A DNA stretch of 64,000 bases, taken from an uncultured Acidimicrobiales bacterium. Lineage in GTDB: Bacteria; Actinomycetota; Acidimicrobiia; Acidimicrobiales; SZUA-35. Under the pieces are notes generated by a model, which had not been told where the DNA came from, ran no database searches, and worked only from the letters and a program-made list of their open reading frames with translations. Positions 1 through 64,000 of the stretch are shown in pieces. Positions within the stretch are counted from its first letter, which is position 1, and every line of letters starts with the position of its first letter. The stretch covers positions 8,588-72,587 of the forward strand of contig CALIFY010000041.1 of the NCBI GenBank assembly GCA_938021675.1, in the 5' to 3' direction. The position numbers and the translations under genes are program-made.

Positions 1-740
1 TCACGAAGAAACTCGACGGCAACCTTCGCTGCGTCAACCTTCGAGCCTGGAGCGTCGATCCACATGACCGGCACCTCAGTAACTTTTAGTTCGAACTTGG
101 CGGCTAGGTAGAGGATCTCGAGATCGAAAGAGAACTCGTCGATGAGCTGTCGGCGAAACAACAGGTGAGCGGCGTCGGAGGTAAACATCTTGAACCCGCA
201 CTGGGTGTCCGAAACCGACACCCGGAAGAGCCCACGGACGATGAGGCTGAGCCCAGCGCTGAATATCTTCCTGCTCAACGATTTGTTCGCTACTTCGGCC
301 CCGGCCGCAGCACGAGAGCCGACCACGACGTCGAATCCGCTCGCCAGCTCGTCGGCCAACGCTTCAAACTGCTCGATCGGCGTCGATTGATCGGCGTCGG
401 CGAACAAGATGATGTCGCCCTTGGCGGCCAGAACGGCCCGGCGCACCGCGCTTCCTTTTCCACCGTTTTTCTCGGCGATGAGGAGACGCAAATTCACAAG
501 CCCAAGGTCGTCGACGAGTTCAACCGTGGAGTCTGAACTGCCGTCGTCGGCGACGATGAGCTCCCACGGCTCACCGAGCGCGCTCATGTGGGTGGCGATA
601 GCACCAATGGTGGGAACGATCCGCCACTCTTCGTTGTAGGCAGGGATTACCACCGAGTAGCGAGGAGACCCGGTCAAAGGAGTGGCAGCCCACTCTCGGT
701 ATGAACTGAGCTTCGTGTCGTTCATCACCGCTTCTTCCAT
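1..740 (-). CDS. Family-2 (GT-A) glycosyltransferase, polyprenol-phosphate-sugar synthase-like; C-terminus cut by window edge
   Basis: Absent from the ORF track because there is no stop inside the window. My minus-strand translation (codons at 3n..3n+2) reads ...RYSVVIPAYNEEWRIVPTIGAIATHMSALGEPWELIVADDGSSDSTVE...IAEKNGGKGSAVRRAV...IDAPGSKVDAAKVAVEFLR, a classic GT2 N-terminal fold with an acidic DxD-type motif. In-frame ATGs lie at 740 and 725; the first is 13 nt after the flippase stop. Confidence 0.8.
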   Translation of the reverse strand, partial: MEEAVMNDTKLSSYREWAATPLTGSPRYSVVIPAYNEEWRIVPTIGAIATHMSALGEPWELIVADDGSSDSTVELVDDLGLVNLRLLIAEKNGGKGSAVRRAVLAAKGDIILFADADQSTPIEQFEALADELASGFDVVVGSRAAAGAEVANKSLSRKIFSAGLSLIVRGLFRVSVSDTQCGFKMFTSDAAHLLFRRQLIDEFSFDLEILYLAAKFELKVTEVPVMWIDAPGSKVDAAKVAVEFLR

Positions 741-753
741 GTGGCTGCTTCTC

Positions 754-2115
754 TCATGTAGTCGCCTTTTCTCTAACTGCCTCGTGGTTCTCGGCGTGTC
801 CGGCCGGTCCGGTACGACGGGCCCCGATGGCATGACTGACACCAACTGCCGCGAGGAGAATCGCCATCGCCCCCACCTGGGCCTCGATCAACGAGTCGAT
901 GTCGTCACGACCGAGAAAGAGCAATGTGGTTTGGATACCACTGCCGGCGAGGAGCACAAGCGCCTCACGGAGCCGTCCCATCGACAGATGGTGGGTGACG
1001 ATCAGGTTGGCCATGGCGAACAGAGATGTAGCGAACGCATACCGCGCCAACGGACCTGACACCTCAGCGTATTCCGGCCCAAAGACCCGGCCGAGTACGA
1101 TGCCGCCGAGCAGGGCGGCCCCGGCGACAAACCCGGCACCCATGAGCGCCACGATGCCGAGACCTCCGTAGAGCAGGCCATGAGAACTCTGCCCAAGCTC
1201 GTCCCGTCGTGCCGCGGCTGGAAAGAGGGTCGTGGCCACCGACCATGACAGAAAAAAGACGGCCCGGCCGACCAGCGCGATCGCCGCATAAACCCCCGCC
1301 GTATCGGGATCAAGAAATCGCTTTGCAATAAGTACGTCGCCGTTATTGATGACGATCTGGCCAAAGAGGAGCACGGCCACCGGACCGACGTAGCTGACGA
1401 GGACTGACACCGCTTGAGCGGTCATCGGTTCAGGTCGACGCCGCCCGATCAGAAGACGAACATGAATCCAAACGGCGAAGAACGACGCCGTAAGCCCGAC
1501 CGTCGCACCGCCGACCCCAAACCCTAAGGCGACAAGGCCGATTCCGGTGGCCACTCGAACCACCATCTCAACGATGAAGGTTGCGGCCAACGGCCGGAAG
1601 GTCAAATGGCCCTGGAGTACCCCGCGTCCAACCGCTTGGACCAGATAGAACGGCATGCCGATCCCGAGGATGACGAACGGCCAGGCCGACGCGGAGTTGA
1701 AGAACTCCCTCCAGAAAGACGCCCCACCGATCAACACGACCGCGACGATCGTGCCCGCCACCAGCGCTCGACGCTCAAGCCATCCGGCCAACGCATCGGT
1801 GGCGGCCCGGTCGGCGGCCACGGCGTTGATGCCGGCAAATCGGGCAGCGATCAGCTGCAGGCTGATCGCTATCGCCGTGACCAGCAGCATGATCGTGACC
1901 ATCAAGTTGGCATCGGCAAACTCTGCCGGGGTCAGCCATCGGCCAAGGAACACGTTGAGCAAGTAGTTGCCGGCATTGGCGATAATCATCGCCACGCCGA
2001 GGGCGGCGCCTCCCGCCATGAGCTTCTTTCCGTCGGTCGACGGCGTATCCGTCGCGACGGAGTCGTCGGCTACCACTTCATCCAAGTTGGCACCGGTACC
2101 CACGCTGCTCGACAC
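754..2115 (-). CDS. MOP-superfamily polysaccharide/oligosaccharide flippase (Wzx/MurJ-like polysaccharide biosynthesis protein)
   Basis: 453-aa ORF with about 12-14 hydrophobic helices (e.g. LMAGGAALGVAMIIANAGNYLLNVFLGRWL). It sits between two glycosyltransferase genes on the same strand. Confidence 0.7.
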   Translation of the reverse strand: MSSSVGTGANLDEVVADDSVATDTPSTDGKKLMAGGAALGVAMIIANAGNYLLNVFLGRWLTPAEFADANLMVTIMLLVTAIAISLQLIAARFAGINAVAADRAATDALAGWLERRALVAGTIVAVVLIGGASFWREFFNSASAWPFVILGIGMPFYLVQAVGRGVLQGHLTFRPLAATFIVEMVVRVATGIGLVALGFGVGGATVGLTASFFAVWIHVRLLIGRRRPEPMTAQAVSVLVSYVGPVAVLLFGQIVINNGDVLIAKRFLDPDTAGVYAAIALVGRAVFFLSWSVATTLFPAAARRDELGQSSHGLLYGGLGIVALMGAGFVAGAALLGGIVLGRVFGPEYAEVSGPLARYAFATSLFAMANLIVTHHLSMGRLREALVLLAGSGIQTTLLFLGRDDIDSLIEAQVGAMAILLAAVGVSHAIGARRTGPAGHAENHEAVREKATT

Positions 2116-2122
2116 TGCGGCC

Positions 2123-3352
2123 TCAACGCTTCTCGTTCAGCAGCGCGTCGAGATGTATGAGATGCCAGTCGATCACTTCCGCCATAGGGATCCCGGTGGC
2201 GGCCAGATAGTTCCGTGTTCCGTGTTCGGCGTTCAGGCTGGGATCGTCGAGCAGTTTGGCCAACGCGTCGGCAAGGCTCACCGGGTCGCCGGGCTGAAAG
2301 TACTGGCCGATGAACCCCTCTTCTTCTATGACTTCGACGAAATCACCGATTGCCGGAAGTACCGCGCTCCGCCCGTAGGACCCCGCCTGGTGAAGGACTC
2401 CTGAACTTCCCGTCGTAGAGGTATAGGGGAAGGCGGTGACAGCCGATCCAAGGAACAGGTCAGACACGTCTTCCTCTTCGACGTACCCGGTGAAAACGAC
2501 ATTGTCGAGGTCCGAACACTCCGCGGCGACCCTAGCCAAGTATCCGGCCGAGTTCGGGCTGTCGGTGCCGGCGATGACGAGTTCCAAGTCGTCGTACCCC
2601 CGATCGAGCAGGCGGCGGAATGCATCGACGAGCACATCGACGGTCTTGTATGTGCCCCACTTGCCGAACGCCAGGATTTTCCTTGGGCCGTCGGCTGGTG
2701 GACCGAATGCCGGCTCAGCGATTTCCTCGAAACTTCCGTGCGGTGCCAACAGCACGTTGTCGGCGCCGTAGGCGTCGCGCAAGAATTCGACGTAACGGGG
2801 AATGGTAAGAGCGACGTAATCGGTGGCGAGCACAGCTCGGGTGAGAAGCTTGCCGGCGTTGGTCATGACAAAGGCAGTGACCTTGGAGTCGGCAAAGCCT
2901 GCGTCTTGCATATCGACGTTGTCAGCCAAGTTGTGAAGGATGACCGCCGTTGGAATGCCCAACTTCTTCAACATCGCCGGGATCAGAAGGCCAAGGCCAC
3001 CGGGCACACGCCCATCGCCGAACGTCGCGAACTGAAGATTGATGAGCACGGCGTCGACCTTGGCCGCTCGAACCGCTCGAATGAGACGGAGAGGGTTGGT
3101 GACCGAGTTGAACTTCCACGACGCGATGGCCTCCACCTTGTGCTCGTTATTTTCGAGACGGAGGGGAGGCCCTGCATCGGTTTCATCGGCAAAAACCACC
3201 ACAGAGTCGACCCGTGGGTTTTCGGCCAAATGACTGACCAGATGGAAGCCAAACTCGTTGAGACTATTGCGACCGGGCGGGAACGCGGTAAGTACACCGA
3301 TACGTCGCACGGCCGGTGGGGTTGCGACAGCTCTCGAATCATTGGTCATCAC
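2123..3352 (-). CDS. GT-B fold glycosyltransferase, family 4/group 1
   Basis: 409 aa. N-terminus reads RIGVLTAFPPGRNSLNEFGF. C-terminal half reads FTGYVEEEDVSDLFLGSAVTAFPY...SSGVLHQAGSYGRSAVLP, typical of group-1 GTs. The start is GTG 3352 or ATG 3349; both overlap the stop (3349-3351) of the upstream kinase. Confidence 0.8.
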   Translation of the reverse strand: MMTNDSRAVATPPAVRRIGVLTAFPPGRNSLNEFGFHLVSHLAENPRVDSVVVFADETDAGPPLRLENNEHKVEAIASWKFNSVTNPLRLIRAVRAAKVDAVLINLQFATFGDGRVPGGLGLLIPAMLKKLGIPTAVILHNLADNVDMQDAGFADSKVTAFVMTNAGKLLTRAVLATDYVALTIPRYVEFLRDAYGADNVLLAPHGSFEEIAEPAFGPPADGPRKILAFGKWGTYKTVDVLVDAFRRLLDRGYDDLELVIAGTDSPNSAGYLARVAAECSDLDNVVFTGYVEEEDVSDLFLGSAVTAFPYTSTTGSSGVLHQAGSYGRSAVLPAIGDFVEVIEEEGFIGQYFQPGDPVSLADALAKLLDDPSLNAEHGTRNYLAATGIPMAEVIDWHLIHLDALLNEKR

Positions 3353-4320
3353 AAGGAGACCTCCTTCTCCGGAGGATCGAACGATGGGACTCCATGCTTG
3401 ACTAATTCCTCATCGGAAACTCGGGCCGCGACCCGCAACGTGGCGCAGGAGTACGTCTGCCCGTCGCTGCTCACCTCTAGCGTGCCACCAAGGGCGGTAG
3501 CGATGCGGCGGCACAATCCAAGACCCAGACCCAGTCCTCGGCTGGCCCTTGCGGTCGAGTCGTCGAGCATCGAAAAATCGGAAAACAACTCTTCGATTCG
3601 GGCCGGATCGATTCCGGGACCTGAATCTCGAACGGTCAATTCCAACAGATCATGATCGAGACGTATCTCGACCCGAACCGCCCCCGACGAAGCGTGAGCC
3701 AACGTGTTGTCGAGCAGCTCATCGACGATCTGCAACACTCGACCATCGTCGATTTCTATGAGGCGATCGTCGAGGAACGAGGTAACGGTCAGCAACTGCC
3801 CACCCCGCATGGCGGGACGCTGCCAACGATCGCGAATCGACTCGGCGAGGTCGGCGGCGGCCAGGATCCTCAGCTCTGGAACCAGGCGTCCGGTATCCAG
3901 GTCGACAAGGTCGAGCAATCGGGCGAGGAGCTGATGTAGTCGGTCTGCTGACTGGCGAGCCGTTTTCAGGTAGGTGTGGGGTTGCTCCCCGTCGACATAT
4001 GGTGCGAGTAGCTCAAGCATCCCGAGAATGCCGTTCAAGGGTGTTCGCATTTCGTGGCTCAACGTGGCGAGGAATCGCTCCCGTGACGTCGATGCGACCT
4101 TGAGCATGGCCAGTGTCTCTTCAAGGTCTGCGGTCCGTTCATCGACGCGAGCATCGAGACTCTGATTTATTAGCCAAAGCTCGCGCATACCCCGGTCGGC
4201 GATCTCTTCAGCCTGGCGACGGGCCCGCCGTTCCCTGGCCAAACGATGTTCAAGCCGAGCGATCCGCTGTTCTGGCTGCCGTGTACCGGCGGTTTCGGAG
4301 ACGCCCGGGGGTTTCGACAT
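3349..4320 (-). CDS. Soluble sensor histidine kinase without sensory domain (HnoK-like, H-NOX-associated)
   Basis: 323 aa with a coiled-coil N-terminus and H-box FLATLSHEMRTPLNGILG. ATPase boxes are LLDNTLAH, RDSGPGIDP and GLGLGLGL. No TM or ligand domain is visible. It starts 6 nt after the H-NOX stop. Confidence 0.85.
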   Translation of the reverse strand: MSKPPGVSETAGTRQPEQRIARLEHRLARERRARRQAEEIADRGMRELWLINQSLDARVDERTADLEETLAMLKVASTSRERFLATLSHEMRTPLNGILGMLELLAPYVDGEQPHTYLKTARQSADRLHQLLARLLDLVDLDTGRLVPELRILAAADLAESIRDRWQRPAMRGGQLLTVTSFLDDRLIEIDDGRVLQIVDELLDNTLAHASSGAVRVEIRLDHDLLELTVRDSGPGIDPARIEELFSDFSMLDDSTARASRGLGLGLGLCRRIATALGGTLEVSSDGQTYSCATLRVAARVSDEELVKHGVPSFDPPEKEVSL

Positions 4321-4326
4321 CGCCGA

Positions 4327-4878
4327 CTAGTTCGATTGGTCGGCCATCTTGACCGCTCGGACATCGAAGACGGTGACTTCCTCATCCAACCCGCTGATGA
4401 TCGTGACCTCTACGTGCTCCCCGAAGCGGTCACCGGCCCCCAGTATGAGGCCTTCGGCCAACACGCCAAGCTTGCGAGCCGATTTGTATGTGATCCGCAG
4501 GACATCGTCGGACAGGTCTTCGAATTCGAAGGAAGGCGGCTTGGCATCAGGATGAAGCTTCAGCACCTCGGGGTGAATGATGTCGTTGACACGACGGAGA
4601 AAGTCGTGGGTTCCAGTGGCCTCATCCACCAGCTCCGGGTATCGGTCGGCGAGATGAGGGAATGCATGCCGTCCCAGGACCCTGATCAGTTCGTGGGGCT
4701 CGTGACCGGTCATAGGACAGGCGGCACCCACGAGCGCGCCGAGGTCGGCGTCGTCGTAGCTCCCAAGCGCGGTGTAATGCCCATCGAGCTTCGCCGCGTC
4801 GAGAAGGTCATCCCAGGTGTCTTCGTCATAGAGGCGGACGACGGCTTCTTCGACCGCGTTGAAAATTACGCCCTTCAT
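4327..4878 (-). CDS. H-NOX (heme nitric oxide/oxygen-binding, HNOB) domain protein
   Basis: 183 aa. It starts MKGVIFNAVEEAVV, like characterised proteobacterial H-NOX (MKGIIFN...). Proximal-His context is VNDIIHPEV, and the heme-propionate motif Y-x-S-x-R is present as YKSAR. This is followed by LAEGLILGAGDRF, matching the AEGLLFGAAQHF region of Shewanella-type H-NOX. Confidence 0.85.
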   Translation of the reverse strand: MKGVIFNAVEEAVVRLYDEDTWDDLLDAAKLDGHYTALGSYDDADLGALVGAACPMTGHEPHELIRVLGRHAFPHLADRYPELVDEATGTHDFLRRVNDIIHPEVLKLHPDAKPPSFEFEDLSDDVLRITYKSARKLGVLAEGLILGAGDRFGEHVEVTIISGLDEEVTVFDVRAVKMADQSN

Positions 4879-6815
4879 GAGATCTCTCTTTTCTTGTCGA
4901 CGGTTCGCCGTTCGGTCAGTAACTCTGTACGCATTTCGTCGAGTTCGACCATGGCCCTATCGGCCTGTGCCAGGAGGGGTCCAAGCAGTTCGGATGATGT
5001 CTGGGCATCGCCGTCCGCGGCCTCGAAGTCGGCACACCGCGCCGACAACTCGGACGCGCCAAGCAAGGCGGCCGTCGACTTCAGCGTGTGAGCAGCTCGA
5101 CGTGCCGTGGCGAAATCGTGCGACGCTACCCCATCGGTCAGCTGCGATCGCCACGCCGGCAGCTCGTCAAGAAATGTCGAGATCACGGTGGCAACGACGT
5201 CGGGATCACCCAGTTCGGCGATGAGACGATCGACAACGGTCTGTTCCACCGCGGCCGGGGCTGCGATCGGATCCGGTGCGACGTCCGACCATCGGTCGAT
5301 CATTGTTTCCAACTCGGTAAGCGACACAGGCTTCGGGAGGTAGTCGTCCATTCCAGCATCGAGACACGTCTCTCGATCACCGGCCATGGCACTGGCTGTC
5401 GTGGCAATGATGGGAATCCGCTCTCCGGCCGACTCTTGCCCACGGATCCGACGGGTGGTGTCGAGCCCGTCCATATGGGGCATATGCCAGTCCATGAGGA
5501 TGATGTCAAAGCGTTCAACCGCAAGGATCTCCAACGCATCCGATCCGGAGCTCACCGTGGTTGGCATATGGCCGAGACGTTCGAGTTGGCTACTTGCCAG
5601 CATCAAATTCACTGCGCTGTCATCGACCACCAGCACGCTGAGGCCGCCCGAGTCACGACGCATCGGACGCTCGGTAACCACGGCACGATCGCTGGTTCGC
5701 TTGGCCTTCTCGAACGGAATGGTCGCCACAAATCTGGTTCCGTCCCGGCCGGTATCGAACGTCAGGCCGCCGTTCATGAGCTCGACCAAGCGTTTGGTTA
5801 TTACAAGCCCAAGTCCGGTGCCCTTCGTCGTGTCCTCAGGCCTGGCCTGTCGGTACGGTTCAAAGAGCGTGGGCCACGACGTCTCTGGAATCCCGGGACC
5901 CGTGTCGGCAACGGCAAACTCGGTTGAGAAGCCATCGATCTGCCGGACGCGAAGCTCGACCTTGCCTTCCTCGGTGTACTTGATGGCGTTTGATACCAGG
6001 TTCACCAAGATCTGACGGAGTCGGTGTTCATCGCCAAGAACGACCAACGGCACTGACGGGTCGATCGATACCGAGAAGCCGAGGCCTTTTTTTCTTGCGT
6101 CGGCGCCGTGGGATTCTGCTACCGCGTCGGCCACCGCACCCGGCGACAGGGGCTCGGACAGTAGCTCCAAACGATTGGCGCTGATCTTGGAGAAGTCCAG
6201 CAACTCGTCGAGCATGACCCGAAGCGCGTTCGACTCGCGGCCGATCAGTTGGAGATGTCGTTCGGTCGCAGAATCGATGAGCGGAGAGGCGAGCATCAGT
6301 TCTGCCACACCCATGATCGCATGCAACGGACTCCGCATCTCATGGCTCAGGCCGGCGATAAATAGCGCTCGTTCGGCCAGGGCCGCCTCAAGTTCGCTCC
6401 GACGTTCATCGCGTTCGATCCGGGCTCGGACTTCATCATCGATGGGCCGAGCCGTGATCACGATCCCGGCGATGTCCGGATCGTCGAGACGATTGACGGC
6501 CTGATAGCCGACATGTCCGTATGACCCGTCGGGGCGACGGAGCCGTGTTTCACCGCTCACAGATCGGAGCGGCTCGGCCAGCACGTCGACCAGGCCCGAT
6601 TCGATCGAGGGGCGGTCGTCGGGATGGACGAGAGCGAAGAGGTCGGCATCGTCCCAGAACGTCGAGTCGTAGCCGAGATCGCCTCGTGACCGGGCACTTG
6701 TCCAAATCGGCGCGCCTGCAGCATCGACGACGGTCACGGTGTCTTGGATGTTCTCGATGAGCTTCCGGTACCGGCGTTCATGTCCGGTGGAGGCTTCGTG
6801 GGCAGCTTCGACCAC
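4875..6815 (-). CDS. Hybrid sensor histidine kinase: PAS - HisKA - HATPase_c - REC - HPt
   Basis: 646 aa. PAS-like N-terminus (RYRKLIENIQDTVTVVD...). H-box GLSHEMRSPLHAIMG. G-boxes DTGPGIPE and GTGLGLVI. Receiver reads VLVVDDSAVNLML...IILMDWHMPHMDG...LPKP. C-terminal HPt reads AHTLKSTAALLG. Its stop overlaps the H-NOX ATG (ATGA at 4875-4878). Confidence 0.9.
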   Translation of the reverse strand: MVEAAHEASTGHERRYRKLIENIQDTVTVVDAAGAPIWTSARSRGDLGYDSTFWDDADLFALVHPDDRPSIESGLVDVLAEPLRSVSGETRLRRPDGSYGHVGYQAVNRLDDPDIAGIVITARPIDDEVRARIERDERRSELEAALAERALFIAGLSHEMRSPLHAIMGVAELMLASPLIDSATERHLQLIGRESNALRVMLDELLDFSKISANRLELLSEPLSPGAVADAVAESHGADARKKGLGFSVSIDPSVPLVVLGDEHRLRQILVNLVSNAIKYTEEGKVELRVRQIDGFSTEFAVADTGPGIPETSWPTLFEPYRQARPEDTTKGTGLGLVITKRLVELMNGGLTFDTGRDGTRFVATIPFEKAKRTSDRAVVTERPMRRDSGGLSVLVVDDSAVNLMLASSQLERLGHMPTTVSSGSDALEILAVERFDIILMDWHMPHMDGLDTTRRIRGQESAGERIPIIATTASAMAGDRETCLDAGMDDYLPKPVSLTELETMIDRWSDVAPDPIAAPAAVEQTVVDRLIAELGDPDVVATVISTFLDELPAWRSQLTDGVASHDFATARRAAHTLKSTAALLGASELSARCADFEAADGDAQTSSELLGPLLAQADRAMVELDEMRTELLTERRTVDKKREIS

Positions 6816-6933
6816 GGGTTCATCAGTCCTTATCTGGTCGATTGCCTCTCCTATCGACCAGGCACACTCGATCGTGAGCCGACCGGTGGTTCAATCGATC
6901 TACGTTCCGGCTCGATACTGCCGATTGAAAGCG

Positions 6934-9900
6934 GTGTCGACGCCTCCACCCGACGCAGCAGTCTCCGTCCCGCCGGCTGGTCTCCCCGTCGCCAGCCGGT
7001 CATCGGCCGCGCCAGCGGACGGGCCTATCGAGGCCGATCCAACGAAGACCGGGCGTATCCCGGTCCGGTTGTGGTGGGCGCTCGCCTTGGTCGTGTTGTT
7101 CCACGGCGGCCTGTTGCTGGCGGGAACTTTTCGGGGCACGTACGACGCCTACGTCCATATCTTCCTCGGCGACCATTACGCCCGAGGCTGGTTTTCGACT
7201 TGGGACCAGCGCTGGTACACCGGGTTCACGACCGTGTCGTACCCGCCCGGCACCCACATGTCGATCGCTGCACTTTCCGGAGTGACGGGAAGCCTCGAAA
7301 CCGCCTTCGTGATCGTGCAGTTGGCGTCGCTTCTACTCTTGACGGTTGGTGTCTACCGATTCAGTCGTCTCTGGGTCGACGATGACGTGGCGGCCAACGC
7401 CTCGTTGCTGTTGGTTGTGTCCTCCGCTATCGCCCAGACCGTTCACCTCTACGGCCAGTTACCCACCACGTTTGCCTTAGCGTTCTTGTTGAATGCGCTC
7501 CCCTCGATCCGCAAGTGGGTGTTCGAGGGCCGGTATGTCGATCTGTTCGTCGGCACGATCGTGTTGGCGGCCTGCACCGCCGGGCATCACGTCACCACCT
7601 TGTTTGGGTCCGTGTTCTTTCTCGGCCCGGTGCTCGTGGCGGGGTTGCTCTCCCAATCTCGGGTCGCCCGTGATGGCGAAATCGAAGCGTTCGACCCGGC
7701 CATCGAACGGCAAACCATCGGTCCTTTGGTGGCCCGTCGTCTCCGCAGGGTGTGGCCGGCCGTGATCCGAGGCGGAATCCTCGGGCCTTGCATCTTGGCC
7801 GCGCTCGTCGTCGTGGTGTTGCCGTACTGGATCTGGAGCGGGTCTGATCCGATCACCCAGATTCCCATTCCCCACGGGAGCCGAGCGAACTTTCTGGCCG
7901 ACCTCAATATCGGACTGATCTTCTTCTTCATCCCCTGGGGTTTGATGCTCCCCGTCTTGCCCTACGCCCTCATTCGTGCCGTCGTCGACCGAATGTGGCC
8001 ACTCGCAGCGTCAATCCTTCTCCTGTTCGTTCTCGGCAGTGGGGGCACGACACCGCTACCCAAGATTCTGCTAAGGGCAGCGTTTGACATTTTGACGCTG
8101 GACCGCTTCACGTTTTGGGCCACAATTCAGATCTTGCCGTTGGCCGGACTCTTCGTGAAGAGTCTCGAGGACGGATCAATCGCCGGTTGGTTCCGGCGGA
8201 CCGGCGGACCGGTGCTCCTCCGGACAGCCCAGGTTGGATTCATCGGGTCGATGCTCGCGCTCTGCCTCTTTTCGGCATCGTTGGCCCGATTCCGGCCCTT
8301 CCAACCAGACTCGATCGACCCCGACCCCATCGTTGCCTTCATGGAGAAAGATCAACACGAGCGATGGCGATTCCTTACCCTCGGGTTCGGGGATCAAATG
8401 GCTTGGCTGTCGGCGCAAACCACCGCTACCCAAGTCGATGGCAACTACCACTCCGTGCGTCGGCTACCGGAACTGACCTCTACGTCGGTCGAACGTCTCG
8501 AAGGGGCGAAGTACCGAGGGATTTCCGGCCTCGGTTCGCTCCAGCAATTCCTCGAAGTACCGGAGAAATATCACCTCAAGTACGTCTTTTCCAACGACGC
8601 GTTTTATGACCCATTGCTTCATTTCCTCGGTTGGCAAGAGCTCGGCCCCTTGGAGAACGGCATCGTCGTCTGGGAAAAGGGAGACATCGCTCCACTCCCG
8701 TCGGTGCTCCCCACCCGGGAAGTCCCCAGTTGGCAACGATTCATGTGGGGAACGGTTCCCCCGACCATGATCGTGTCGGCGTTGATTCTTCTCACATGGT
8801 CGGCGATCGGACGGCCCGGTCTCCGGACACCGGTCCGGCCTCCACACACCGCGATACTCATCGGGCCTGCGGCATGGATCGATCGGCGACTGCAACGTCG
8901 AGCGTCTCTCCTTTCCCCGGCTGGAGGGCGGCGTACAGCGTCGGCAGGTACCGAACGGTGGGGTGTCGTCGTCCTTGGTCGCGTTCGTCGCAGATTGCAT
9001 CGTCGCGTCGGGCCGCGGCGCCGATTGGGGCGAATGGTGGCATTGACGGCAGTTATCGGGCTGCTCCCGATCAGTGGCCTCGTCGGCGGGTCGACGTCGG
9101 CCGATCCGACCGATGTCGTCGAGTCTTACTACGACCACCTCGACTTCAGACGATGGGAGGCAGCGTATGACCTCCTCGATCCAATCACCCGACCGAACTA
9201 TGAACTTTGGCGACTACAAATCTCTGTCGAAGGAGGTCTCGTCGCCAGTTACGCAAAACTCGATTCTTTTACCGCCCGCCGCCTGAACGACGGCGCACCA
9301 CACAACGGCATACCCACCGACGCCGACGTAGACGACGTTGGGCGCAATCGCCAGGGTGACCGATCCACCGTCCGTGTCGATGTGCGGTACTTGACCGCGC
9401 TCGACTGGTACTCGGTGCAACGTGACCACGAGATCGTCGAGCGCGACGGATCGTGGTTTCTCGTGGCCGATGAGCCTGACCTCACAGTTCCCCCCGATCA
9501 GCTGGTCCGTAGACCCACCGTCGACTATCTGATCCAGGGTCGGCGACGCGTCACGTCGCTGACCAGTGAACTCACCGACATTCAAGACCGGCCCGAGCTG
9601 GCGATTGACGGTGCCAAGCTCGTCGAACGCCGTGGGCTGCCGGTGGTCGTCGGGGAGGTAGCAAACGTCGATGTCGATCCGGCCGATATCACGCTCACCG
9701 CGGTGCTGCGCAACGACGATGAGGAGGTCGTTGCCAGGTACAACGCAACCGACCACCTGATGAGAACACTCAACCCCGGGGAGTCATCGCCGTTTCGCAT
9801 CGAGTTCGAGGAGGTGGCAGCGGGGACGAACCTCGACTTCAACCCATTGGATTTCAGTCCGATCGAGCTCGACGACGAGATCGTATCGGTCGAGCTGTAT

Positions 9901-10329
9901 GCAAAGGCGGTGGTCACCCAGAAAGGTCTGTATCGGGGGGTGCAGTTGAACTCGCTGGACCTGATCGAACTCGATGACGGAAGCCACGTACTCCGCGGCG
10001 AGGTGCGAAACGATGGCGTTGTCGAGGCCGTGATCCCGATGGCCTTGATCAGCTTTCTCGATGAGTCCGGAGAGGTTGGATGGGTCGAGCGGGTATACCT
10101 CGATACGGCGATCCGGTCGCAACGGGCCAGCGACTTTCGCTACGAGTTACCTTCGCTCGATGACATCGATCCCGTCGACATAGACATCTCGGTCTTCGCC
10201 AACGGCAGTGATCGGCAGCGTGTCACCAGCGACCGCTCGACGGGCGATATCGCCGCCCCGACCGACTCGCCGTTCGCTTCGATCGGCATCGACCTCGTGA
10301 CGATGGTTCCGCCAGGAACACCGGGATGA
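6934..10329 (+). CDS. Very large polytopic membrane protein, GT-C-like/YfhO- or PTPS-related-like N-terminal half plus about 430-aa extracytoplasmic C-terminal domain
   Basis: The track ORF starts at 6739 but overlaps the divergent kinase gene. In-frame GTG 6934 (or TTG 6925) precedes the first helix (RLWWALALVVLFHGGLLLAG). The first-loop motif YDAYVHIFLGDHYARGWFSTWDQRWYTGF and more than 12 helices resemble GT-C type glycosyl/arabinosyl transferases. A further anchor (MVALTAVIGLLPISGLVGG) precedes a soluble domain. The functional call is tentative. Confidence 0.5.
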   Translation: MSTPPPDAAVSVPPAGLPVASRSSAAPADGPIEADPTKTGRIPVRLWWALALVVLFHGGLLLAGTFRGTYDAYVHIFLGDHYARGWFSTWDQRWYTGFTTVSYPPGTHMSIAALSGVTGSLETAFVIVQLASLLLLTVGVYRFSRLWVDDDVAANASLLLVVSSAIAQTVHLYGQLPTTFALAFLLNALPSIRKWVFEGRYVDLFVGTIVLAACTAGHHVTTLFGSVFFLGPVLVAGLLSQSRVARDGEIEAFDPAIERQTIGPLVARRLRRVWPAVIRGGILGPCILAALVVVVLPYWIWSGSDPITQIPIPHGSRANFLADLNIGLIFFFIPWGLMLPVLPYALIRAVVDRMWPLAASILLLFVLGSGGTTPLPKILLRAAFDILTLDRFTFWATIQILPLAGLFVKSLEDGSIAGWFRRTGGPVLLRTAQVGFIGSMLALCLFSASLARFRPFQPDSIDPDPIVAFMEKDQHERWRFLTLGFGDQMAWLSAQTTATQVDGNYHSVRRLPELTSTSVERLEGAKYRGISGLGSLQQFLEVPEKYHLKYVFSNDAFYDPLLHFLGWQELGPLENGIVVWEKGDIAPLPSVLPTREVPSWQRFMWGTVPPTMIVSALILLTWSAIGRPGLRTPVRPPHTAILIGPAAWIDRRLQRRASLLSPAGGRRTASAGTERWGVVVLGRVRRRLHRRVGPRRRLGRMVALTAVIGLLPISGLVGGSTSADPTDVVESYYDHLDFRRWEAAYDLLDPITRPNYELWRLQISVEGGLVASYAKLDSFTARRLNDGAPHNGIPTDADVDDVGRNRQGDRSTVRVDVRYLTALDWYSVQRDHEIVERDGSWFLVADEPDLTVPPDQLVRRPTVDYLIQGRRRVTSLTSELTDIQDRPELAIDGAKLVERRGLPVVVGEVANVDVDPADITLTAVLRNDDEEVVARYNATDHLMRTLNPGESSPFRIEFEEVAAGTNLDFNPLDFSPIELDDEIVSVELYAKAVVTQKGLYRGVQLNSLDLIELDDGSHVLRGEVRNDGVVEAVIPMALISFLDESGEVGWVERVYLDTAIRSQRASDFRYELPSLDDIDPVDIDISVFANGSDRQRVTSDRSTGDIAAPTDSPFASIGIDLVTMVPPGTPG

Positions 10330-11567
10330 CATCCCGCAACCGCATCAAACTGGGAAACGTTGCGGTCGCCGGATTGAGTCTGGCCACCCTCGTCGCCGTG
10401 GGGGTGTGGCTCGACAGGTCCGTTTACTCCGATGAGCCAGTCGCTCCTCCCGTCGTCATCGAGGGGACGCTCACGGTCGACGCCCCGAGCTCGGCGGTTG
10501 CGGGCGAACCCTTTCTGGTTTCCCTTTCCGGAGAGTACGAGGGCGAAATCGCTTCGCTGGTGATCGACGGAGGGTACGGGCAACGAAACCTCAGCGCGAT
10601 CATGACCGATGGCGTCGCCACCTTCGAGGTCCCGCCTTGGCCTCACCCCGAGTCTGGTTTGGTGCTTCTTGAGGCATCCGTTGGCCTGGCCCAAACCACC
10701 GCCACGATGGAGATCGCCCCCGGCCCGGCTACCGACCCGCTCGATATTTACCTGGGGCCTCGAACCGTCGTCGCCGATGCCAACGACTTCTCGATGGCGG
10801 TCGCTATTCCCAAGGATCGGTACGGAAATCCAGTATCGGAAGGAACGCCAGTCGATTTCTCGGTCAATCGGTCCTCGGGCACGTCGGCAACACAAGCGGC
10901 GCCAACCAGCGGTCTGCTGGCCTCGGTCGAGATCTGGTCACGGACCCGTGCGGGGCGAACTCGAGTCGGCGCCAGCGTTGGGGCCGCGAAGGGACCGGAA
11001 CGTTCCTTTCTCGAAGTCGCTGGGGTTCCCGTCGCCTTCGATCTGGGGTCGACCGATCCCGCCCCCACCGCCGACGGCTCTACGTTGTTTGAGGTATGGA
11101 CCGACGTCCTGCACGACGAGTTTGGCAATGTCGTTCCCGACGGCACGGTCGCCTACCTACGAGCGGCGGGGTCGACGAGCAATCGGCGGCTCCGGGGGAC
11201 TTCGATCGACGGCGTGGTGACCTTTGTCGTCGAAGCACCGGCCGAACCAGGTCCGGCGACGTTCGTTGCCAGCGCGAGCGGTGTGGCCAGTGAATCGTTG
11301 ACCATCGACTTCTCCGCCGCCGTCGCCCGGGCTCCGGTCACCGTCTCGGACCACGACGATGGCGTACACGTCGAAATCGGACGGGTCGTCGGCACAACCG
11401 GCAGCTACGTGCCGGACGGGACAGTCGCCTTGATCAACGTCGAAGACACGGTCTACTCGGTGGAGCTCGAACTCGGCCGAGGGTCGGTTGTCGTACCGCC
11501 GTTTGACGGAACCCCCTCGGTCTCTATTCTCGGTGTCGGTGCCACGTCGATCGAGGATGCCAGATGA
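10326..11567 (+). CDS. Membrane-anchored/secreted protein with repeated bacterial Ig-like (Big_1/invasin-like) domains
   Basis: 413 aa. N-terminal anchor is VAVAGLSLATLVAVGVWL. Recurrent motifs include KDRYGNPVSEGTPVDFSV, HDEFGNVVPDGTVAYL and GSYVPDGTVALINV. ATGA overlap with the upstream gene. Confidence 0.6.
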   Translation: MTSRNRIKLGNVAVAGLSLATLVAVGVWLDRSVYSDEPVAPPVVIEGTLTVDAPSSAVAGEPFLVSLSGEYEGEIASLVIDGGYGQRNLSAIMTDGVATFEVPPWPHPESGLVLLEASVGLAQTTATMEIAPGPATDPLDIYLGPRTVVADANDFSMAVAIPKDRYGNPVSEGTPVDFSVNRSSGTSATQAAPTSGLLASVEIWSRTRAGRTRVGASVGAAKGPERSFLEVAGVPVAFDLGSTDPAPTADGSTLFEVWTDVLHDEFGNVVPDGTVAYLRAAGSTSNRRLRGTSIDGVVTFVVEAPAEPGPATFVASASGVASESLTIDFSAAVARAPVTVSDHDDGVHVEIGRVVGTTGSYVPDGTVALINVEDTVYSVELELGRGSVVVPPFDGTPSVSILGVGATSIEDAR

Positions 11568-12319
11568 CACCCAACGGTCGGTCTCTGCTTCGTCGGCTGA
11601 GGCCCACTCCGTCGGGGCGTGCCGATTCCCGGGCGGCGAGATCCGACGAACCGATCCTCACCGCTATCGGCGGGCGGCAGCGAAAGAAGCTACTGGTCAG
11701 GCTCGGCCTTGCCGGGATCGTTGGGTCGGTTGCCTTGTTCGTTGTCGTCACGTCGGCGGGAATCATGGCTTCGATCACCCAAGCCGAGGAAACGTCGGAG
11801 ATCTTTACCGAAGCGGCTGAGCTGCCGCCCGATCTCATCGACGCCGTCACCTGGCACCCCGATGGTGAAGACCTCCCGAGAGAAATGGAGCCGCTAACCC
11901 GAGAAGCCGTCACCGCGGCCTGGCTTCGTGGCTGGGAACAGCTCCGTATCGTGGCAGAGACCGGTGATACCTCAGGGGTTGAGGTCAACTTCTCCAACTC
12001 GGCTCGACGTGGTGTCCTCGAACAGGCCGACAATTGGAACGGGAGATCCGTGCAACAACTTGGCCATGACCTGGCCCTCACCTTCTACTCCGAAGACGGC
12101 CAGGTCGTCGGGCTTCGGGCGGTCGAAAGTCGATTGAAGAGGACCAAGCATGTCGGCGAGGTCAAGCTTGGGCGGGAAACCGAAGAAAGATACGACGCTG
12201 TTCTCATTCTCGAAGATGGGAATTGGCGAATCCAGCATTGGGTCCGGCGCTCGTTCGCCGGCGAACCATGGGTGGTCGAAACGCTCGACCCCGGTCGGGT
12301 CGCCCCGGTCGACCACTAG
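11564..12319 (+). CDS. Membrane-anchored hypothetical protein (possible NTF2/SnoaL-like extracytoplasmic domain)
   Basis: 251 aa. Arg-rich N-terminus, one TM (LGLAGIVGSVALFVVVTSAGIMA), and a C-terminal region ...YDAVLILEDGNWRIQHWV. ATGA overlap with the upstream gene. Confidence 0.5.
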   Translation: MTPNGRSLLRRLRPTPSGRADSRAARSDEPILTAIGGRQRKKLLVRLGLAGIVGSVALFVVVTSAGIMASITQAEETSEIFTEAAELPPDLIDAVTWHPDGEDLPREMEPLTREAVTAAWLRGWEQLRIVAETGDTSGVEVNFSNSARRGVLEQADNWNGRSVQQLGHDLALTFYSEDGQVVGLRAVESRLKRTKHVGEVKLGRETEERYDAVLILEDGNWRIQHWVRRSFAGEPWVVETLDPGRVAPVDH

Positions 12320-12434
12320 CGACCGGGCCGTTGTCACTACCCTTCCCTGCTCGGCCTGCCCACTCGGCTCCTAACTCGACAAGAGTGGACGAAGCACGAC
12401 TCCAGTATCGAGCACGGACGCCGATATACCGCAG

Positions 12435-13811
12435 ATGAACACCGTCGCCGAACTTATTCCTGCCCATCGGTTTGGTTCGCTTCTGGCCGAGACGAGAACC
12501 AAAAACGGTCTCGATCTCGCCGACGTTGCGTCTCAGACCGACGGCCGGTTCAGCGTCGAACATCTGGCCGATCTTGAACGAGGCAACGACCTGCTATCGG
12601 AATCGGATGTCGCGTTGTTGGCGTCGTTCTACGGCCTCCGAACCGATCACGTGCTCCCTCAACGGGCGAAGCTATGTCTCGACCTCGACGCCCGGATCAT
12701 GCGGGTTGGAACCGAGATCGTCCAACTGGGCGAGACAGCCGAACACGACATCCTTCAGCGGTACTTGTCGATCGTCTACATGTTGCGCGGCATACAAGCC
12801 GGTGCTGAGGTACCGCTTCGGAACGATGATCTAGCAATTCTCAGCGCGTCGCTTCATGAGCGAATCGAGTTGATCGAGGAACAGCTGCTGGCCATGATGG
12901 TCGGCGGCGACCCTGCGCTCGTCGGTCTCGTCGAACGCCTCGGCGCCAAACTCTGGGTTCCCGGCGCAGGAATCTTGGTAGGGGCAGTGGGCCTTGGGGC
13001 CCTGGTGTTCGCCACCGGAGCTGAGGCCAAGGTCGCCGACAACACGAGTATCGACGCGGGTGTTACCGCACCAGCCACCGTGGTGGTGGAGATGCCCGGC
13101 CCCATACGGCTCGCCGACCCGGTAAGCGAACGGCTCAGCGGTGAGGTAGCAAGCCCCACACTCTTTGAGGTGCCGCCGGCGGAGGGCGCGCCGAGCCGGA
13201 CGACCGTGGCACCAACCCCCACCGGCGATTCCTCGACCCCTCCCGTCGCAACACCGTCAACCGACAACCCCATGTCAAGCGAAACGGTCACCGAGCCCCC
13301 ATCGCCGATCGGGGCCGAGCCCGCACCCCAGACACCCGAGCCGGCAGCGGCCGATGTCGTCTCGCTACACGACGCACTTCGGGAACCGACGATGGCTGCC
13401 CTTGGACTCGATGTCGAAAAAGTCTTGCCGGGTTGGACCGTTGAATTCCTACCGGAGCGTCCGGGATTTCGAGGGGTCACGTTTCGCAAGGAGCTTCGAA
13501 TCGAGATGTACGTTCAGGCCGGCGACTCGCCGGAACGTCTGGCTGGAATCCTGGCCCACGAAGTGGGACATGCAATCGACCTCACCTACCTCACGGAACA
13601 GGATCGCCATGCCTGGCTGGCGGCACGAGGCATTACCAATCCATGGTGGCCGGGAGACGCCGCTCCCGACTTCGCCACCGGCGCCGGAGACTTCGCCGAA
13701 GCGTTCGCCGAGCTGACGACCGGAGACCCGAGCGAGTCGGTCGCCGCAGGGGCGTTGACCGAATCACAGATCGAACTCTTGAATCGACTGGTTGGGCCCA
13801 TTATCGGATAA
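12435..13811 (+). CDS. Membrane-spanning protein: N-terminal XRE-type HTH, one TM, Pro/Thr-rich linker, C-terminal HExxH metallopeptidase-like domain
   Basis: 458 aa. HTH-like segment is LLAETRTKNGLDLADVASQTDGRFSVEHLADLERG. TM is LWVPGAGILVGAVGLGALVFA. Linker is TVAPTPTGDSSTPPVATPSTDNP..., and a zinc-binding-type motif reads LAGILAHEVGHAIDL. Confidence 0.6.
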   Translation: MNTVAELIPAHRFGSLLAETRTKNGLDLADVASQTDGRFSVEHLADLERGNDLLSESDVALLASFYGLRTDHVLPQRAKLCLDLDARIMRVGTEIVQLGETAEHDILQRYLSIVYMLRGIQAGAEVPLRNDDLAILSASLHERIELIEEQLLAMMVGGDPALVGLVERLGAKLWVPGAGILVGAVGLGALVFATGAEAKVADNTSIDAGVTAPATVVVEMPGPIRLADPVSERLSGEVASPTLFEVPPAEGAPSRTTVAPTPTGDSSTPPVATPSTDNPMSSETVTEPPSPIGAEPAPQTPEPAAADVVSLHDALREPTMAALGLDVEKVLPGWTVEFLPERPGFRGVTFRKELRIEMYVQAGDSPERLAGILAHEVGHAIDLTYLTEQDRHAWLAARGITNPWWPGDAAPDFATGAGDFAEAFAELTTGDPSESVAAGALTESQIELLNRLVGPIIG

Positions 13812-13892
13812 ACCTCGAAGGCCGAATACTTCTTTGAGCCGGCGGATTCCTCAGACAGAGAGATTCAAATCCCATGCGGGAAGCCCTGTTTG

Positions 13893-13978
13893 TGCCCGGG
13901 GCGGGATTTGAACCCGCACGAACCTTTCGGTCCCGAGGGGTTTAAGCCCTCTGCGTCTACCAGTTCCGCCACCCGGGC
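13893..13978 (-). tRNA. tRNA-Leu (anticodon UAA), class II with long variable arm
   Basis: I folded the cloverleaf by hand. Acceptor GCCCGGG/CCCGGGC. Anticodon stem GAGGG/CCCTC with loop CTTAAAC. Variable arm GGGACCGAAAGGTTC. T-arm GCGGG-TTCAAAT-CCCGC. Discriminator A. CCA is not encoded. Confidence 0.9.
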
Positions 13979-14040
13979 TGGGGTATCAGGTTAGAACGTC
14001 TACCGGCGGTTGGTACGTCTCGGCGATTGAATGCGCCGGT

Positions 14041-15447
14041 TCACAATCGGATCGATGGTGTCCGGTGATACTGGGCCGGTTCTACCCCGAGATGGGAGAG
14101 CACCGCTGGCGCAACATCAAGGGCGTTGATAGGGCCACCAGCGCCGGCATCGAACGTCGACGAATTCGTGACTCCCAGGACGCCTCGGGACACGTGACGG
14201 CCACTGGAATGATCCTCGACCGCCTGGATCTCGACCCCAACCGAGGTGGCCGTTTGAACCTCACCACCCAGCCGGACCGCATCATCTCCGACGACATCTA
14301 GATCGTAGGTCAGGGTGATGACGTCACCAGATCGATCGATGCTGGGTTTGGCCGCTCGGTTCACCCCCGCTCCAACCAAGATCCGGTCGGTCTCTTCGGC
14401 CTTGGACGCCGAGCCGCAGGCCAAAGTCAGTTGCGGGACCATAGCGCCACGAACCACGACAGAAGAATCGATTCCTAGCGCATCGACGAACCGTTGAGGG
14501 TCGACCACTACCGCCTCGTGGGAACGTCCGGCGTCGAGGGCCGGGCTCGGCCCCTGGCCCATCGATGATGCGACAACCAACGTGCGATCGTGTGCCGTGC
14601 ACCAGTCGTCGACCCGACGCAGGAACCGGTCGAGCGAGGCCAGCGCAGCCGGTATCTCCTGGCGATGCCGACGGACCCATCGGTCATCGTAGTGATCGTC
14701 TTCGAAGTCGTTCGGGTAGCGGGCATACCAGTAGCGGTGCATGCTGGCCGCCACATGGTTGGTAAAGAACACTGCAAGATCAGGAGCGTGCCGTTCGAGA
14801 AGATGAACGAACAGGTCACCGAGCAATAGGAACTGGGCCGATCGCAGCCGTTCCGTCGGAATGCGTCTGGACGCCACGCCGGCCACCATCGATGTGAGGT
14901 CGACCATCGTGCGGCCCCGAACCCCCAGTTGCGGCAGCAGCGGCACAAGTTTGGCAATCTGACGGGCCTCGGACCCCAACCGAGTACGTCGGGCGCTTGA
15001 CTTCGTCAACCGAAGGTTGAGCTGCTGAAAGTCGGAAAGCTCAGCTGGCACGGTGTCGGAGTCAGCGCTGAAACAGTCGGGAACTACGAACCGATATCGG
15101 TCCCCAACACACTGGGTTGCCAACGGAGACGAGTGCAACGTGTTGACAAGCCCGACAGTGAGACCAGCGGCCGCCGCTTGTTGCCAATAGAGCGGGAATT
15201 CCACCGGCTTAGGGTCTCCATACCAGTACACGCCATGTTTCTCGTACCCCACCCCGGTGTTCATCGAAGCCCATGACTGCGATGGGTACAACTCTCGGTC
15301 TAGATCGTCACCGACTTCAGTCTCGATCAGGCGACCGTTTGCTAAGAGACTGGCCAGGAATGGCGTCTCACCCGAAGGGGCATTGTCGGCGATAACCCGC
15401 AGCGGCACCTCATTCGCCTCGACCACGACCATCTTGTGACCATCCAT
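14041..15447 (-). CDS. Alkaline-phosphatase-superfamily-like protein (type I phosphodiesterase/nucleotide pyrophosphatase-like), tentative
   Basis: 468 aa. The N-terminal region VVVEANEVP...LYPSQSWASMNTGVGYEKHGV resembles the metal/nucleophile region of the Phosphodiest family, but with substitutions. No TM. Confidence 0.35.
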   Translation of the reverse strand: MDGHKMVVVEANEVPLRVIADNAPSGETPFLASLLANGRLIETEVGDDLDRELYPSQSWASMNTGVGYEKHGVYWYGDPKPVEFPLYWQQAAAAGLTVGLVNTLHSSPLATQCVGDRYRFVVPDCFSADSDTVPAELSDFQQLNLRLTKSSARRTRLGSEARQIAKLVPLLPQLGVRGRTMVDLTSMVAGVASRRIPTERLRSAQFLLLGDLFVHLLERHAPDLAVFFTNHVAASMHRYWYARYPNDFEDDHYDDRWVRRHRQEIPAALASLDRFLRRVDDWCTAHDRTLVVASSMGQGPSPALDAGRSHEAVVVDPQRFVDALGIDSSVVVRGAMVPQLTLACGSASKAEETDRILVGAGVNRAAKPSIDRSGDVITLTYDLDVVGDDAVRLGGEVQTATSVGVEIQAVEDHSSGRHVSRGVLGVTNSSTFDAGAGGPINALDVAPAVLSHLGVEPAQYHRTPSIRL

Positions 15448-15504
15448 TGGAGCACTATCGGTCGCAAGCTACACAAGCTGAACGACACGAGCCGTGGCCG
15501 CCGT

Positions 15505-15975
15505 TTAACGAGATCGAGGTCGTACAGCCGAGTACAGGTCGAGAACCGGGTCGACCGTCAACCGTAGGAAAATGCTGAGGATCCCGAACTGGAGTGCGAT
15601 ACCGATGAACTTGCCCAAGGTGTACAGCGGGCTTGGCTCGGTATCAGCGATAGCGAGGGTCAACTCTCCGCTAGCTTCCGCTTCGAGACCCGGCCCGTAA
15701 CTACAAAAACCTTCGGACCGGTTCAACAGACCGAAACGATTCGACCGCTCCCAGCCCGTCAAGGGCTGTTCTATCGTCTCGCCGTAGGACCGACACTGCT
15801 GTTCGGTAGCGAGATTGTCGAGCGGGCGGACCACCTGGTTGCGCGCCACGAACAGAACAAAGAACGCCAGTAGGGCCAAGACGGCGATGACGATCACCTG
15901 TAGCGGGTCGACGTTGCTGGCCCATCTTTCCAGTGGCTTGTCGGTTTGGGGGCGATCGGTCACGTCGGTGGTCAT
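15505..15975 (-). CDS. Small membrane protein, hypothetical
   Basis: 156 aa with two hydrophobic helices (VIVIAVLALLAFFVLFVA; FIGIALQFGILSIFL). No recognisable family. Confidence 0.45.
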   Translation of the reverse strand: MTTDVTDRPQTDKPLERWASNVDPLQVIVIAVLALLAFFVLFVARNQVVRPLDNLATEQQCRSYGETIEQPLTGWERSNRFGLLNRSEGFCSYGPGLEAEASGELTLAIADTEPSPLYTLGKFIGIALQFGILSIFLRLTVDPVLDLYSAVRPRSR

Positions 15976-16121
15976 TTGGCTCGTTCACGGTTGGACAACA
16001 CCTCCAGTATGCCAAGCGTGACTCGATCCACGGTGGCAGACGACATCGAAGCCGCTCCGACCAAACCACCGGCCCATGCCGAAGCGGACACCGTCGAGTT
16101 CGCGACGCCCCGAGACGCTGG

Positions 16122-16589
16122 TCATGCTGCACGTCGGGTCGACACGGGCCCCGACATGGGCTCATCCAGTGACGCGAGCCACGGGCCCGCCACGGCCCAC
16201 AGACCATCGTGCAAGCTCAACGCGTGGGCCCCGCCGGCTCGATTGGCGGCAACGACACCATCGATCATGTCGGCGACGACGGCCGCCGCTGGCCTACCCC
16301 GCACCGCCACTGAGACTGTGGCCGAACCGTCAGCCCTGTGACGAATCGACCGTTGCAAACCCGCCGACCGAGGTGGACTCCGAAACGACGGCGCCGAGAA
16401 CCCCAACTCTGTAGTTGAGCAGCCGAGCTGGCGGGCCACCTGTGCGAACGACACCGACGTCAGTTCGAGCCCGACCCGTCCGTTTCGGCCAACGTCCACT
16501 GCTGAATGACCGGAACGAGCGGGCGCCGAGTTCGCCGATCGGTTTCGTTCCTCCCTATCGGTTCGCCGTTGCTGTAGCCGCTGCTCCAC
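16122..16589 (-). CDS. Hypothetical protein with possible HTH segment
   Basis: 155-aa ORF. It contains VSFAQVARQLGCSTTELG and VAVRGRPAAAVVADMIDGVVAANRAGG. Its composition is more protein-like than the antisense +ORF 15946..16341 (Ala/Thr/Pro-rich). Both frames have G/C-rich third positions, so the strand choice is not secure. Confidence 0.35.
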   Translation of the reverse strand: MEQRLQQRRTDREERNRSANSAPARSGHSAVDVGRNGRVGLELTSVSFAQVARQLGCSTTELGFSAPSFRSPPRSAGLQRSIRHRADGSATVSVAVRGRPAAAVVADMIDGVVAANRAGGAHALSLHDGLWAVAGPWLASLDEPMSGPVSTRRAA

Positions 16590-16730
16590 GACTCAAACTA
16601 TGGCAGCGGTCTGTGACACCCCACGAGCGATCGCCAGACGGTCGACGAAACCGTCACAACGATCGGGCAAACTGGAACCATGGACAAGAACGCAGTACCG
16701 CGCACACACCAGCGCACGCCGCACTGCGAC

Positions 16731-16814
16731 AAAGTGGCGCACATGACACCGCGACACCAAAGTGGCGCACATGACATCACGACACCAAAGTGGCGCACAT
16801 GACATCACGACACA
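16731..16814. repeat. Three head-to-tail 28-bp direct repeats (AAAGTGGCGCACATGACAYCRCGACACM)
   Basis: Units lie at 16731-16758, 16759-16786 and 16787-16814. Units 2 and 3 differ only at the last base, and unit 1 differs from unit 2 at 2 positions. The tract ends 28 bp before ATG 16843, within a 253-bp divergent intergenic region. Confidence 0.9.
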
Positions 16815-16842
16815 CCAATTTCGAGCACACAGCGGGTGATGT

Positions 16843-17787
16843 ATGGGCGACGACCTTCTAACCGCCGAGGGCCTCAACCCCGCTCAGCAGCAGGTACTCG
16901 ACGAGCTCGGTTCACTCGACCGGCCCGTATTTCGATCTGAGCTCGGCGTCGACCTGCAACACAATCTCGATGAAGCCCTCGCTCCGATGATGGCCGAAGC
17001 GCCCGAACCGCTCTTCATATCGAAACGGCAGCTCGGCATGCTCCACGGTTGTGAAGCGCGTTTCGTCGCCGACCGTTCCGAGCCGTTCACCTGGTCGATT
17101 CCGTCAGCCCGTGGCACGGTGGCCCACAAGGCCATCGAACTCAGTGTGGCCTATCGGGGTAACCCGACACCTCTCGATCTCGTTGAAAACGCGCTCGCTC
17201 GAATCGAAGCCGACGAGCGCAGTCTCAGTACGTTCATTCGACAACTCGACGAGGCCGAGCGGGCTGAGCTCACAGGCCGCTCCAACGACTTCGTGACCAA
17301 CTTCACCGAGACCTTCCCGCCGCTCAACCGCCGATGGCGACCGGTCGCAGAGTCCAGCATCAAGGCATTGTTGTGCGGCGACGCGCTGACCCTCCAAGGC
17401 AAGGTCGACCTAAGCCTGGGGTACGCCCGGGGCACCGAGGCTGGCAAGGTCCTCATCGATCTCAAGACAGGTCACCCAAAGACAGCCGACGTCGAAGATC
17501 TCCGTTTCTATGCGCTTCTCGAAACGCTCAAAGTCGGCGTCCCGCCGCGACTACTCGTCAACTACTACCTCGAAGCCGGCGCCCCTCGCCAGGAAGCGGT
17601 CACCGAGGACCTCCTTTGGTCATCGGCCAAGCGCGTCGTCGACGGTGTGGCCAAACTGATCGCCTTGAACGAGCCGAACCCGGCAACACCGAACCGTACC
17701 GCAGGCCCGAACTGCCGCTGGTGCCCTATCAACACCGAATGCCCGGAAGGTATCGAACAGCTAAACGCCACATACGACGCCAACTGA
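16843..17787 (+). CDS. PD-(D/E)XK nuclease, Cas4/AddB-like with Fe-S cysteine pattern (RecB-family exonuclease)
   Basis: 314 aa. Core motifs are GKVDLS...VLIDLKTG and LRFYALLE (QhxxY-like). One N-terminal Cys (LHGCEARF) plus C-terminal CRWCPINTEC (C-x2-C-x5-C) gives the 1+3 Cys arrangement of Cas4/AddB iron-sulfur nucleases. Confidence 0.7.
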   Translation: MGDDLLTAEGLNPAQQQVLDELGSLDRPVFRSELGVDLQHNLDEALAPMMAEAPEPLFISKRQLGMLHGCEARFVADRSEPFTWSIPSARGTVAHKAIELSVAYRGNPTPLDLVENALARIEADERSLSTFIRQLDEAERAELTGRSNDFVTNFTETFPPLNRRWRPVAESSIKALLCGDALTLQGKVDLSLGYARGTEAGKVLIDLKTGHPKTADVEDLRFYALLETLKVGVPPRLLVNYYLEAGAPRQEAVTEDLLWSSAKRVVDGVAKLIALNEPNPATPNRTAGPNCRWCPINTECPEGIEQLNATYDAN

Positions 17788-17835
17788 CGCCTACTGCGCC
17801 CGCCACGAGCACCGCGCCAACCATCGGATCAACGT

Positions 17836-18942
17836 TCACACCGAAGAGACGGTGCGATCCGCTGGCCCGACCTGATGAACATCGGCCCGATCCCGTACCC
17901 CGCTGCGCAAAAACGCGACGTACGCTCCCAACCCGCTGAGAACCGGCATCCAAAGCGACACAACTCGGTATGCCACCGTGGCGAGGCTGGCGTCTTGGGC
18001 TGAGATACCGGAGATGACCAACAGGCTGTAGAGCCCGACTTCGACGAAACCGAAACCGCCTGGCGTGATCGGGATCATGGCGAGCACCTGCGCACCGGCG
18101 TAGGCCAGGAGCACCAGGCTCAATCGAGGATCGGCGCCAACTGCGTACAGTGCGGCGATCAAGGTCAAATAGTCGAACGCCCACTTCCCAGCCGAGGCGG
18201 CGACGGCAGCCGGCCATCGCGGACCGACGACACCGACCAACCGGTTCCGTTCGGTGACAAGCGAGCCCGCCTGTACCGACCAGTCACGTCGGACCACTCG
18301 GCCAACCGACGCCACGATCCGGTCGAGCCCGCGTTCGACGGCGACGAGCGGGCGATCGAACGCTATACCGAGCGCCCCTACCCCCACCAACACCACAAAC
18401 AACACGCCACCAGCGACAGCGGCCGGCAACAAACTCTCAGGTATCGGCGCGCCAAGAAGGGCCATCAGACCAGCGACCGCCGGAATGGCCCCAAGGGCTG
18501 CGGTCGTCAGAATGGAGGATGCGGCGAGCGCCCCGCCGGCCTCGGCCGCCTGCACCCCGGAGGCGGACAACATCCGATAGTAGACCGCGCCTCCGGTGGC
18601 CGCACTGGCCGGAGTGATCCGGCTTATCGCGTTCGACACCAGCTGACTGGTTGCGGCAACAAACCAGCTGACCTTGGGAAGGATAATTCGAGTGAGCCAC
18701 CAAAGGCAGGCGAAGCTCGCTATCTCGGTGAGCACCATCACCAAAAACCACACGGGCCGAATGGTGCGGAGGCGTTCTCCCGAGCTGAGGATGTCTCGCA
18801 GTTGATCCTGCATGATGTAGAGGGCGCTAGCCCCGATACTCAACATCACTCCCCACAGCAACACCCGTTTGATCTGGGCGTGACCATCTGGGTGATCTCT
18901 CAGCTGGGCGAGTGCGGCATCGGAGCGGAGGTGGCGCATCAC
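17836..18942 (-). CDS. Flippase-like/lysylphosphatidylglycerol-synthase TM-region family membrane protein (UPF0104)
   Basis: 368 aa with about 8 TM helices. Characteristic motif ITPGGFGFVEVGL lies near the C-terminus. Confidence 0.55.
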   Translation of the reverse strand: MMRHLRSDAALAQLRDHPDGHAQIKRVLLWGVMLSIGASALYIMQDQLRDILSSGERLRTIRPVWFLVMVLTEIASFACLWWLTRIILPKVSWFVAATSQLVSNAISRITPASAATGGAVYYRMLSASGVQAAEAGGALAASSILTTAALGAIPAVAGLMALLGAPIPESLLPAAVAGGVLFVVLVGVGALGIAFDRPLVAVERGLDRIVASVGRVVRRDWSVQAGSLVTERNRLVGVVGPRWPAAVAASAGKWAFDYLTLIAALYAVGADPRLSLVLLAYAGAQVLAMIPITPGGFGFVEVGLYSLLVISGISAQDASLATVAYRVVSLWMPVLSGLGAYVAFLRSGVRDRADVHQVGPADRTVSSV

Positions 18943-19622
18943 CGAACCTCCGACCGCGAATAATCTCTAAGCGGCCGACCGGTCAGCCGGCAGAGTCCAT
19001 CAAGGGTGGCCAACGGCAACCCGACGACCGCGTGATACGAACCATCGACTCCGGTGACCAGTACCGATCCGAGTCCTTGAATGGCGTAGGCGCCAGCCTT
19101 GTCCATCGGCTCGTCGGTTCCCGTGTACCAGGCGACGTCGGCATCATCGAGGGCACGGAGAGTAACCGTCGGCCGCTCGACAACCGAATGGACGACCAGT
19201 GGCTCATCGTCACTCATCTTGCCGGCCCGAATCGAAACGGGCACTACCGCCACGCCGGTCGCGACGACGTGGGACCGACCGGCGATAGCCCGAAGCATCT
19301 CGGTAGCTTCGAGCCGATCAGCCGGTTTCCCCAGAATGCGACCATCGACGTCAACCACAGTGTCCGCCGCTACCACAAGCGCCTGAGCACCGCCGACCTC
19401 AACGTCGCCCGAGGCGACCAGGTAAGCGACGTGCACCGCCTTCTCTCTGGCCAAACGCTCGACGAGCTCCTCGGACTTCTCACCAACGAGCGGCGTCTCG
19501 TCGATGTCGGCAGGCACCACAATCGGGTCAATTCCGAAATCCCGAAGCAACTGAAGCCGCCGTGGCGAGGCCGAGGCAAGCACCAGCGTCGGGTAGGTGC
19601 CCTCACCTGCGCTACACATCAA
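18939..19622 (-). CDS. maf: Maf-like nucleoside triphosphate pyrophosphatase (septum formation inhibitor family)
   Basis: 227 aa. Motifs are LVLASASPRRLQLLRDFGI...DETP and AGAYAIQG. 4-nt overlap with the downstream gene. Confidence 0.85.
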   Translation of the reverse strand: MMCSAGEGTYPTLVLASASPRRLQLLRDFGIDPIVVPADIDETPLVGEKSEELVERLAREKAVHVAYLVASGDVEVGGAQALVVAADTVVDVDGRILGKPADRLEATEMLRAIAGRSHVVATGVAVVPVSIRAGKMSDDEPLVVHSVVERPTVTLRALDDADVAWYTGTDEPMDKAGAYAIQGLGSVLVTGVDGSYHAVVGLPLATLDGLCRLTGRPLRDYSRSEVR

Positions 19623-19755
19623 ATCTATGGTATTCGAAAAGGTGCCCGGTTATCGACCGGTTGCCGACTCGACGTGCGATTGAGCAGCCACCAAGCGCCA
19701 CTGGGCGCAAACCCATGAGCTGGTCGCCCCCCATCGACCCTGGCAAACTAACCCG

Positions 19756-20526
19756 ATGGACACCATTACCGTCGACGTGGTCGACGCTGTCGGCACGATC
19801 ACCCTCAACAGCCCGGATACCCGAAACGCCATGACCCTCGACATGTGCGGTGAACTCGACGAGGCGCTGGGCGAGCTAGAGGCCGACCCCGGTGTACATT
19901 CCCTCGTCATCACCGGGAAACCCCCGGCGTTTTGCGCCGGTGCCGATCTAAGCCATCTTGGAGACTCCGAGGAGGAAGGGCTGCTCGCTATCTACGAAGG
20001 ATTCCTCCGAGTCGGCACATCTCCCCTCCCGTCGATCGCCGCGGTAAATGGTGCTGCCGTCGGCGCCGGATTGAACCTAGCGCTGATCTGCGACGTGCGA
20101 TTGGCGGCACGCTCGGCCCGCTTCGACGATCGATTCCTCAATCTCGGCATCCATCCCGGCGGTGGGCATACCTGGATGTTCCAAAACATCTGCGGACCAC
20201 AAACCACCACGGCGGCCGTGATCTTCTCCGAAGTCATGGACGGGGAAGAGGCGGTCAGGGTTGGGCTCGCTCACAAGGTATTTGACGACGACGAACTCTT
20301 GACCGCTGCCCAGGCCATGGCGGCCAAGGCATCGACGGTTCCCCGGGAGCTGGTACTCAAGACGAAACGAACGATTCAGGACATCGCATACGTCACCAGT
20401 CAACGGGCCGCGGTGGATCATGAACTCGGACCGCAGGCGTGGTCGACCCGACAACCTGAATTCCGAGCGCTGTTGGCCAAACTGAAAACAAAGATCAGAT
20501 CGTCGCACGACCAGGGCGACCGTTAA
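19756..20526 (+). CDS. Enoyl-CoA hydratase/isomerase (crotonase) family protein
   Basis: 256 aa. Motifs are ITLNSPDTRNAM, FCAGADLS and AAVNGAAVGAGLNLALICDVRLA. Confidence 0.85.
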   Translation: MDTITVDVVDAVGTITLNSPDTRNAMTLDMCGELDEALGELEADPGVHSLVITGKPPAFCAGADLSHLGDSEEEGLLAIYEGFLRVGTSPLPSIAAVNGAAVGAGLNLALICDVRLAARSARFDDRFLNLGIHPGGGHTWMFQNICGPQTTTAAVIFSEVMDGEEAVRVGLAHKVFDDDELLTAAQAMAAKASTVPRELVLKTKRTIQDIAYVTSQRAAVDHELGPQAWSTRQPEFRALLAKLKTKIRSSHDQGDR

Positions 20527-21137
20527 AGCCAACCGGTGGTCAGATCGTCTCGTCGTTCCTGCCATTCCTCGGCGGTAACGGCGTAGCGGATATGGTCCTC
20601 CCATGTGCCGTTGATCTCAAGGTAGCGTTCAGCGAGGCCTTCGTTTCTCAACCCAAGCTTCTCCACAACACGGCGCGATGCCAAGTTCCGAGGAACAATC
20701 GAGATCTGCACCCGGTGTAGCCGAAGCTCTTCGAAGGCAAACTTCGTGACCATCACAACCCCTTCGGGGATGTAACCGTTTCCCGCCATCTCCTCGTCGA
20801 TCCAGTACCCGACATAGGCATTCTGAAACGGGCCGCGCTGCACCGAGTTCAGATTGATCTCGCCACAGAAGACACCGCCGACGAAAATTCCAAACCCGTA
20901 TCCGGTCCCCAACTGCCATTCGCGATCGCGAGCGTGACATCGAAGGGAAAACGCTCCGCGGTCCTCGACTACGTCCGGTCCACCGACCGGTCGGCTCGGT
21001 TCCCATTTCGTCAACCAATCAGCGTTGCGGCGCCGCACATCCTGCCATTTCCAGAAATCCTCAGGCCGGAGTGGGCGAAGCAGAATTCTTCTCCCAAGAA
21101 GACTTTCAGCCACGTCTCCAACCCTAGCCCCGATCAT
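20523..21137 (-). CDS. GNAT N-acetyltransferase, RimJ/RimL-like
   Basis: 204 aa. Motifs are ILLRPLRPEDF..., FGIFVGGVFCGEINL, and GYWIDEEMAGNGYIPEGV...FEELRLHRVQISIVPRN. Confidence 0.75.
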   Translation of the reverse strand: MIGARVGDVAESLLGRRILLRPLRPEDFWKWQDVRRRNADWLTKWEPSRPVGGPDVVEDRGAFSLRCHARDREWQLGTGYGFGIFVGGVFCGEINLNSVQRGPFQNAYVGYWIDEEMAGNGYIPEGVVMVTKFAFEELRLHRVQISIVPRNLASRRVVEKLGLRNEGLAERYLEINGTWEDHIRYAVTAEEWQERRDDLTTGWL

Positions 21138-21177
21138 TCGTACCGGACCCGAAATCGGGGCTCACCTAACACTGCGA

Positions 21178-22158
21178 TCAGCGAGTGGGAAGCAACTCAG
21201 CGGCAAGACCATGACGAACGCCGCCCTCGGCGATGACAACCTCGTCGAGCGCGAACTGCCGAAGAAACTCCACGAGAATACACAGTGCCCCAACGATGTC
21301 GATTACGCCATCGGGCCGCAACCCAGGATTGTGTATTCGATCCTCCGCCCGCTCGGTAGCCAGGGCTCGAAACACTTCTTCGACACCCGGGCGCGTCAAC
21401 CGGTAGCTGTCGACACTGTCCCCGGGACTCCCAGTACCAATTTCGACCGCGGCGATATCGATCGATGCCCCGTTGCTGAACACGATCCCACAGTCAGCGG
21501 CTGGAAGTTCACGCCGAACGTCGTCCAAGTATTGCTCGATGACCGAGAGTGCCGATGACAACTCTTCCGGTCGAGGCGGGTCGGACACCAAGAATTCCTC
21601 GGTAACGGTTCGGGCACCGATGGGAAGCGACAACGTCGCCGGCGTCTCACCTACCTGGCCGACCGCCACTTCGGTTGAGCCCGAGCCGATGTCGAACACT
21701 AGGGCAGGCCCATCGACCGCCACGGCCTCGCTACGAGTCAGCACCGCACCAGCGAACGACAACGCCGCCTCACGCTCACCGCTAAGCACTTCGAGCGGCA
21801 CACCGAACCAGCGTTGCACCATCGATTCGAGCGGCTCAAGATCGCCGATAGCCCGGCCGGCGGCGGTGGTTACCACGGTGACGGCCATCTCGGCCTCCCC
21901 CCGCTCCTCGACAATGGCGGCGATCTGACCGGCGAACCCCTCCAACGCAACGTCGGTGGCATCCAAGACAGCATCCGGCACCCGGGCGCCGGTCTCCGAT
22001 GTACCGGTGGCGGCCAGCCCGGCGGCGAGGTTCGTGCCGATCAGGTCTTTGGCGAGGACGACGAGACCACCACCGGGGCCACGCTCGGCCACCAGCAGCT
22101 TGACCGACCCCGAGCCGAGCTCGACGACGGACACGACGTTGGGAATCTCACCGCTCAC
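21178..22158 (-). CDS. ppx: Ppx/GppA family exopolyphosphatase
   Basis: ASKHA-fold motifs VVELGSGSVKLLVAE and LVFDIGSGSTEVAV. The track ORF runs to 22218. I prefer in-frame GTG 22158, which forms a GTGA overlap with the DUF501 stop. Confidence 0.8.
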   Translation of the reverse strand: MSGEIPNVVSVVELGSGSVKLLVAERGPGGGLVVLAKDLIGTNLAAGLAATGTSETGARVPDAVLDATDVALEGFAGQIAAIVEERGEAEMAVTVVTTAAGRAIGDLEPLESMVQRWFGVPLEVLSGEREAALSFAGAVLTRSEAVAVDGPALVFDIGSGSTEVAVGQVGETPATLSLPIGARTVTEEFLVSDPPRPEELSSALSVIEQYLDDVRRELPAADCGIVFSNGASIDIAAVEIGTGSPGDSVDSYRLTRPGVEEVFRALATERAEDRIHNPGLRPDGVIDIVGALCILVEFLRQFALDEVVIAEGGVRHGLAAELLPTR

Positions 22159-22658
22159 CGGATCGGCACCGCCGGATCGAAGTGATCGCCGGTCAAAGCC
22201 AAGCGCTCTTCGACCCATCGTCCGACCGGATCATCGCCGCCAACCAAAAAATAGGCGTAGTGGGCGTGTAAACACTTCACCCCGATACGGGTCCCGCCAA
22301 CTCCACCGGTTGGCACCGGACCATCATGGTCATCGGCGATCAAGGCATCACGCTCCGCACGATACGCAGCATGAGCATCGAGCAATTCGTCCTGGTCTAC
22401 TTCGCGTTCGGCCAAATCAACCCCGCCCTCGGACTCCAGGCGGCCAATCGATCGATTCAGTGCCCGATCGACCAACCAGTAGCGGGTTGGCATCGGCCGA
22501 CCCGAAAACAGAAACGGACCATTGATCAGCACCACCGGCGAGCCGTCGTTTCGCCGCACCGCGACCTCGTATCGGCCCATCGGCTCGCGACCGAGAAGAC
22601 GGGCTACCACCTCATGGTCGGTCTCCACGTCGTCAGGTACCTCAGCGCGGTCGGGCAT
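22155..22658 (-). CDS. DUF501 domain protein
   Basis: 167 aa. It contains GRPMPTRYWLVDRALNRSIGRLESEGGV, typical of the DUF501 proteins found beside ppx in Actinobacteria. Confidence 0.75.
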   Translation of the reverse strand: MPDRAEVPDDVETDHEVVARLLGREPMGRYEVAVRRNDGSPVVLINGPFLFSGRPMPTRYWLVDRALNRSIGRLESEGGVDLAEREVDQDELLDAHAAYRAERDALIADDHDGPVPTGGVGGTRIGVKCLHAHYAYFLVGGDDPVGRWVEERLALTGDHFDPAVPIR

Positions 22659-22708
22659 CGCAGGCTCGACCGTCTGGTGGTTTTGAGCCGCCTCTTGACC
22701 GATCCCGA

Positions 22709-23476
22709 TCAGCGAATGATCCAGTAAATGATAGCTAGCAACAAGGCGACACCGCCGGCGGCCGGGAGCGCCCGTTTAACCATCGCACCCTGCGAGACTT
22801 CAAACAGGTCGACCGGTTCGGCTTCAGGTCCTTCGATCTTTCGCACGCCGCTCGCCGAGTTGGTGCGGTTCTCCGCTCCTTCGACCAAGTCGTTGACCGC
22901 TGCAGGCGCAGAACCGACGGCGGCGGCTTCGGTCCCGGCAGAGGCCGCCGGCTCCGAGCCGACCACGCTGGCTTGGGTCGGATCGGCACCGGTCTCCGTC
23001 GTGGGAGACGCCTGTTCACCGCCGTCGTCCCCACCGGCTTCAAGCTTCGCCCGAAGATTCTCGGTGAACTGGTTGAGGATCTTCTTCGATATATCTTCGA
23101 TGGCGCCCCGACCGAAGCTGGCGATCTTGCCGCTGAGCCCGAGGTCGGTGTGGATCTTGACGTTGGTCTGCGAATCGCCGACCGGTGTCATCTCAGCGGT
23201 AACCAGCGCGTTAGCGTTGCCTTGCCGTGGGTCGCGACCCTCGGCCTTTAGCCGGGCGACCTTCTTGACAGCGTCTTGTTCGATAAATGACGCCTTGCCC
23301 TTGTAGTTGGCGGTGATCGGGCCAACCTTGATCTTCACCAGGCCGCGGTACACCTCACCCTCGATCTCGGTGAGTTGGGCACCGGGCATACAAGGGGCGA
23401 TGAACTCGAGATCGTTGAGTATCCGCCAGGTCTCCTCAACGTCCCGATCGATCACAAACTCGTTCGTCAACTCCAT
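22709..23476 (-). CDS. coxG: CoxG-like SRPBCC protein with Ala/Glu-rich linker and C-terminal membrane anchor
   Basis: 255 aa. It starts MELTNEFVIDRDVEETWRILNDLEFIAPCMPGAQL...KVGPITANYKGKASF. The C-terminal helix is ALPAAGGVALLLAIIYWII. Confidence 0.75.
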   Translation of the reverse strand: MELTNEFVIDRDVEETWRILNDLEFIAPCMPGAQLTEIEGEVYRGLVKIKVGPITANYKGKASFIEQDAVKKVARLKAEGRDPRQGNANALVTAEMTPVGDSQTNVKIHTDLGLSGKIASFGRGAIEDISKKILNQFTENLRAKLEAGGDDGGEQASPTTETGADPTQASVVGSEPAASAGTEAAAVGSAPAAVNDLVEGAENRTNSASGVRKIEGPEAEPVDLFEVSQGAMVKRALPAAGGVALLLAIIYWIIR

Positions 23477-24060
23477 TGCTGGAGATCCTCCAGGGTGTCT
23501 ATGTCAACGGGATTTCCATTGCACGGTATCTCGGAAACTAGCTCAGGTCTCATCCGCAACAGTGTTCTCGCACCATCATCACCTGTTCTCGGGAGTGCAG
23601 GCCACACCGAACGGTCGAGCTTGACCGGCGGTCGGCGATGACCATCGAAGGTGGCGGTAACGACGTCGCCGGCAGCTGCTCCAACCGATCGCCACGCTGT
23701 CGCCGGCACCAAAGGTTGGTCGCCCAACCCGACAACGATGGCACGGTGACCGGCCGCCGACGCGGTATCGACCGCCAACGCAAGCGACGTAGCCTGCCCA
23801 TCGGCCCACCGTCGATTTCCCAACACCGTGGCCGAATCTCCTGCCACGTCGCCAACCAACTCGGTCAGATCGACAGCGCCGGTCACGACATAGAGCTCGT
23901 TGAATCCGGCGGCGATCGCCGCGGTGATGGCCCAGGTGACGAGCGGACGACCCCGGAAGTCGGCGGTGAGTTTGTGAGCGTTGTCGTCTGACCCCGATGA
24001 ACGGAATCGTCGCCCCTCTCCGGCGGCAAGGACTACCCCAGCAATCGTCATCGTTGACAA
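23467..24060 (-). CDS. MobA/MocA-like molybdenum cofactor nucleotidyltransferase
   Basis: 197 aa. Motifs are GVVLAAGEGRRF and VGLGDQPLV. Confidence 0.7.
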   Translation of the reverse strand: MSTMTIAGVVLAAGEGRRFRSSGSDDNAHKLTADFRGRPLVTWAITAAIAAGFNELYVVTGAVDLTELVGDVAGDSATVLGNRRWADGQATSLALAVDTASAAGHRAIVVGLGDQPLVPATAWRSVGAAAGDVVTATFDGHRRPPVKLDRSVWPALPRTGDDGARTLLRMRPELVSEIPCNGNPVDIDTLEDLQQWS

Positions 24061-24102
24061 GTATCAGCCACTGTCAGCATCCACCCTACGGCAGCCCGGC
24101 GC

Positions 24103-24939
24103 CTAGTCGTGGATATCACCCGCAGTGTTGCGGAGCGACGATGCACTACGCCCCGATCGGAGAGCGATGATCTCAGCACAGATCGAGATAGCGGTCTCCT
24201 CCGGCGTACGGGCCCCGAGGTCGAGCCCGATCGGCGCCAAGATGCCAGCAAGCTGACGTTCGGAGACGCCCTCGTCGACGAGTCGCCGATTCCGGTCGTC
24301 GGTGGTCCGGCGAGAACCCATGGCCCCGAGGTATCCAACATCGGTCTTGAGCGCAGCGATCGTCGCTGGCACATCAAACTTCGGGTCATGGGTAAGGATG
24401 CAGATAGCGTCTCGCTGGCCAAGATCCGGTCCGACCTTCTCAAGAAGCCGGTGGGGCCAGTCGACGACGACCTCGTCTGCGTAGGGAAATCGTTGGGTGG
24501 TGGCGAAGACCGGGCGGGCGTCGCACACCGTGACTCGGTACCCGAGCGTCTTGGCCACCCGGCTCAACGCCGCGGTGAAATCCACGGCGCCGAAGATCAA
24601 CATCTGAGGGGGCGGAGCGAATGATTCGACGAATACTGCGACGTCTTCCCGCCGTGCCTCTCCCTTTGGACCGTAATGTCGAATTCCAGTCGTGCCCGCC
24701 GACAGCTCACCAAGAGCATCGCGGACGACGACACGATCTAACTCGGGGTTGCCGAGGCTCCCAACCGGGTCGGCGTCGGGGCGGATAAGGATCTTGGCTC
24801 CGATCACCGGTCCGGCATCGTCGGGTTGGGCGACGTCGACCGCGCACTCGACGATTGCGGCGAGAGCGACCGGCGCCTCGGCCGCGATAGCCGCGCTCAG
24901 AATGTCGAAGATCGACCCTTCCGGTGATGAGTCGGTCAC
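24103..24939 (-). CDS. XdhC/CoxI family molybdoenzyme maturation protein (with Rossmann-like XdhC_C domain)
   Basis: 278 aa. Motifs are MLIFGAVDFTAALSRVAKTLGYRVTVCDARP, ILTHDPKFD and GYLGAMGSRRT. Confidence 0.75.
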   Translation of the reverse strand: MTDSSPEGSIFDILSAAIAAEAPVALAAIVECAVDVAQPDDAGPVIGAKILIRPDADPVGSLGNPELDRVVVRDALGELSAGTTGIRHYGPKGEARREDVAVFVESFAPPPQMLIFGAVDFTAALSRVAKTLGYRVTVCDARPVFATTQRFPYADEVVVDWPHRLLEKVGPDLGQRDAICILTHDPKFDVPATIAALKTDVGYLGAMGSRRTTDDRNRRLVDEGVSERQLAGILAPIGLDLGARTPEETAISICAEIIALRSGRSASSLRNTAGDIHD

Positions 24940-25250
24940 CAGTCGAGCGGTTCGAGGTAGAGATGGATCGTGCCGCCACAGGTCAACCCGACGGCAAAGG
25001 CTTCATCGTCGGAGTAGCCGAAGGTCACGATTCGACGCAACCCTTCGTCCAAACATTGAAGGGATTCGGCTACGACGGCCCCTTCCACGCAACCGCCGGA
25101 CACCGATCCCGCCACTTCGCCATCTTCGTTGACCGCCATCGCGGCACCGGGCAATCTCGGCCCCGAACCTTCGATGTCGACGACGCGGGCCAACGCGATG
25201 CGTTTGCCTTGGCGCCGCCACCTCGTGAGGTCGCCGAGTATCTCTTTCAT
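24936..25250 (-). CDS. XdhC/CoxI N-terminal-domain-only protein (104 aa)
   Basis: Only the last 104 codons of track ORF 24936..25688 look real: MKEILGDLTRWRRQGKRIALARVVDIEGSGPRLPGAAMAV...GSVSGGCVEGAV. ATG at 25250. ATGA-type overlap with the next gene. Confidence 0.65.
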   Translation of the reverse strand: MKEILGDLTRWRRQGKRIALARVVDIEGSGPRLPGAAMAVNEDGEVAGSVSGGCVEGAVVAESLQCLDEGLRRIVTFGYSDDEAFAVGLTCGGTIHLYLEPLDW

Positions 25251-25339
25251 CTTAGACAGTCTACCGATGGGGGTTGAGGGCCAGAAATCGAGGGCGGGAT
25301 AGCCACCGACCGCGAAGCGAACCAACCGACGTCGCCGCT

Positions 25340-26257
25340 TCACCGTTGAGGATGGAACAGGTCGGCCAACGCCTCGACGCCGTCCACCAAACGGGGGCCA
25401 GGCCGGACGATCAATCCATCGGCATCGATGGCATGGACCCGACCGGTTTGAACCGCAGGCAGCGCCGCGACCTCTGGACGTGCGACCACCTCGGCCAGAT
25501 GACCTTGCGCGGCCTCGCGGTCGAAGCCGCACGGAGCGATGACAAGAACCTCGGCCTGACAGTCGGCCACCGCCTCCCACGACGTGGCCGTAGAACGACC
25601 ACCAGCGTTTGCCAATACCGGCACCCCGCCGGCCGCGACGATCTGATCGGGGATCCAATGCCCGGGAGTAAACGGCGGGTCCGGCCATTCCAACAACAGG
25701 ACCGTCGGCTGATCTCGGTCGGCGACCCGATCGGAGACCTCAGCAAGCCGATGGCGTAACCCGCCGAGCGCTGCCGGCTCTTCGGCGCCCAACGTGTCCC
25801 GGCCGCCGGCTACCACCCTGTCGAGGCGACCCATTTCGGTCATCACCTCGCCCAGGGTCATCGGGTCGTAGCTGAAGACCTCAGCCGAACAACCGAGCTG
25901 ACGAACCGCGTCCGCCACATCGCCCGAGGGCATGGCGCACACTCGGCACAAATCCTGACTGACCAGAAGGTCTGGGTCGAGGGAGCGGAGCAGATCGGCG
26001 TCGAGTTGGTACAGCTCTCGACCATCGTTCATGGCGGCCCGGACGAACGCATCGATTTCTCCGGGTGTGAGCCCAGGCGGAACGATGGTGTCGGTCACCG
26101 ATGGCACGCTTCGGGCCCCGTCAGGTTCGTCGCATTCGAACGTGACGCCGACCACCCGATCGCCGTAACCGAGGAACCAAAGGATCTCCGTCGCCGACGG
26201 TAAAAGCGAGACGATCCGGTCAGCCACCGAAGACCCTCCGGCCCAAGCGTTGCACAA
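25340..26257 (-). CDS. Periplasmic-binding-protein fold (BtuF/FhuD-like, cobalamin/iron-chelate type) protein
   Basis: 305 aa. Motif RIVSLLPSATEILWFLGYGDRVVGVT and a C-terminal ...GRVHAIDADGLIVRPGPRLV. No obvious signal peptide. Confidence 0.6.
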   Translation of the reverse strand: MCNAWAGGSSVADRIVSLLPSATEILWFLGYGDRVVGVTFECDEPDGARSVPSVTDTIVPPGLTPGEIDAFVRAAMNDGRELYQLDADLLRSLDPDLLVSQDLCRVCAMPSGDVADAVRQLGCSAEVFSYDPMTLGEVMTEMGRLDRVVAGGRDTLGAEEPAALGGLRHRLAEVSDRVADRDQPTVLLLEWPDPPFTPGHWIPDQIVAAGGVPVLANAGGRSTATSWEAVADCQAEVLVIAPCGFDREAAQGHLAEVVARPEVAALPAVQTGRVHAIDADGLIVRPGPRLVDGVEALADLFHPQR

Positions 26258-26284
26258 CCCCTTGGGTCTGTGGCACCAAGCGAC

Positions 26285-27115
26285 TTACCCGACGCCGGCA
26301 GCCTGAAGGGCCCGTCGAGTGAGGACCCTGGCTAGGTGATTTCGATACTCGACGGTGGCGTTGAGATCACCCGACGGGGCCATTCCTTCGGCCGCCTGTT
26401 GCGCGGCCTCAGCGGCGGGTGCTCCCTCGGCCAACGCCTGTTCAACCGCCGTCGCCCGGATTGGCGTCGGCCCCATGTTGACAAGCGCAACTCGGACCGC
26501 GCCATCGAGTTGTTGGGCCGATACCCCGACGATGGCCCAGTCTTGGGCTCGTCGATTGAACTTTTGGAAATTCCAGCCCATACCGGTGTGTTTCGGTATA
26601 CGGACCTCGGTAATCATCTCCGTCTCCTCCAAGCTCGATTCGAGGAAACCGGCAAAAAGGTCGACACCATCGATAACCCGCTCGGAGCCGTCGGACTTCC
26701 TGGCCACCACCGACCCGTCCATCGCCAGCAGAACCGAGGGGTGATCAGCTGCAGCGTCGGCGTGGGCCAGCGAACCGCCGAGGGTCCCGCGGTGTCGAAC
26801 CTGCGGATCGCCAACGTGGGCCGTGGCATGGGCCAACAGCGGAGCGTGTTCGGCGACCAGAGCGCTGGTTTCAACATCGCGGTGGCGGGTGAGTGCACCG
26901 ATCGCCAGATGATCACCGGCGTCGTTGATGTAGGACAGGTCGGCCAGACGACCGATGTCGACCACCACCGACGGATAGGCCAACCGCAGTTTCATCATCG
27001 GCAGCAATGAATGGCCGCCGGCCATGAGCTTCGCTTCATCGCCATGCTCGGATAGCGCGCCAAGCGCTTCCTCGGATGACTCAGCCCGGACGTAGTCGAA
27101 TGCGACGGGAATCAC
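26285..27115 (-). CDS. Molybdopterin hydroxylase FAD-binding medium subunit (CoxM/CutM/XdhB-like)
   Basis: 276 aa. Motifs are [17 protein letters not shown] and a C-terminal CO-dehydrogenase flavoprotein domain ([15 protein letters not shown]). Confidence 0.85.
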
Positions 27116-27573
27116 TGCTCACCTCCAGCGGCGCTCAGTACGGCCTTCACGATGTTGTGATACCCGGTGCAACGGCAAAGATTGCCCTCGAGCCCCGTTC
27201 GAACATCGGCTTCGGAAGGATTCGGATTTTCGTCGAGCAACGACACCGATGCCATCACCATTCCGGGAGTACAAAACCCGCATTGCAGCGCGTGACAATT
27301 CATGAACGCTTCCTGCATGGGGTGGAGCTGCTCGCCGTCGGCCAAACCTTCGATGGTAGTGATCTCTCGTCCATCGGCCTGAACGGCCAGCATGGTACAA
27401 GATTTGACCGCTTCCCCATCGATGTGGATCGTGCAGGCACCACAAGAAGAGGTATCGCAGCCAACGTTCGTGCCGGTCAACCCCGCTCGATCGCGGATGA
27501 AGTGCACCAGCAGTGTTCGTGGCTCAACATCACCGCTATGCGTTGTACCGTTGACCTCAACGGATATCTCCAC
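27112..27573 (-). CDS. Molybdopterin hydroxylase [2Fe-2S] small subunit (CoxS/CutS-like)
   Basis: Cluster motifs are [16 protein letters not shown] and [13 protein letters not shown]. The track ORF runs to 27663. GTG 27573 gives the family-typical start (M)EISVEVNG, preceded by GGAAGGG 6 nt upstream. Confidence 0.85.
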
Positions 27574-27752
27574 AGTTTTCCCTTCCAGAGTCTCGCCGTA
27601 ATCAGTCGTCGCACGGGATTCTTGCACAGAACTGCATCGTTGAACATCTTCGACCCGCAGCATCTAGGCATCGACGGGAACAACCCCATTCATGTGGTAC
27701 GTTCTGCCGGTCGTTCGCGACAAAATCCCGCCGAGCAACGTCGGAGATAACT

Positions 27753-28841
27753 GTGGAACCTTCATCCCCCAACCCCCGAGACCGTAGTCGAGTTGCCGGA
27801 ACGAACGACGATGACTCGGGGGCGGCAGCAAAGCTGATCCCCGAGTGGGGCGTTCGAGCCGACGACCAGGTCATCTTTGCCGGAATCGCCGTCGTTCTTA
27901 TTCTCGCCGTCGTGCTTGGCTGGAACGCTTGGCGTGGCACCGATGACGGGGTGATCGACCAGGCCGCCATCGCCGCACCAGCAGATGATGACGCTGCCGG
28001 TGATGACGCTGCCGATGATGACGAGGGAGGCGACGGCGAACGTGCCGGTGCCGTTCCGGTCGCTAGCCAACCGACGACGACAACGACCGAGGCCGATACC
28101 ACTACCACCGCCGAAGCCGCTACCACCACCGAGGCTGCGCTCGCCGTCGGCGACGTGCAAGCCGCCGTCGACCCAGAGCCTGGTGCCATCACCGGAACCG
28201 CCGATGGCACCATCGCTGTTCTGGAAGGCTTCGTGGCAAATGACGCCGAACGTACAGCAGCAGGAGATGCCGCTGCGGCCGTCGAAGGAATCACTGAGGT
28301 CCAAAACAACCTTGAGTTGCTTGAGCCAGCGGTTGCTGACACGCTGACCGAAAACGGCGTTGTCGGCGCCACCGCGGTCGGAGTCGGGACGGAAATCACG
28401 GTAAGCGGAACAATCGAGTCAGAGGATGATCGGGCACCCGCTATCGCTGCCGCCGAAGCGGTCGAAGGGGTAACCGCCGTCGTGGACGACCGGTTGAATG
28501 TCAGCGTCACCGCCGACCTCAATGCCCTTCCTCAGGTGCAGTTCGCAACCAACTCAGCGGAAATCCTTCCGGTGAGCTTCTCCGATCTCGACGCTGCGGC
28601 CGAACTTCTGGCCGACGCTGGTGACGCCCGCATCGAGGTTCAGGGATACACCGATATCGAAGGTGACGAGGCCGACAATCTGACGCTCAGCCAAGAGCGT
28701 GCCGATGCCGTTCGGGGTTACCTGGTCGACGCCGGGGCTGACCCCGATGTGCTTTCTGCGACCGGGTTCGGAGAGACCGAAGAATTCGGGGCAGACCTCG
28801 CATCCAACCGACTCGTGCGGTTCCAGCAAGTCGATCAGTAA
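27753..28841 (+). CDS. BON-domain + OmpA_C-like peptidoglycan-binding protein (ArfA/OmpATb-like architecture)
   Basis: 362 aa. It has one TM (VIFAGIAVVLILAVVLGW) and an Asp/Thr-rich linker. Two BON-like segments read AVEGITEVQNNLEL and AVEGVTAVVDDRLNV. The OmpA-like C-terminus reads RIEVQGYTDIEGDEADNLTLSQERADAVRGYLV. Confidence 0.8.
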   Translation: MEPSSPNPRDRSRVAGTNDDDSGAAAKLIPEWGVRADDQVIFAGIAVVLILAVVLGWNAWRGTDDGVIDQAAIAAPADDDAAGDDAADDDEGGDGERAGAVPVASQPTTTTTEADTTTTAEAATTTEAALAVGDVQAAVDPEPGAITGTADGTIAVLEGFVANDAERTAAGDAAAAVEGITEVQNNLELLEPAVADTLTENGVVGATAVGVGTEITVSGTIESEDDRAPAIAAAEAVEGVTAVVDDRLNVSVTADLNALPQVQFATNSAEILPVSFSDLDAAAELLADAGDARIEVQGYTDIEGDEADNLTLSQERADAVRGYLVDAGADPDVLSATGFGETEEFGADLASNRLVRFQQVDQ

Positions 28842-28876
28842 CACCAGAACGACCCCGATCGAACCTAGGGGGTGTG

Positions 28877-28904
28877 CCGATGGAGACCTTCGGGTCTCCA
28901 TCGG
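28877..28904 (+). terminator. Stem-loop terminator after the BON/OmpA gene
   Basis: Perfect 12-bp stem CCGATGGAGACC-TTCG-GGTCTCCATCGG, followed by CGCGTTTCCCTTCAGTTTC (T-enriched). Confidence 0.7.
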
Positions 28905-28962
28905 CGCGTTTCCCTTCAGTTTCTAAACCAGCGGGTTCTGTGTCGCAGGCAGATTCCGTAGC

Positions 28963-28998
28963 ACAGGCAGTTCTTTGAGCGCAGGCAGTTCTTTGAGC
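28963..28998. repeat. Tandem 18-bp duplication (RCAGGCAGTTCTTTGAGC x2) with a related third copy upstream
   Basis: 28963-28980 and 28981-28998 differ at one base. A related GCAGGCAGATTCC occurs at about 28945. The tract lies between the convergent OmpA-like and yggT genes. Confidence 0.85.
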
Positions 28999-29006
28999 GC
29001 AGAGCG

Positions 29007-29279
29007 TTAGAACGGCAGACTTCGTGCGAGAGGAATCAGCAGGAGCCGGATGGCGAAGATCACCACCAGGGTCGACAGGTCAAGCGGTCCCATAGTTGGC
29101 ATGACCCGTCTCACCGGGAGGATTATCGGGTCGGTGAGGCGCTCGACAACATCGGCGACCGGCCTGACCGGTGAATCGAATCCGATCGGAAACCAACTCA
29201 GAATGGCCCGAGCGATAAGCAGGAACATACTGAGGTTGAGGAGCAGAACCAGCAAGGAGGCGACATTCATGTCTCCCAT
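29007..29279 (-). CDS. yggT: YggT family membrane protein
   Basis: 90 aa: LLLNLSMFLLIARAILSWFPIGFDSPVRPV...LTDPIILPVRRVMP..GPLDLS. Confidence 0.8.
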   Translation of the reverse strand: MGDMNVASLLVLLLNLSMFLLIARAILSWFPIGFDSPVRPVADVVERLTDPIILPVRRVMPTMGPLDLSTLVVIFAIRLLLIPLARSLPF

Positions 29280-29350
29280 CTTGCCGGATCCGACGAAAAA
29301 CTACTGAAAACTCGGGTGATCAGCCGTGATCGGTGGGCGTTCTGTCTCCG

Positions 29351-31038
<1,688 letters not shown>

Positions 31039-31164
31039 CTACGACTCACACCGTCTAGCGTAGCGCTACAGCTCACCCGAACCAAGGCGATGTCCTGGCC
31101 CCGTACCGGATGGTCTCGCGGGCTATCGTCGGCGTCGTCCTTCAGTCAATGGCGAGGCAACCCT

Positions 31165-33045
31165 ATGCAGGAGTCCAATCAGTACAGCACCCGCACCGAT
31201 GAGGCTGCGGCGGTTATCCAGCCGGGCCACGCGGTAGTCATCCACCGCAAACCGCTCACCGTCATCGTTGCGGTCGAGAATTCGGTACGCGGCGACTCAG
31301 CGCGGGCGATGTCCGCCCTCGTCGACAAACTCATCGACGACGAACAGTTCGAGTTCGGCCCCGTAGCTGGCGCTCTTCAAGACTTCGTGGTCGAGCGTCA
31401 ACCGGCCGGCGTCGCCGCGTTACTCGACATAGCTCCAGAACCAATTCTGTTCTTGTTCGACGATGCCACCGCTATCGCCGGGGGTGAAACGCATTCCGGC
31501 GTTGGTCGCAGTGGATGGACCACGGCGTTTGCCACCGCCAACTCTCGAGTCGAGCTCGCCGCAGGCCAAAATCCAGATGGCGACGATTCGGCCGATCACG
31601 GCTGGACGCAGCTGCGTGAAGGGACGGTAGGCGGAGGCTCGGTCGTCGTAACCGCTCAGGCCCCAGGCATCTCATCGACCGGCGATACGGCAGCGTCGAC
31701 GGCAACGAGGGGAGAACTCGAGGAGGAGGCGGAAACGGTGGCCGAACGCCAGCGAACCCCGGTCGCTACCCATGAACCGATCGCCGGCGCCAACCTCGAC
31801 GATATTCCCGGCCTTGGAGCAGACCCCGAGCCGTCGATGGTGCCGCTGGCAGGTGCCGGCGCCGATCGCGCCGCTCCCGCCTCCGACTCCCAGACGCTCG
31901 GCGAGCAATACCGAAGCGATACAACCGAAGGAGCCGCAGGCGTCACCAAACCCCTCGGGGCTCCGCACCCGCTGGGACCAAACCAACCACCTCCACCCAC
32001 CGGACCGGCCGCTGACCAAGCACCACAGATCCCATCGGGACCGGAAGGCTATTCAGCACCCCCACCACCCCGTCCCGACCCAAGCGGCCCGTTCTCAGCG
32101 AGCCGGCCAGCGGAATTCGGAGCACCGGCACCGCTTCCCGACCCACCACCAGATCTACGCCAAGGGCCTGGCTCCGTTCCACCGGGGCCACGACCGGATT
32201 GGGCGCCGTCACCGGGGTCCCAATTCGAGAGACCGGAGGCCACCGATCAGTACAACGTCCCCGCTCCCCCACCAGCCTCAAGCCCACCCCCGCCAGACTT
32301 CGACCCACCACCCGGACCGGGCACAACCCCACCACCCGGACCACGCTTCACCCCACCACCCGGACCAGGCACAACCCCACCACCCCCGCCAAACTTCGAC
32401 CCACCAACCGGGCCACGCTTCACCCCACCACCCGGGCCACCCTTCACACCACCACCCGGACCAGACCTCGACCCAGCACCCGGCCCAGGCACGACCCCAC
32501 CACCCGGCCCAGGCACAACCCCACCACCCGGACCAGACCTCGACCCACCACCCGGCCCAGGTACAACCCAACCGCCGATAGCGGGACCAGACCTCGACCC
32601 GCCGCTGGGACCGGATACGTCACAGCCGCCGATGCCCGGACCAGACTCCATCAAGCCACCGATGCCAAGCTCTTTGTCGACGTTTGGACACGAGCCGGAT
32701 CGGGCCGACCTCGGACCACCCAGGGATCAAGAGTCGTCACCCTTGGGGCCGACTTCGGATCCGGGCCCATTGTCACGGCCAAGCGCCCCTGACCTTGGCC
32801 CACCTACCCCGCAACCCCCAGCGTCGGCCGACTCGGCCGTACTGCCCGAGCCCCCTCCCGGCGAGACACGTTCCAAGCAACCGTTGACAAGTCGTCCGGC
32901 AACGCCACCAACCGACGCGACGAGCCCGACCGAACCATGGGGCCAAACGCCGGAAACCGAGCCTTTCGAAGGCCCGCATGACCCGCCACACAGCACTGAT
33001 CACGAGACTTCCAGCGACGAAACGACACCAAAAGGCGAGGCGTGA
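31165..33045 (+). CDS. Proline-rich repeat protein with about 170-aa N-terminal globular domain (hypothetical)
   Basis: The track ORF starts at 31090. ATG 31165 is preceded by GGCGAGG. The N-domain contains HAVVIHRKPLTVIVAVENS...ILFLFDDATAIAGGETHSG. More than 400 aa of Pro-rich sequence follows, including octapeptide repeats. No TM or signal peptide is visible. Confidence 0.6.
   Translation: MQESNQYSTRTDEAAAVIQPGHAVVIHRKPLTVIVAVENSVRGDSARAMSALVDKLIDDEQFEFGPVAGALQDFVVERQPAGVAALLDIAPEPILFLFDDATAIAGGETHSGVGRSGWTTAFATANSRVELAAGQNPDGDDSADHGWTQLREGTVGGGSVVVTAQAPGISSTGDTAASTATRGELEEEAETVAERQRTPVATHEPIAGANLDDIPGLGADPEPSMVPLAGAGADRAAPASDSQTLGEQYRSDTTEGAAGVTKPLGAPHPLGPNQPPPPTGPAADQAPQIPSGPEGYSAPPPPRPDPSGPFSASRPAEFGAPAPLPDPPPDLRQGPGSVPPGPRPDWAPSPGSQFERPEATDQYNVPAPPPASSPPPPDFDPPPGPGTTPPPGPRFTPPPGPGTTPPPPPNFDPPTGPRFTPPPGPPFTPPPGPDLDPAPGPGTTPPPGPGTTPPPGPDLDPPPGPGTTQPPIAGPDLDPPLGPDTSQPPMPGPDSIKPPMPSSLSTFGHEPDRADLGPPRDQESSPLGPTSDPGPLSRPSAPDLGPPTPQPPASADSAVLPEPPPGETRSKQPLTSRPATPPTDATSPTEPWGQTPETEPFEGPHDPPHSTDHETSSDETTPKGEA
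32284..32667 (+). repeat. In-frame 24-nt (octapeptide PPGPxxxP) tandem repeats, about 11 good copies plus degenerate ones
   Basis: The protein reads PPPPDFDP PPGPGTTP PPGPRFTP PPGPGTTP PPPPNFDP PTGPRFTP PPGPPFTP PPGPDLDP APGPGTTP PPGPGTTP PPGPDLDP PPGPGTTQ ... The DNA repeats ccaccacccggaccaggcacaacc-type units. Confidence 0.85.
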
Positions 33046-33251
33046 TACCAACAAAACCGACCTACCAGGAGTCCTTTCGCTTCAGTGAGATGTCGATCGG
33101 TGGATTTGTCCCCCAGCTACGCCTGCCGAGCAGCCATAGCTGGTTCAGGCCCGTATGATTGTCCTTGGCGAATCGGTGCTGCGATTCTCCCGCGCCTCCT
33201 GGGTATAGGTGCGGCCGACGAGAGAGGAGAGGGGCGGAGATAGCAGAGACG

Positions 33252-35132
33252 ATGGCCGCCACGTTCCAACTCGACGGTTTTGAGCCAACCACTCGCCTTG
33301 GCGGAGGCGGATTCGGTGACGTTTGGCTTGCCCGCCAAACCAACATCGACCGTCAAGTGGCGATCAAGGTCGGGCATTCCGCTATTCAGGACGCCACCAT
33401 AAAGCTTCGCTTCGAGCGGGAGTGCAAGGCCCTAGGGCGGCTGTCTGGACATCCGAATATCGTCGATGTCTACACCGCCGGCTCGCTGACCGATGGTCGG
33501 CCCTACCTTGTTCTCGAATACATCAGCGGTGGCACGTTGTGGCAACTGCTCAAGAAAAACCCGATCCCCGAACAAGATCTCCTACAGATCGGCTCTCAGC
33601 TCTCAACAGCTCTCGACGTCGCCCATTCCTCTGGTGTCCTCCATCGAGACCTGAAGCCGGAAAATATCTTGATGCGCGGCAACGGTGAAGTTGTGCTCGG
33701 CGACTTCGGCATCGCTCGGCTTCACGATGGCCAGAACACCACCTCGGCCGCCATTACCGCCAGCGTGGCCTACGCCCCACCGGAGATTCTGAGCGGCAAG
33801 ACGGCAACGGTCGCCAGCGACATCTATGGCATCGGGGTCTGCCTGTTGGCCGCGGTATTTCGTTCCGTCCCGTTCGTCCAAAAAACCGATGAGTCGATCC
33901 ATCCGATCATCAACCGAGTGCTGTCGGACCAACCGCCCGACTGTCGCACCGCCGGCGTGTCCGATGGGCTGGCCACGCTCATAGACGTCCTGCTGAGCAA
34001 AGACCCAGCGAAACGCCCCGCAACTGCAGCCGAGGTCCTAGAACGGTTCTCCGCTCTTCGCGCCCAATCGACGCAAGCGTCCACATCATCGGCGTCGGCT
34101 GCCACCCGGGTAGTGGCGGCACCAAACACCAACCTAGGGCCGGCCCCACCGAACCAAACGGTTGCCAATTCACCGACACCGGCGGGGACGGCTCCGGCCA
34201 CCCCGCAACAAGCGGCGGCAGCCGGCTACCGGGCAGGCCAACACCCCGAACAACTCAGTCCACCAGTGTCGAGTTTCGGCACTCACGGCTACGTTCCGAC
34301 CGGTCAACCAATGGGCAAAGCCGAGACCGTCCAGCGTCGGCCAAACCGCAACATCAGGCTCTTCGTGGTCGCCTACCTCGGCACGCTAATCGTTGGCGCC
34401 CTCGTTATCTTCGTGTTGTTTCAAGTTCTACGAAACGACGGCTCGCAAGTGAGTCAGGCTGTCGACGACGCCACGACGTTCTCGGCCGACCCCCCGCCAG
34501 ACGATGCAACCGAGCAGGTCGACGGGACGACACCAGCGGCTGGCGCCTCAGATACCGACGAATCGACCGAAGACTCCGCCCCAGATGCTGCATCCACCAA
34601 TCCTGGTCCGCTGCAGATACCCCTCACGTTGGCCGATGTGCCGTTCGATCAAACCGAGACCAACGAGATCGAACCATTCGGCCCCGACCAAGAGGCGTTG
34701 TGCGAAACGTCACCGTCGGTTGATGGACTGGTCGAGTGGGAGGGCCTCTCTTGGTCCACCGACCTCGGAGTTCGACAACTGCACCAAACCCTGATCCGTT
34801 TCGAGACCGCAGAGCAGGCCACCGACTACCTCGATGCCTACGCCGAGACCAACAACTGCGACAGTTGGGTCATACCGGCAACGGACGAGGGGGGATTCGA
34901 CATCACCTTCACGGCCAACGAAATTTCGCCTCCAGCTACCGATTTGCCCTCCCGCCGCTTCGAGGCGATCGGCGAAAGCGAGGCTCCGGTCGACCTCTAC
35001 GCCGGCATCGTGCTCGTACAGTCAGGAACCGACGTATTTGGCCTCAGTACCACCGGCCTCTCTCAAGCGCAGATCACCGAGCTTGAAGACCTTGTGCCGC
35101 TCGCCTTAGAACGGCTTGGGTTTACGATCTGA
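33252..35132 (+). CDS. Hanks-type Ser/Thr protein kinase, single-pass membrane, non-PASTA extracytoplasmic domain
   Basis: Kinase motifs are GGGGFGDVWLA, VAIKV, HRDLKPENIL, DFGIA and APPE. TM is LFVVAYLGTLIVGALVIFVLF. The C-terminal domain of about 230 aa has no PASTA repeats. ATG 33252 is preceded by GAGAGGAGAGG; the track start 33159 is less likely. Confidence 0.9.
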   Translation: MAATFQLDGFEPTTRLGGGGFGDVWLARQTNIDRQVAIKVGHSAIQDATIKLRFERECKALGRLSGHPNIVDVYTAGSLTDGRPYLVLEYISGGTLWQLLKKNPIPEQDLLQIGSQLSTALDVAHSSGVLHRDLKPENILMRGNGEVVLGDFGIARLHDGQNTTSAAITASVAYAPPEILSGKTATVASDIYGIGVCLLAAVFRSVPFVQKTDESIHPIINRVLSDQPPDCRTAGVSDGLATLIDVLLSKDPAKRPATAAEVLERFSALRAQSTQASTSSASAATRVVAAPNTNLGPAPPNQTVANSPTPAGTAPATPQQAAAAGYRAGQHPEQLSPPVSSFGTHGYVPTGQPMGKAETVQRRPNRNIRLFVVAYLGTLIVGALVIFVLFQVLRNDGSQVSQAVDDATTFSADPPPDDATEQVDGTTPAAGASDTDESTEDSAPDAASTNPGPLQIPLTLADVPFDQTETNEIEPFGPDQEALCETSPSVDGLVEWEGLSWSTDLGVRQLHQTLIRFETAEQATDYLDAYAETNNCDSWVIPATDEGGFDITFTANEISPPATDLPSRRFEAIGESEAPVDLYAGIVLVQSGTDVFGLSTTGLSQAQITELEDLVPLALERLGFTI

Positions 35133-35144
35133 GCGTGAACAAAC

Positions 35145-36515
35145 TCAGCCGATGACCCAACGGTCGTCGACCGAGCCTTGTTGTTCGCCAGCCCTGAAGC
35201 GAGTAGCGGCCGCCGCAGTAGCCGATCGCAATGCCTCCTCGGCATGGACTCCCCGTCGACGAGCAAGTTCGACCAACACCAATAGCACCTGACCAACTTC
35301 GCTCTCGCCAGCCGAGTCCGGTAGATGCGACGCCAGTGCCTCGCCGACAGTACCGAGAGCGACAGGGGCCGGGCTGGACGCGCCACCTTTCTTAAGAACC
35401 TTCTCGGCCTTAGCCAGAGCGGGCAACGACGCGGGGATGCCATCAAGAACCGACGAGCGGCTCTTCTCCTCCTGCTTCATCCGCTCCCAGTTCTCCGTCG
35501 ACGAGCCATCGATAACTGCACCGGCATTGGCGCTGTACACGTGAGGATGCCGACCGATCATCTTGTCCACCAGCTGTTCGGCTACATCGGCAATCGTGAA
35601 CTGGCCGGCCTCGGTCGCCAGCTGCGCATGAAACAGGATCTGGAACCAAAGATCCCCAAGTTCCTCTTCGAGGTCGGCGTAGGCATCACCATCGCCGCGT
35701 TCAATCACAGCTTCTACGGCATCGAGAACTTCGTACGCCTCTTCGACCAAGTGTTTCCGAAGCGTGCCGTGATCTTGTTCGCTATCCCATGGGCATTCCT
35801 GGCGTAAGCGGTACATGAGATCGACGCTACGAGCCAGCTGATGACCGACGGGAGCAGCCATCTCGGGAAGATAGAGCGTGGTGAGATGGTCTGGTTCGAA
35901 TGAACGATCGAGTTCCGGCCACGGAACCTCAAGCACCGTCTCGTCAGCGGTCCCGAGCCGTTGGAGTACTATCGCCACCTGCTCAGTGCCGGCATCAAGA
36001 GAAAGCTTGATATCCGACAGTACCCGTGGCGCGTGAACATGAGCGACCAGTAGCGGACCCCGCTCCCCCGCCGCTTCGGTAGCAAAGCGGTGACCATCGA
36101 CGAGCCGGACCCCATCATCGATGGGGTCGACGGCGAGGCGTGACCACACTTCGTCCAGAAACGACACCGCGGGGAGCGTGGTCACCTCGACATCATGGCG
36201 TGACCGCAGATGCTGAACCGAACGCTCGAGCACCAACGGTGAACCGGGCACGGCGTACACCACATGACCAGCCTCAGTCGCTTCGGCCACCAAACGATCG
36301 GCAATGCCGTGGTAGACGTCTTCGAAGGAAGCAGCCTGCTCATAGATTGCATCGAACGACTCAGCACCGACCGCCCGAACGGCAGTCGGATGCCGAGAGG
36401 TACGGAGGAACACGTTGTGCGGGCCGACCAACGCTTCGGCGGTGGCTTCGGTCAGACCACCAGGTCCACCGGGCCCAAGGCCACACACTTCGATCGTTGG
36501 CACGTCGGCCCTCAC
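35145..36515 (-). CDS. mazG: YabN-type fusion: tetrapyrrole-methylase-like domain + MazG nucleoside triphosphate pyrophosphohydrolase
   Basis: 456 aa. The N-terminus reads IEVCGLGPGGPGGLTEAT.... The C-terminal MazG repeats read RLRQECPWDSEQDHGTLRKHLVEEAYEVLDAVE and EELGDLWFQI. Confidence 0.85.
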   Translation of the reverse strand: MRADVPTIEVCGLGPGGPGGLTEATAEALVGPHNVFLRTSRHPTAVRAVGAESFDAIYEQAASFEDVYHGIADRLVAEATEAGHVVYAVPGSPLVLERSVQHLRSRHDVEVTTLPAVSFLDEVWSRLAVDPIDDGVRLVDGHRFATEAAGERGPLLVAHVHAPRVLSDIKLSLDAGTEQVAIVLQRLGTADETVLEVPWPELDRSFEPDHLTTLYLPEMAAPVGHQLARSVDLMYRLRQECPWDSEQDHGTLRKHLVEEAYEVLDAVEAVIERGDGDAYADLEEELGDLWFQILFHAQLATEAGQFTIADVAEQLVDKMIGRHPHVYSANAGAVIDGSSTENWERMKQEEKSRSSVLDGIPASLPALAKAEKVLKKGGASSPAPVALGTVGEALASHLPDSAGESEVGQVLLVLVELARRRGVHAEEALRSATAAAATRFRAGEQQGSVDDRWVIG

Positions 36516-36536
36516 AGAGACATCGCCAGCACCGGG

Positions 36537-37583
36537 CTAGAGCCCAGGTGGCACCACCGCGAGCTGCTCGGTGTCCCACTGTCCAATCGCCTCGTCTACC
36601 TCAACATCGACGCCGGTCAGTCGCTCCCGAATTCGCTCGGCAGCGATGGTTTGGCCGTCGACCTCGAAACGCTCGACTAAGATCACGTGCCAACCAAACT
36701 CCGTCTCAACCGGGCCGACAACGGCTCCGACTTCAGCCGAATCAACTGCGGCGGCAAACTCGGGGACGTAGTTGCTGGTCGGGGCGCAGCCGAGATCGCC
36801 GCCGTTCGGTCCGCTGGGTCCGGTCGACAGCTCGGTGGCCAGCTCGGCAAAATCCTCGCCGTCGTCCAAACGCTCGACGGCCGCGTCGGCATCGGCCTCG
36901 GCCTCCAGCAAAATGTGGCGGACACAGGGCACACCATCAGCCGGATCCGCCTCTTCGCTGAGTTCCTCGGTTAGGGCATCCTGCGCCGCCTGGTACTCGG
37001 TGAGAAACGATAGGTACGGAACCTCGTCGTAGAGCCGTTGCGCCTCAACGTTCGGATCTTCCTCGCTGGGGAAGAGGGTCTCGACCTGCGAGACCAACCG
37101 ATCGCGAGCCGTGTCCCGATTCTCGTCGCTGACTTCGACCCCAAGCTCATCAAGCTCGAGTTGAACGGCCTCGCGCACGAGATGCTCGGTCAATACCCCA
37201 ACGTCGAATCCGGGTGGCGACTGACCACCAAACACCAGTGTCACGAACTCTTCGTTGTCTTGGGTCGGAACGACAACTTCGTTGAGTTCACCGTGGGTGA
37301 TCTCCCAGCTCGTCCCGTCGAAATCTGCCGACAGGGCGACATCTTCGGGAGCGCCGGTGGTAGCTGGTGCACCTACTGTTGTGGTGGGAGCAGCATCGGC
37401 TGGATCTTCGGAGGTGTCTTCGTCGCCTTCGCCTGCGTCCTCACCGCCTTCGCCGGTTTCTCCGTCGGCCGTCTCTTCGGTCGTCGAAGACGGCGCGGCT
37501 TCAACGTCGTCGGACGACCGTTCGGCTCCACAGGCCGCCACCGTGATGCACATTGCGATGAGTATTGCGAGTTTTGTCGGCAA
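36537..37583 (-). CDS. Lipoprotein peptidyl-prolyl isomerase, parvulin/PpiC type (PrsA-like)
   Basis: Lipobox is LIAMCITVAAC. The rotamase domain reads VRHILLEAEADADAAV...GGDLGC...FAAAV...VGPVETEFGWHVILVE. Confidence 0.8.
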   Translation of the reverse strand: MPTKLAILIAMCITVAACGAERSSDDVEAAPSSTTEETADGETGEGGEDAGEGDEDTSEDPADAAPTTTVGAPATTGAPEDVALSADFDGTSWEITHGELNEVVVPTQDNEEFVTLVFGGQSPPGFDVGVLTEHLVREAVQLELDELGVEVSDENRDTARDRLVSQVETLFPSEEDPNVEAQRLYDEVPYLSFLTEYQAAQDALTEELSEEADPADGVPCVRHILLEAEADADAAVERLDDGEDFAELATELSTGPSGPNGGDLGCAPTSNYVPEFAAAVDSAEVGAVVGPVETEFGWHVILVERFEVDGQTIAAERIRERLTGVDVEVDEAIGQWDTEQLAVVPPGL

Positions 37584-37586
37584 CGG

Positions 37587-38606
37587 TTACTCGACCGTCC
37601 ACGTCGCGCCGGAGCGCAGCAATGCGCCAAGGTCGCCGGGGCCGGACTCTTCGTTCGCCGTCAATAGCTGGTTTGTCACCCCCGCACCATACTCGGGCGC
37701 TTCTACAGATCGGAACACTCCGAACGGGGTTGGGGTGAAGTTATCGTTCGACAGATTACCGAGGGCAAAGGCCAAAGCCGGATCTTCGACGTGCTCATCA
37801 TGGACAACCAGCTCTGACTCGTCGACGTCGGCAATCTTGACCACCAGGGCTTTGCCGTTCTCAATGATCACACCGCGATCATTCTCAGCACCAAACAGAA
37901 TCGGTTCCCCATGGGTGAGGTTGACCATCATTTCCGATCGGTTATCCCGTTTGAGGATGGCGTTGTAGGCCCCGTCGTTGAACACGTTGCAATTCTGGTA
38001 GATCTCGACCAGTGCGGCACCCTGGTGTTCGTGCGCCCGACGGAACACCTCGATCATGTGTTTGCGGTCGAGGTCGTGGGTTCGGGCCACGAAGGTAGCT
38101 CCGGCGCCCAGAGCCACGCTGATCGGATTGAACGGACGGTCGATCGAACCCATCGGGGTCGACTTCGTGACCTTCCCAACCTCGCTGGTCGGCGAATACT
38201 GGCCCTTGGTAAGACCGTAGATCTGGTTGTTGAACAACAGGATGGTGAAATTCACATTGCGACGGAGCGCGTGGATGAGATGGTTGCCGCCGATCGAAAG
38301 CATGTCGCCATCGCCGCCCACCACCCATACATCGAGGTCGGGTCGTGACATGGCGAGGCCGGTAGCGATCGCTGGCGCCCGGCCATGAATCGTGTGCATG
38401 CCGTAGGTCGACATGTAATAGGGGAACCGTGCGGCGCAACCGATGCCTGACACGAACGCGGTATTTTCCCGTTTGACCTCCAGCTCCGTGTGGAGGAACT
38501 GCATGGCGGCCAAGATCCCGTAATCACCGCAGCCTGGACACCACCGGACATCCTGATCGGAGGTCCAGTACCCCCGCTTCGTCGGATCGAGTTGGACATC
38601 AGTCAC
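37587..38606 (-). CDS. korB: 2-oxoacid:ferredoxin oxidoreductase, beta (TPP-binding) subunit
   Basis: Motifs are WCPGCGDYGIL, and VVGGDGDMLSIGGNHLIHALRRN (TPP GDG motif). Confidence 0.9.
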   Translation of the reverse strand: MTDVQLDPTKRGYWTSDQDVRWCPGCGDYGILAAMQFLHTELEVKRENTAFVSGIGCAARFPYYMSTYGMHTIHGRAPAIATGLAMSRPDLDVWVVGGDGDMLSIGGNHLIHALRRNVNFTILLFNNQIYGLTKGQYSPTSEVGKVTKSTPMGSIDRPFNPISVALGAGATFVARTHDLDRKHMIEVFRRAHEHQGAALVEIYQNCNVFNDGAYNAILKRDNRSEMMVNLTHGEPILFGAENDRGVIIENGKALVVKIADVDESELVVHDEHVEDPALAFALGNLSNDNFTPTPFGVFRSVEAPEYGAGVTNQLLTANEESGPGDLGALLRSGATWTVE

Positions 38607-40476
38607 TGAGCTTCATTCCTTCCCGAACGTTCTCGACCAGTTCGGCCGCAGTAAAGGGCGTCCCCATCACCTTGTTTATCGGCTTGGCGTCTACCAAGAA
38701 CTCGGCTCGCAGTAGCTTGACGAGCTGGCCCTTGTTCAACTCCGGCACGAACACATGTTTGCGATTCGACAGAACCTCACGAAGGTTCTGAGGGAACGGA
38801 TTGAGATGGGTCAGGTGGACGACATCGACCGCTACCCCATCGGCCCGAAGTCGCTCCGCGGCCGACGTGATCGATCCACGGGTTGAGCCCCAACCGACGA
38901 GCAAGACGTCGGCCCCGCCATCACCATCTACGACCACCTCGGGAATGTCGGCGGCGATGCCTTCGATCTTGGCCTGCCGAAGATCGGTCATCAGCGCGTG
39001 GTTCGTTGGGTCATAGTTTACGTTTCCGGTGACATTCTCTTTCTCAAGCCCGCCGACTCGGTGCTCAAGACCGGCGGTACCGGGAATGGCCCACGGTCGA
39101 GCGAGGGTCTCTTCGTCTCTGAGGTACGGGAGGAAGACGGCATCGCCGGTGGCGTCGGTCCCGTTTAACTCGGTGGCGAACTCGACGCTGATGTCGGGGA
39201 GAGAATCAACGTCTGGTAGCAGCCATGGCTCGGAGCCGTTGGCCAAGTAGCCATCGGTGAGCAGGATGACCGGCGTGCGATACTTCAACGCCAGACGGGA
39301 TGCCTCGATCGCGGCGTGGAAACAGTCGGCCGGTGTAGAGGCGGCGACGATCGGGAGCGGGGCTTCTCCGTGGCGGCCGTACATCGCCATCATCAGGTCG
39401 GACGCTTCGGTCTTGGTCGGCAGACCGGTGGACGGCCCGCCTCGCTGCACGTCGATGACTACCAGAGGTAACTCGATACTGACCGCCAGGCCGATCGTCT
39501 CCCCTTTGAGCGCCACGCCCGGCCCAGACGTCGTCGTGTAGGAAAGCGAGCCACCGAACGCGGCACCGAGTGCAGCACCGACGCCCGCTATCTCGTCCTC
39601 GGCTTGGAAGGTGCGAACACCAAAGTTCTTGTGTCGGCTCAACTCGTGGAGGATGTCCGAGGCTGGGGTGATCGGATAGGTGCCGAGGAAGACCGGCAGC
39701 TTGGCCAATTGGCCTGCGGCGACCATCCCCCAGGCCGTTGCCGTGTTTCCGGTGATGTTGGTATACATGCCTGGCTCTTGCGGAGCGGCCGCAACTTTGA
39801 ACGGCGATCCGAACATCTCTGCGGTCTCGCCAAAGGCATGCCCCGCTTTGAACGCCAACGTGTTTGCCGCTTCTACCGCCGGCAACTTGCCAAACTTGGC
39901 GGTAATCCAATCGAGGGTCGATTGGGTCGGCCGGGAATACATCCAACTGATCAGCCCAAGAGCGAAGAAGTTCTTCGAACGCTCGGCATCACGCTTCTTC
40001 ACGTCCAAGTCGGTGGTGGCCTCAAGGGTCAAGGACGTCATGTTGACACGATGGACCACGTAGTCGTCCAGCGAGCCGTCCTCTCGGGGATCGGCCTCGA
40101 AACCGGCTTTTTCCAGGTTGCGCTCATCGAACGCGTCATCGTTGAGGATGACCGTGCCGCCGGAACGGAGCCGGCTCAGCTCGCTTCGGAGCGCTGCAGG
40201 ATTCATCGCCACCAACACGTCGGGAGCGTCGCCCGGGGTGTGGATGTCGTGATCGGAGATGTGAACCTGGAAGGCCGACACCCCGGCCAGCGTGCCTTGT
40301 GGGGCACGAATCTCGGCCGGGAACTCTGGCAACGTGGCCAAGTCGTTTCCGGCGAGAGCGCTGGCCGAGGTGAAACGGTCCCCGGTCAGCTGCATGCCAT
40401 CACCTGAGTCTCCGGCGAAACGGATCACTACGTGATCCAGCATGCTGTCATCGATGCGATCGGCTGTGTCAGTCAC
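38599..40476 (-). CDS. korA: 2-oxoacid:ferredoxin oxidoreductase, alpha subunit
   Basis: 625 aa. Motifs are VVIRFAGDSGDGMQLTG and YPITPASDILH. 8-nt overlap with korB. Confidence 0.9.
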   Translation of the reverse strand: MTDTADRIDDSMLDHVVIRFAGDSGDGMQLTGDRFTSASALAGNDLATLPEFPAEIRAPQGTLAGVSAFQVHISDHDIHTPGDAPDVLVAMNPAALRSELSRLRSGGTVILNDDAFDERNLEKAGFEADPREDGSLDDYVVHRVNMTSLTLEATTDLDVKKRDAERSKNFFALGLISWMYSRPTQSTLDWITAKFGKLPAVEAANTLAFKAGHAFGETAEMFGSPFKVAAAPQEPGMYTNITGNTATAWGMVAAGQLAKLPVFLGTYPITPASDILHELSRHKNFGVRTFQAEDEIAGVGAALGAAFGGSLSYTTTSGPGVALKGETIGLAVSIELPLVVIDVQRGGPSTGLPTKTEASDLMMAMYGRHGEAPLPIVAASTPADCFHAAIEASRLALKYRTPVILLTDGYLANGSEPWLLPDVDSLPDISVEFATELNGTDATGDAVFLPYLRDEETLARPWAIPGTAGLEHRVGGLEKENVTGNVNYDPTNHALMTDLRQAKIEGIAADIPEVVVDGDGGADVLLVGWGSTRGSITSAAERLRADGVAVDVVHLTHLNPFPQNLREVLSNRKHVFVPELNKGQLVKLLRAEFLVDAKPINKVMGTPFTAAELVENVREGMKLSD

Positions 40477-40711
40477 GTGATCCCCTCTGGATGAGGTGTT
40501 GGAGGATGGGGCGGGTTCGCCTCAACGCGCAGAGCGCCGGGTCCGACCTCTCGTAACAGTGCTGGGTCAGGTACACCGTAGCTCGGTATTTTCGTTGCCG
40601 GGCACCCACCGAACAGTTTCGACCATCGATGCCACCGATTCGACACCTCCCATAACGAGAATAGGCGCTCTCCCCCGGCACCGCGGCCGATGGGTGACTA
40701 ACTTTGCGTCG

Positions 40712-41899
40712 ATGAGCAGGGTTCCATATCTCGCCAGTCGACTTCAGGGATTCAACACAACAATCTTCGCCGAGATGTCGAGGCTGGCGGCCGAGACCGG
40801 TGCCATCAACCTCGGCCAGGGATTCCCCGATACCGATGGCCCGGCAGAGATACGTGGCACCGCCATAGCGGCCATCGAGCAGGGCCAAAACCAATATCCT
40901 CCCGGACCGGGCACCGCCGACCTACGCCATGCGGTGGCCGACCACCAACAGCGGTTCTGGAATATTGACGTCGACCCAGATCAAGAGGTCCTGATCACCG
41001 CCGGGGCGACCGAGGCCATCGCCGCCTCACTGCTGGCGCTGTGCGAGACTGGAGACGAGGTGGTGGTATTCGACCCAACCTACGACTCCTACGCCGCCGG
41101 GATCGCCATGGCCGGCGCCGTGATGCGACCGGTGCTGCTCCGGCCGCCAGACCCAGCTGACGGGCAACGATTCTGGTTTGATCCCGATGAGCTAGCAAAG
41201 GCGTTCTCGGCCAAAACCAGGCTCGTGCTGCTCAACACGCCACACAACCCAACCGGCAAGGTGTTTACCGTCGACGAGTTGGCGATGGTGGCCGAGCTTT
41301 GCCTGCGCCACGATGTGATAGCGGTGACCGACGAGGTCTACGAACACCTCGTCTTCGATGGTGAACATCGACCGCTCGCCACGTTCCCCGGGATGGCCAC
41401 TCGTACGATCACCGTGTCGTCTGGCGGTAAGACCTTTTCGCTTACCGGCTGGAAGATCGGCTGGGCGGTCGGGACAGCGGAACTTATCTCAGCGGTGCGA
41501 ACCGCCAAGCAATACCTGACGTTCGCCAACGGCACGCCGTTCCAACCGGCTATCGCCGCCGGACTCCGACTCGGTGACGACTACTTCGAACGATTCCGCG
41601 ACGAGTTGCTGGCCAAGCGTGACCTGCTGTGTGGATTGCTGACCGAGGCCGGCCTCCTGGCGTATCGACCAGAGGGTACATACTTTGTCAACGCCGACGT
41701 CTCGGCGGCCGGAATCGGAGACGGCATCGAGTTTTGTCGACGCCTGCCGGAACTCGCCGGCGTCGTAGCCATTCCAAGCGCCGCGTTCTATCACGACCGA
41801 GATGACGGCGCCGCGCTCATACGGCTCTGTTTCGCCAAAAAGGACGGGGTCCTGACCGAAGCCGGGCAACGGATGATCGGCGCCGCGTTCACCGGCTGA
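40712..41899 (+). CDS. Class I/II PLP-dependent aminotransferase
   Basis: Motifs are INLGQGFPD, LNTPHNPTGKVF, and SSGGKTFSLTGWKIGW (Schiff-base Lys). ATG 40712 gives a family-typical N-terminus (MSRVPYLASRLQGF); the track start 40496 adds an Arg-rich non-homologous extension. Confidence 0.85.
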   Translation: MSRVPYLASRLQGFNTTIFAEMSRLAAETGAINLGQGFPDTDGPAEIRGTAIAAIEQGQNQYPPGPGTADLRHAVADHQQRFWNIDVDPDQEVLITAGATEAIAASLLALCETGDEVVVFDPTYDSYAAGIAMAGAVMRPVLLRPPDPADGQRFWFDPDELAKAFSAKTRLVLLNTPHNPTGKVFTVDELAMVAELCLRHDVIAVTDEVYEHLVFDGEHRPLATFPGMATRTITVSSGGKTFSLTGWKIGWAVGTAELISAVRTAKQYLTFANGTPFQPAIAAGLRLGDDYFERFRDELLAKRDLLCGLLTEAGLLAYRPEGTYFVNADVSAAGIGDGIEFCRRLPELAGVVAIPSAAFYHDRDDGAALIRLCFAKKDGVLTEAGQRMIGAAFTG

Positions 41900-42130
41900 T
41901 CCTGCATCGAATCTAGTCGGACAACCCGTGATGTCGATGGCGTACTTCGACGCGCCGTGGGTACCCATTCCCGGCGTGACCAGGCCGATCGGCCTCGCCA
42001 AATTAGACGTTCACCTACCTCGTACCTCCAATTCTCTGGGCGCCAATAGCGAAACAACCCAATCGTTGCAGAGGCACATTCGGGACCGCCGAAGAACTGG
42101 TCGTACCTGTCATTTTCCAGACACTATTTC

Positions 42131-45100
42131 ATGGGGCAACGTGCTATGGCGGCAAGTCAGCGAATCCGAAGATCGGCACTCGCAGTGTGTATCGCAGCCT
42201 CCGGGCTGGCGGCATTTCCGGTGACGGCAGCCGAGGCCGCGGCGACGACCTGCGGCGGGTTGATATTCCAAGACTTCGACGCCGACGGCGAACGGGTCGA
42301 AGACTATTCCTATGTCTCCAGCCAGTATGCCGCGGTCCCCGACGCCGGCGTTGATGGCCTAACGGTCACCGTCACCGATGCCCAAGGCGACGTGTTCATC
42401 GATACCACCGACTCCCAGGGAGTATGGTCGGTCGACCTCGACACCGCCGACTTTCCGATTCGGGTCGACATCACCGGGTACCCGAGCACCTGGTCGCCCG
42501 GTCCGGTCGGGCCCGATTCGGCAACGCTCAACCAGTACATCGTCGACCCGGCAGAGTGCACTGGCCCATTCGACGGCATCGGCCCGGTTGGCAATGCCAG
42601 CATCACCGCTCCCGGCTCGTTCTGCGAGAACCGACCGGAGTTCGTCACCTCCTGCTTCCTTTTCGGAAACGTCGCATCCCACGACGACGAGGCGGCGGTG
42701 GTATCGGTCATCGACGGAGCCGCCGACAATGGCGCCACGACCGGAACGAACTGGCAAGACGATCCATACACCGTCCTGGCAACCCTCGGAGACGTCGGAA
42801 CGATCTACGGTCTCGACACCCGCCCCCAAGACCAGTCGACGTATGTGGCGTCCTTCGTCAAGCGTCATACCCGACTCGGGCCGACCGGCAACCCGACAAC
42901 GATCTACCGGATCGACGGAAGCGGACCGGCCCCATGGTTCACGGTCGACCCGTCTGCCACCGATCCACACTCCGGCGCCGTCGATGGCTGGCTCAACGAC
43001 TTCGACGCATTCGATGCCGTCGGCAAGACCGGTCTCGGCGACCTTGAGATCTCGCCAGACGGCAACACCCTATTCACCATCGACCTGGCCAACCGGCAAC
43101 TCATCGAAGTACCGATCAACGCCGACGGCTCGCCCGACACCGGAGCGGTGACTCGCACCCTCATCACCGCCGCCGCTCTCGGCGTCGGATGTGCCGACGA
43201 CGACGTCCGGCCGTTCGGCCTCGGGTTCGACGAGAACGGCTCACTGCTCGTCGGCGTGGTCTGCTCTGGCCAGTCGACGGTGGCCGCCGACTCCCTCCCA
43301 GTAGACGCCACGACGGGCGATCCGCTGATCAGCGGTGCGCCAAGTCCATTCGCGACCCGCCCTGAGGGCTGGGTCTTCTCCTACAACGGCTCGTTCTCCA
43401 GGCTGGTCGACGTGCCACTACCCGATACCACCCGCGGCACCCAAAACGGGCAGACGACCGGTCCCAACGCCTTCCGAGGCCAGACCGACTGGCGGCCTTG
43501 GGTCTCCGAAGCACCATTCGACGTGGACTTCGCCGGCTGGCCAACCGGGGCTGCAACATGGGCCCAGCCGATCATCTCTGACATCGAGGCCGACGGCGAC
43601 GATCTGGTTATCGGAGTGATGGACCGTTGGGCCCACCAAACCGGATCAAACGCCTTCTACCGGACCGACGCCGGCGACATCCGCCAAATCGCTCAGCCCA
43701 TCAGCTCCTCGGACACACTCCGAGCCGTAGCTTCCAGCAGCGGATACACCGTGCCGACAAACGGCACCGATTTCTTCTACGACGGGGACGACTACCTCAG
43801 CACCCACTCCGAGACCACACTCGGCTCGGCCGGGCAAATCCCGGGACGACCATATACCGTCACCAACTCGTTCGATCCAATCGAACTGCCAGCGACCTGG
43901 CAATCCGGTGGACTCGAATGGTTCGACAACTCTGGACTCGGTACCCTGACCGCCGGCCAGCACGTCCGTGGCTACCGCCTCTACGACGGCAACGATGGCG
44001 TGTTCGGCGACGGGTCGAGCGCCACGGTCGGCACCTTCGAAAAGGCCGCCGGCATCGGAGACCTGCAGGCTCGTTGCGGCGAGGCCCCGATCCAGGTCGG
44101 CAACCGCATCTGGCACGACGCCAACAACGACGGCATCGCCGACCCCGGCGAGACGCCGTTGGCAGGAATCCTCGTCGAACTCGTAGATGCCAACGGGAAC
44201 GTGGTCGACAGCGTCGCCACAAACGCAGCCGGCGAATACTTGTTCGACGAGCTGGTCAACGGAGCGGCGTATACCATCCGAGTCGCAGCATCAAACCTGA
44301 CGACCGGCGGGCCGCTAGCTTCCGGCGGCACCTATGAGGGTCTTACCCTCCCAGCTCTCGCCAACATCGGAAACGATGACGGCATCGACTCCGACGCCGT
44401 TCTGGTCGGAGGTCTTCCCAGCATCGAATTCACCGCCTCGGAGACCGACCACACGCTAGACATCGGACTCATCGATTCGCTGAGTCTCGGAAACACCGTA
44501 TGGCTCGATCAAGATGGCGACGGCACCCAAAACGGAGCCGAGCCGGGGATTGCTGGAGTCGAGGTTCAGCTCTGGAGCGTCGACGCCAACGGTGCCCCAC
44601 TGGCCATGCTCGCTACCGACACCACGGACACCGACGGCCAGTACCGGTTCGACGATCTGGCCCCCGGTGACTACATCGTTGCAATCGCCGACACACAAGC
44701 GGCATCGTCGGCCCCCCTCGACGGTCTGTTCTCGACCGCCGGAAACGGTGCGGCCCCCGATCCAGATGACGACGTCGATAACGATGACAACGGCGACCCA
44801 GCCCCCGGGTTCGCTTCGATAAGCACTCCGATCACCCTCGCCACCGGCACCGAGCCGGCCACCAACCACAACCCGACGGTCGACTTTGGCTTCACCGCCA
44901 CCGCTGGCCTCGGTGACCTCGTGTTCCTCGATGAAGATCGAGACGGCCAGCGAGACCCTGGCGAACCGGGTGTCCCGGGCGTCACGGTGATGGTCATCGA
45001 CGAAGACACCGGCGGTGTCGTGGCCACAGTCGTCACCGACGCAAACGGCAATTACCTGGTGACCGGTCTTACCCCCGGTCGGTATCGGGTGACGTTCGAC

Positions 45101-45604
45101 GATCCCCAGGGTCGGCGGTTCACAGCCACAGACAACGGCGACGACGCATCCGACTCCGATGCGTCTAGTTCAGGAACCACCGGCGTCGTGGAGCTTTCGG
45201 CTGGCGAACTCGATCTCACCATCGATGCCGGCCTGATCGTTGACGAGCCGACGGTGCCCCCAACGGTGCCAACAAACACACCACCAGCGACGGTGCCTCC
45301 AAATACACCACCAGCGACCGACCCTCCAGTCGTCGATACGCCACCGACGACCGCTGGATCGACCTCTAGCAGGACGGTAACAACAAGCGAAACGGTGACG
45401 ACCAGTGTGACGTCGACACCCCCCGGTGACGATCCAGATCAGCCGGTGAGTGTCGATGGTGCCGACAGCGAGCGCGAGGTGCCAGCCTTGGCCCTCACCG
45501 GTACCAATCTCACCATCGTGTCGACGGGGGCGGCTCTCATCCTGCTAGCGGCGGGGATGCTGTTGACGGTGGTAAGCCGTCGACGCAAACAGTCCGTGGC
45601 CTGA
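42131..45604 (+). CDS. Large cell-wall-anchored surface protein: signal peptide, about 600-aa N-terminal domain, three SdrD-B/Cna-B-like repeats, Thr/Pro stalk, LAxTG sorting signal
   Basis: The signal reads SALAVCIAASGLAAFPVTAAEA. The repeats read GNRIWHDANNDGIADPGE...AGEYLFDEL, GNTVWLDQDGDGTQNGAEPG...DGQYRFDDLAPGDY, and GDLVFLDEDRDGQRDPGEPG...NGNYLVTGLTPGRY. The C-terminus is LALTG + hydrophobic helix + RRRK. Confidence 0.85.
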   Translation: MGQRAMAASQRIRRSALAVCIAASGLAAFPVTAAEAAATTCGGLIFQDFDADGERVEDYSYVSSQYAAVPDAGVDGLTVTVTDAQGDVFIDTTDSQGVWSVDLDTADFPIRVDITGYPSTWSPGPVGPDSATLNQYIVDPAECTGPFDGIGPVGNASITAPGSFCENRPEFVTSCFLFGNVASHDDEAAVVSVIDGAADNGATTGTNWQDDPYTVLATLGDVGTIYGLDTRPQDQSTYVASFVKRHTRLGPTGNPTTIYRIDGSGPAPWFTVDPSATDPHSGAVDGWLNDFDAFDAVGKTGLGDLEISPDGNTLFTIDLANRQLIEVPINADGSPDTGAVTRTLITAAALGVGCADDDVRPFGLGFDENGSLLVGVVCSGQSTVAADSLPVDATTGDPLISGAPSPFATRPEGWVFSYNGSFSRLVDVPLPDTTRGTQNGQTTGPNAFRGQTDWRPWVSEAPFDVDFAGWPTGAATWAQPIISDIEADGDDLVIGVMDRWAHQTGSNAFYRTDAGDIRQIAQPISSSDTLRAVASSSGYTVPTNGTDFFYDGDDYLSTHSETTLGSAGQIPGRPYTVTNSFDPIELPATWQSGGLEWFDNSGLGTLTAGQHVRGYRLYDGNDGVFGDGSSATVGTFEKAAGIGDLQARCGEAPIQVGNRIWHDANNDGIADPGETPLAGILVELVDANGNVVDSVATNAAGEYLFDELVNGAAYTIRVAASNLTTGGPLASGGTYEGLTLPALANIGNDDGIDSDAVLVGGLPSIEFTASETDHTLDIGLIDSLSLGNTVWLDQDGDGTQNGAEPGIAGVEVQLWSVDANGAPLAMLATDTTDTDGQYRFDDLAPGDYIVAIADTQAASSAPLDGLFSTAGNGAAPDPDDDVDNDDNGDPAPGFASISTPITLATGTEPATNHNPTVDFGFTATAGLGDLVFLDEDRDGQRDPGEPGVPGVTVMVIDEDTGGVVATVVTDANGNYLVTGLTPGRYRVTFDDPQGRRFTATDNGDDASDSDASSSGTTGVVELSAGELDLTIDAGLIVDEPTVPPTVPTNTPPATVPPNTPPATDPPVVDTPPTTAGSTSSRTVTTSETVTTSVTSTPPGDDPDQPVSVDGADSEREVPALALTGTNLTIVSTGAALILLAAGMLLTVVSRRRKQSVA

Positions 45605-45617
45605 GCGGACCGGTGGG

Positions 45618-45645
45618 TCGACTACCGGACCAGCCCGGTAGTCGA
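45618..45645. terminator. Hairpin between convergent genes (possible bidirectional terminator)
   Basis: Perfect 11-bp inverted repeat TCGACTACCGG-ACCAGC-CCGGTAGTCGA, filling the 41-nt gap between the stops at 45604 and 45646. No U-tract. Confidence 0.55.
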
Positions 45646-47427
45646 TCAGAAGTCATCGACGACTCGGTCGCCGGTTAGTTTGTCTGCGGCGTCGGCCCGC
45701 CGTTGAACTGCGGTCAACTCACCCAGGTTGGCCACGAACAACACTGCGGAGGCGGCGGTGATCGCCCCGCCGATAGCCAGCAAGCTAACGGTCAACACAC
45801 CCGAGAAGACGGCCCCCACCAAGGCGAACGTTGCCACGATGGCCAGGTAGATGCCCAGCATGCGCAGAACGGCCTGGAAATGACGGCGCACGAGCTGTTC
45901 ACAAATGGAGAAGCCAGCGGCCGTGGCCAGCAACAGGGTGGTGACTCCCAGCCCGTCGAACAAAAAGACCGACGCCACCGACAGGAGTAACAGCGGCACG
46001 CTGATGGCGGCCCAAAGCGCGAGGAGCCACCCGGCCTCCTGGGGCGCGGCCATGGGAATAGCGGGATTGGTCAGGTGAGCCCGAATATCTCGATCGGGAC
46101 GGTCCCCCCGAACCAGCCGCCGCCGAAGGTCGCACAGCTCGACTCCCTGCCGCAACAAATCGCTCAGCCGACCGGACTCGTCGGCGAACTCGCCCGGCGT
46201 GTCCGACTGCTGGACGACGGGCAGCAGTCGAAGCGTGCGGGCCACCTCCTCGTCCAGGTGTCCAAGTGTGATATCGAGGTTGTCGACACCGGCCTCGACC
46301 GGGGCCCGTGACGGCGGATTGGAACCATGGAGCCCAGCGAATCCGATCGGGTCGGCCCACGAGGTGCGGATCTCGCCCGAGCGAGAGAATTTCGGTCCGG
46401 AGGGTCCACGCTCGCCGTTGGTCGGATCTCCGGTGTCGAGTCCCCACAGGCCACGGAAACCGCCGAAACATGGCCGCTCTTCGTCGAGGAGCTGCACGTC
46501 CCAGTTCCCCACTTCCCGACCGTCACCCGTTGCCGCATCGACGAACGGCATACCGAGGGCGGGGCCCAGTCCGCGCTCGGCGGCCTGGTCCCGAATGCGC
46601 AGCATCCGCCGAGCCCATCGCTGGAGCCGGAGCAGCCATCGCAGCCCCGGGACGTCGATTCGGGTCACATAGTCACCGGGACGGAAATAGAGGGCGTGGG
46701 AGCCGGCACCGGCGAACAGCACCGGCCGATCACCAACTTTGCGACACTCCGGATCGTCCCAATGACGGCGAAGGTCGGGGCCCCCATTTTCGTGGTTCGA
46801 CGCGGTGACCCAGATCGGCTGGCCGTCGTCGGGGTCGCAGATGACCCATGCCTGTTCCCAGTCGGCCTCATGGTCGTTGAGACCCCGGTAACTGCTTCGC
46901 CAATCGTTCATGACATAGAAGTACGCGTAGTGAAGCACTCGCCACCCGGCGAAGTCGAGCACACGGCCGTACACCACCGGTTTGCGATGGAGGTTCAATC
47001 GCTCTGCCTTGAGCGAGCATGCCGCCGTCGTCAACCGTGGAGTTGTCGGCCGGAGCAACACGCTCAACAGGAACAAGGCATCGAGAATCCGACCAAACAG
47101 CCCGACCCGACCAAGCCGTGGGCCGAGGAGCTTCCTGGCCACCCGTCGAGCCTCTTCTTTGACAACCGACCGGCGCTCCAGGTCGGACACGAACTGCAGA
47201 AACGTGCCTTCCGGAAGACGGTGGTCGAGGTCCTTTTCTTCGATTTCTCCCTCGGCCACTAGAGGCTCACCGTTCGCCATAAGCGAGCTGGCGGCCAGGT
47301 ACCCCTCGATGTCGGTAGGGAAAAACAGCTCTCGGCCGTCGTAACGAATGATCGGCGCGTGCTTGCGCAGCAGATCCAATGGATCTGGTCGGTCCGACGA
47401 TTGGTTATCCAAGTGCGAGGTGTTCAT
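45646..47427 (-). CDS. Vps62/DUF946-like domain protein with C-terminal multi-pass membrane region (hypothetical)
   Basis: 593 aa. The region VVYGRVLDFAGWRVLHYAYFYVMNDW...NDHEADWEQAWV...VTASNHENG...PVLFAGAGSHALYF resembles the H-x-x-DWE core of Vps62-type proteins. The C-terminal about 130 aa contain 3-4 helices. Confidence 0.35.
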   Translation of the reverse strand: MNTSHLDNQSSDRPDPLDLLRKHAPIIRYDGRELFFPTDIEGYLAASSLMANGEPLVAEGEIEEKDLDHRLPEGTFLQFVSDLERRSVVKEEARRVARKLLGPRLGRVGLFGRILDALFLLSVLLRPTTPRLTTAACSLKAERLNLHRKPVVYGRVLDFAGWRVLHYAYFYVMNDWRSSYRGLNDHEADWEQAWVICDPDDGQPIWVTASNHENGGPDLRRHWDDPECRKVGDRPVLFAGAGSHALYFRPGDYVTRIDVPGLRWLLRLQRWARRMLRIRDQAAERGLGPALGMPFVDAATGDGREVGNWDVQLLDEERPCFGGFRGLWGLDTGDPTNGERGPSGPKFSRSGEIRTSWADPIGFAGLHGSNPPSRAPVEAGVDNLDITLGHLDEEVARTLRLLPVVQQSDTPGEFADESGRLSDLLRQGVELCDLRRRLVRGDRPDRDIRAHLTNPAIPMAAPQEAGWLLALWAAISVPLLLLSVASVFLFDGLGVTTLLLATAAGFSICEQLVRRHFQAVLRMLGIYLAIVATFALVGAVFSGVLTVSLLAIGGAITAASAVLFVANLGELTAVQRRADAADKLTGDRVVDDF

Positions 47428-47546
47428 CGGTTCGAATCTCTTCGAGGGTACGCCAAAACGAAGCGAGTGCCGGCGGACAACGCTCCGACGACACTCGCTT
47501 CGATAAAGATCGAGACACCGAATCTACGGTGGTGGATACCCGCGGG

Positions 47547-48104
47547 CTAAGCCGAGGCCGGAATCCGGAGCACCTGGCCCGGGTAAATCAGATCGGGATC
47601 GCTCAGCATCGGCCGGTTGGCCTCGAAGATCACCGGGTACTTCATGGCGTCGCCATAGTGCTCCTTGGCGATAGCGCTTAGCGTGTCGCCCTTCTGCACC
47701 ACGTGCATCTCCGACTCTTCTGCCGAATCCACGACTTCAATGTCGTCGGAGACCTGACCGACATCCTTGACGTTGCCGACGGCGAGAATGATCTTCTCGC
47801 GGGTTTCCTGGTCCTTTACCTTGCCGCTGATCTCGGCCAGTCCATCGTCGTAGCGGATGTCGAGGTCTTCGATGGCGAAGCCCATGGTCTTGACGTATCG
47901 CTCTAGACCAGCAGCTTTCTTGTTTTCGGCCAGCCGCTCCACCCGCGCCTTTTTGGCCGTGTCGGCCCGCCGTTCCCGGACACGCTTGGCCAGGTCGGCA
48001 GCCCGCTCGGCCGAAGCAGCTTCGGCCTTCTCTTCCTTTTCCTCTTTGCTATCACCGATGCCAATCTTGGCTCCGGCTTCACGTACGAAATCGAATACGC
48101 CCAT
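47547..48104 (-). CDS. kbp: BON + LysM protein, Kbp/YgaU-like (potassium-binding protein family)
   Basis: 185 aa. The N-terminus MGVFDFVREAGAKIG matches E. coli YgaU (MGLFNFVKDAGEKL). The BON segment reads ETREKIILAVGNVKDVGQV. The LysM segment reads HVVQKGDTLSAIAKEHYGDAMKYPVIFEANRPMLSDPDLIYPGQVLRIP. Confidence 0.85.
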   Translation of the reverse strand: MGVFDFVREAGAKIGIGDSKEEKEEKAEAASAERAADLAKRVRERRADTAKKARVERLAENKKAAGLERYVKTMGFAIEDLDIRYDDGLAEISGKVKDQETREKIILAVGNVKDVGQVSDDIEVVDSAEESEMHVVQKGDTLSAIAKEHYGDAMKYPVIFEANRPMLSDPDLIYPGQVLRIPASA

Positions 48105-48232
48105 ATTGTTCCTCTCTGTGGACGTCCGGCCAGGTTCAGACTCGGAAAGAGGGAGGACCGGACAGACTCGGCCTCCGAAGCTAGCAGCATTGGGTGGCGT
48201 TGTAGCCTGGGCCCGCCAGTAGCCTCAGATTC

Positions 48233-49780
48233 TTGACAGCCGACCGGTCTGGCGAGTTGACACCGCAGCTCATCGAAACGGGCACCTGGTCCGACGAACT
48301 CGTGTCGAGGACCCTCCCCATCGTCGATGTCCCGTTCGTGTCGATCGGCGGCGGTCTTGGCTCGCTCGCCGCGGTTGATCTGCTCCGAATCGCTGGTCTT
48401 CGAACCGACGACATTCGTGTCGTTACCACCATCGATCGCCCTCATCAGACCTACCGGTTACTAGCCGAAAACTCTCAAATTCCGGTCGAGGAGAGGATCC
48501 GATCCGATGCCAGCTCGACTATCGACAACATCTGGGGATTCCCCAGCTATGCCACCCGCGAAGCGATGAGCGCGAAAGGTTTGGCCAACAAAATCGCCCC
48601 GTTGCGTCACGTACTGGTTGAACCGGTACTCGACGACTATTACACCCCGACCGCCGGTCAGGTGTATTCATCGGTCGACGCCGAAGCGAACCGAATCGGT
48701 TGGAACAAGATGCTACTAAAGGGCGTGGTGCGAATGGTTCGCCGTCGCGTCGGCGGCGGCTACTTCACGGTCTATACGCCGAAAGCCGGCCAAGACCCAA
48801 CCCATGGCGGGACAAAGCGGGTGGCGGTCCGCTCCCGCCACGTCCACATCGCCGTCGGCTACCCGGGTGTCCGCTTCTTGCCCGATCTTCAGAAATATCG
48901 GAAGACACACAAAGACTTCAGCCGGGTGGTGAACGCCTACGAGAACCACGATTACGTCTACGAGGAACTGCGGCGGCGACCGAGCACCGTGATGGTCCGG
49001 GGCAGCGGGATCGTAGCCTCACGCATCCTCGTTCGGCTCCTCGATGACCGAGAGAAGCGCGGCGCCAACACCACCGTCATCCACCTCTTTCGCAACTACG
49101 TACGCGAACCACAGGGCGACCGAGCGACCTTTCGTCGAGATGGCCGCAATGGGTTTGCCTACCAGGGGTTCAACTACCCGAAGGCCGCTTGGGGCGGACA
49201 GCTAAAAGAACAGCTGGAGTCGCTCGATGGCGACGCCCGCAAAGATCTGATCGGTCGATTGGGTGGCACGAACACCCCCCACCGGCGGGCGTGGGACGAT
49301 CAGCTCGAACGGGGTCGCCACGGCGGCTGGTATCGCCAGTTCGAAGGTCAAGTCCAGTCGGTAGCCCCTGGCCAGGATCAGACAGTTCAAACCACTGTGG
49401 CCGATCGAGCCGGCCGGACGATTCAGCTCGAGGCCAACTTCATCGTCGACGCCACCGGTTTGGAGTCGGACATCTCCGAACACCGGGTGCTCGCCGACCT
49501 GCTCGACTATGGCGGAGCCGGTCGAAACCCTCTCGGCCGACTAGACGTCGAGCCGAGTTTCGAAGTGAGGGGCACCAGGAGCGAACCGGGTCGGATGTAT
49601 GCGAGCGGATCGATCGCCCTCGGCGGCTACTACGCCGGTGTCGACTCCTTCCTCGGGCTTCAATACGCCGCCTTACGCATCCACGACGACCTAGCCTCGG
49701 CGGGATTCGGTACCCGGCTCGGTTCGATGCGGTCCGTAAAGGAATGGTGGCGATGGATGCGTCAACAACCGGTTCCGTGA
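48233..49780 (+). CDS. Two-dinucleotide-binding-motif flavoprotein-like oxidoreductase (hypothetical)
   Basis: 515 aa with a TTG start. The first Rossmann-like motif is FVSIGGGLGSLAAVDLL, the second is VMVRGSGIVASRIL, and there is a late FIVDATG motif. The family was not identified further. Confidence 0.45.
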   Translation: MTADRSGELTPQLIETGTWSDELVSRTLPIVDVPFVSIGGGLGSLAAVDLLRIAGLRTDDIRVVTTIDRPHQTYRLLAENSQIPVEERIRSDASSTIDNIWGFPSYATREAMSAKGLANKIAPLRHVLVEPVLDDYYTPTAGQVYSSVDAEANRIGWNKMLLKGVVRMVRRRVGGGYFTVYTPKAGQDPTHGGTKRVAVRSRHVHIAVGYPGVRFLPDLQKYRKTHKDFSRVVNAYENHDYVYEELRRRPSTVMVRGSGIVASRILVRLLDDREKRGANTTVIHLFRNYVREPQGDRATFRRDGRNGFAYQGFNYPKAAWGGQLKEQLESLDGDARKDLIGRLGGTNTPHRRAWDDQLERGRHGGWYRQFEGQVQSVAPGQDQTVQTTVADRAGRTIQLEANFIVDATGLESDISEHRVLADLLDYGGAGRNPLGRLDVEPSFEVRGTRSEPGRMYASGSIALGGYYAGVDSFLGLQYAALRIHDDLASAGFGTRLGSMRSVKEWWRWMRQQPVP

Positions 49781-49906
49781 GCATTGCTCCTCATATGGTG
49801 GTGCGCCGCCCCTCATCTCCCCTGACGGTGCGATCGTCTGCCAGGTTCGGCTACGTTCGGTCCGTGAGGTTGTCCTGACGATGTTGCCCGCTAGATCAGT
49901 ACGTTC

Positions 49907-50344
49907 ATGACGCCGACTCTCGTCGGCCGGATCCAGACACGCCTGTTCCTTCTGGCGACGGTTGGATTGGGCTGGACCATTCTGATCAGCCCAATCCTCG
50001 TGCAACAAGACGGTTCGGTCGGGCGGGTCTACGCCATCACCATTAGCGCTGTCTTCCTAACTGCCGTCTTCGGTGTCGGCTGGGAGTTGCTCTACCACGC
50101 GCTGCAACAATATCGATGGGAAAAGGATTGGCCGATCCTCTATTCGCTGGTCGTCGCCTTCCCCGAAGGTTTCCTGGTTTGGATCTCCGTGTTGGTCATC
50201 TTCTTTGGGTCGCCACCGCCATTCCTCGTCTTTTGGTTCCACTTCCTCTCGACCTGGTCGTTGGTGTGGCTCGTAGCGGTTGGTCCGATAAAAGTGTTAT
50301 TGCCGCGGTGGCGTTATCAGGGTGGAAGGATTGTCGAAAAATGA
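49907..50344 (+). CDS. Small 4-TM membrane protein, hypothetical
   Basis: 145 aa with four hydrophobic helices. It ends 4 nt before the first plausible start of the downstream kinase-like gene. Confidence 0.5.
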   Translation: MTPTLVGRIQTRLFLLATVGLGWTILISPILVQQDGSVGRVYAITISAVFLTAVFGVGWELLYHALQQYRWEKDWPILYSLVVAFPEGFLVWISVLVIFFGSPPPFLVFWFHFLSTWSLVWLVAVGPIKVLLPRWRYQGGRIVEK

Positions 50345-50348
50345 AGAA

Positions 50349-51182
50349 GTGGGGGTGGGCGTGCAACAGATAGCCGACTATGAGATCGTGCAGCAACTGG
50401 GGGAAGGAAGTGGCGGCCAAGTGTGGCTGGGTCGCACCCCGGCCAGGCTTGAGATATCCGACGATGTGGTAGCCATCAAGACCCTGTCCCATGCTGCGTC
50501 GGATGCCGATTTCGCCCGCCTCACCGACTACCTGCAGTTGTATGCCTCGATTTCCAGCCCCAATCTGGTTCGGCTGTTCGACGTCGGCCAGCAGGGCAAC
50601 ATCATCTATCTGGCCGGCGAGTACTTGCCGGCCGGGTCGCTGGCCCGGCCGTCGCGCCCGTTCTCGCGGGTCGACGTGCTTCGAGCTATGGCCGACATCA
50701 GCCGAGGGGCACATGCGCTCCACGAGATCGGCATCGCCCACCGGTCGATCCGGCCGGGCAACGCCATGATCGGCGATCACGGGGCAAAACTTGGCGACAT
50801 CGGACTTTCTCAACTTCTCAGCCCCGGCCAAACCGTTACCGGCACCAGCCGCGTCAGCGTTATCGAGTACCTCCCGCCCGAGTTGGTCCAGGGCCAACAG
50901 GCATCGCGAGCCAGCGATGTTTGGGCCCTTGGCGCCACGCTGCACAAGGTGCTGACCGGTCAGCCCCTCTACCCCGGGCTGCCGACAGAATCACTGGTCA
51001 GCGCCCTTCGACACATTCTCAACGAGCGGCCCACCATGGGCGACGCGCTAAGAAACGGCGAGCGCCACATTATCGAGGCCTCGGTCGCCGTCGATCCGTC
51101 CGAACGGCCGTCGACAGCGGAAGCGCTGGCCATCGCTATTGCCACCGAGGCCGACCGTCAAGCGGAGAAGGCACGGACATGA
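50349..51182 (+). CDS. Hanks-type kinase-like protein with degenerate catalytic loop (predicted pseudokinase)
   Basis: G-loop GEGSGGQVW and VAIK Lys are present. The catalytic loop reads HRSIRPGN instead of HRDLKPxN. DFG reads DIG and APE reads PPE. The start is ambiguous (GTG 50322, 50349, 50355 or 50361); 50349 avoids overlap with the upstream gene. Confidence 0.7.
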   Translation: MGVGVQQIADYEIVQQLGEGSGGQVWLGRTPARLEISDDVVAIKTLSHAASDADFARLTDYLQLYASISSPNLVRLFDVGQQGNIIYLAGEYLPAGSLARPSRPFSRVDVLRAMADISRGAHALHEIGIAHRSIRPGNAMIGDHGAKLGDIGLSQLLSPGQTVTGTSRVSVIEYLPPELVQGQQASRASDVWALGATLHKVLTGQPLYPGLPTESLVSALRHILNERPTMGDALRNGERHIIEASVAVDPSERPSTAEALAIAIATEADRQAEKART

Positions 51183-52492
51183 CCGATCTTGATCTTCGCG
51201 CCGGCCAAATCCACCGAGGACTGGGCATCGTCGCCCGTTGGACCGACATCGCCCTCGTTATCCCGAGCGACTCCGCTCACGACACACTCGTCGACGACAT
51301 GTTTCACCAACTCGGACCGGAGCCGGACCCCAACCACCTCGTCGGGGCGGTGAACGAGCTAATCTCGGCCGAGAAGCTGCAATCGATCGGCATGTTGGTC
51401 GAAGCAACCGGCGGCCCCATGGCTATGGCGTTCGGACCGATCGAGATCCTGGTCGACGGCGAATCGGTCATGCATGGCGGGGAGGGACCGGTCCGCAACC
51501 AGCTATCGAACGCGGCGACCCGTCTGACGATTCGTACCACCAACCTGACGAAAGCGGCCGAACCGGTCGCCCCCTACGACCTCCGACGAGGCATCGCTCC
51601 CGGGGCTGGTCTGACCCTCGTCACCATCGCCTCGGTTCAACCACCGCCGGCTCCCGTCGGCCTGGCCTCGGCCGTTCCGTTACCTTCGCCAGAAGCGGCA
51701 AATGAGCCAGCCGTCTCACCCCTCGACCCAAGCGTTGCCACCGATCAGAACAGCCCACGGGTTTCTCCTTCCGACGTCGGTTCAGGACGGGTGGACGACC
51801 AAGCCGTCGTACCAGACCCGACGAGCGAACCTCAATCGTCACCGGTCGGCGAGCCCGGAAACCCACCGCCGGAGCGGCATGTCAAACCGGCGGTCGCTCC
51901 ATCGTCGATAGCGGTGCCGTTCCGCTCGGTGGTATTGATCGGGCGCCCGCAACAGGCCACGGTGCCTCTGCCAATCGCCTCTTCTCCCAAGACCGGGGAA
52001 CTCTCCCGGGGCGAACTCGACGCCGGACGGGTCGAGGTCGATGGCATCCTCTGCTCACGAGAGCACTTCAACAATCCCGGTGCGGCGTACTGCATGGTCT
52101 GTGGCATCTCGATGTTGCATCTAACCCACAATCTGGTTAGAGGCCCCCGCCCAACGCTTGGGTTCATCGTGTTCGATGACGGGTCGACGTTTGGGCTCGA
52201 TCGGTCATACGTCGTCGGTCGTGAACCATCGCCGTTGGCCGACTCGCCTGCCGAGCGTTTGGTCCTCCACGACAACAACGAGACGCTCTCACGGACCCAT
52301 GCCGAACTGCGGTTGGCCGACTGGAACGTCCAGCTCGTCGATATGAAGTCAACGAACGGGACATACGTCTGGGATCGAGCCTTCGAACGCTGGAACCAGC
52401 TTGCGGCCGGACAACCCATCGAGCTGGCATCCGGCGAGACGGTAGCCCTCGGCCGCAGAACGTTCGTCTTCGAAAGTGTCAGCCGGACCTAG
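51179..52492 (+). CDS. FHA-domain protein with N-terminal globular domain, Pro-rich linker and C-x3-H-x9-C-x2-C zinc-ribbon-like motif
   Basis: ATG 51179 forms an ATGA overlap with the pseudokinase stop; the track start 50921 lies inside that gene. The FHA domain reads FGLDRSYVVGREP...LSRTHAELRL...VQLVDMKSTNGTYV. The zinc-ribbon-like motif is CSREHFNNPGAAYCMVCG. Confidence 0.8.
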   Translation: MTDLDLRAGQIHRGLGIVARWTDIALVIPSDSAHDTLVDDMFHQLGPEPDPNHLVGAVNELISAEKLQSIGMLVEATGGPMAMAFGPIEILVDGESVMHGGEGPVRNQLSNAATRLTIRTTNLTKAAEPVAPYDLRRGIAPGAGLTLVTIASVQPPPAPVGLASAVPLPSPEAANEPAVSPLDPSVATDQNSPRVSPSDVGSGRVDDQAVVPDPTSEPQSSPVGEPGNPPPERHVKPAVAPSSIAVPFRSVVLIGRPQQATVPLPIASSPKTGELSRGELDAGRVEVDGILCSREHFNNPGAAYCMVCGISMLHLTHNLVRGPRPTLGFIVFDDGSTFGLDRSYVVGREPSPLADSPAERLVLHDNNETLSRTHAELRLADWNVQLVDMKSTNGTYVWDRAFERWNQLAAGQPIELASGETVALGRRTFVFESVSRT

Positions 52493-52944
52493 GCGTCGAC
52501 CAGCTCGCGACGAGCGACTGGGCCACCGGTAACGTGTTCGAAGCCGAGCATCTGGTCGATGCCGGCTCGACCGGAACCGAGTAGGACCAACGCGACAGTG
52601 CCGGCCAGGTACACGATGTCGAGTTCTGAGCCACCGAGCACCGAGGCACTGGACTTCACGAAGACAAAGGCGCCAACGAGCAAGAGTGAAAAGCCGGCGG
52701 CGACCAGACGCGTCCCGGCTCCGAGGATAAGCGCTATGCCACCGGCAACCTCGGCGACAGCGGTAAGTGGTGCGGTGATGGCCGGGGCAGGCACACCCTC
52801 GGAGGCGAAGAAGCCTTCGACGTTGGTCAGTCCAGTATCGAACTTGTCGATCCCGTGGTAGAGAAAAAGGGAGCCGATGGCTAGGCGGAGCACGACGGGT
52901 GCATAGCCGCTGGCCTGAGCGATGAAGCGATTAAGGGATCGCAT
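52489..52944 (-). CDS. DoxX family membrane protein
   Basis: It contains APVVLRLAIGSLFLYHGIDKF. ATG 52944 is preceded by GGAGGA about 10 nt upstream. The track ORF extends to 53007. Confidence 0.75.
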   Translation of the reverse strand: MRSLNRFIAQASGYAPVVLRLAIGSLFLYHGIDKFDTGLTNVEGFFASEGVPAPAITAPLTAVAEVAGGIALILGAGTRLVAAGFSLLLVGAFVFVKSSASVLGGSELDIVYLAGTVALVLLGSGRAGIDQMLGFEHVTGGPVARRELVDA

Positions 52945-53068
52945 TTGAGCAAATTCCTCCATGGGTAACGCGTGGATACGTACCGCCCATGAACCGGCGA
53001 CACCCATCTGCCTTCCCCAAAGAGACGTAAGTCATAATCTCATTCAGAGATTGACTACTTATGAAAGA

Positions 53069-53698
53069 TCACGACGTTGGCCGCCTATCGATCAACCCGT
53101 ATTCGACGAGAGCAGCGGCAGCCTCATCTGGCCCTCGCACGAGTTCGGCCCTAAGCCCGGCCGCCGTTCCACCGTCGACATTGATCTGATTGTCATCGAG
53201 AAAGAGGACGCGATCCCCCGGCAACCCCAGGTCGGCCAACACGAAGTCGAAAAGGCTTCGGTCCGGTTTCAACAAGCCAAGCTGAAACGACAGATAGTTG
53301 CGATCGAACAACGTGCGGATCACCGGTCCATCGCTCTGATGATCCCAGTGGAGGGCATTGGTATTGCTAAGGACTCCGGTGATCACCCGACCGCGGAGCG
53401 ACTCGACAAGAGACGCCGCGCCGGGAAAGAGGCCTCGAACGAAGCCTTGGAAACGGTCGACAAGCTCTTCGGGAGTGATCGGCAAGTCAAGCTCGGCCAC
53501 CAAACCGGCCCCGAACTCGGTGGGGTCGATGTCTCCCCGCTCGAAGGCCCGGACGATGGGACTCTGTAGCCAAGCCGGCCAGAACACATCGGCGGGCACG
53601 TCGAGGCCAAGCAGCTCAACGAGAGGGGCCAGTTCGACGATCACCCCACCCATATCGAACAACACTGCAGCAATATCAGAGGCGGCGTTCTCAGTCAC
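53069..53698 (-). CDS. HAD-superfamily hydrolase (subfamily IA-like)
   Basis: Motif I is AVLFDMGGVIV and motif IV is VLFLDDNQINV. The start is uncertain: GTG 53698 versus track start 53755. Confidence 0.75.
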   Translation of the reverse strand: MTENAASDIAAVLFDMGGVIVELAPLVELLGLDVPADVFWPAWLQSPIVRAFERGDIDPTEFGAGLVAELDLPITPEELVDRFQGFVRGLFPGAASLVESLRGRVITGVLSNTNALHWDHQSDGPVIRTLFDRNYLSFQLGLLKPDRSLFDFVLADLGLPGDRVLFLDDNQINVDGGTAAGLRAELVRGPDEAAAALVEYGLIDRRPTS

Positions 53699-53940
53699 GG
53701 TGGTGCACCTTAGCGACCGAGCGGGTCGGCGCTGCCCCGCGGCCCATGAAGACAACTGCCCATCCAGGTCTACCCACGTGACCTACGGGCGTTACGTCAC
53801 ACTATCGAACAGAGGAGCTCGGCGGTTTCGCCGCATGAGCACCCGTGCTCCCGAAAGGTGAGCACGCGTGGCCCGGTCTTGGTGGTGACCGGGCCACGCT
53901 TTCCTCGCCATCACCGCTGCGCTCGCTCCAGGAAGGGACC

Positions 53941-54771
53941 TCAGTCGTATGAGGCGCCGAGGCCTGCCCTGGCATCGGATTGAATCCCATATGGCGGGAT
54001 CGGGTAGCGCAACCCGTTGGCGGCAAGGGCATCGAGACCAGCGATCGCCTTTGGAAGGAACTCGGGAGGGGTCGCCAGCAGCAACTCGTCGTCCTGCACG
54101 CCACCGTAGCGACGCTCGGCAAAGCAGGGGATCGACACCGAAGGCTCGCCGAGAACAAGGGCCCGGCCCCACGAATCGGCGCAGGCCGACTCGCCGACAC
54201 ATCCCCACTCGAACTTCTGATAGCCGGACCACTGAAGCCCGTTTATCAACAAGATCATCTGGGCCGGTGTGGCATAGATCAAACAAACGTCGGGCGGATC
54301 GAGTCGGCCGGTACCCAACGGCGACACCGCCATCGCCTCATAGGTACCGAAGGGCACGGTATGCATCGCATGCTGGTGAGCCGATGAATCCTCGGTGGTC
54401 TCAAACCACACGCCAGCCATCGCCTGACCAGCCAGCCACTCGTCGTCCTGGGGGTGAAGGCCGATAACGGCACCGCACTGGGGGCCGACAAGATCGTCGT
54501 TGGTGATCCCAACCGTCCAGTTCAACCGGGCGGCCATGGCAACAATCTGATCGGTGGTATGAACATTCCCCGGTCTACGGATCTTCGCTACCGCCTCCAT
54601 CTCGGCAACCGACGCGAACAGCTTCATCCCAATCGGTGTGGTTCGGAGGCGTAGGAGGCGATTCAAGTCGGCGACGAGAACCGACCAGTCGATCGGTGCG
54701 CCAGCGAGGTGAACAGACTGCTCATCGGTCGGGGCCATACCCCCAACTATGGTCGGGCTACCAGGTAACAC
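53941..54771 (-). CDS. DUF169-like protein
   Basis: 276 aa (or ATG 54738). It contains TPIGMKLF...VGPQCGAVIG...CADSWGRALV...IPCFAERRYGG, which resembles DUF169 proteins. Tentative. Confidence 0.5.
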   Translation of the reverse strand: MLPGSPTIVGGMAPTDEQSVHLAGAPIDWSVLVADLNRLLRLRTTPIGMKLFASVAEMEAVAKIRRPGNVHTTDQIVAMAARLNWTVGITNDDLVGPQCGAVIGLHPQDDEWLAGQAMAGVWFETTEDSSAHQHAMHTVPFGTYEAMAVSPLGTGRLDPPDVCLIYATPAQMILLINGLQWSGYQKFEWGCVGESACADSWGRALVLGEPSVSIPCFAERRYGGVQDDELLLATPPEFLPKAIAGLDALAANGLRYPIPPYGIQSDARAGLGASYD

Positions 54772-54795
54772 CCAAGTTGAGCAGCGCCACCGACG

Positions 54796-55587
54796 TCAGC
54801 GTCTGGACCGGTCGGCCAGCACCTTCGATACGCGCCGCACCGCGCTGCCGGGTAGCGCCTTGGTCAAGCCCCGCAACGCCTTGTTTGGGGCGCCCGGCAC
54901 AACCACGGCCCGCCCACGAGCCAGACCGAGCAGCCCCGCTGTCGCCACATCCTCGGCCGATTGCCACAACGCCTCGGGGACGCCTACCACGTCGTAGTTG
55001 GCACGCTGTTGAAACTCGGTGCGGGTCAAACCGGGGCACAGGCAGGTCACCGCTACCCCACCGGGCGCAAGTTCGGCATGCAGAGCCTCCGAGAAGTTGG
55101 TGACAAATGCCTTCGTTGCCGCATAGGTGGCCGCCTTCGGTGACGGCGCAAACCCAGCCACCGACGAGACGTTCAGGATCCCACCGCGTCCTCGGGCCGA
55201 CATAGCGCTGCCGGCAGCATGGGCGAGACGGTGCATGGCCACGACGTTGACGTCGATCACCGCGGCCTCAGCAACAGGATCGAGATCGATGAACTCGCCG
55301 AAATTTCCAAACCCGGCATTGTTCACAAGCAGATCGACGAGTGCCTCTTCCGAGAGCAGACGCTCGGCGACGGTTTCCAACTGTTGACCATCGGATAAAT
55401 CGGCCACCAACACCTCAACCTCGACGTCTACTTCGTCGGCCAATTCCCGAAGCCTGGCCTCGTCTCGGGCTACAACCACGAGGTCGGTACCGGCTTCAGC
55501 CAGTGTCGTAGCGACTGCTCGCCCGATTCCAGAGGATGCGCCGGTGACTAAGGCTCGATTCCATTTTGAGAACTTGGCTGCGGTCAT
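54796..55587 (-). CDS. Short-chain dehydrogenase/reductase (SDR)
   Basis: Motifs are ALVTGASSGIGRAVA, NNAG and YAATKAF. ATG 55587 forms an ATGA overlap with the mfd stop. The track ORF (to 55770) is an over-extension inside mfd. Confidence 0.85.
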   Translation of the reverse strand: MTAAKFSKWNRALVTGASSGIGRAVATTLAEAGTDLVVVARDEARLRELADEVDVEVEVLVADLSDGQQLETVAERLLSEEALVDLLVNNAGFGNFGEFIDLDPVAEAAVIDVNVVAMHRLAHAAGSAMSARGRGGILNVSSVAGFAPSPKAATYAATKAFVTNFSEALHAELAPGGVAVTCLCPGLTRTEFQQRANYDVVGVPEALWQSAEDVATAGLLGLARGRAVVVPGAPNKALRGLTKALPGSAVRRVSKVLADRSRR

Positions 55588-58500
55588 GACGCCACCGTTT
55601 CCTTCTTTGGTTCGTTGTTTTTGTTCTGTTGCCGCGCCACTGTGGCGGTCAAATCGGCCTCGGGAAACATAGATTCGAAGAACAGAATAAGGTCTGCCAC
55701 GAGCTCCTTTTTTCGCTTCAACCCAACCTGGAGTTGCCCACCGCGTTCGGCATATTCGTGCGGTTTCCACACCCCATTGGCGAACAAACGATCGAATCGT
55801 ACCTCTTCAGACACTTTGAGGCGGACCGGCCCAAGCTTGGCGATGAACTCAGGCCCACCGAACCCCGGACCCTTGATTACAACCAGCTCGGTGACACCAA
55901 CCCGGGCGCATTGAGCCCGAAGGCGAGCCACGTCGAGTAGATGTTCGGCGGGCTCGGGGACCGGGCCGTAGCGGTCTTCCCACTCCGTCCTGATGGCCGC
56001 AACCGCTTCGGCGGTCGACACCGCAGCCAACCGCCGGTATGCCTCAAGTCGCTGCGCCTCACCGGTGACGTATTCGGCCGGAAGGTGGGCGGCCACCGGA
56101 AGGTCGATCTGAACCTCGACCGGGGTCTCTATAGGCTCGCCGTTTAGCTCAGCTACAGCTTCGACCACCATCTGGCAGTAAAGGTCGTAGCCGACTGCGG
56201 CGATATGGCCCGATTGTCCGGTGCCCAGTAGGTTACCCGCACCCCGAATCTCAAGATCTCGCATGGCGATCTGAAACCCCGAACCAAGGTCGGTAGCTTC
56301 GCCGATGGTCTTGAGCCGCTCGTAGGCTTCCTCGGATAGGGCAGCTTCCGGCCTGGTGAAAAGGTAGGCGTATGCCCGCTGCCCCGATCGGCCGACCCGG
56401 CCTCGAAGCTGGTGGAGCTGGCCGAGTCCCAATAGCTCGGCTCTATCGACGACCAGCGTATTGACCGTCGGCATGTCGATACCCGACTCGATGATCGTGG
56501 TACACACGAGCACATCGAACTCTCCGTCCCAGAAATCCAGGACGGTTTTCTCAAGCGTTCCCTCGTCCATCTGCCCGTGAGCGATGGCAATCCGCGCTTC
56601 GGGCACAAGTCGCTGCAGGTCCGACGCGACCTTTTCGATGCTCTGAACCCGATTGTGTACGAAAAAGACCTGGCCTTCTCGAAGCAGTTCTCGACGGATC
56701 GCTTCCGCCGCCGCCCGTTCGTCGTACTCCCCCACGTAGGTCATGATCGGCTGACGGTCGGCTGGTGGAGTGTTAAGAAGCGAGAGGTCGCGAATACCGG
56801 TAAGACTCATTTCAAGGGTCCGCGGGATAGGCGTTGCCGACAACGTCAACACATCGACCGCCGCCCGGCTCGGCTCGACCTGTTGACCAGACGGATCATC
56901 GGCGGCACGTTGGGACGAAACGAACCCTTTGAGTGCCTCTTTGTGAGCAACCCCGAATCGCTGCTCCTCGTCGACCACTACCAGACCGAGCTTGGCGAAG
57001 GTAACGTCTTCCGACAGGATCCGGTGGGTCCCGATCAGCACATCGACTTCGCCTGCTGCGGCCTTGTGAACCGCCTTGCGTGCCTGGGCCGCGGTCAGGA
57101 ATCGGCTCAACACTTCGACCCGGATCGGATAGGGGGCGAAGCGCTCGGAAAAGGTCTGGAAATGCTGCTGAGCGAGCAGCGTGGTCGGCACGAGAATAGC
57201 CACCTGATTTCCGTCTTGGATCGCCTTGAAGGCTGCTCGCAGCGCAACCTCGGTCTTGCCAAACCCGACGTCGCCGACCACCAACCGATCCATGGGAAGC
57301 GGACGTTCCATATCGTCTTTCACCTCGACGATGGCTGTCGCTTGGTCGGGGGTCAACTCGTATGGAAACGCTGCCTCGACCTCGGCCTGCCACGGGGTAT
57401 CGGGCGCAAACGCATGGCCTTCGGCGGTGATCCGCTTCTGATAGAGAACCACTAGCTCTTGAGCGATTTCGGCAACCGCTGAACGCACCCGCGCTTTGGC
57501 CTTGGCAAAATCGGTACCACCGAGACGATGAACCGACGGGGTGTCACCACCGGTGAAACGGCGGATCAGATCGATTTGGTCTGACGGAAGGTAGAGCTTG
57601 TCGTCTCCCTTGTACTCCAGCAGAAGGTAGTCGCGCTCGTTGCCACCTATCGTTCGGGTCACCATTCCGGCGAACCGACCGACCCCGTGCTGATGATGGA
57701 CCACGTAGTTTCCCGGGCGGAGGTCGTCGAAGAATCCTTCGCTCTGCCGCTTGCGGGGCCGGGCCCGACGGTGGGCTCGGCGTCGTCCGGTCAGGTCGGC
57801 CTCGGTCAGCACCGCGATCCCGGCGTCGGGAAGAACGAAGCCTCGTTGGATATCAGCGACCACCAGGTGGGCGCCAGGAACGAACAGATCCGGCTCGGAC
57901 ACCCCATGGTCGGTGGCGTCCACGCCCCAGTCGGCCAGCACGTCGAGAGCTCTCGCCGCAGTACCGGCGCCGTCTGCGGCGACCACTACGCGTCCGCCGC
58001 CGGCTACGAGCTGCCGCAACCGCTCGGCCAACGCCTCGCCGGGGGCCTCCCAGCCGCTGGCTGGCATGAGGGCGACGTCGGGACCTTCTGGCACGGCGGT
58101 GAGTGTCACCGCGGGGGCCGTCGTCCGCCCAAGGAGGCGATCGAATGGTAGGTGGAGTTGGGGGAAGCCGTCCCCGGGTTCGACGTCGGCGCCCTCGGGC
58201 GCACCCTCAGCTTCGGGCCCGATCGCACCCCAGGTTCGGGCCAGACTGGTGGCCAGGTCGGCTTCCTCGGCTAAAAGATCGGCGCCTCGGGAACGAAGCC
58301 GGGTCGGCTCGATAAGTACGACCATGCCATCGGACGGCAAGAGATCGGTGAGGAGGCGTTTCTCGTCCGTCAGCCACGGAAGCCAAGACTCCATACCGTC
58401 GAACTGCTCACCGTCGGCCAGCCGCTGCCAGTGCTCTCGGCCCCATGGCTCCGACCCCTCCAACTCGGCTGCCCGAGCCCGAATCTCATCGGTAATCAAC

Positions 58501-59180
58501 AACTCGCGACAGGGGAAGATCTCGACCTCGGCCCGGTCGCTCGAAGATCGCTGGTCGTTTATGGTGAATTCGCAGAGACGGTCGACCTCATCGCCCCAGA
58601 GATCGATCCGGTACGGGCCATCAGCGGTCGATGGAAACACGTCGATAATGGAGCCCCGAACCGCCATCTCGCCTCGATGCTCGACCTGTGCTTCACGGCG
58701 ATACCCAAAAGCCACAAGCTGGCTGATCAGTTCCTGAGAATCGATGTGGTCCTCGGCACCGACAAGGATCGGCTCAAACTCCTCGACGCGCGGACCGAGC
58801 CGTTGGATCAACGCTCGCACCGGGGCCACGATGACCTTGGGCCCACGAGCCGGGTCTTGCAGCTGCCACAATACGCGGAGCCGATTGCCCATCGCCTCGA
58901 TCGATGGACTCAACCGCTCAAACGGCAGAGTCTCCCAGGCGGGGAAGGTCAGAACCTCGTCAGCGCCGAGATAGGTGGCAAGATCGGCCGCCAGCCGGTC
59001 GGCCTCGGTGGTTGTCGGCGTCGCAACCAAGATCGGCCGCCGTTCCGAGGCCGCGGCCAACCCGGCAATCGCCATGGCCCTCGCCGGTTCGGCAACGGCG
59101 AGCACCGATGCAGCTCGACCGATAATTCGGGTCAGAGTGTCATCGGTTCCGAGCGAGTCGGCGAGTTTGCGGAAACCCAT
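55584..59180 (-). CDS. mfd: Transcription-repair coupling factor
   Basis: 1198 aa. The CarD/RID segment reads PGNYVVHHQHGVGRF. Helicase motifs are GDVGFGKTEVA and VVDEEQRFG, followed by LSATPIPRTL and GQLHQLRGRVGR. Confidence 0.95.
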   Translation of the reverse strand: MGFRKLADSLGTDDTLTRIIGRAASVLAVAEPARAMAIAGLAAASERRPILVATPTTTEADRLAADLATYLGADEVLTFPAWETLPFERLSPSIEAMGNRLRVLWQLQDPARGPKVIVAPVRALIQRLGPRVEEFEPILVGAEDHIDSQELISQLVAFGYRREAQVEHRGEMAVRGSIIDVFPSTADGPYRIDLWGDEVDRLCEFTINDQRSSSDRAEVEIFPCRELLITDEIRARAAELEGSEPWGREHWQRLADGEQFDGMESWLPWLTDEKRLLTDLLPSDGMVVLIEPTRLRSRGADLLAEEADLATSLARTWGAIGPEAEGAPEGADVEPGDGFPQLHLPFDRLLGRTTAPAVTLTAVPEGPDVALMPASGWEAPGEALAERLRQLVAGGGRVVVAADGAGTAARALDVLADWGVDATDHGVSEPDLFVPGAHLVVADIQRGFVLPDAGIAVLTEADLTGRRRAHRRARPRKRQSEGFFDDLRPGNYVVHHQHGVGRFAGMVTRTIGGNERDYLLLEYKGDDKLYLPSDQIDLIRRFTGGDTPSVHRLGGTDFAKAKARVRSAVAEIAQELVVLYQKRITAEGHAFAPDTPWQAEVEAAFPYELTPDQATAIVEVKDDMERPLPMDRLVVGDVGFGKTEVALRAAFKAIQDGNQVAILVPTTLLAQQHFQTFSERFAPYPIRVEVLSRFLTAAQARKAVHKAAAGEVDVLIGTHRILSEDVTFAKLGLVVVDEEQRFGVAHKEALKGFVSSQRAADDPSGQQVEPSRAAVDVLTLSATPIPRTLEMSLTGIRDLSLLNTPPADRQPIMTYVGEYDERAAAEAIRRELLREGQVFFVHNRVQSIEKVASDLQRLVPEARIAIAHGQMDEGTLEKTVLDFWDGEFDVLVCTTIIESGIDMPTVNTLVVDRAELLGLGQLHQLRGRVGRSGQRAYAYLFTRPEAALSEEAYERLKTIGEATDLGSGFQIAMRDLEIRGAGNLLGTGQSGHIAAVGYDLYCQMVVEAVAELNGEPIETPVEVQIDLPVAAHLPAEYVTGEAQRLEAYRRLAAVSTAEAVAAIRTEWEDRYGPVPEPAEHLLDVARLRAQCARVGVTELVVIKGPGFGGPEFIAKLGPVRLKVSEEVRFDRLFANGVWKPHEYAERGGQLQVGLKRKKELVADLILFFESMFPEADLTATVARQQNKNNEPKKETVAS

Positions 59181-59196
59181 GGCGCAGCGAGGCTAG

Positions 59197-59829
59197 CTAG
59201 TCCGACGTCGATCGGCGGTTGACCGTAGCCATCGCCCGGTCGACACCGACCTCGGTGACAAGCTCTACCGCGTCGGCGGCCGCCTCGACGGCGGCGTTGA
59301 GCTCGACCTGTTCGGCCTTACCGGGCTTACGCAGGATGTACTCGGACCCGGCCTGGGTGGCCGGTGGCCGTCCGACTCCGATACGGAGCCGGACGTATTC
59401 GGTCGTCCCGACGTGCTGGGTGACCGACCGAAGCCCGTTGTGACCCGCAAGGCCACCACCAGACTTGAGCCGTAGCCGGCCAACGTCGAGGTCGAGCTCG
59501 TCGTGGATGATGAGAATATGACTGGCCTCTTGGATCCCGAAGGTACGGACCAGCATTCGGACCGCTTCCCCGGAGTGATTCATGAACGTCTGCGGAAAGG
59601 CCAAGACCACCCGCTTGTCGTTCATGAGCAGCCCAACGGCAAGAGCCCGAGCCTTTGTTTTTCGAAGTCGAAGATCGTTTCGCTTCGCCAGAAGCTGAAC
59701 CGTCGCAGCTCCCAAGTTGTGGCGAGTTCCTTCGAACTGATCGTCGGGATTCCCAAGGCCGACGACTAACAAGTCGGCCGGTGTTCCTCTGCGGTTCGGA
59801 TCTCCCAATCGGCGAGAGAAGGACGTCAC
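59197..59829 (-). CDS. pth: Peptidyl-tRNA hydrolase
   Basis: It contains LLVVGLGNPDDQFEGTRHNLG...HNGL. The start is GTG 59829 or TTG 59772; the latter gives the family-typical (M)LVVGLGNP. Confidence 0.9.
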   Translation of the reverse strand: MTSFSRRLGDPNRRGTPADLLVVGLGNPDDQFEGTRHNLGAATVQLLAKRNDLRLRKTKARALAVGLLMNDKRVVLAFPQTFMNHSGEAVRMLVRTFGIQEASHILIIHDELDLDVGRLRLKSGGGLAGHNGLRSVTQHVGTTEYVRLRIGVGRPPATQAGSEYILRKPGKAEQVELNAAVEAAADAVELVTEVGVDRAMATVNRRSTSD

Positions 59830-59838
59830 GTGTACGGG

Positions 59839-60525
59839 CTACTCTCCGCCGTCGTCAGCGGCATCGGTCCCCGAATCGGAACCCTCGGCATCGCCACCTT
59901 CGGCCGACTCACCGGCGATCGGTTCGCCATCCTCACCAACTTCGGCATCGCCATCGTCGGCCTTGGCCGCCCGTGGGATAACCGGAGCGACAACAGAGAC
60001 GTCTTCGGCGACGAGGGACACGACACCAGCGGGAAGCGGTAGGTCGGCCACCGACAGGCTGCGGTCCAACGTCATGATGGTCACGTCGGCCTGAATCAGG
60101 TTCGGAATATTGATCGGTGACACCTCGATCTCAAGCTCGAACATCTGCTGCTCGATCATGCCACCCTCTTCGGTCACACCGCTTGGATCTCCGATGACTT
60201 CGATCGGGACCTTCACCGTGACCCGCTGGTTTGGGTCGATCCGTAGGAAGTCGGCATGGGTTACTTGCCGCTTGATCGGGTCTCGCTGCACGGACCGAAC
60301 CAAAACGGTCTCGACCGTTCCTTCAACATCCAGGCTGAGCACAGCGTTCATACCAGCGTCTCGGCTTAGGGCGTCTCGCAACTCGACATAGTCCACAGCG
60401 ATTGGCTGCGGCTCTCTGTCGAGTCCGTACACGACGCCGGGCAACTGGCCCGCGGCACGTAGCCGGCGCGACGGGCGCGAGCCCTGCTCACGTCCGGTGG
60501 TTGCTTTGACGACGGTCTGCTCCAT
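59839..60525 (-). CDS. rplY: 50S ribosomal protein L25/general stress protein Ctc
   Basis: From ATG 60525 it reads MEQTVVKATTGREQGSRPSRRLRAAGQLPGVVYG, with an acidic C-terminal tail. The track start 60618 is an over-extension. Confidence 0.9.
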   Translation of the reverse strand: MEQTVVKATTGREQGSRPSRRLRAAGQLPGVVYGLDREPQPIAVDYVELRDALSRDAGMNAVLSLDVEGTVETVLVRSVQRDPIKRQVTHADFLRIDPNQRVTVKVPIEVIGDPSGVTEEGGMIEQQMFELEIEVSPINIPNLIQADVTIMTLDRSLSVADLPLPAGVVSLVAEDVSVVAPVIPRAAKADDGDAEVGEDGEPIAGESAEGGDAEGSDSGTDAADDGGE

Positions 60526-60665
60526 GATCTCGTTCCTTCGACCTGACGGTGCGTGGGCCCAGAGGTGGGTATTCGGGCTTCGGTGAGGTGGCGCGACACG
60601 ACCCCGCCATGCGGGCAAAACGCCAGTTGTAGAGGATACCGGGCCGAACGTTCGGCGCCTCGGCG

Positions 60666-61646
60666 TCAGTTCTGGTTCTGACCGCCAAATATCTTGCTGA
60701 CGGAACTTTCCTCGAACACCGCACGAATAGCATCGGCGATGACTTGGGAAACCGAAAGAACTTCGAGTTGATCAAACTGCTTCTCCGCCGGCAGGGGGAG
60801 CGTGTCGGTCACGATGACGTGATCGAGTGCAGAGTTCTTCAATCGATCGATAGCCGGTCCGCTGAATACGGCGTGGGTAGCGGCGGCGGCGACCGACGCT
60901 GCGCCCTGATCGGCGAGCAGTTCTGCCGCCTGACAGATCGTTCCGGCGGTGTCGATCATGTCATCGATCACCACGCAGGTACGACCCTCGACCTGACCGA
61001 TGATTTCTTTCGCCTCGACGACGTTCTTCACTCCCTCGACCCGACGCTTATGCACGATGGCAAGATCTGCGTTGAGGTGCTGGGCGTATCGTTCGGCTAC
61101 CTTCACCCGACCGGCATCGGGTGACACGACGACGAGATCGCTTGCATACGATCGCAACCTCTTGACGAGAACCGGCATGGCCACAAGGTGGTCGACCGGA
61201 CCATTGAAGAAACCCTGAATCTGACCGGAGTGAAGGTCGACCGACACCAGACGCGAAGTGCCGGCTGCTTTGAAAAGATCGGCCATGAGTCGTGCCGTAA
61301 TCGGCTCACGACCCTCGGACTTCCGATCTTGCCGTCCATAGCCATAGAACGGCATCACCGCGGTGATGCGCTTGGCCGAGCCGCGTCGGGCGGCGTCGAC
61401 CATGATCAGGTGCTCCATGACGGCGTCGTTCACCGACCGCCCATCGACTTCACCGTGGCTCTGCAGAATGAATACGTCTGAACCTCGCACCGACTCGGCG
61501 AATCGGCAGTGGGTCTCGCCGTTGGCGAACTGCCCCAGGTGGGCCTCGGTTACCGGCACACCAAGATGCTGACCGATGAGCGCTGTTAGCTCTTCATTGT
61601 GACGGCCGGAAAAAAGGTGAAGCCGCTTCGTAGTCACTACTTCCAT
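60666..61646 (-). CDS. prs: Ribose-phosphate pyrophosphokinase
   Basis: Motifs are RLHLFSGRHNEELTALI, MPFYGYGRQDRK, and the PRPP loop VVIDDMIDTAGT. ATG 61646 is preferred over TTG 61664. Confidence 0.95.
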   Translation of the reverse strand: MEVVTTKRLHLFSGRHNEELTALIGQHLGVPVTEAHLGQFANGETHCRFAESVRGSDVFILQSHGEVDGRSVNDAVMEHLIMVDAARRGSAKRITAVMPFYGYGRQDRKSEGREPITARLMADLFKAAGTSRLVSVDLHSGQIQGFFNGPVDHLVAMPVLVKRLRSYASDLVVVSPDAGRVKVAERYAQHLNADLAIVHKRRVEGVKNVVEAKEIIGQVEGRTCVVIDDMIDTAGTICQAAELLADQGAASVAAAATHAVFSGPAIDRLKNSALDHVIVTDTLPLPAEKQFDQLEVLSVSQVIADAIRAVFEESSVSKIFGGQNQN

Positions 61647-61679
61647 GACCGATCCACCATCCAAAATTAGGTCTAACGC

Positions 61680-62822
61680 TCAGGTTGCTGTCGATCCAGC
61701 ATAGAAGGCTCCGGTAACGGTCCCGCTCGGCAACTCGGTTCCAGGTTCAACCACCGCGAACGGACCGACATCACAATCGTCACCGATGTTGGCCAGCGAC
61801 GCCGTCGTCTTCTCAATCCTCGTGTTGTTACCGACCTGACACCGGTCAAGACGGGTATCGGGACCGAGTTCACAGCCGCTACCGATGGTCGTGGCACCTT
61901 GAAGTATCGTGCCGGGAAAGATCGTTATGTCGGTTCCGAGCCTCACGGTCACGTCGATGTACGTTCGCTCGGGGTCGACCATCGTGACCCCCATCGATAA
62001 CCAATGACGGTTCGTTCTGCGGCGGAGTACCGCCTCTGCCTCGGCCAGTTGCAGCCGGTCGTTGACTGGAATCAGATCACCGGGGTGATCGATCATCGCC
62101 GTCTCGCAGGTATGGCCAGACCCGGTCAGAACCTCGACCACGTCGGACAATCGAACCCTGCCGGGAGCGTCGCTGGCACGACTTTCTTCCTCGGTCCGCC
62201 GTATGGCGGCTGCGACGAGGCCGCGGCGGATGCAGTACACGCCGAGCGAGATCTCGTCGACCTCTTCTGGGTCGACTGGCTCTTCGAGCAGCAGACGGTC
62301 GTCATCGACGTCGATCGATACCACACCACCATGTCGGTCACGAACGATCCGATCGGCCAGGGATCGGTTTGGCGCCGGTCGGAGCACGGACGAGTCGGCG
62401 TCGGCCGACAGGATCGTGCAGGCCGCTCCGCTCGATCGGTGAGCATCGACCAGTTGATTGATGGTCGACGGACGAAGCAATGGCAGATCGGCGGGGACGA
62501 CCAGCAGATCCTCCTCATCATTGAAATCGTCGAACCCGCTCATTCCTATGAGGACCGCATCGCCGGTTCCGAGGTTCGTTTTCTGTTCGACAAATCTGAC
62601 GGTGAACCCCGGTGGGTCTTCGAGTAGACGCTTCGATACGCGACTGCCATCTAGCCCGGTCACCACCACGGCCTGTCGAACACCGGCCGCCCCCAAGGTG
62701 TCGAGCACGTATGAGCCCATGGCGCGACCGCACAGAAGGTGGATCGGCTTTGGACGAGCGGAACGCATGTGGGCGCCTGCACTAGTTGCCATTACCAGGG
62801 CGGAGAGTGAACGATCGCTCAT
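61680..62822 (-). CDS. glmU: GlmU-like protein: sugar-nucleotidyltransferase domain + only the first part of the left-handed beta-helix (C-terminally short, degenerate N-terminal signature)
   Basis: From ATG 62822 (380 aa) it reads ALVMATSAGAHMRSARPKPIHLLCGRAM...EQKTNLGTGDAV...VVPADLPL...WLSMGVTMVDPERTYID...VGPFAVVEPGTELPSGTVTGAFYAGSTAT-stop. It is syntenic with tRNA-Gln and prs. The track ORF (to 63110) is an Arg/Pro-rich over-extension. Confidence 0.65.
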   Translation of the reverse strand: MSDRSLSALVMATSAGAHMRSARPKPIHLLCGRAMGSYVLDTLGAAGVRQAVVVTGLDGSRVSKRLLEDPPGFTVRFVEQKTNLGTGDAVLIGMSGFDDFNDEEDLLVVPADLPLLRPSTINQLVDAHRSSGAACTILSADADSSVLRPAPNRSLADRIVRDRHGGVVSIDVDDDRLLLEEPVDPEEVDEISLGVYCIRRGLVAAAIRRTEEESRASDAPGRVRLSDVVEVLTGSGHTCETAMIDHPGDLIPVNDRLQLAEAEAVLRRRTNRHWLSMGVTMVDPERTYIDVTVRLGTDITIFPGTILQGATTIGSGCELGPDTRLDRCQVGNNTRIEKTTASLANIGDDCDVGPFAVVEPGTELPSGTVTGAFYAGSTAT

Positions 62823-63330
62823 GACTTTCTTTCCGTTGGCCGGTCGAGGAGGGGGCCAACTTCTGTCAACCGCGTACCGGACTCTCAAGTCTAGATCGGA
62901 CCCCCGGCAAGGACACGTCAACGATCGTCGATGACCGGGGTATTTGGTGTCGTTTTCGTTTCCGGAAACCGGCGACACCGCCGACATGTGACCGGGGTCT
63001 CGGGGTCGACGGCCATACCGCGAATGTCGTGTTGTGGGGATCGGCACGCTAGATGCCATCTCCGGTGTGACGGGCTGAACACGAATAGGTGCACTGCACC
63101 CTCGCCCCACCGGGTGGAGCGGGATCGGAACTTTCGAGGAACGGGACCCATGACGTCGTCATAGGTAGGTTAGGACCCGAGTAGGCCGTCCTGGGTTCAC
63201 CCATCGCCCAAACCGTGTTGAAAGAGACACACCGGTCGGCAACCACATCGAAAACCATGTGGTCGTCCCGCCCTTCGGGACGGGCACCGCTGTCGACGCC
63301 GAGCGCATCACACGACGGGTTGATCGGCTG

Positions 63331-63403
63331 CTCGCGGGGCAGGATTCGAACCTGCAACCCCCGGATTCAAAGTCCGGTGTTCTACCAGTTGAACTACCCG
63401 CGA
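63331..63403 (-). tRNA. tRNA-Gln (anticodon UUG)
   Basis: I folded it by hand. Acceptor TCGCGGG/CCCGCGA. D-arm GTTC-AACTGGTA-GAAC. Anticodon arm CCGGA-CTTTGAA-TCCGG. T-arm GCAGG-TTCGAAT-CCTGC. Discriminator G. 73 nt. Confidence 0.9.
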
Positions 63404-63577
63404 CCGGAAAGTTCCAGACTTCACGCTAGCGCCCAACGACACTACGTGTGGCGCGTTTACCTCATGGTTTCCGCGATTCAGGCATTGGTTTCACCTCGGC
63501 AACGCGTCGTTGCGTTCCCACGACGGTCACCGATCCGGGTGGCGGGAGGGCTATAAGCGGCTAGCCTCCCAATTCTC

Positions 63578-63676
63578 ATGGGTTCACTGATTAAAAAGCG
63601 CCGGAAGCGCATGCGTAAGAAGAAGCACCGCAAGCTATTGAAGCGCACTCGCGTCGAGCGGCGAAACAAGAAATAG
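63578..63676 (+). CDS. Small ribosomal subunit protein bS22 (actinobacterial 32-aa Lys/Arg-rich protein)
   Basis: Below the ORF-track size cutoff. It translates to [32 protein letters not shown]-stop. From memory this is near-identical in pattern to mycobacterial bS22 ([29 protein letters not shown]...). Confidence 0.85.
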   Translation: [32 protein letters not shown]

Positions 63677-63735
63677 CGCACTGGCGCAACCGGCCGATCC
63701 GTGCCGGGTGGGTACGTCGTGTTCCGAGAGATGGA

Positions 63736-64000
63736 TCAGGTGTCGGCGCCATAGGCGGCCGGTACTGTTCTGCAGACGATGCGACCCGGCCCGGGGTGGG
63801 CACCATCCACAAACCAGGTGGATCCACTCCCCGCCAGCCTCGGAACTTCTCCCGTCGAGCCTCCAAGTTCATCGCGCCACCGGGCAAGTTCCGGGGCGAT
63901 ATGGAGCGCGGCCGGCTCGAGATCGTTTCCGGCCGACCCGGTTGGACCTCCTAGTTCGTCCCACGCCCGATAGACGGGGCCGGTCGGGCAAGGAATCGGT
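63736..64000 (-). CDS. ispE: 4-diphosphocytidyl-2-C-methyl-D-erythritol kinase, C-terminal fragment (N-terminus beyond window)
   Basis: Not in the ORF track. My minus-strand translation reads ...VYRAWDELGGPTGSAGNDLEPAALHIAPELARWRDELGGSTGEVPRLAGSGSTWFVDGAHPG...-stop (TGA at 63738-63736). It is GHMP-kinase IspE-like (NDLE.AA, SGSG.T.F). Confidence 0.7.
   Translation of the reverse strand, partial: PIPCPTGPVYRAWDELGGPTGSAGNDLEPAALHIAPELARWRDELGGSTGEVPRLAGSGSTWFVDGAHPGPGRIVCRTVPAAYGADT

Follow-up and report, generated by a model that had tools for sequence, protein, structure and literature searches.

Gene organization of the H-NOX locus

The stretch of DNA analysed here (the window) comprises 64,000 nucleotides from an uncultured Acidimicrobiales bacterium (GCA_938021675.1 CALIFY010000041.1:8588-72587). 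Its first 6,815 nucleotides are occupied by six open reading frames, all on the minus strand. In gene order, these encode a cytoplasmic hybrid histidine kinase (4875..6815), in which Pfam detects PAS, HisKA, HATPase_c, Response_reg (REC) and Hpt domains; a stand-alone H-NOX haem sensor (4327..4878; Pfam HNOB); a plain soluble histidine kinase (3349..4320; HisKA and HATPase_c alone); a cytoplasmic GT4 glycosyltransferase (2123..3352; Glycos_transf_1); a MOP/Wzx-type flippase (754..2115; Polysacc_synt_3, with at least nine hydrophobic segments); and a GT2 glycosyltransferase (1..740, the Pfam-scanned ORF being 3–740; Glycos_transf_2, 5.6e-26) which is cut by the window edge.

The junctions between these genes, from the hybrid kinase to GT2, are −4, +6, −4, +7 and +13 nt. 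Reading the sequence directly, the hybrid kinase and H-NOX genes overlap in an ATGA (4878–4875); the H-NOX TAG is followed by 6 nt and the ATG of the plain kinase; the plain kinase and GT4 genes overlap in a GTGATG (3352–3347), with a GGAGG ribosome-binding site just before; and the GT4 and flippase TGA codons are followed, after 7 and 13 nt, by a GTG and an ATG, respectively. Pfam, the ORF read-out and the direct reading of the junctions bore out the six genes, their coordinates and their domains as an earlier, preliminary description had given them. A scan of positions 1–12600 found 12 terminator-like sites where 9.1 ± 3.3 are expected, i.e. no enrichment, and placed none of them at any of the junctions of the six genes.

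On the other side of the hybrid kinase, a divergent control region of ∼118 nt (6816..6933) leads to three plus-strand genes. These encode a predicted GT-C-fold membrane protein (6934..10329), a single-pass membrane protein with extracytoplasmic Ig-like domains (10326..11567; Big_1/Invasin_D3) and a single-pass membrane protein of unassigned fold (11564..12319), which is the divergent unit's third conserved gene. The GT-C gene and its two partners, which are part of the same conserved unit, had been missed in the preliminary description.

A conserved motif, GCCGAT[T/A]GGAAC, occurs twice in the control region, in inverted orientation. Only 2 nt separate the plus-strand copy (6920–6931) from the GT-C start codon, a codon that was itself picked by its spacing from the motif; the minus-strand copy (6845–6859) is degenerate. 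The 8-mer CAATCGGC is present in 13 out of 15 intergenic regions from relatives, which cannot otherwise be aligned.

The H-NOX protein and its two kinases

The H-NOX protein matches Pfam HNOB (PF07700) with 126.1 bits, against a cut-off of 25.5, with positions 1–162 of 163 covered. At the level of primary sequence the set of haem-binding residues is complete: the protein has His102, the proximal ligand of the haem, as well as Pro115 and the propionate-binding motif Tyr-x-Ser-x-Arg, and H102, P115, Y131, S133 and R135 are invariant across 34 homologues. The nearest solved structures by sequence profile are 6ocv and 4u9b, which are stand-alone bacterial H-NOX/NO-binding haem sensor proteins. Stable O2 binding by H-NOX depends on a distal tyrosine at position 140. 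Here that position is a leucine, nearly invariant (at least 90% of the 34 homologues), and no distal-pocket tyrosine was found in the homologue alignment. The conserved leucine thus points to an H-NOX of the NO-selective type. The same alignment contains no conserved cysteine cluster.

No transmembrane segment is predicted in the hybrid kinase, the plain kinase or H-NOX. The plain kinase has a coiled-coil N-terminus and is devoid of a sensor domain, receiver or membrane segment. As in H-NOX-associated kinase systems of the HnoK/HahK/HqsK type, the stand-alone H-NOX shares its strand with adjoining cytoplasmic kinases; its gene overlaps that of the hybrid kinase by 4 nt and stands 6 nt from that of the plain kinase. 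This bracketing of a single H-NOX by a hybrid and a plain kinase, to which the preliminary description had drawn attention, is conserved in 29 species, and in all 29 of these loci (the trio loci) the plain kinase is directly downstream of H-NOX.

The glycan genes and the divergent unit

The full-length GT2 is 283 aa. The best NCBIfam matches of a full-length orthologue are PgfS, ArnC, AglJ, dolichyl-phosphate hexose transferase and PpgS, none of which reaches its curated cut-off, and close homologues are named dolichyl-phosphate beta-glucosyltransferase in public sources. These sub-threshold family matches suggest that GT2 is related to the polyprenyl-phosphate sugar synthases.

The large divergent protein (∼1,100–1,130 aa) passes the threshold of no Pfam or NCBIfam family and has no PDB match by sequence profile alone. 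It is predicted to comprise a multi-pass membrane glycosyltransferase domain and a C-terminal beta-sandwich ectodomain. An AlphaFold model (pLDDT 78.6, pTM 0.74) was compared with known folds using Foldseek, which gave a probability of 1.00 to AglB, STT3, PglB, AftA, ArnT, DPY19 and AftD, and of 0.96 to EmbA/B; the target-normalized TM-scores were 0.32–0.49 for the best matches and 0.22–0.25 for AftD and EmbA/B. The modelled fold predicts a GT-C glycosyltransferase. Taking the fold together with the adjacent GT2 and flippase genes, we infer that its donor would be a sugar linked to polyprenyl phosphate and that the acceptor would be extracytoplasmic. The gene for the Ig-like protein always comes next after the GT-C gene. 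ORFs homologous to the third divergent gene are longer in other phyla, and the Chloroflexi gene at this position carries a GH5 domain.

Conservation and distribution of the cluster

Trio loci were present in 29 of the 80 species-representative genomes with an H-NOX relative. The preliminary description had proposed comparative genomics as a check on the linkage of signalling and glycan genes, and the linkage held: GT4 or GT-C was found in the same locus in 29/29 trio loci, compared with 0/50 complete H-NOX loci lacking the trio. It was also kept where gene order had changed (L026/L027, L035/L053/L058/L065, L074 and L078). The cluster is conserved in marine Acidimicrobiales, where a machinery for cell-surface glycosylation is most likely under the control of H-NOX and its two kinases.

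The same glycan/partner-switch/phosphorelay cluster, but lacking H-NOX, is found in cultured actinobacteria, namely in Microbacterium, Subtercola and Nakamurella, and also in Actinoplanes, where the neighbour of the two kinases is a stand-alone GAF protein. The searchable literature yielded no published account of this H-NOX-less cluster. In evolutionary terms, H-NOX can be read as an input specific to Acidimicrobiales, added onto an older, widespread actinobacterial cluster. The function of the cluster may be approachable genetically in the cultured H-NOX-less carriers, and then transferable to the uncultured marine lineage.

Continuation of the operon in relatives

The preliminary description had reported no GGDEF, EAL, HD-GYP or DNA-binding response regulator in the window, and phmmer, motif and Pfam scans agree; nor did the 64 kb contain a second receiver. 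The phmmer search used the window's own REC domain and returned only that domain, and the GGDEF motif scan returned nothing. Pfam was run on 30 of the remaining ORFs, the others being covered by the six-frame REC and motif scan alone. This absence of output genes arises because the window stops inside GT2, and is not a property of the locus.

In five relatives (L001, L003, L005, L007 and L008, whose H-NOX proteins are 83, 78, 65, 86 and 58% identical to that of the window, respectively), GT2 is followed on the same strand by genes for STAS, SpoIIE (PP2C), HATPase_c_2 (RsbW-like), STAS and Response_reg. Collinearity between the window and its nearest relative, L007, extends down to base 1. The earlier statement that the locus has no canonical output thus does not survive the comparison. 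In L007, Pfam brings together a STAS protein, a HATPase_c_2 kinase and a PP2C phosphatase, the combination that defines partner switching and that is seen in relatives only. Relatives conserve the STAS phospho-serine (DS[T/A]), the receiver Asp/Thr/Lys residues and both the N box and the G box of RsbW, and in two of them (L017 and L026) PP2C and the RsbW-like kinase are fused in a single ORF. The sole NCBIfam match of the PP2C protein is to SiaA, at 29 bits and far under the cut-off.

PP2C and a terminal stand-alone receiver were present in 18 of the 24 evaluable trio loci. In each of these 18 relatives, which retain the partner-switch block, the stand-alone receiver of the locus is competent, and in the canonical gene order it comes last in the operon. 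By collinearity, this genome's own STAS, PP2C and receiver genes most likely lie past base 1. The cluster has three functional blocks, i.e. a cytoplasmic input, a glycan block and, as seen in relatives, a partner-switch block. A canonical HnoB/HnoD-type regulator encoded just beyond the left window edge had been named in advance as an observation that would count against the earlier reading. A regulator is indeed found at this place in relatives, but it is neither HnoB nor HnoD: neither the window nor the 10-kb flanks of the domain-annotated relatives contain a c-di-GMP enzyme or a regulator of the HnoB/C/D type, and response regulators with EAL, HD-GYP or DNA-binding output are absent from the window and from relatives of the partner-switch type.

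The partner switch is missing from the other 6 of the 24 evaluable loci. In five of these, the plain kinase is followed by a convergent gene with a REC-like match; in L009, a different locus variant, the equivalent gene encodes an OmpR-type regulator (Pfam). Output therefore varies within the family. The plain kinase and GT4 genes of some relatives are 48–141 nt apart, far enough for internal promoters to fit between them.

Proposed mechanism and alternatives

The best explanation for the cluster as a whole, which we regard as probable though well short of certain, is a phosphorelay feeding a partner switch. The six minus-strand genes would be the first six of an operon of ∼11 genes that runs past base 1, and the divergent three-gene unit would complete one conserved cluster with it. 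Binding of NO to H-NOX would alter, most likely inhibit, autophosphorylation of one or both adjoining kinases. Phosphoryl groups would pass from the kinase His to the Asp of the hybrid kinase REC domain, then to the Hpt His and finally to the terminal stand-alone receiver, whose phosphorylation would set the balance of PP2C phosphatase against RsbW-like kinase on the conserved STAS serine. Unphosphorylated STAS would then either activate or shut down the glycan machinery, probably at a post-transcriptional step, so that a lipid-linked sugar route (GT2/GT4, flippase and GT-C), glycosylating a surface acceptor, would follow the NO signal.

The partner switch could also work in the classical manner, with the RsbW-like kinase serving as anti-sigma factor to an alternative sigma factor whose gene lies elsewhere. 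What NO controls would then be transcription of the cluster, and possibly of a larger regulon, and not how active the glycan enzymes are. The STAS, RsbW-like and PP2C proteins do have the canonical RsbV/RsbW/RsbU architecture, the inverted motif of the divergent region contains GGAAC, which resembles the −35 element of ECF sigma promoters, and an ECF sigma gene lies ∼2.5 kb downstream in L008. We nevertheless consider this version rather unlikely: L008 aside, none of the annotated loci has a conserved sigma factor gene within 10 kb of the cluster, a motif 2 nt from the GT-C start codon is in the wrong place to be that gene's −35 element, and partner-switch targets other than sigma factors are established (SypA and All4160). 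A further reading, along the lines of the preliminary description, is an H-NOX/two-kinase module without receiver or regulator output of its own, acting by a new direct route on the glycosyltransferases. In keeping with this, a receiver-output protein is encoded nowhere in the 64-kb window, but the window ends inside GT2 and is collinear with relatives that bear a receiver, as do all 18 that keep the switch. The Hpt domain is also hard to reconcile with such a route, since Hpt domains are not known to have a role other than phosphate transfer to a receiver. We regard the direct route as highly improbable.

The same architecture might instead respond to O2, haem redox state or oxidants. The H-NOX proteins of some bacteria bind O2, the hosts are marine and probably aerobic, with no obvious source of NO, and alternative sensing mechanisms of H-NOX are given their own section in a review (PMC8738867). 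A leucine at position 140 in nearly all homologues, a distal pocket without tyrosine, the absence of a conserved cysteine cluster from the alignment, and closest solved relatives by profile that were deposited as NO-binding haem sensor proteins together make a signal other than NO improbable.

More broadly, and only tentatively, the phosphorelay and STAS/PP2C/RsbW switch may represent an undescribed, widespread actinobacterial module that gates GT-C surface glycosylation post-translationally, with an interchangeable cytoplasmic sensor (H-NOX in Acidimicrobiales, GAF in Actinoplanes). If so, NO would be a direct cue for cell-surface remodelling in marine Acidimicrobiales, and for H-NOX this would be the first function assigned in a phylum of the Gram-positive type. 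What is known of H-NOX signalling comes almost wholly from Proteobacteria, and there is no characterized H-NOX in the phylum of the present host. Here the sensor, both kinases, Hpt relay, receiver, partner switch and presumed target pathway stand side by side, allowing a full path to be proposed from one locus.

Comparison with known systems

Stand-alone H-NOX proteins in operons with cytoplasmic histidine kinases are familiar from the H-NOX-HnoK systems of Shewanella and Vibrio (HnoB/HnoC/HnoD) and from H-NOX/HqsK-LuxU of V. harveyi, where, as proposed here, more than one kinase feeds one relay. In contrast to these, we found neither an EAL/HD-GYP regulator nor a LuxU/LuxO-type relay in the window or in the annotated 10-kb flanks of relatives, and the output would be a partner switch and glycan pathway. 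In the HptB-HsbR-HsbA and SiaABCD systems of P. aeruginosa, phosphate from an Hpt protein reaches a receiver that governs a PP2C phosphatase and an RsbW-like kinase; both act on a STAS protein, the target is not a sigma factor and the output is of the biofilm type. The Hpt-receiver-PP2C/RsbW-STAS logic proposed for the cluster resembles this scheme, but HsbR is a single REC-PP2C-kinase polypeptide whereas the parts are separate genes here, and the neighbourhood of the cluster encodes neither a diguanylate cyclase nor a target of the FlgM type.

By analogy, the closest known counterpart is the HnoX/HahK-SypF-SypE/SypA-Syp pathway of V. fischeri. SypE combines a PP2C/RsbW-type switch and a receiver in one protein. 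In V. fischeri, NO and HnoX act on HahK, SypF (Hpt), SypE/SypA and the Syp polysaccharide (PMC12369376). Both arrangements, the one here as proposed, run from an NO-binding H-NOX to an adjacent kinase, the Hpt of a hybrid kinase, a receiver and a PP2C/RsbW switch on STAS, and both end in a polysaccharide pathway with GT4/GT2 and a Wzx-type flippase, controlled below the level of transcription (PMC12369376). The preliminary description had called the wiring from NO to polysaccharide undescribed; the link between signalling and glycan genes is real, but the novelty was overstated, given this published pathway of the same logic. Across the window and its continuation in relatives, the syp-type domain set is complete (Hpt hybrid kinase, STAS, PP2C/RsbW/REC, GT4/GT2 and Wzx-type flippase), as a match of architecture, not orthology.

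The differences are also clear. The genes form one cluster here, whereas hnoX-hahK is unlinked to syp in V. fischeri. The three domains of SypE are separate proteins, with PP2C and kinase fused in two relatives, rather than a single polypeptide, and no gene-annotated locus contains the sigma-54 activator domain of a regulator like SypG. The plain kinase next to H-NOX lacks the receiver that HahK has, two STAS proteins are encoded, a GT-C transferase forms part of the glycan route and the host is a Gram-positive-type actinobacterium. The locus could help to identify the partners of SypA and other free-standing STAS proteins in switches that do not target a sigma factor. In Anabaena, the HenR/All4160 phospho-switch of PP2C and STAS has a polysaccharide glycosyltransferase as its direct target (PMC13555669). 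There the STAS domain and the enzyme form one fused protein, whereas the STAS proteins of the present cluster stand alone, and sequence points to no binding partner for them.

The glycan genes themselves resemble the three-component systems, such as CsbB/GtcA/YfhO or ArnC/ArnT, in which a GT-A lipid-sugar synthase, a flippase and a GT-C transferase carry out extracytoplasmic glycosylation (PMC13390465), in that GT2, flippase and GT-C-fold transferase are encoded together. They differ in that the GT-C protein is ∼1,100 aa, with a large beta-sandwich ectodomain and no curated family match, and the flippase is of the MOP/Wzx rather than the GtrA type. There is also an extra GT4, which suggests an oligosaccharide rather than a single sugar.

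The H-NOX, kinase and glycosyltransferase genes lie in one predicted operon

Positions 1–6815 of the window are filled by six open reading frames on the minus strand. Read along that strand, these encode a hybrid kinase (4875–6815; Pfam domains PAS, HisKA, HATPase_c, Response_reg and Hpt), an H-NOX protein (4327–4878; HNOB, 126 bits), a plain kinase with only HisKA and HATPase_c domains (3349–4320), a GT4 glycosyltransferase (2123–3352; Glycos_transf_1), a flippase (754–2115; Polysacc_synt_3) and a GT2 glycosyltransferase that is cut by the window edge (3–740; Glycos_transf_2). The preliminary description had proposed this six-gene unit, and the reading frames, domains and junction sequences all agree with it. 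The hybrid kinase and H-NOX genes overlap at ATGA, 6 nt separate H-NOX from the plain kinase, and the plain kinase and GT4 genes overlap at GTGATG, with a GGAGG ribosome-binding site just upstream. The GT4–flippase and flippase–GT2 spacings are 7 and 13 nt. We also looked for internal promoters or terminators that could uncouple the kinase genes from the glycosyltransferase genes, a possibility raised at the outset; sigma-70-type and intrinsic-terminator patterns occurred at chance level, with none at any junction.

The H-NOX protein and both kinases are without membrane segments, so that sensing would be cytoplasmic. NCBIfam contained no family for the H-NOX protein, the flippase, the large membrane protein encoded divergently from the operon (GT-C, see below) or its two partner proteins, and gave only generic matches, far below cut-off, for both kinases.

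The H-NOX protein has the features of an NO sensor

An alignment of 34 H-NOX homologues (47–86% identity) shows that His102, Pro115, Tyr131, Ser133 and Arg135, the full haem-binding set, are invariant. Position 140 in this alignment is leucine rather than tyrosine; Tyr140 supports O2 binding in the O2-sensing subclass of H-NOX proteins. Solved structures that match the window's H-NOX best are those of stand-alone bacterial proteins of this family (6ocv, 4u9b and 2kii), deposited as Heme NO binding domain protein or NO-binding heme-dependent sensor protein. The protein therefore looks functional and of the NO type, judging from its residues and relatives. Its named homologues come from Acidimicrobiales/Acidimicrobiia metagenome-assembled genomes (MAGs).

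The operon continues beyond the window edge in relatives

As previously claimed, the window encodes no GGDEF, EAL or HD-GYP domain; nor is there a second receiver domain in the rest of its 64 kb. The accompanying claim that the system has no canonical output proved to be an artefact of the window edge. Contigs from five relatives, with H-NOX proteins 86%, 83%, 78%, 65% and 58% identical to that of the window, carry an identical gene order on a single strand (hybrid kinase, H-NOX, kinase, GT4, flippase, GT2), and in all five GT2 is followed by STAS, a SpoIIE-type PP2C phosphatase, an RsbW-like kinase (HATPase_c_2), a second STAS and a single-domain Response_reg protein, the terminal receiver. 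The domains of this continuation were assigned by running Pfam on the nearest relative; the phosphatase, RsbW-like kinase and receiver are ∼408, ∼138 and ∼130 amino acids long. Collinearity between the window and the nearest relative extends from the divergent genes as far as base 1, at which point ∼110 nt of the GT2 gene (283 amino acids at full length) are still to come. From this collinearity we strongly infer that the partner switch and receiver also follow GT2 in the window's organism.

The downstream proteins of the relatives look competent. The phosphorylatable serine (DS[T/A]) is retained in both STAS proteins, as are the acidic pocket, phospho-acceptor Asp, Thr and Lys of the terminal receiver and the N and G boxes of the RsbW-like protein. 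In two Acidimicrobiales relatives, PP2C and the RsbW-like kinase form a single fused reading frame (locus L017, 15116–16888; locus L026, 15176–16849), which supports their working together. The fusion recalls SypE, HsbR and other regulators with several domains.

Linkage to glycan genes is conserved through rearrangement

One genome per species (GTDB) was scanned with the H-NOX alignment, and the 80 loci kept were searched with profiles of 14 cluster components. Hybrid kinase, H-NOX and plain kinase occurred together as a trio in 29 of the 80, all from Acidimicrobiales-type MAGs. GT4 or the large divergent membrane protein occurred in the same locus in all 29 cases, but in none of the 50 complete non-trio loci. 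Non-trio loci include those of Solirubrobacterales, Massilia, Sphingomonas and Acidobacteria, where H-NOX adjoins one kinase-like gene. PP2C and the terminal receiver were found in 18 of the 24 trio loci with enough downstream sequence.

The components stay together although gene order varies in several lineages. In the relatives' loci L026 and L027 the three divergent genes are instead co-directional. L035, L053, L058 and L065 start with GT-C, the Ig-like protein and the third protein, followed by GT4, the flippase and finally the trio, and in L074 the glycan and switch genes come first, with the trio behind them. The persistence of the linkage across four different gene orders led us to reject chance operon packing, and retention through rearrangement is good evidence for a functional link between H-NOX signalling and the glycan genes. 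On these gene neighbourhoods, we regard the conserved coupling of predicted H-NOX signalling to surface-glycan genes, as originally suggested, as real.

A second variant of the trio locus lacks PP2C, the RsbW-like kinase and the terminal receiver (L009, 8157–12170; L035, L046, L053, L058, L065 and L078). L078 belongs to an Ilumatobacter MAG. A convergent gene with a REC-like hit directly follows the plain kinase in five of six trio loci without the partner switch; in L009, a JGI contig, the equivalent gene encodes an OmpR-type response regulator (Pfam REC and Trans_reg_C). Several second-variant loci retain GT4, the flippase and GT-C upstream.

A conserved motif lies in the divergent control region

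Between the GT-C and hybrid kinase genes, a 12-nt motif, GCCGAT[T/A]GGAAC, is conserved as an inverted pair. Its copies are at 6845–6859 (minus strand) and 6920–6931 (plus strand) in the window, and at 7957/8003 in L012, 8377/8414 in L033 and 8402 in L025, among other relatives. The GT-C-side copy stops 2 nt short of the start codon in several relatives, and the kinase-side copy is 4–70 nt upstream of the hybrid kinase gene. Of 15 intergenic regions that cannot otherwise be aligned, 13 contain the 8-mer CAATCGGC. The motif may serve as an operator, as a promoter element or in translation. We considered a known RNA such as a riboswitch in this region and rejected it, Rfam matching only two tRNAs in the window: tRNA-Leu(TAA) (13892–13978, minus strand), ∼1.6 kb past the right-hand end of the conserved cluster, and tRNA-Gln(TTG) (63330–63403, minus strand).

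The divergent gene encodes a predicted GT-C glycosyltransferase

The divergent gene at ∼6934–10329 (plus strand) belongs to no curated family. Its product gave only a sub-threshold PTPS_related hit in Pfam and only noise in a profile search of PDB sequences, and more than 2500 homologues at 45–80% identity include a few with PMT_2 or PTPS_related hits. As these sequence searches were empty, a fold comparison was needed. An AlphaFold model (34 homologues; pLDDT 78.6, pTM 0.74) had best PDB matches that were all GT-C enzymes, with probabilities of 0.96–1.00. These included the oligosaccharyltransferases AglB, STT3 and PglB, as well as AftA, ArnT, DPY19, AftD and EmbA/B. Beta-sandwich domains make up the C-terminal third of the model. 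The protein is thus a predicted GT-C glycosyltransferase.

The best named NCBIfam matches of GT2, all below curated cut-offs, were polyprenyl-phosphate sugar synthases (PgfS, ArnC, AglJ, dolichyl-phosphate hexose transferase and PpgS), and its close homologues are named dolichyl-phosphate beta-glucosyltransferase in public sources. A lipid-sugar synthase, a flippase and a GT-C enzyme constitute a known three-part system of glycosylation outside the membrane (PMC13390465). By analogy, GT2, the flippase and GT-C are predicted to form this scheme, to which GT4 is an addition. The two genes behind GT-C encode single-pass membrane proteins, one of which, with Ig-like Big_1/Invasin_D3 domains, could serve as an acceptor or have an accessory role.

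Beyond Acidimicrobiales, the GT-C unit is found with a GH5 glycoside hydrolase in Chloroflexi (L092, 14550–16292) and with a polysaccharide pyruvyl transferase in Subtercola and Nakamurella (L093, 1–1029; L094, 17843–19078). These neighbours hint that the product may be a polysaccharide.

The cluster occurs without H-NOX in other actinobacteria

Contigs with GT-C or GT2 homologues were examined from four cultured actinobacteria: Microbacterium aquimaris, Actinoplanes sp. NBRC 101535, Subtercola sp. PAMC28395 and Nakamurella flava. All four have the order GT4, flippase, GT2, STAS, PP2C, second STAS and stand-alone receiver, with a separate RsbW-like kinase gene in Actinoplanes and Subtercola only. 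Profile scores for the Microbacterium and Actinoplanes loci were ∼620 bits for GT4, ∼415 for GT2, 260–280 for PP2C and ∼1190 for GT-C. A membrane protein of ∼1100 amino acids is present in all four, being a GT-C homologue in Microbacterium and Actinoplanes and judged only by size and position in Subtercola and Nakamurella. The cluster loci of all four lack H-NOX but encode either a hybrid kinase that includes Hpt or a REC-Hpt protein.

In Actinoplanes (L091, 16514–20356), a stand-alone GAF protein of 174 amino acids is encoded after a hybrid kinase and a plain kinase, which points to an exchange of small cytoplasmic sensors at the GAF/H-NOX position. Orthology of the 306-amino acid Actinoplanes kinase with the plain kinase of the window is not claimed, as it scores better against the hybrid-kinase profile. 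Given the cluster without H-NOX and the GAF protein beside the Actinoplanes kinases, H-NOX looks like a lineage-specific cytoplasmic input fitted onto an older system. We found no existing description of this actinobacterial GT-C, partner-switch and phosphorelay cluster in the searchable literature; a paper on Actinoplanes EPS concerns other clusters.

Proposed signalling route and comparison with known systems

Working from the observed parts list, gene order, conservation and presence of catalytic and phospho-acceptor residues, we propose the following route. HnoK and HqsK are inhibited by NO-bound H-NOX, and NO-bound H-NOX here would alter, and probably inhibit, one or both adjacent kinases; H-NOX likewise inhibits HahK in V. 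fischeri (PMC12369376). Phosphate would pass from the kinase histidine to the hybrid receiver, then to Hpt and the terminal receiver. The receiver would bias the PP2C/RsbW-like pair, which would set STAS phosphorylation, and unphosphorylated STAS would act on the glycan pathway.

Partner switches may instead act on a sigma factor, and an unlinked one as the target here is a serious, if rather improbable, alternative. No sigma factor is conserved near the cluster, which favours a non-sigma STAS target, and there are precedents for such targets in SypA of V. fischeri (PMC12369376) and All4160, a STAS-glycosyltransferase of Anabaena (PMC13555669).

The closest analogue is the V. fischeri pathway, in which an NO/HnoX signal reaches Syp polysaccharide by way of HahK, SypF (Hpt) and SypE/SypA (PMC12369376). 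The logic and domain inventory match. The present system differs in having all parts in one cluster, a SypE-type regulator split into separate proteins, no SypG, a plain kinase without receiver, two STAS proteins and a GT-C-based glycan step, and in belonging to a different phylum. The preliminary interpretation was therefore partly wrong: the coupling of H-NOX to surface glycan stands, but the output was lost at the window edge and the wiring, thought undescribed, has this published functional analogue. The locus lies outside the HnoB/C/D c-di-GMP network, as the defining feature of that network was tested for and not found. The HptB-HsbR-HsbA relay of P. aeruginosa is a second architectural parallel. 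Three things are new: an Actinomycetota H-NOX system whose target can be identified, a cluster in which everything from sensor to effector is encoded together, and a widespread, uncharacterised actinobacterial cluster of GT-C, partner switch and phosphorelay with an apparently exchangeable sensor.

Other features of the window

CoxG, a MobA-like nucleotidyltransferase, XdhC and a molybdenum hydroxylase FAD-binding subunit are encoded together at 22709–27115 (minus strand); the large catalytic subunit was not recognised among the reading frames scanned. Three reading frames of 468–593 amino acids had no Pfam match at E ≤ 0.001 (14041–15447, minus strand; 45646–47427, minus strand; 48233–49780, plus strand). 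A 651-amino acid protein with an extremely proline-rich C-terminal half and no family match (31090–33045, plus strand) is directly followed by a Ser/Thr protein kinase with one membrane segment (33159–35132, plus strand). A predicted surface protein of 1157 amino acids (42131–45604, plus strand) has three SdrD_B-like repeats, SpaA/prealbumin-like folds, a Pro/Thr-rich stalk and a C-terminal hydrophobic anchor.

Follow-up and report, generated by a model that had tools for sequence, protein, structure and literature searches.

Introduction

Signalling through H-NOX (heme NO/O2-binding) proteins is known almost entirely from Proteobacteria, together with one domain from a Firmicute and the protein of Nostoc. 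In Shewanella oneidensis (So) and S. woodyi (Sw) the sensor is a stand-alone protein of about 180 aa, and its gene is directly followed by that of a soluble kinase without a sensor domain, HnoK. The Tar4 H-NOX of Caldanaerobacter (Thermoanaerobacter) tengcongensis (Tt) instead binds O2 and is joined, as a domain, to a methyl-accepting chemotaxis protein; H-NOX of the HaCE type, as in Legionella and S. woodyi, adjoins a c-di-GMP enzyme with GAF, GGDEF and EAL domains. A pathway with another NO sensor is that of Pseudomonas aeruginosa, where NosP, a FIST-family protein, is co-cistronic with the hybrid kinase NahK and the signal runs to HptB, HsbR and HsbA; a receiver-controlled PP2C phosphatase/RsbW-type kinase there acts on a STAS anti-anti-sigma factor and switches the cell between motile and biofilm life. 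In Vibrio harveyi and V. parahaemolyticus H-NOX is paired with the hybrid kinase HqsK, which signals to the HPt protein LuxU (PMC8738867). The same review, from 2022, gives the precedent for H-NOX inhibiting adjacent kinases, mentions uncharacterised homologs in Acidimicrobiaceae, Nocardioidaceae, Micrococcaceae and Mycobacteriaceae, and flags the uncharacterised actinobacterial H-NOX as an open area (PMC8738867).

Our literature search found no paper on H-NOX in Acidimicrobiia, and no characterised example from Gram-positives/Actinomycetota or with partner switching, publications later than the review included. The original prediction, that no H-NOX from a high-G+C Gram-positive lineage has been characterised, is in line with the review (PMC8738867) and with our search. 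Proteins of this kind in MAGs are named "heme NO-binding domain-containing protein" by NCBI, and since homologs in the phylum have already been reported and the proteins already annotated, the novelty of the gene by itself is modest. The flanking kinases and glycan genes, a context that the prediction left aside, are the more informative part, and the two-kinase/partner-switch wiring that the sequences suggest is the more interesting one.

The H-NOX gene and its host

In the window, by which we mean the whole 64-kb stretch of DNA that was analysed, the gene lies on the minus strand at 4327..4878 and encodes a stand-alone sensor protein of 183 aa, identified with Pfam, phmmer, alignment, AF2 and Foldseek. 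The original prediction had read H-NOX features in an ORF of this length without giving its strand, and every motif that it quoted is present, namely MKGVIFNAVEEAVV at residues 1-14, NDIIHPEV with His102, YKSAR (Y131-S133-R135) and LAEGLILGAGDRF at residues 140-152. One distance has to be corrected, as YKSAR was placed about 35 residues past the histidine and Y131 actually comes 29 residues after His102. The motif set is far above chance expectation. The Pfam family that had been proposed, HNOB (PF07700), matches strongly (E=1.7e-36, 126.1 bits, cutoff 25.5) and over its full length, aligning residues 2-159 to positions 1-162 of the 163 in the profile, and a search of NCBIfam gave no model matching the protein. 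Against the PDB, phmmer found H-NOX of S. woodyi (6ocv, 7.7e-24) and S. oneidensis (4u99/2kii, ~1e-18), and more weakly Nostoc H-NOX (4e-14), sGC beta1 (2e-8) and Tt H-NOX (1e-6). Values of dN/dS against relatives are about 0.04-0.15, which are rough since dS is saturated, and the gene is under strong purifying selection.

A longer plus-strand ORF of 281 aa (4246..5091) overlaps the gene in antisense, and crude GC3-based gene calling favoured it over the H-NOX gene. The Pfam match and all 465 homologs lie in the minus-strand frame, for which reason we rejected the antisense ORF as a high-GC artefact; the GC3 preference is an artefact as well, since this ORF shares third-codon positions with the real gene (GC3 0.73). 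The gene is an intact, canonical H-NOX gene of an Acidimicrobiales bacterium, and judged from the sequence and the predicted structure its product is likely to be a functional heme protein.

The closest relatives, at most 86% identical and syntenic over about 10 kb, are all from MAGs deposited as Acidimicrobiales, and the window holds the chromosomal housekeeping genes enolase, mfd, pth and L25, which fits the actinobacterial-type chromosome that had been predicted; a survey of homologs, suggested at the same time, places the closest of them in Acidimicrobiia. The host is an uncultured marine-type actinobacterium. A rough, unbootstrapped NJ tree gives the window protein a clade of Actinomycetota only, mostly Acidimicrobiia, down to about 45% identity. 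The sister clade, with the actinobacterial loci L019 and L031, Sphingomonadales and Cupriavidus among its members, has a GAF-GGDEF-EAL protein encoded behind H-NOX. A recent horizontal transfer is unlikely, as the GC and GC3 of the operon match those of the window and the clade stays solely actinomycetotal to that identity in the NJ tree.

Heme site and predicted fold

We made the reference alignment with MAFFT and counted conservation over 120 relatives. His102 aligns with H103 of So and H102 of Tt in pairwise as well as multiple alignments, and against the verified sequences of Tt (1u4h) and Nostoc (Ns; 2o09) the residues H102, P115, Y131, S133, R135, G69 and G143 are invariant. The Y131-S133-R135 motif is common to Tt, Ns, So and Sw, and together with His102, Pro115 and the glycine hinges Gly69/Gly143 it is kept in 120/120 relatives, where G147 is likewise invariant. 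The proximal histidine and the YxSxR motif accordingly fall on the heme-pocket positions of So and Tt H-NOX, as the original prediction had supposed. The AF2 model (pLDDT 87.2, pTM 0.84) has helices and four strands, and in Foldseek it matches all solved bacterial H-NOX structures with TM 0.79-0.88; the predicted model reaches 0.87-0.88 to 4iae and 4u99, and 0.81 to 1u4h. The structure prediction that had been proposed thus returns an H-NOX fold, modelled as a helical distal subdomain, a proximal helix and a four-stranded antiparallel sheet. Alignment and model together show what is predicted to be a complete heme-binding apparatus, with His102 as axial ligand, Y131-S133-R135 as propionate clamp, Pro115 and the Gly69/Gly143 hinges.

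Ligand class

The distal pocket is apolar: W9, N74 and Y140 of Tt align with V9, A72 and L140, and the Tt-type network of a distal Tyr140 with Trp9 and Asn74 is absent from the window protein. Among the 120 relatives position 140 is Leu in 112, Met in 5 and Phe in 3, and never Tyr. Losing the distal Tyr abolishes stable O2 binding in H-NOX, and this established knowledge bears directly on the reading of the protein as an O2 sensor like the Thermoanaerobacter/Caldanaerobacter domain, which would form a stable Fe(II)-O2 complex and report oxygen tension to the kinases. The fold and the heme ligands are shared with Tt H-NOX, and the PAS domain in the upstream kinase is of a type often used for O2 or redox sensing, but all three distal hydrogen-bonding residues have become apolar (W9V, N74A, Y140L), 0/120 relatives have the Tyr, and both sequence and structure are nearer the NO-selective proteins of So, Sw and Ns than that of Tt, which makes an O2 sensor very unlikely. 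The inspection of the pocket for a Tyr/Trp/Asn network, which the original prediction had left for later, favours the non-O2-binding, NO/CO-type reading.

The three cysteines of the zinc motif, part of the site through which the Vibrio and Shewanella proteins sense redox state independently of heme, are absent too, and at the equivalents of So C139/C164/C172 the window protein has G138/G163/T169; its sole cysteine is C54, and it has no zinc site. A redox or oxidant sensor could work through oxidation of the heme iron or through a heme-independent thiol switch like that of V. cholerae (Vc) H-NOX. Zinc-thiol sensing is described for Vc H-NOX, three-cysteine motifs occur in SSN groups 2-4, and actinobacterial sequences fall in group 3 (PMC8738867). 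Cysteines at 138/163/169 are indeed found in 11/120 of the relatives and in the sister clade. All 18 closest relatives, however, share the Gly/Gly/Thr of the window protein, and with these residues at the motif and a single cysteine a thiol switch is structurally impossible in this protein. Oxidation of the heme iron has no specific support as the signal, and we regard a redox sensor as unlikely.

Sensing of CO in connection with carbon-monoxide metabolism, where CO on the ferrous heme would report its availability, agrees with the solved Fe(II)-CO structures of H-NOX (2kii, 6ocv) and with the CoxG-, XdhC- and CoxM-like genes 18-22 kb off in the window. These genes, however, neither belong to nor adjoin the operon and are missing from the conserved H-NOX neighbourhood of the relatives, and the 64-kb window yielded no catalytic large subunit of CODH. 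No H-NOX is known to serve as a physiological CO sensor, and we dropped the tie to the cox-like genes, which have no conserved linkage to H-NOX; such a role is highly improbable. From the apolar pocket and the lack of a zinc-binding cysteine motif we expect a sensor that works through heme alone, with NO (and CO) as ligands and not O2. With a canonical heme site and without a confounding zinc-thiol switch, its response should be purely heme-based.

The operon and its conservation

H-NOX is the second gene of a tightly coupled minus-strand operon in the order hybrid kinase, H-NOX, sensor-less kinase, GT4, Wzx-like flippase and GT2. The soluble hybrid histidine kinase (4875..6815, 646 aa) has PAS, HisKA (H158), HATPase_c, REC (D442) and HPt (H576) domains, and its stop overlaps the H-NOX start (ATGA). 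The second kinase (3349..4320, minus strand, 323 aa) starts 6 nt past the H-NOX stop; it is soluble and sensor-less, with a coiled-coil N-terminus followed by HisKA (H89) and HATPase_c. Neither kinase has a TM segment, and in both the H, N, G1 and G2 boxes are intact. Their NCBIfam matches (TorS, BarA, ArcB, NahK-like and others) all fall well short of the cutoffs and indicate, at the level of sequence, generic hybrid-kinase homology alone. An H-NOX gene in one operon with a kinase lacking a sensor domain is the HnoK/HahK-type arrangement; the 323-aa protein consists only of coiled coil, HisKA and HATPase_c, and by this analogy is a candidate H-NOX-regulated kinase. Overlapping its stop by 4 nt starts a glycosyltransferase (Glycos_transf_1/GT4 in Pfam, weakly EpsE-like, 2123..3352, minus strand, 409 aa), followed on the same strand by a Wzx-like polysaccharide-biosynthesis flippase (Polysacc_synt_3 in Pfam, 754..2115, 453 aa), both conserved, and by a GT2 glycosyltransferase resembling polyprenyl-phosphate sugar transferases, of which the N-terminal ~246 codons (1..740, motif VVIPAYNEE...DDGSSD) are inside the left window edge. 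No GGDEF/EAL gene is found in the window operon, and no NO-producing or NO-detoxifying gene near it.

Facing this operon, across a divergent intergenic region that is presumably the promoter region (6816..7038, approximate boundaries), are three plus-strand genes. The first encodes a large polytopic membrane protein of about 1096 aa (7039..10329); its ORF opens at 6739, and we placed the true start near 7039 because the large protein, where it is complete in relatives, has 1082-1098 aa. Searches of Pfam and NCBIfam gave it no confident family, the sole match being a weak one to PTPS_related (E 0.02), and we infer a candidate extracytoplasmic glycosyltransferase; the gene is divergently transcribed from, and co-conserved with, the H-NOX cluster. 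Its stop is overlapped by the ORF of a conserved Ig-like protein (Big_1/Invasin_D3, 10326..11567, 413 aa) with an N-terminal hydrophobic segment, and the third gene encodes a 251-aa protein (11564..12319) with no confident Pfam or NCBIfam family. The Ig-like gene is conserved in relatives, which also hold genes of similar size where the 251-aa protein is encoded.

As far as the contigs extend, 18/18 of the closest Acidimicrobiales MAGs keep the operon order. The arrangement of H-NOX between hybrid and sensor-less kinase is seen in 16/18 of these close loci as well as in L041, L043 and L051 (it is cut by contig ends in L004, L006 and L012) and in 8/8 of the relatives' neighbourhoods with gene calls, and it persists to an H-NOX identity of about 47%. 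Wherever the contigs of the close loci are long enough, GT4, Wzx and the divergent large membrane protein keep their synteny, and in the rearranged loci L060 and L061 the components, the large membrane protein included, are still linked. Five relatives (L054, L056, L057, L058 and L060) have GT2 after Wzx, and their operon continues GT2-STAS-SpoIIE-HATPase_c_2-STAS-REC. This extension of STAS, PP2C, RsbW-like kinase, STAS and a stand-alone receiver was found in 5/6 relatives whose 10-kb flanks were examined; the H-NOX of those that have it is 58-83% identical to that of the window, which itself ends inside GT2. From the HPt domain to the partner switch, then, the HPt is in the window and the REC, PP2C, RsbW-like and STAS genes are in the relatives' operons only, and HMMs built from the relatives' proteins found no further REC/STAS/PP2C/RsbW copies in the 64-kb window. 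More distant clade members have a convergent OmpR-type regulator in place of the partner-switching module, and the output therefore varies within the clade.

A proposed signalling model and its implications

By analogy with described systems, an NO-gated phosphorelay governing surface glycan or biofilm genes is the most likely role of the locus. The ferrous heme would, like that of characterised family members, bind NO and, less strongly, CO, while O2 would not bind. Binding of NO, probably with release of His102, would shift the two subdomains about the glycine hinges, and NO-bound H-NOX would alter, and most likely inhibit, the autophosphorylation of its partner kinase, as in the family. To judge from the operon, the partner may be the downstream 323-aa kinase, the upstream hybrid kinase or both. 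Phosphate would pass to the receiver (D442) and HPt (H576) of the hybrid kinase, and from there, as far as the relatives suggest, to the stand-alone receiver at the operon end, beside the STAS/PP2C/RsbW-like module. The presumed output is control of the surface-glycan/exopolysaccharide genes that lie within the operon or opposite it, with GT4, the Wzx-like flippase, the polyprenyl-P-sugar-type GT2, the large membrane protein and the Ig-like protein as the putative target set, and the net effect might be an NO-responsive switch between attached and free-living state. Co-transcription with the glycan genes shows co-expression and is not proof that they are a regulated target.

The partner could also be encoded elsewhere, for instance as a diguanylate cyclase or phosphodiesterase, with the flanking kinases as mere neighbours. 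The GAF-GGDEF-EAL gene behind the sister-clade H-NOX does show that the family readily uses c-di-GMP enzymes. Against this, neither the window nor any of the clade's 8 neighbourhoods with gene calls has an adjacent GGDEF/EAL gene, and the translational coupling to both kinases and the preservation of the triad to about 47% H-NOX identity argue for a direct functional linkage, so that a remote partner seems quite unlikely. We consider the model as a whole, from NO-sensing H-NOX through a kinase phosphorelay to a surface-glycan output, to be probable. The more specific proposal is that Acidimicrobiia have a lineage-specific, Cys-less H-NOX whose wiring differs from that of all characterised systems, placed between a sensor-less and a PAS-hybrid-HPt kinase, with a STAS/PP2C/RsbW module gated through a stand-alone receiver, in one operon with glycan genes of polyprenyl-sugar/GT-C type, and this we put forward only tentatively. 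If true, it would be the first pathway from NO via a partner switch to the cell envelope in a Gram-positive phylum, and would give a direct handle on the surface attachment of abundant uncultured marine actinobacteria.

With both candidate kinase partners and the HPt step encoded beside H-NOX, this is a clean candidate locus. NO commonly serves as a signal on the surfaces of algae and animals and in biofilms that cycle nitrogen, and the conserved linkage of H-NOX to genes for glycan synthesis and partner switching hints at a way in which uncultured marine Acidimicrobiia might tie surface colonisation to NO.

Comparison with known systems

The locus adds a new phylum and a new wiring to a known sensor family, and does not overturn current understanding. 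In the phylogeny the closest non-self neighbours are the HaCE-type proteins, including those of the sister clade, with 42-55% identity and the same heme residues; they have the cysteine motif and an adjoining c-di-GMP enzyme, and the clade of the window protein has neither. The domain of C. tengcongensis (1u4h) agrees with the window protein in fold (TM 0.81) and heme ligands, but it is fused and has the W9/N74/Y140 pocket, whereas the window protein is stand-alone and has V9/A72/L140. H-NOX of Nostoc sp. PCC 7120 (2o09, 4iae) is the top structural match (TM 0.87) and has a similar non-O2-binding pocket, whereas identity is 27% and the genomic partners differ.

Shewanella H-NOX with HnoK (4u99, 4u9b, 2kii, 6ocv) is closest by sequence among the PDB entries (E 8e-24 to 6e-18), with 4u99 also among the best structural ones (TM 0.88), at an identity of 29-33% by MAFFT and 24-30% by Foldseek. 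The stand-alone size, the proximal His, YxSxR, Pro and Gly hinges, the apolar distal pocket, and the gene order, with a soluble kinase lacking a sensor domain directly after H-NOX, are all alike. The differences are that So H-NOX has a Cys/His zinc site and the window protein does not, that the window operon adds an upstream hybrid kinase with REC and HPt, and that the host is an actinobacterium and not a gammaproteobacterium. The Vibrio HqsK system resembles the locus in the pairing of H-NOX with a hybrid kinase and in a His-Asp-His phosphorelay downstream of NO sensing; here, in contrast, the HPt is fused to the hybrid kinase, there is an extra plain kinase, and the likely output is not quorum sensing. 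With the pathway of P. aeruginosa, finally, the operons of the relatives have in common that HPt, REC, PP2C, RsbW-like kinase and two STAS proteins are found together. The sensor is H-NOX and not NosP, and the relatives' REC, PP2C and kinase are separate proteins and not a single HsbR fusion; all the components, with the module as known from the relatives' genes, are gathered in one operon with the glycan genes.

Results

The H-NOX gene lies on the minus strand at 4327..4878, exactly where the original prediction had placed a 183-aa open reading frame, and all the motifs quoted there are present in the product: MKGVIFNAVEEAVV at its start, NDIIHPEV (His102), YKSAR (Y131, S133, R135) and LAEGLILGAGDRF. 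The order of the histidine and the Y-S-R motif was also given correctly, but not their distance, which had been put at ~35 residues; Y-S-R begins 29 residues past the histidine. The protein matches the Pfam HNOB profile (PF07700) end to end (profile positions 1-162 of 163, 126 bits against a cutoff of 25.5 bits, E 1.7e-36). When all PDB sequences were searched with phmmer, solely H-NOX proteins were matched below E=0.01, namely those of S. woodyi (6ocv, 7.7e-24), S. oneidensis (2kii/4u99, ~1e-18), Nostoc (2o09, 4e-14), K. algicida (1e-13), human sGC beta1 (2e-8) and Caldanaerobacter tengcongensis (Tt, 1e-6). We aligned the protein with eight relatives and four characterised proteins, of which the Tt and Nostoc references are exact matches to 1u4h and 2o09. 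M1, G3, G69, H102, P115, Y131, S133, R135, G143, L144, G147 and F152 are invariant in this alignment, and the histidine and YxSxR thus align with those of characterised H-NOX proteins; among 120 database relatives, H102, P115, Y131, S133 and R135 are each found in 120/120. An AlphaFold2 model built on the alignment of these relatives is confident (pLDDT 87.2, pTM 0.84) and shows the helices and four-stranded sheet expected of the H-NOX fold, with Foldseek TM scores of 0.87-0.88 on the Nostoc and S. oneidensis crystal structures and 0.81 on Tt H-NOX. Pairwise dN/dS against relatives is ~0.04-0.15, values that are rough as dS is saturated, although the direction is clear. Judged from its sequence, this is an intact gene under selection, and that the protein is a genuine member of the H-NOX family is nearly certain.

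The plus strand carries a 281-aa antisense ORF (4246..5091) that spans the whole H-NOX gene and the kinase junctions; its GC3 is 0.71, that of the H-NOX frame 0.73. It was preferred by a simple, crude GC3-based gene caller, and a naive caller would choose it over the real gene. Since all the homology evidence sits in the minus-strand frame, we reject it as a spurious shadow ORF, the usual high-GC artefact.

H-NOX is the second of six minus-strand genes packed head to tail. Its start overlaps, as ATGA, the stop of a soluble hybrid kinase (4875..6815; PAS-HisKA(H158)-HATPase_c-REC(D442)-HPt(H576)), and a 6-nt gap separates it from a soluble 323-aa kinase (3349..4320), in which a coiled coil alone precedes HisKA(H89)-HATPase_c. 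Neither kinase has a membrane segment, and the catalytic boxes are complete in both. They are followed by a GT4-type glycosyltransferase (4-nt overlap with the kinase), a Wzx/Polysacc_synt_3 flippase (7-nt gap) and, ~14 nt further on, a GT2 gene that resembles those for polyprenyl-phosphate sugar transferases and is cut by the left window edge after its first ~246 codons. Across ~220 bp a second, plus-strand operon faces this one, encoding a polytopic membrane protein of ~1096 aa (ORF 6739-10329, true start probably near 7039), an Ig-like protein with a Big_1/Invasin_D3 match and a 251-aa protein. The membrane protein has no family in Pfam or NCBIfam, the single weak match being PTPS_related (E 0.02). 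Its identity is 59-76% in 15/18 close Acidimicrobiales MAG loci, the three other contigs ending first, and it may be a GT-C-like extracytoplasmic glycosyltransferase that uses the product of the nearby GT2.

The original prediction spoke of an actinobacterial-type chromosome. Among GTDB species representatives the closest 18 loci all belong to MAGs deposited as Acidimicrobiales (H-NOX identity 65-86%) and are syntenic with the window over ~10 kb, with neighbour proteins 45-86% identical. The window also holds chromosomal housekeeping genes (enolase, mfd, pth, ribosomal L25, 2-oxoacid:ferredoxin oxidoreductase and two tRNAs), and the chromosome is therefore rightly called actinobacterial, and more exactly that of an uncultured member of the Acidimicrobiales that is absent from the species representatives; G+C is 61-63% throughout. 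A Hanks-type Ser/Thr kinase (657 aa, 33159-35132, plus) and an FHA-domain protein (523 aa, 50921-52492, plus) represent ordinary actinobacterial signalling that shows no obvious connection to the H-NOX operon. Another candidate adhesin is encoded at 42131-45604 (plus), a surface-type protein of 1157 aa in which three SdrD_B repeats are combined with CarboxypepD_reg/SpaA-like domains. A molybdenum hydroxylase/CO-dehydrogenase-type cluster (22709-27115, minus) has CoxG-like (22709-23476), XdhC-like (24103-24939) and CoxM-like FAD-binding (26285-27115) genes, and between them lies a gene for a periplasmic binding protein; neither a catalytic large subunit nor a 2Fe-2S small subunit was identified among the ORFs scanned.

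As far as the contigs reach, 18/18 of the closest loci have the order large membrane protein, hybrid kinase, H-NOX, kinase, GT4, Wzx. For eight relatives we surveyed the gene neighbourhood, with flanks of 10 kb and precomputed gene calls. In five of them (L054, L056, L057, L058 and L060; H-NOX 58-83% identical) the operon extends beyond GT2 with a STAS protein, a ~400-aa SpoIIE/PP2C phosphatase, a ~137-aa HATPase_c_2 (RsbW-like) kinase, a second STAS protein and a stand-alone receiver of 120-141 aa. The receivers have the acidic pocket, phospho-Asp, T and K residues, and in both STAS proteins the phospho-serine has kept its DS(A/T) context. No additional REC, STAS, PP2C or RsbW-like gene was found elsewhere in the 64-kb window, so for the present locus we infer the downstream relay to lie just beyond it. 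The triad of hybrid kinase, H-NOX and kinase also persists in the more distant L059, L061 and L062 (~51-53% identical), but these have a convergent OmpR-type regulator. In L060 the membrane protein/Ig-like operon is relocated and now co-directional, and in L061 the triad has all of the GT, STAS and membrane-protein genes on its upstream side; the components thus stay linked through rearrangement. The HisKA-HATPase-REC-HPt core of the hybrid kinase is kept in all relatives compared, whereas about half of the close ones either lack PAS or have diverged too far there for an alignment (proteins of 502-537 aa, e.g. L058 8479-9987, L060 8333-9946 and several others, with tblastn matches starting at query residues 127-153), and the PAS input therefore appears dispensable to the system.

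Discussion

In Tt H-NOX, O2 is hydrogen-bonded by W9, N74 and Y140. The aligned residues here are V9, A72 and L140, and the Tyr/Trp/Asn network that the original prediction associated with O2 binding is missing. Residue 140 is Leu in 112, Met in 5, Phe in 3 and Tyr in 0 of the 120 relatives, while residue 9 is overwhelmingly Val and residue 72 Ala or Ser. By the established family rule the pocket is predicted to be of the non-O2-binding, NO (and CO) binding type, like those of S. oneidensis, S. woodyi, Nostoc and sGC. A second sensing mode is known from V. cholerae H-NOX, whose Zn-Cys site forms disulfides (PMC8738867). The window protein differs in having a single Cys, C54, and Gly/Gly/Thr at the Zn-site positions, which rules out redox sensing of that kind; Cys occupies the three positions in 11/120 relatives and in the whole sister clade. 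C54 itself (codon ~4717-4719, minus) is outside the known Zn site, and is Cys in 56/120 relatives and otherwise Ser, Val or Ala.

A rough neighbour-joining tree, made without bootstraps, puts the window protein in a Cys-less clade of Actinomycetota only, mostly Acidimicrobiia. The depth of the Acidimicrobiia clade and the native composition argue against a recent horizontal transfer. The Cys-bearing sister group contains Sphingomonadales, Stellaceae, Cupriavidus and Nitrospiraceae as well as three actinobacterial sequences, from Mycolicibacterium (L038), Solirubrobacterales (L019) and Acidimicrobiia (L031). A GAF-GGDEF-EAL protein directly follows H-NOX in 5/5 sister-group loci tested (H-NOX at ~6001-6540 in L019, L024, L031 and L033, and at 4659-5147 in L020); the Mycolicibacterium locus differs, with a PAS-hybrid kinase-HPt upstream. 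Partner type thus tracks H-NOX lineage, and as L019 and L031 have the GGDEF-EAL wiring, Actinomycetota hold no fewer than two H-NOX lineages that differ in their wiring.

The original prediction, which knew of no characterised H-NOX from a high-G+C Gram-positive lineage, was real and correctly interpreted, and the protein is a textbook H-NOX. MAG relatives are named 'heme NO-binding domain-containing protein' by NCBI, and a 2022 review included Acidimicrobiaceae, Nocardioidaceae, Micrococcaceae and Mycobacteriaceae in its similarity network and noted that no such Gram-positive H-NOX had been reported as NO sensor (PMC8738867); our search of later literature found no newer report. It is therefore an uncharacterised addition to a known family. 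What the present analysis adds is an Acidimicrobiia lineage without the Zn-Cys switch, with a kinase on either side and a link to glycan and partner-switching genes, plausibly a new wiring variant of which a part lies beyond the window. This extends the family to Actinomycetota, which is useful if unsurprising, and an openly flagged gap becomes testable.

By analogy with characterised H-NOX/kinase pairs (PMC8738867), ferrous H-NOX would bind NO, the proximal His-Fe bond would weaken or break, the subdomains would rotate about G69/G143, and the altered surface would change, usually inhibit, autophosphorylation of the partner kinase. We consider an NO-selective heme sensor regulating a flanking kinase the probable function. 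The best candidate for partner is the downstream kinase, since it lacks an input domain and repeats the arrangement of hnoX and hnoK. The hybrid kinase, with a PAS domain that varies among relatives or is missing from them, would provide a REC-HPt conduit and perhaps a second input; its HPt would phosphorylate the stand-alone receiver known from relatives, and this receiver would in turn govern how PP2C and RsbW are balanced on the STAS proteins. The GT4, flippase, GT2, large membrane protein and Ig-like protein suggest that the controlled trait is the production of surface glycan or matrix, although we put forward this partner-switch/glycan output only tentatively. The proposed relay logic mirrors the NosP-NahK -> HptB -> HsbR -> HsbA pathway that governs the motile/biofilm switch of P. 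aeruginosa, with the difference that here the sensor is an H-NOX and the components would be unfused and all in one operon with glycan genes.
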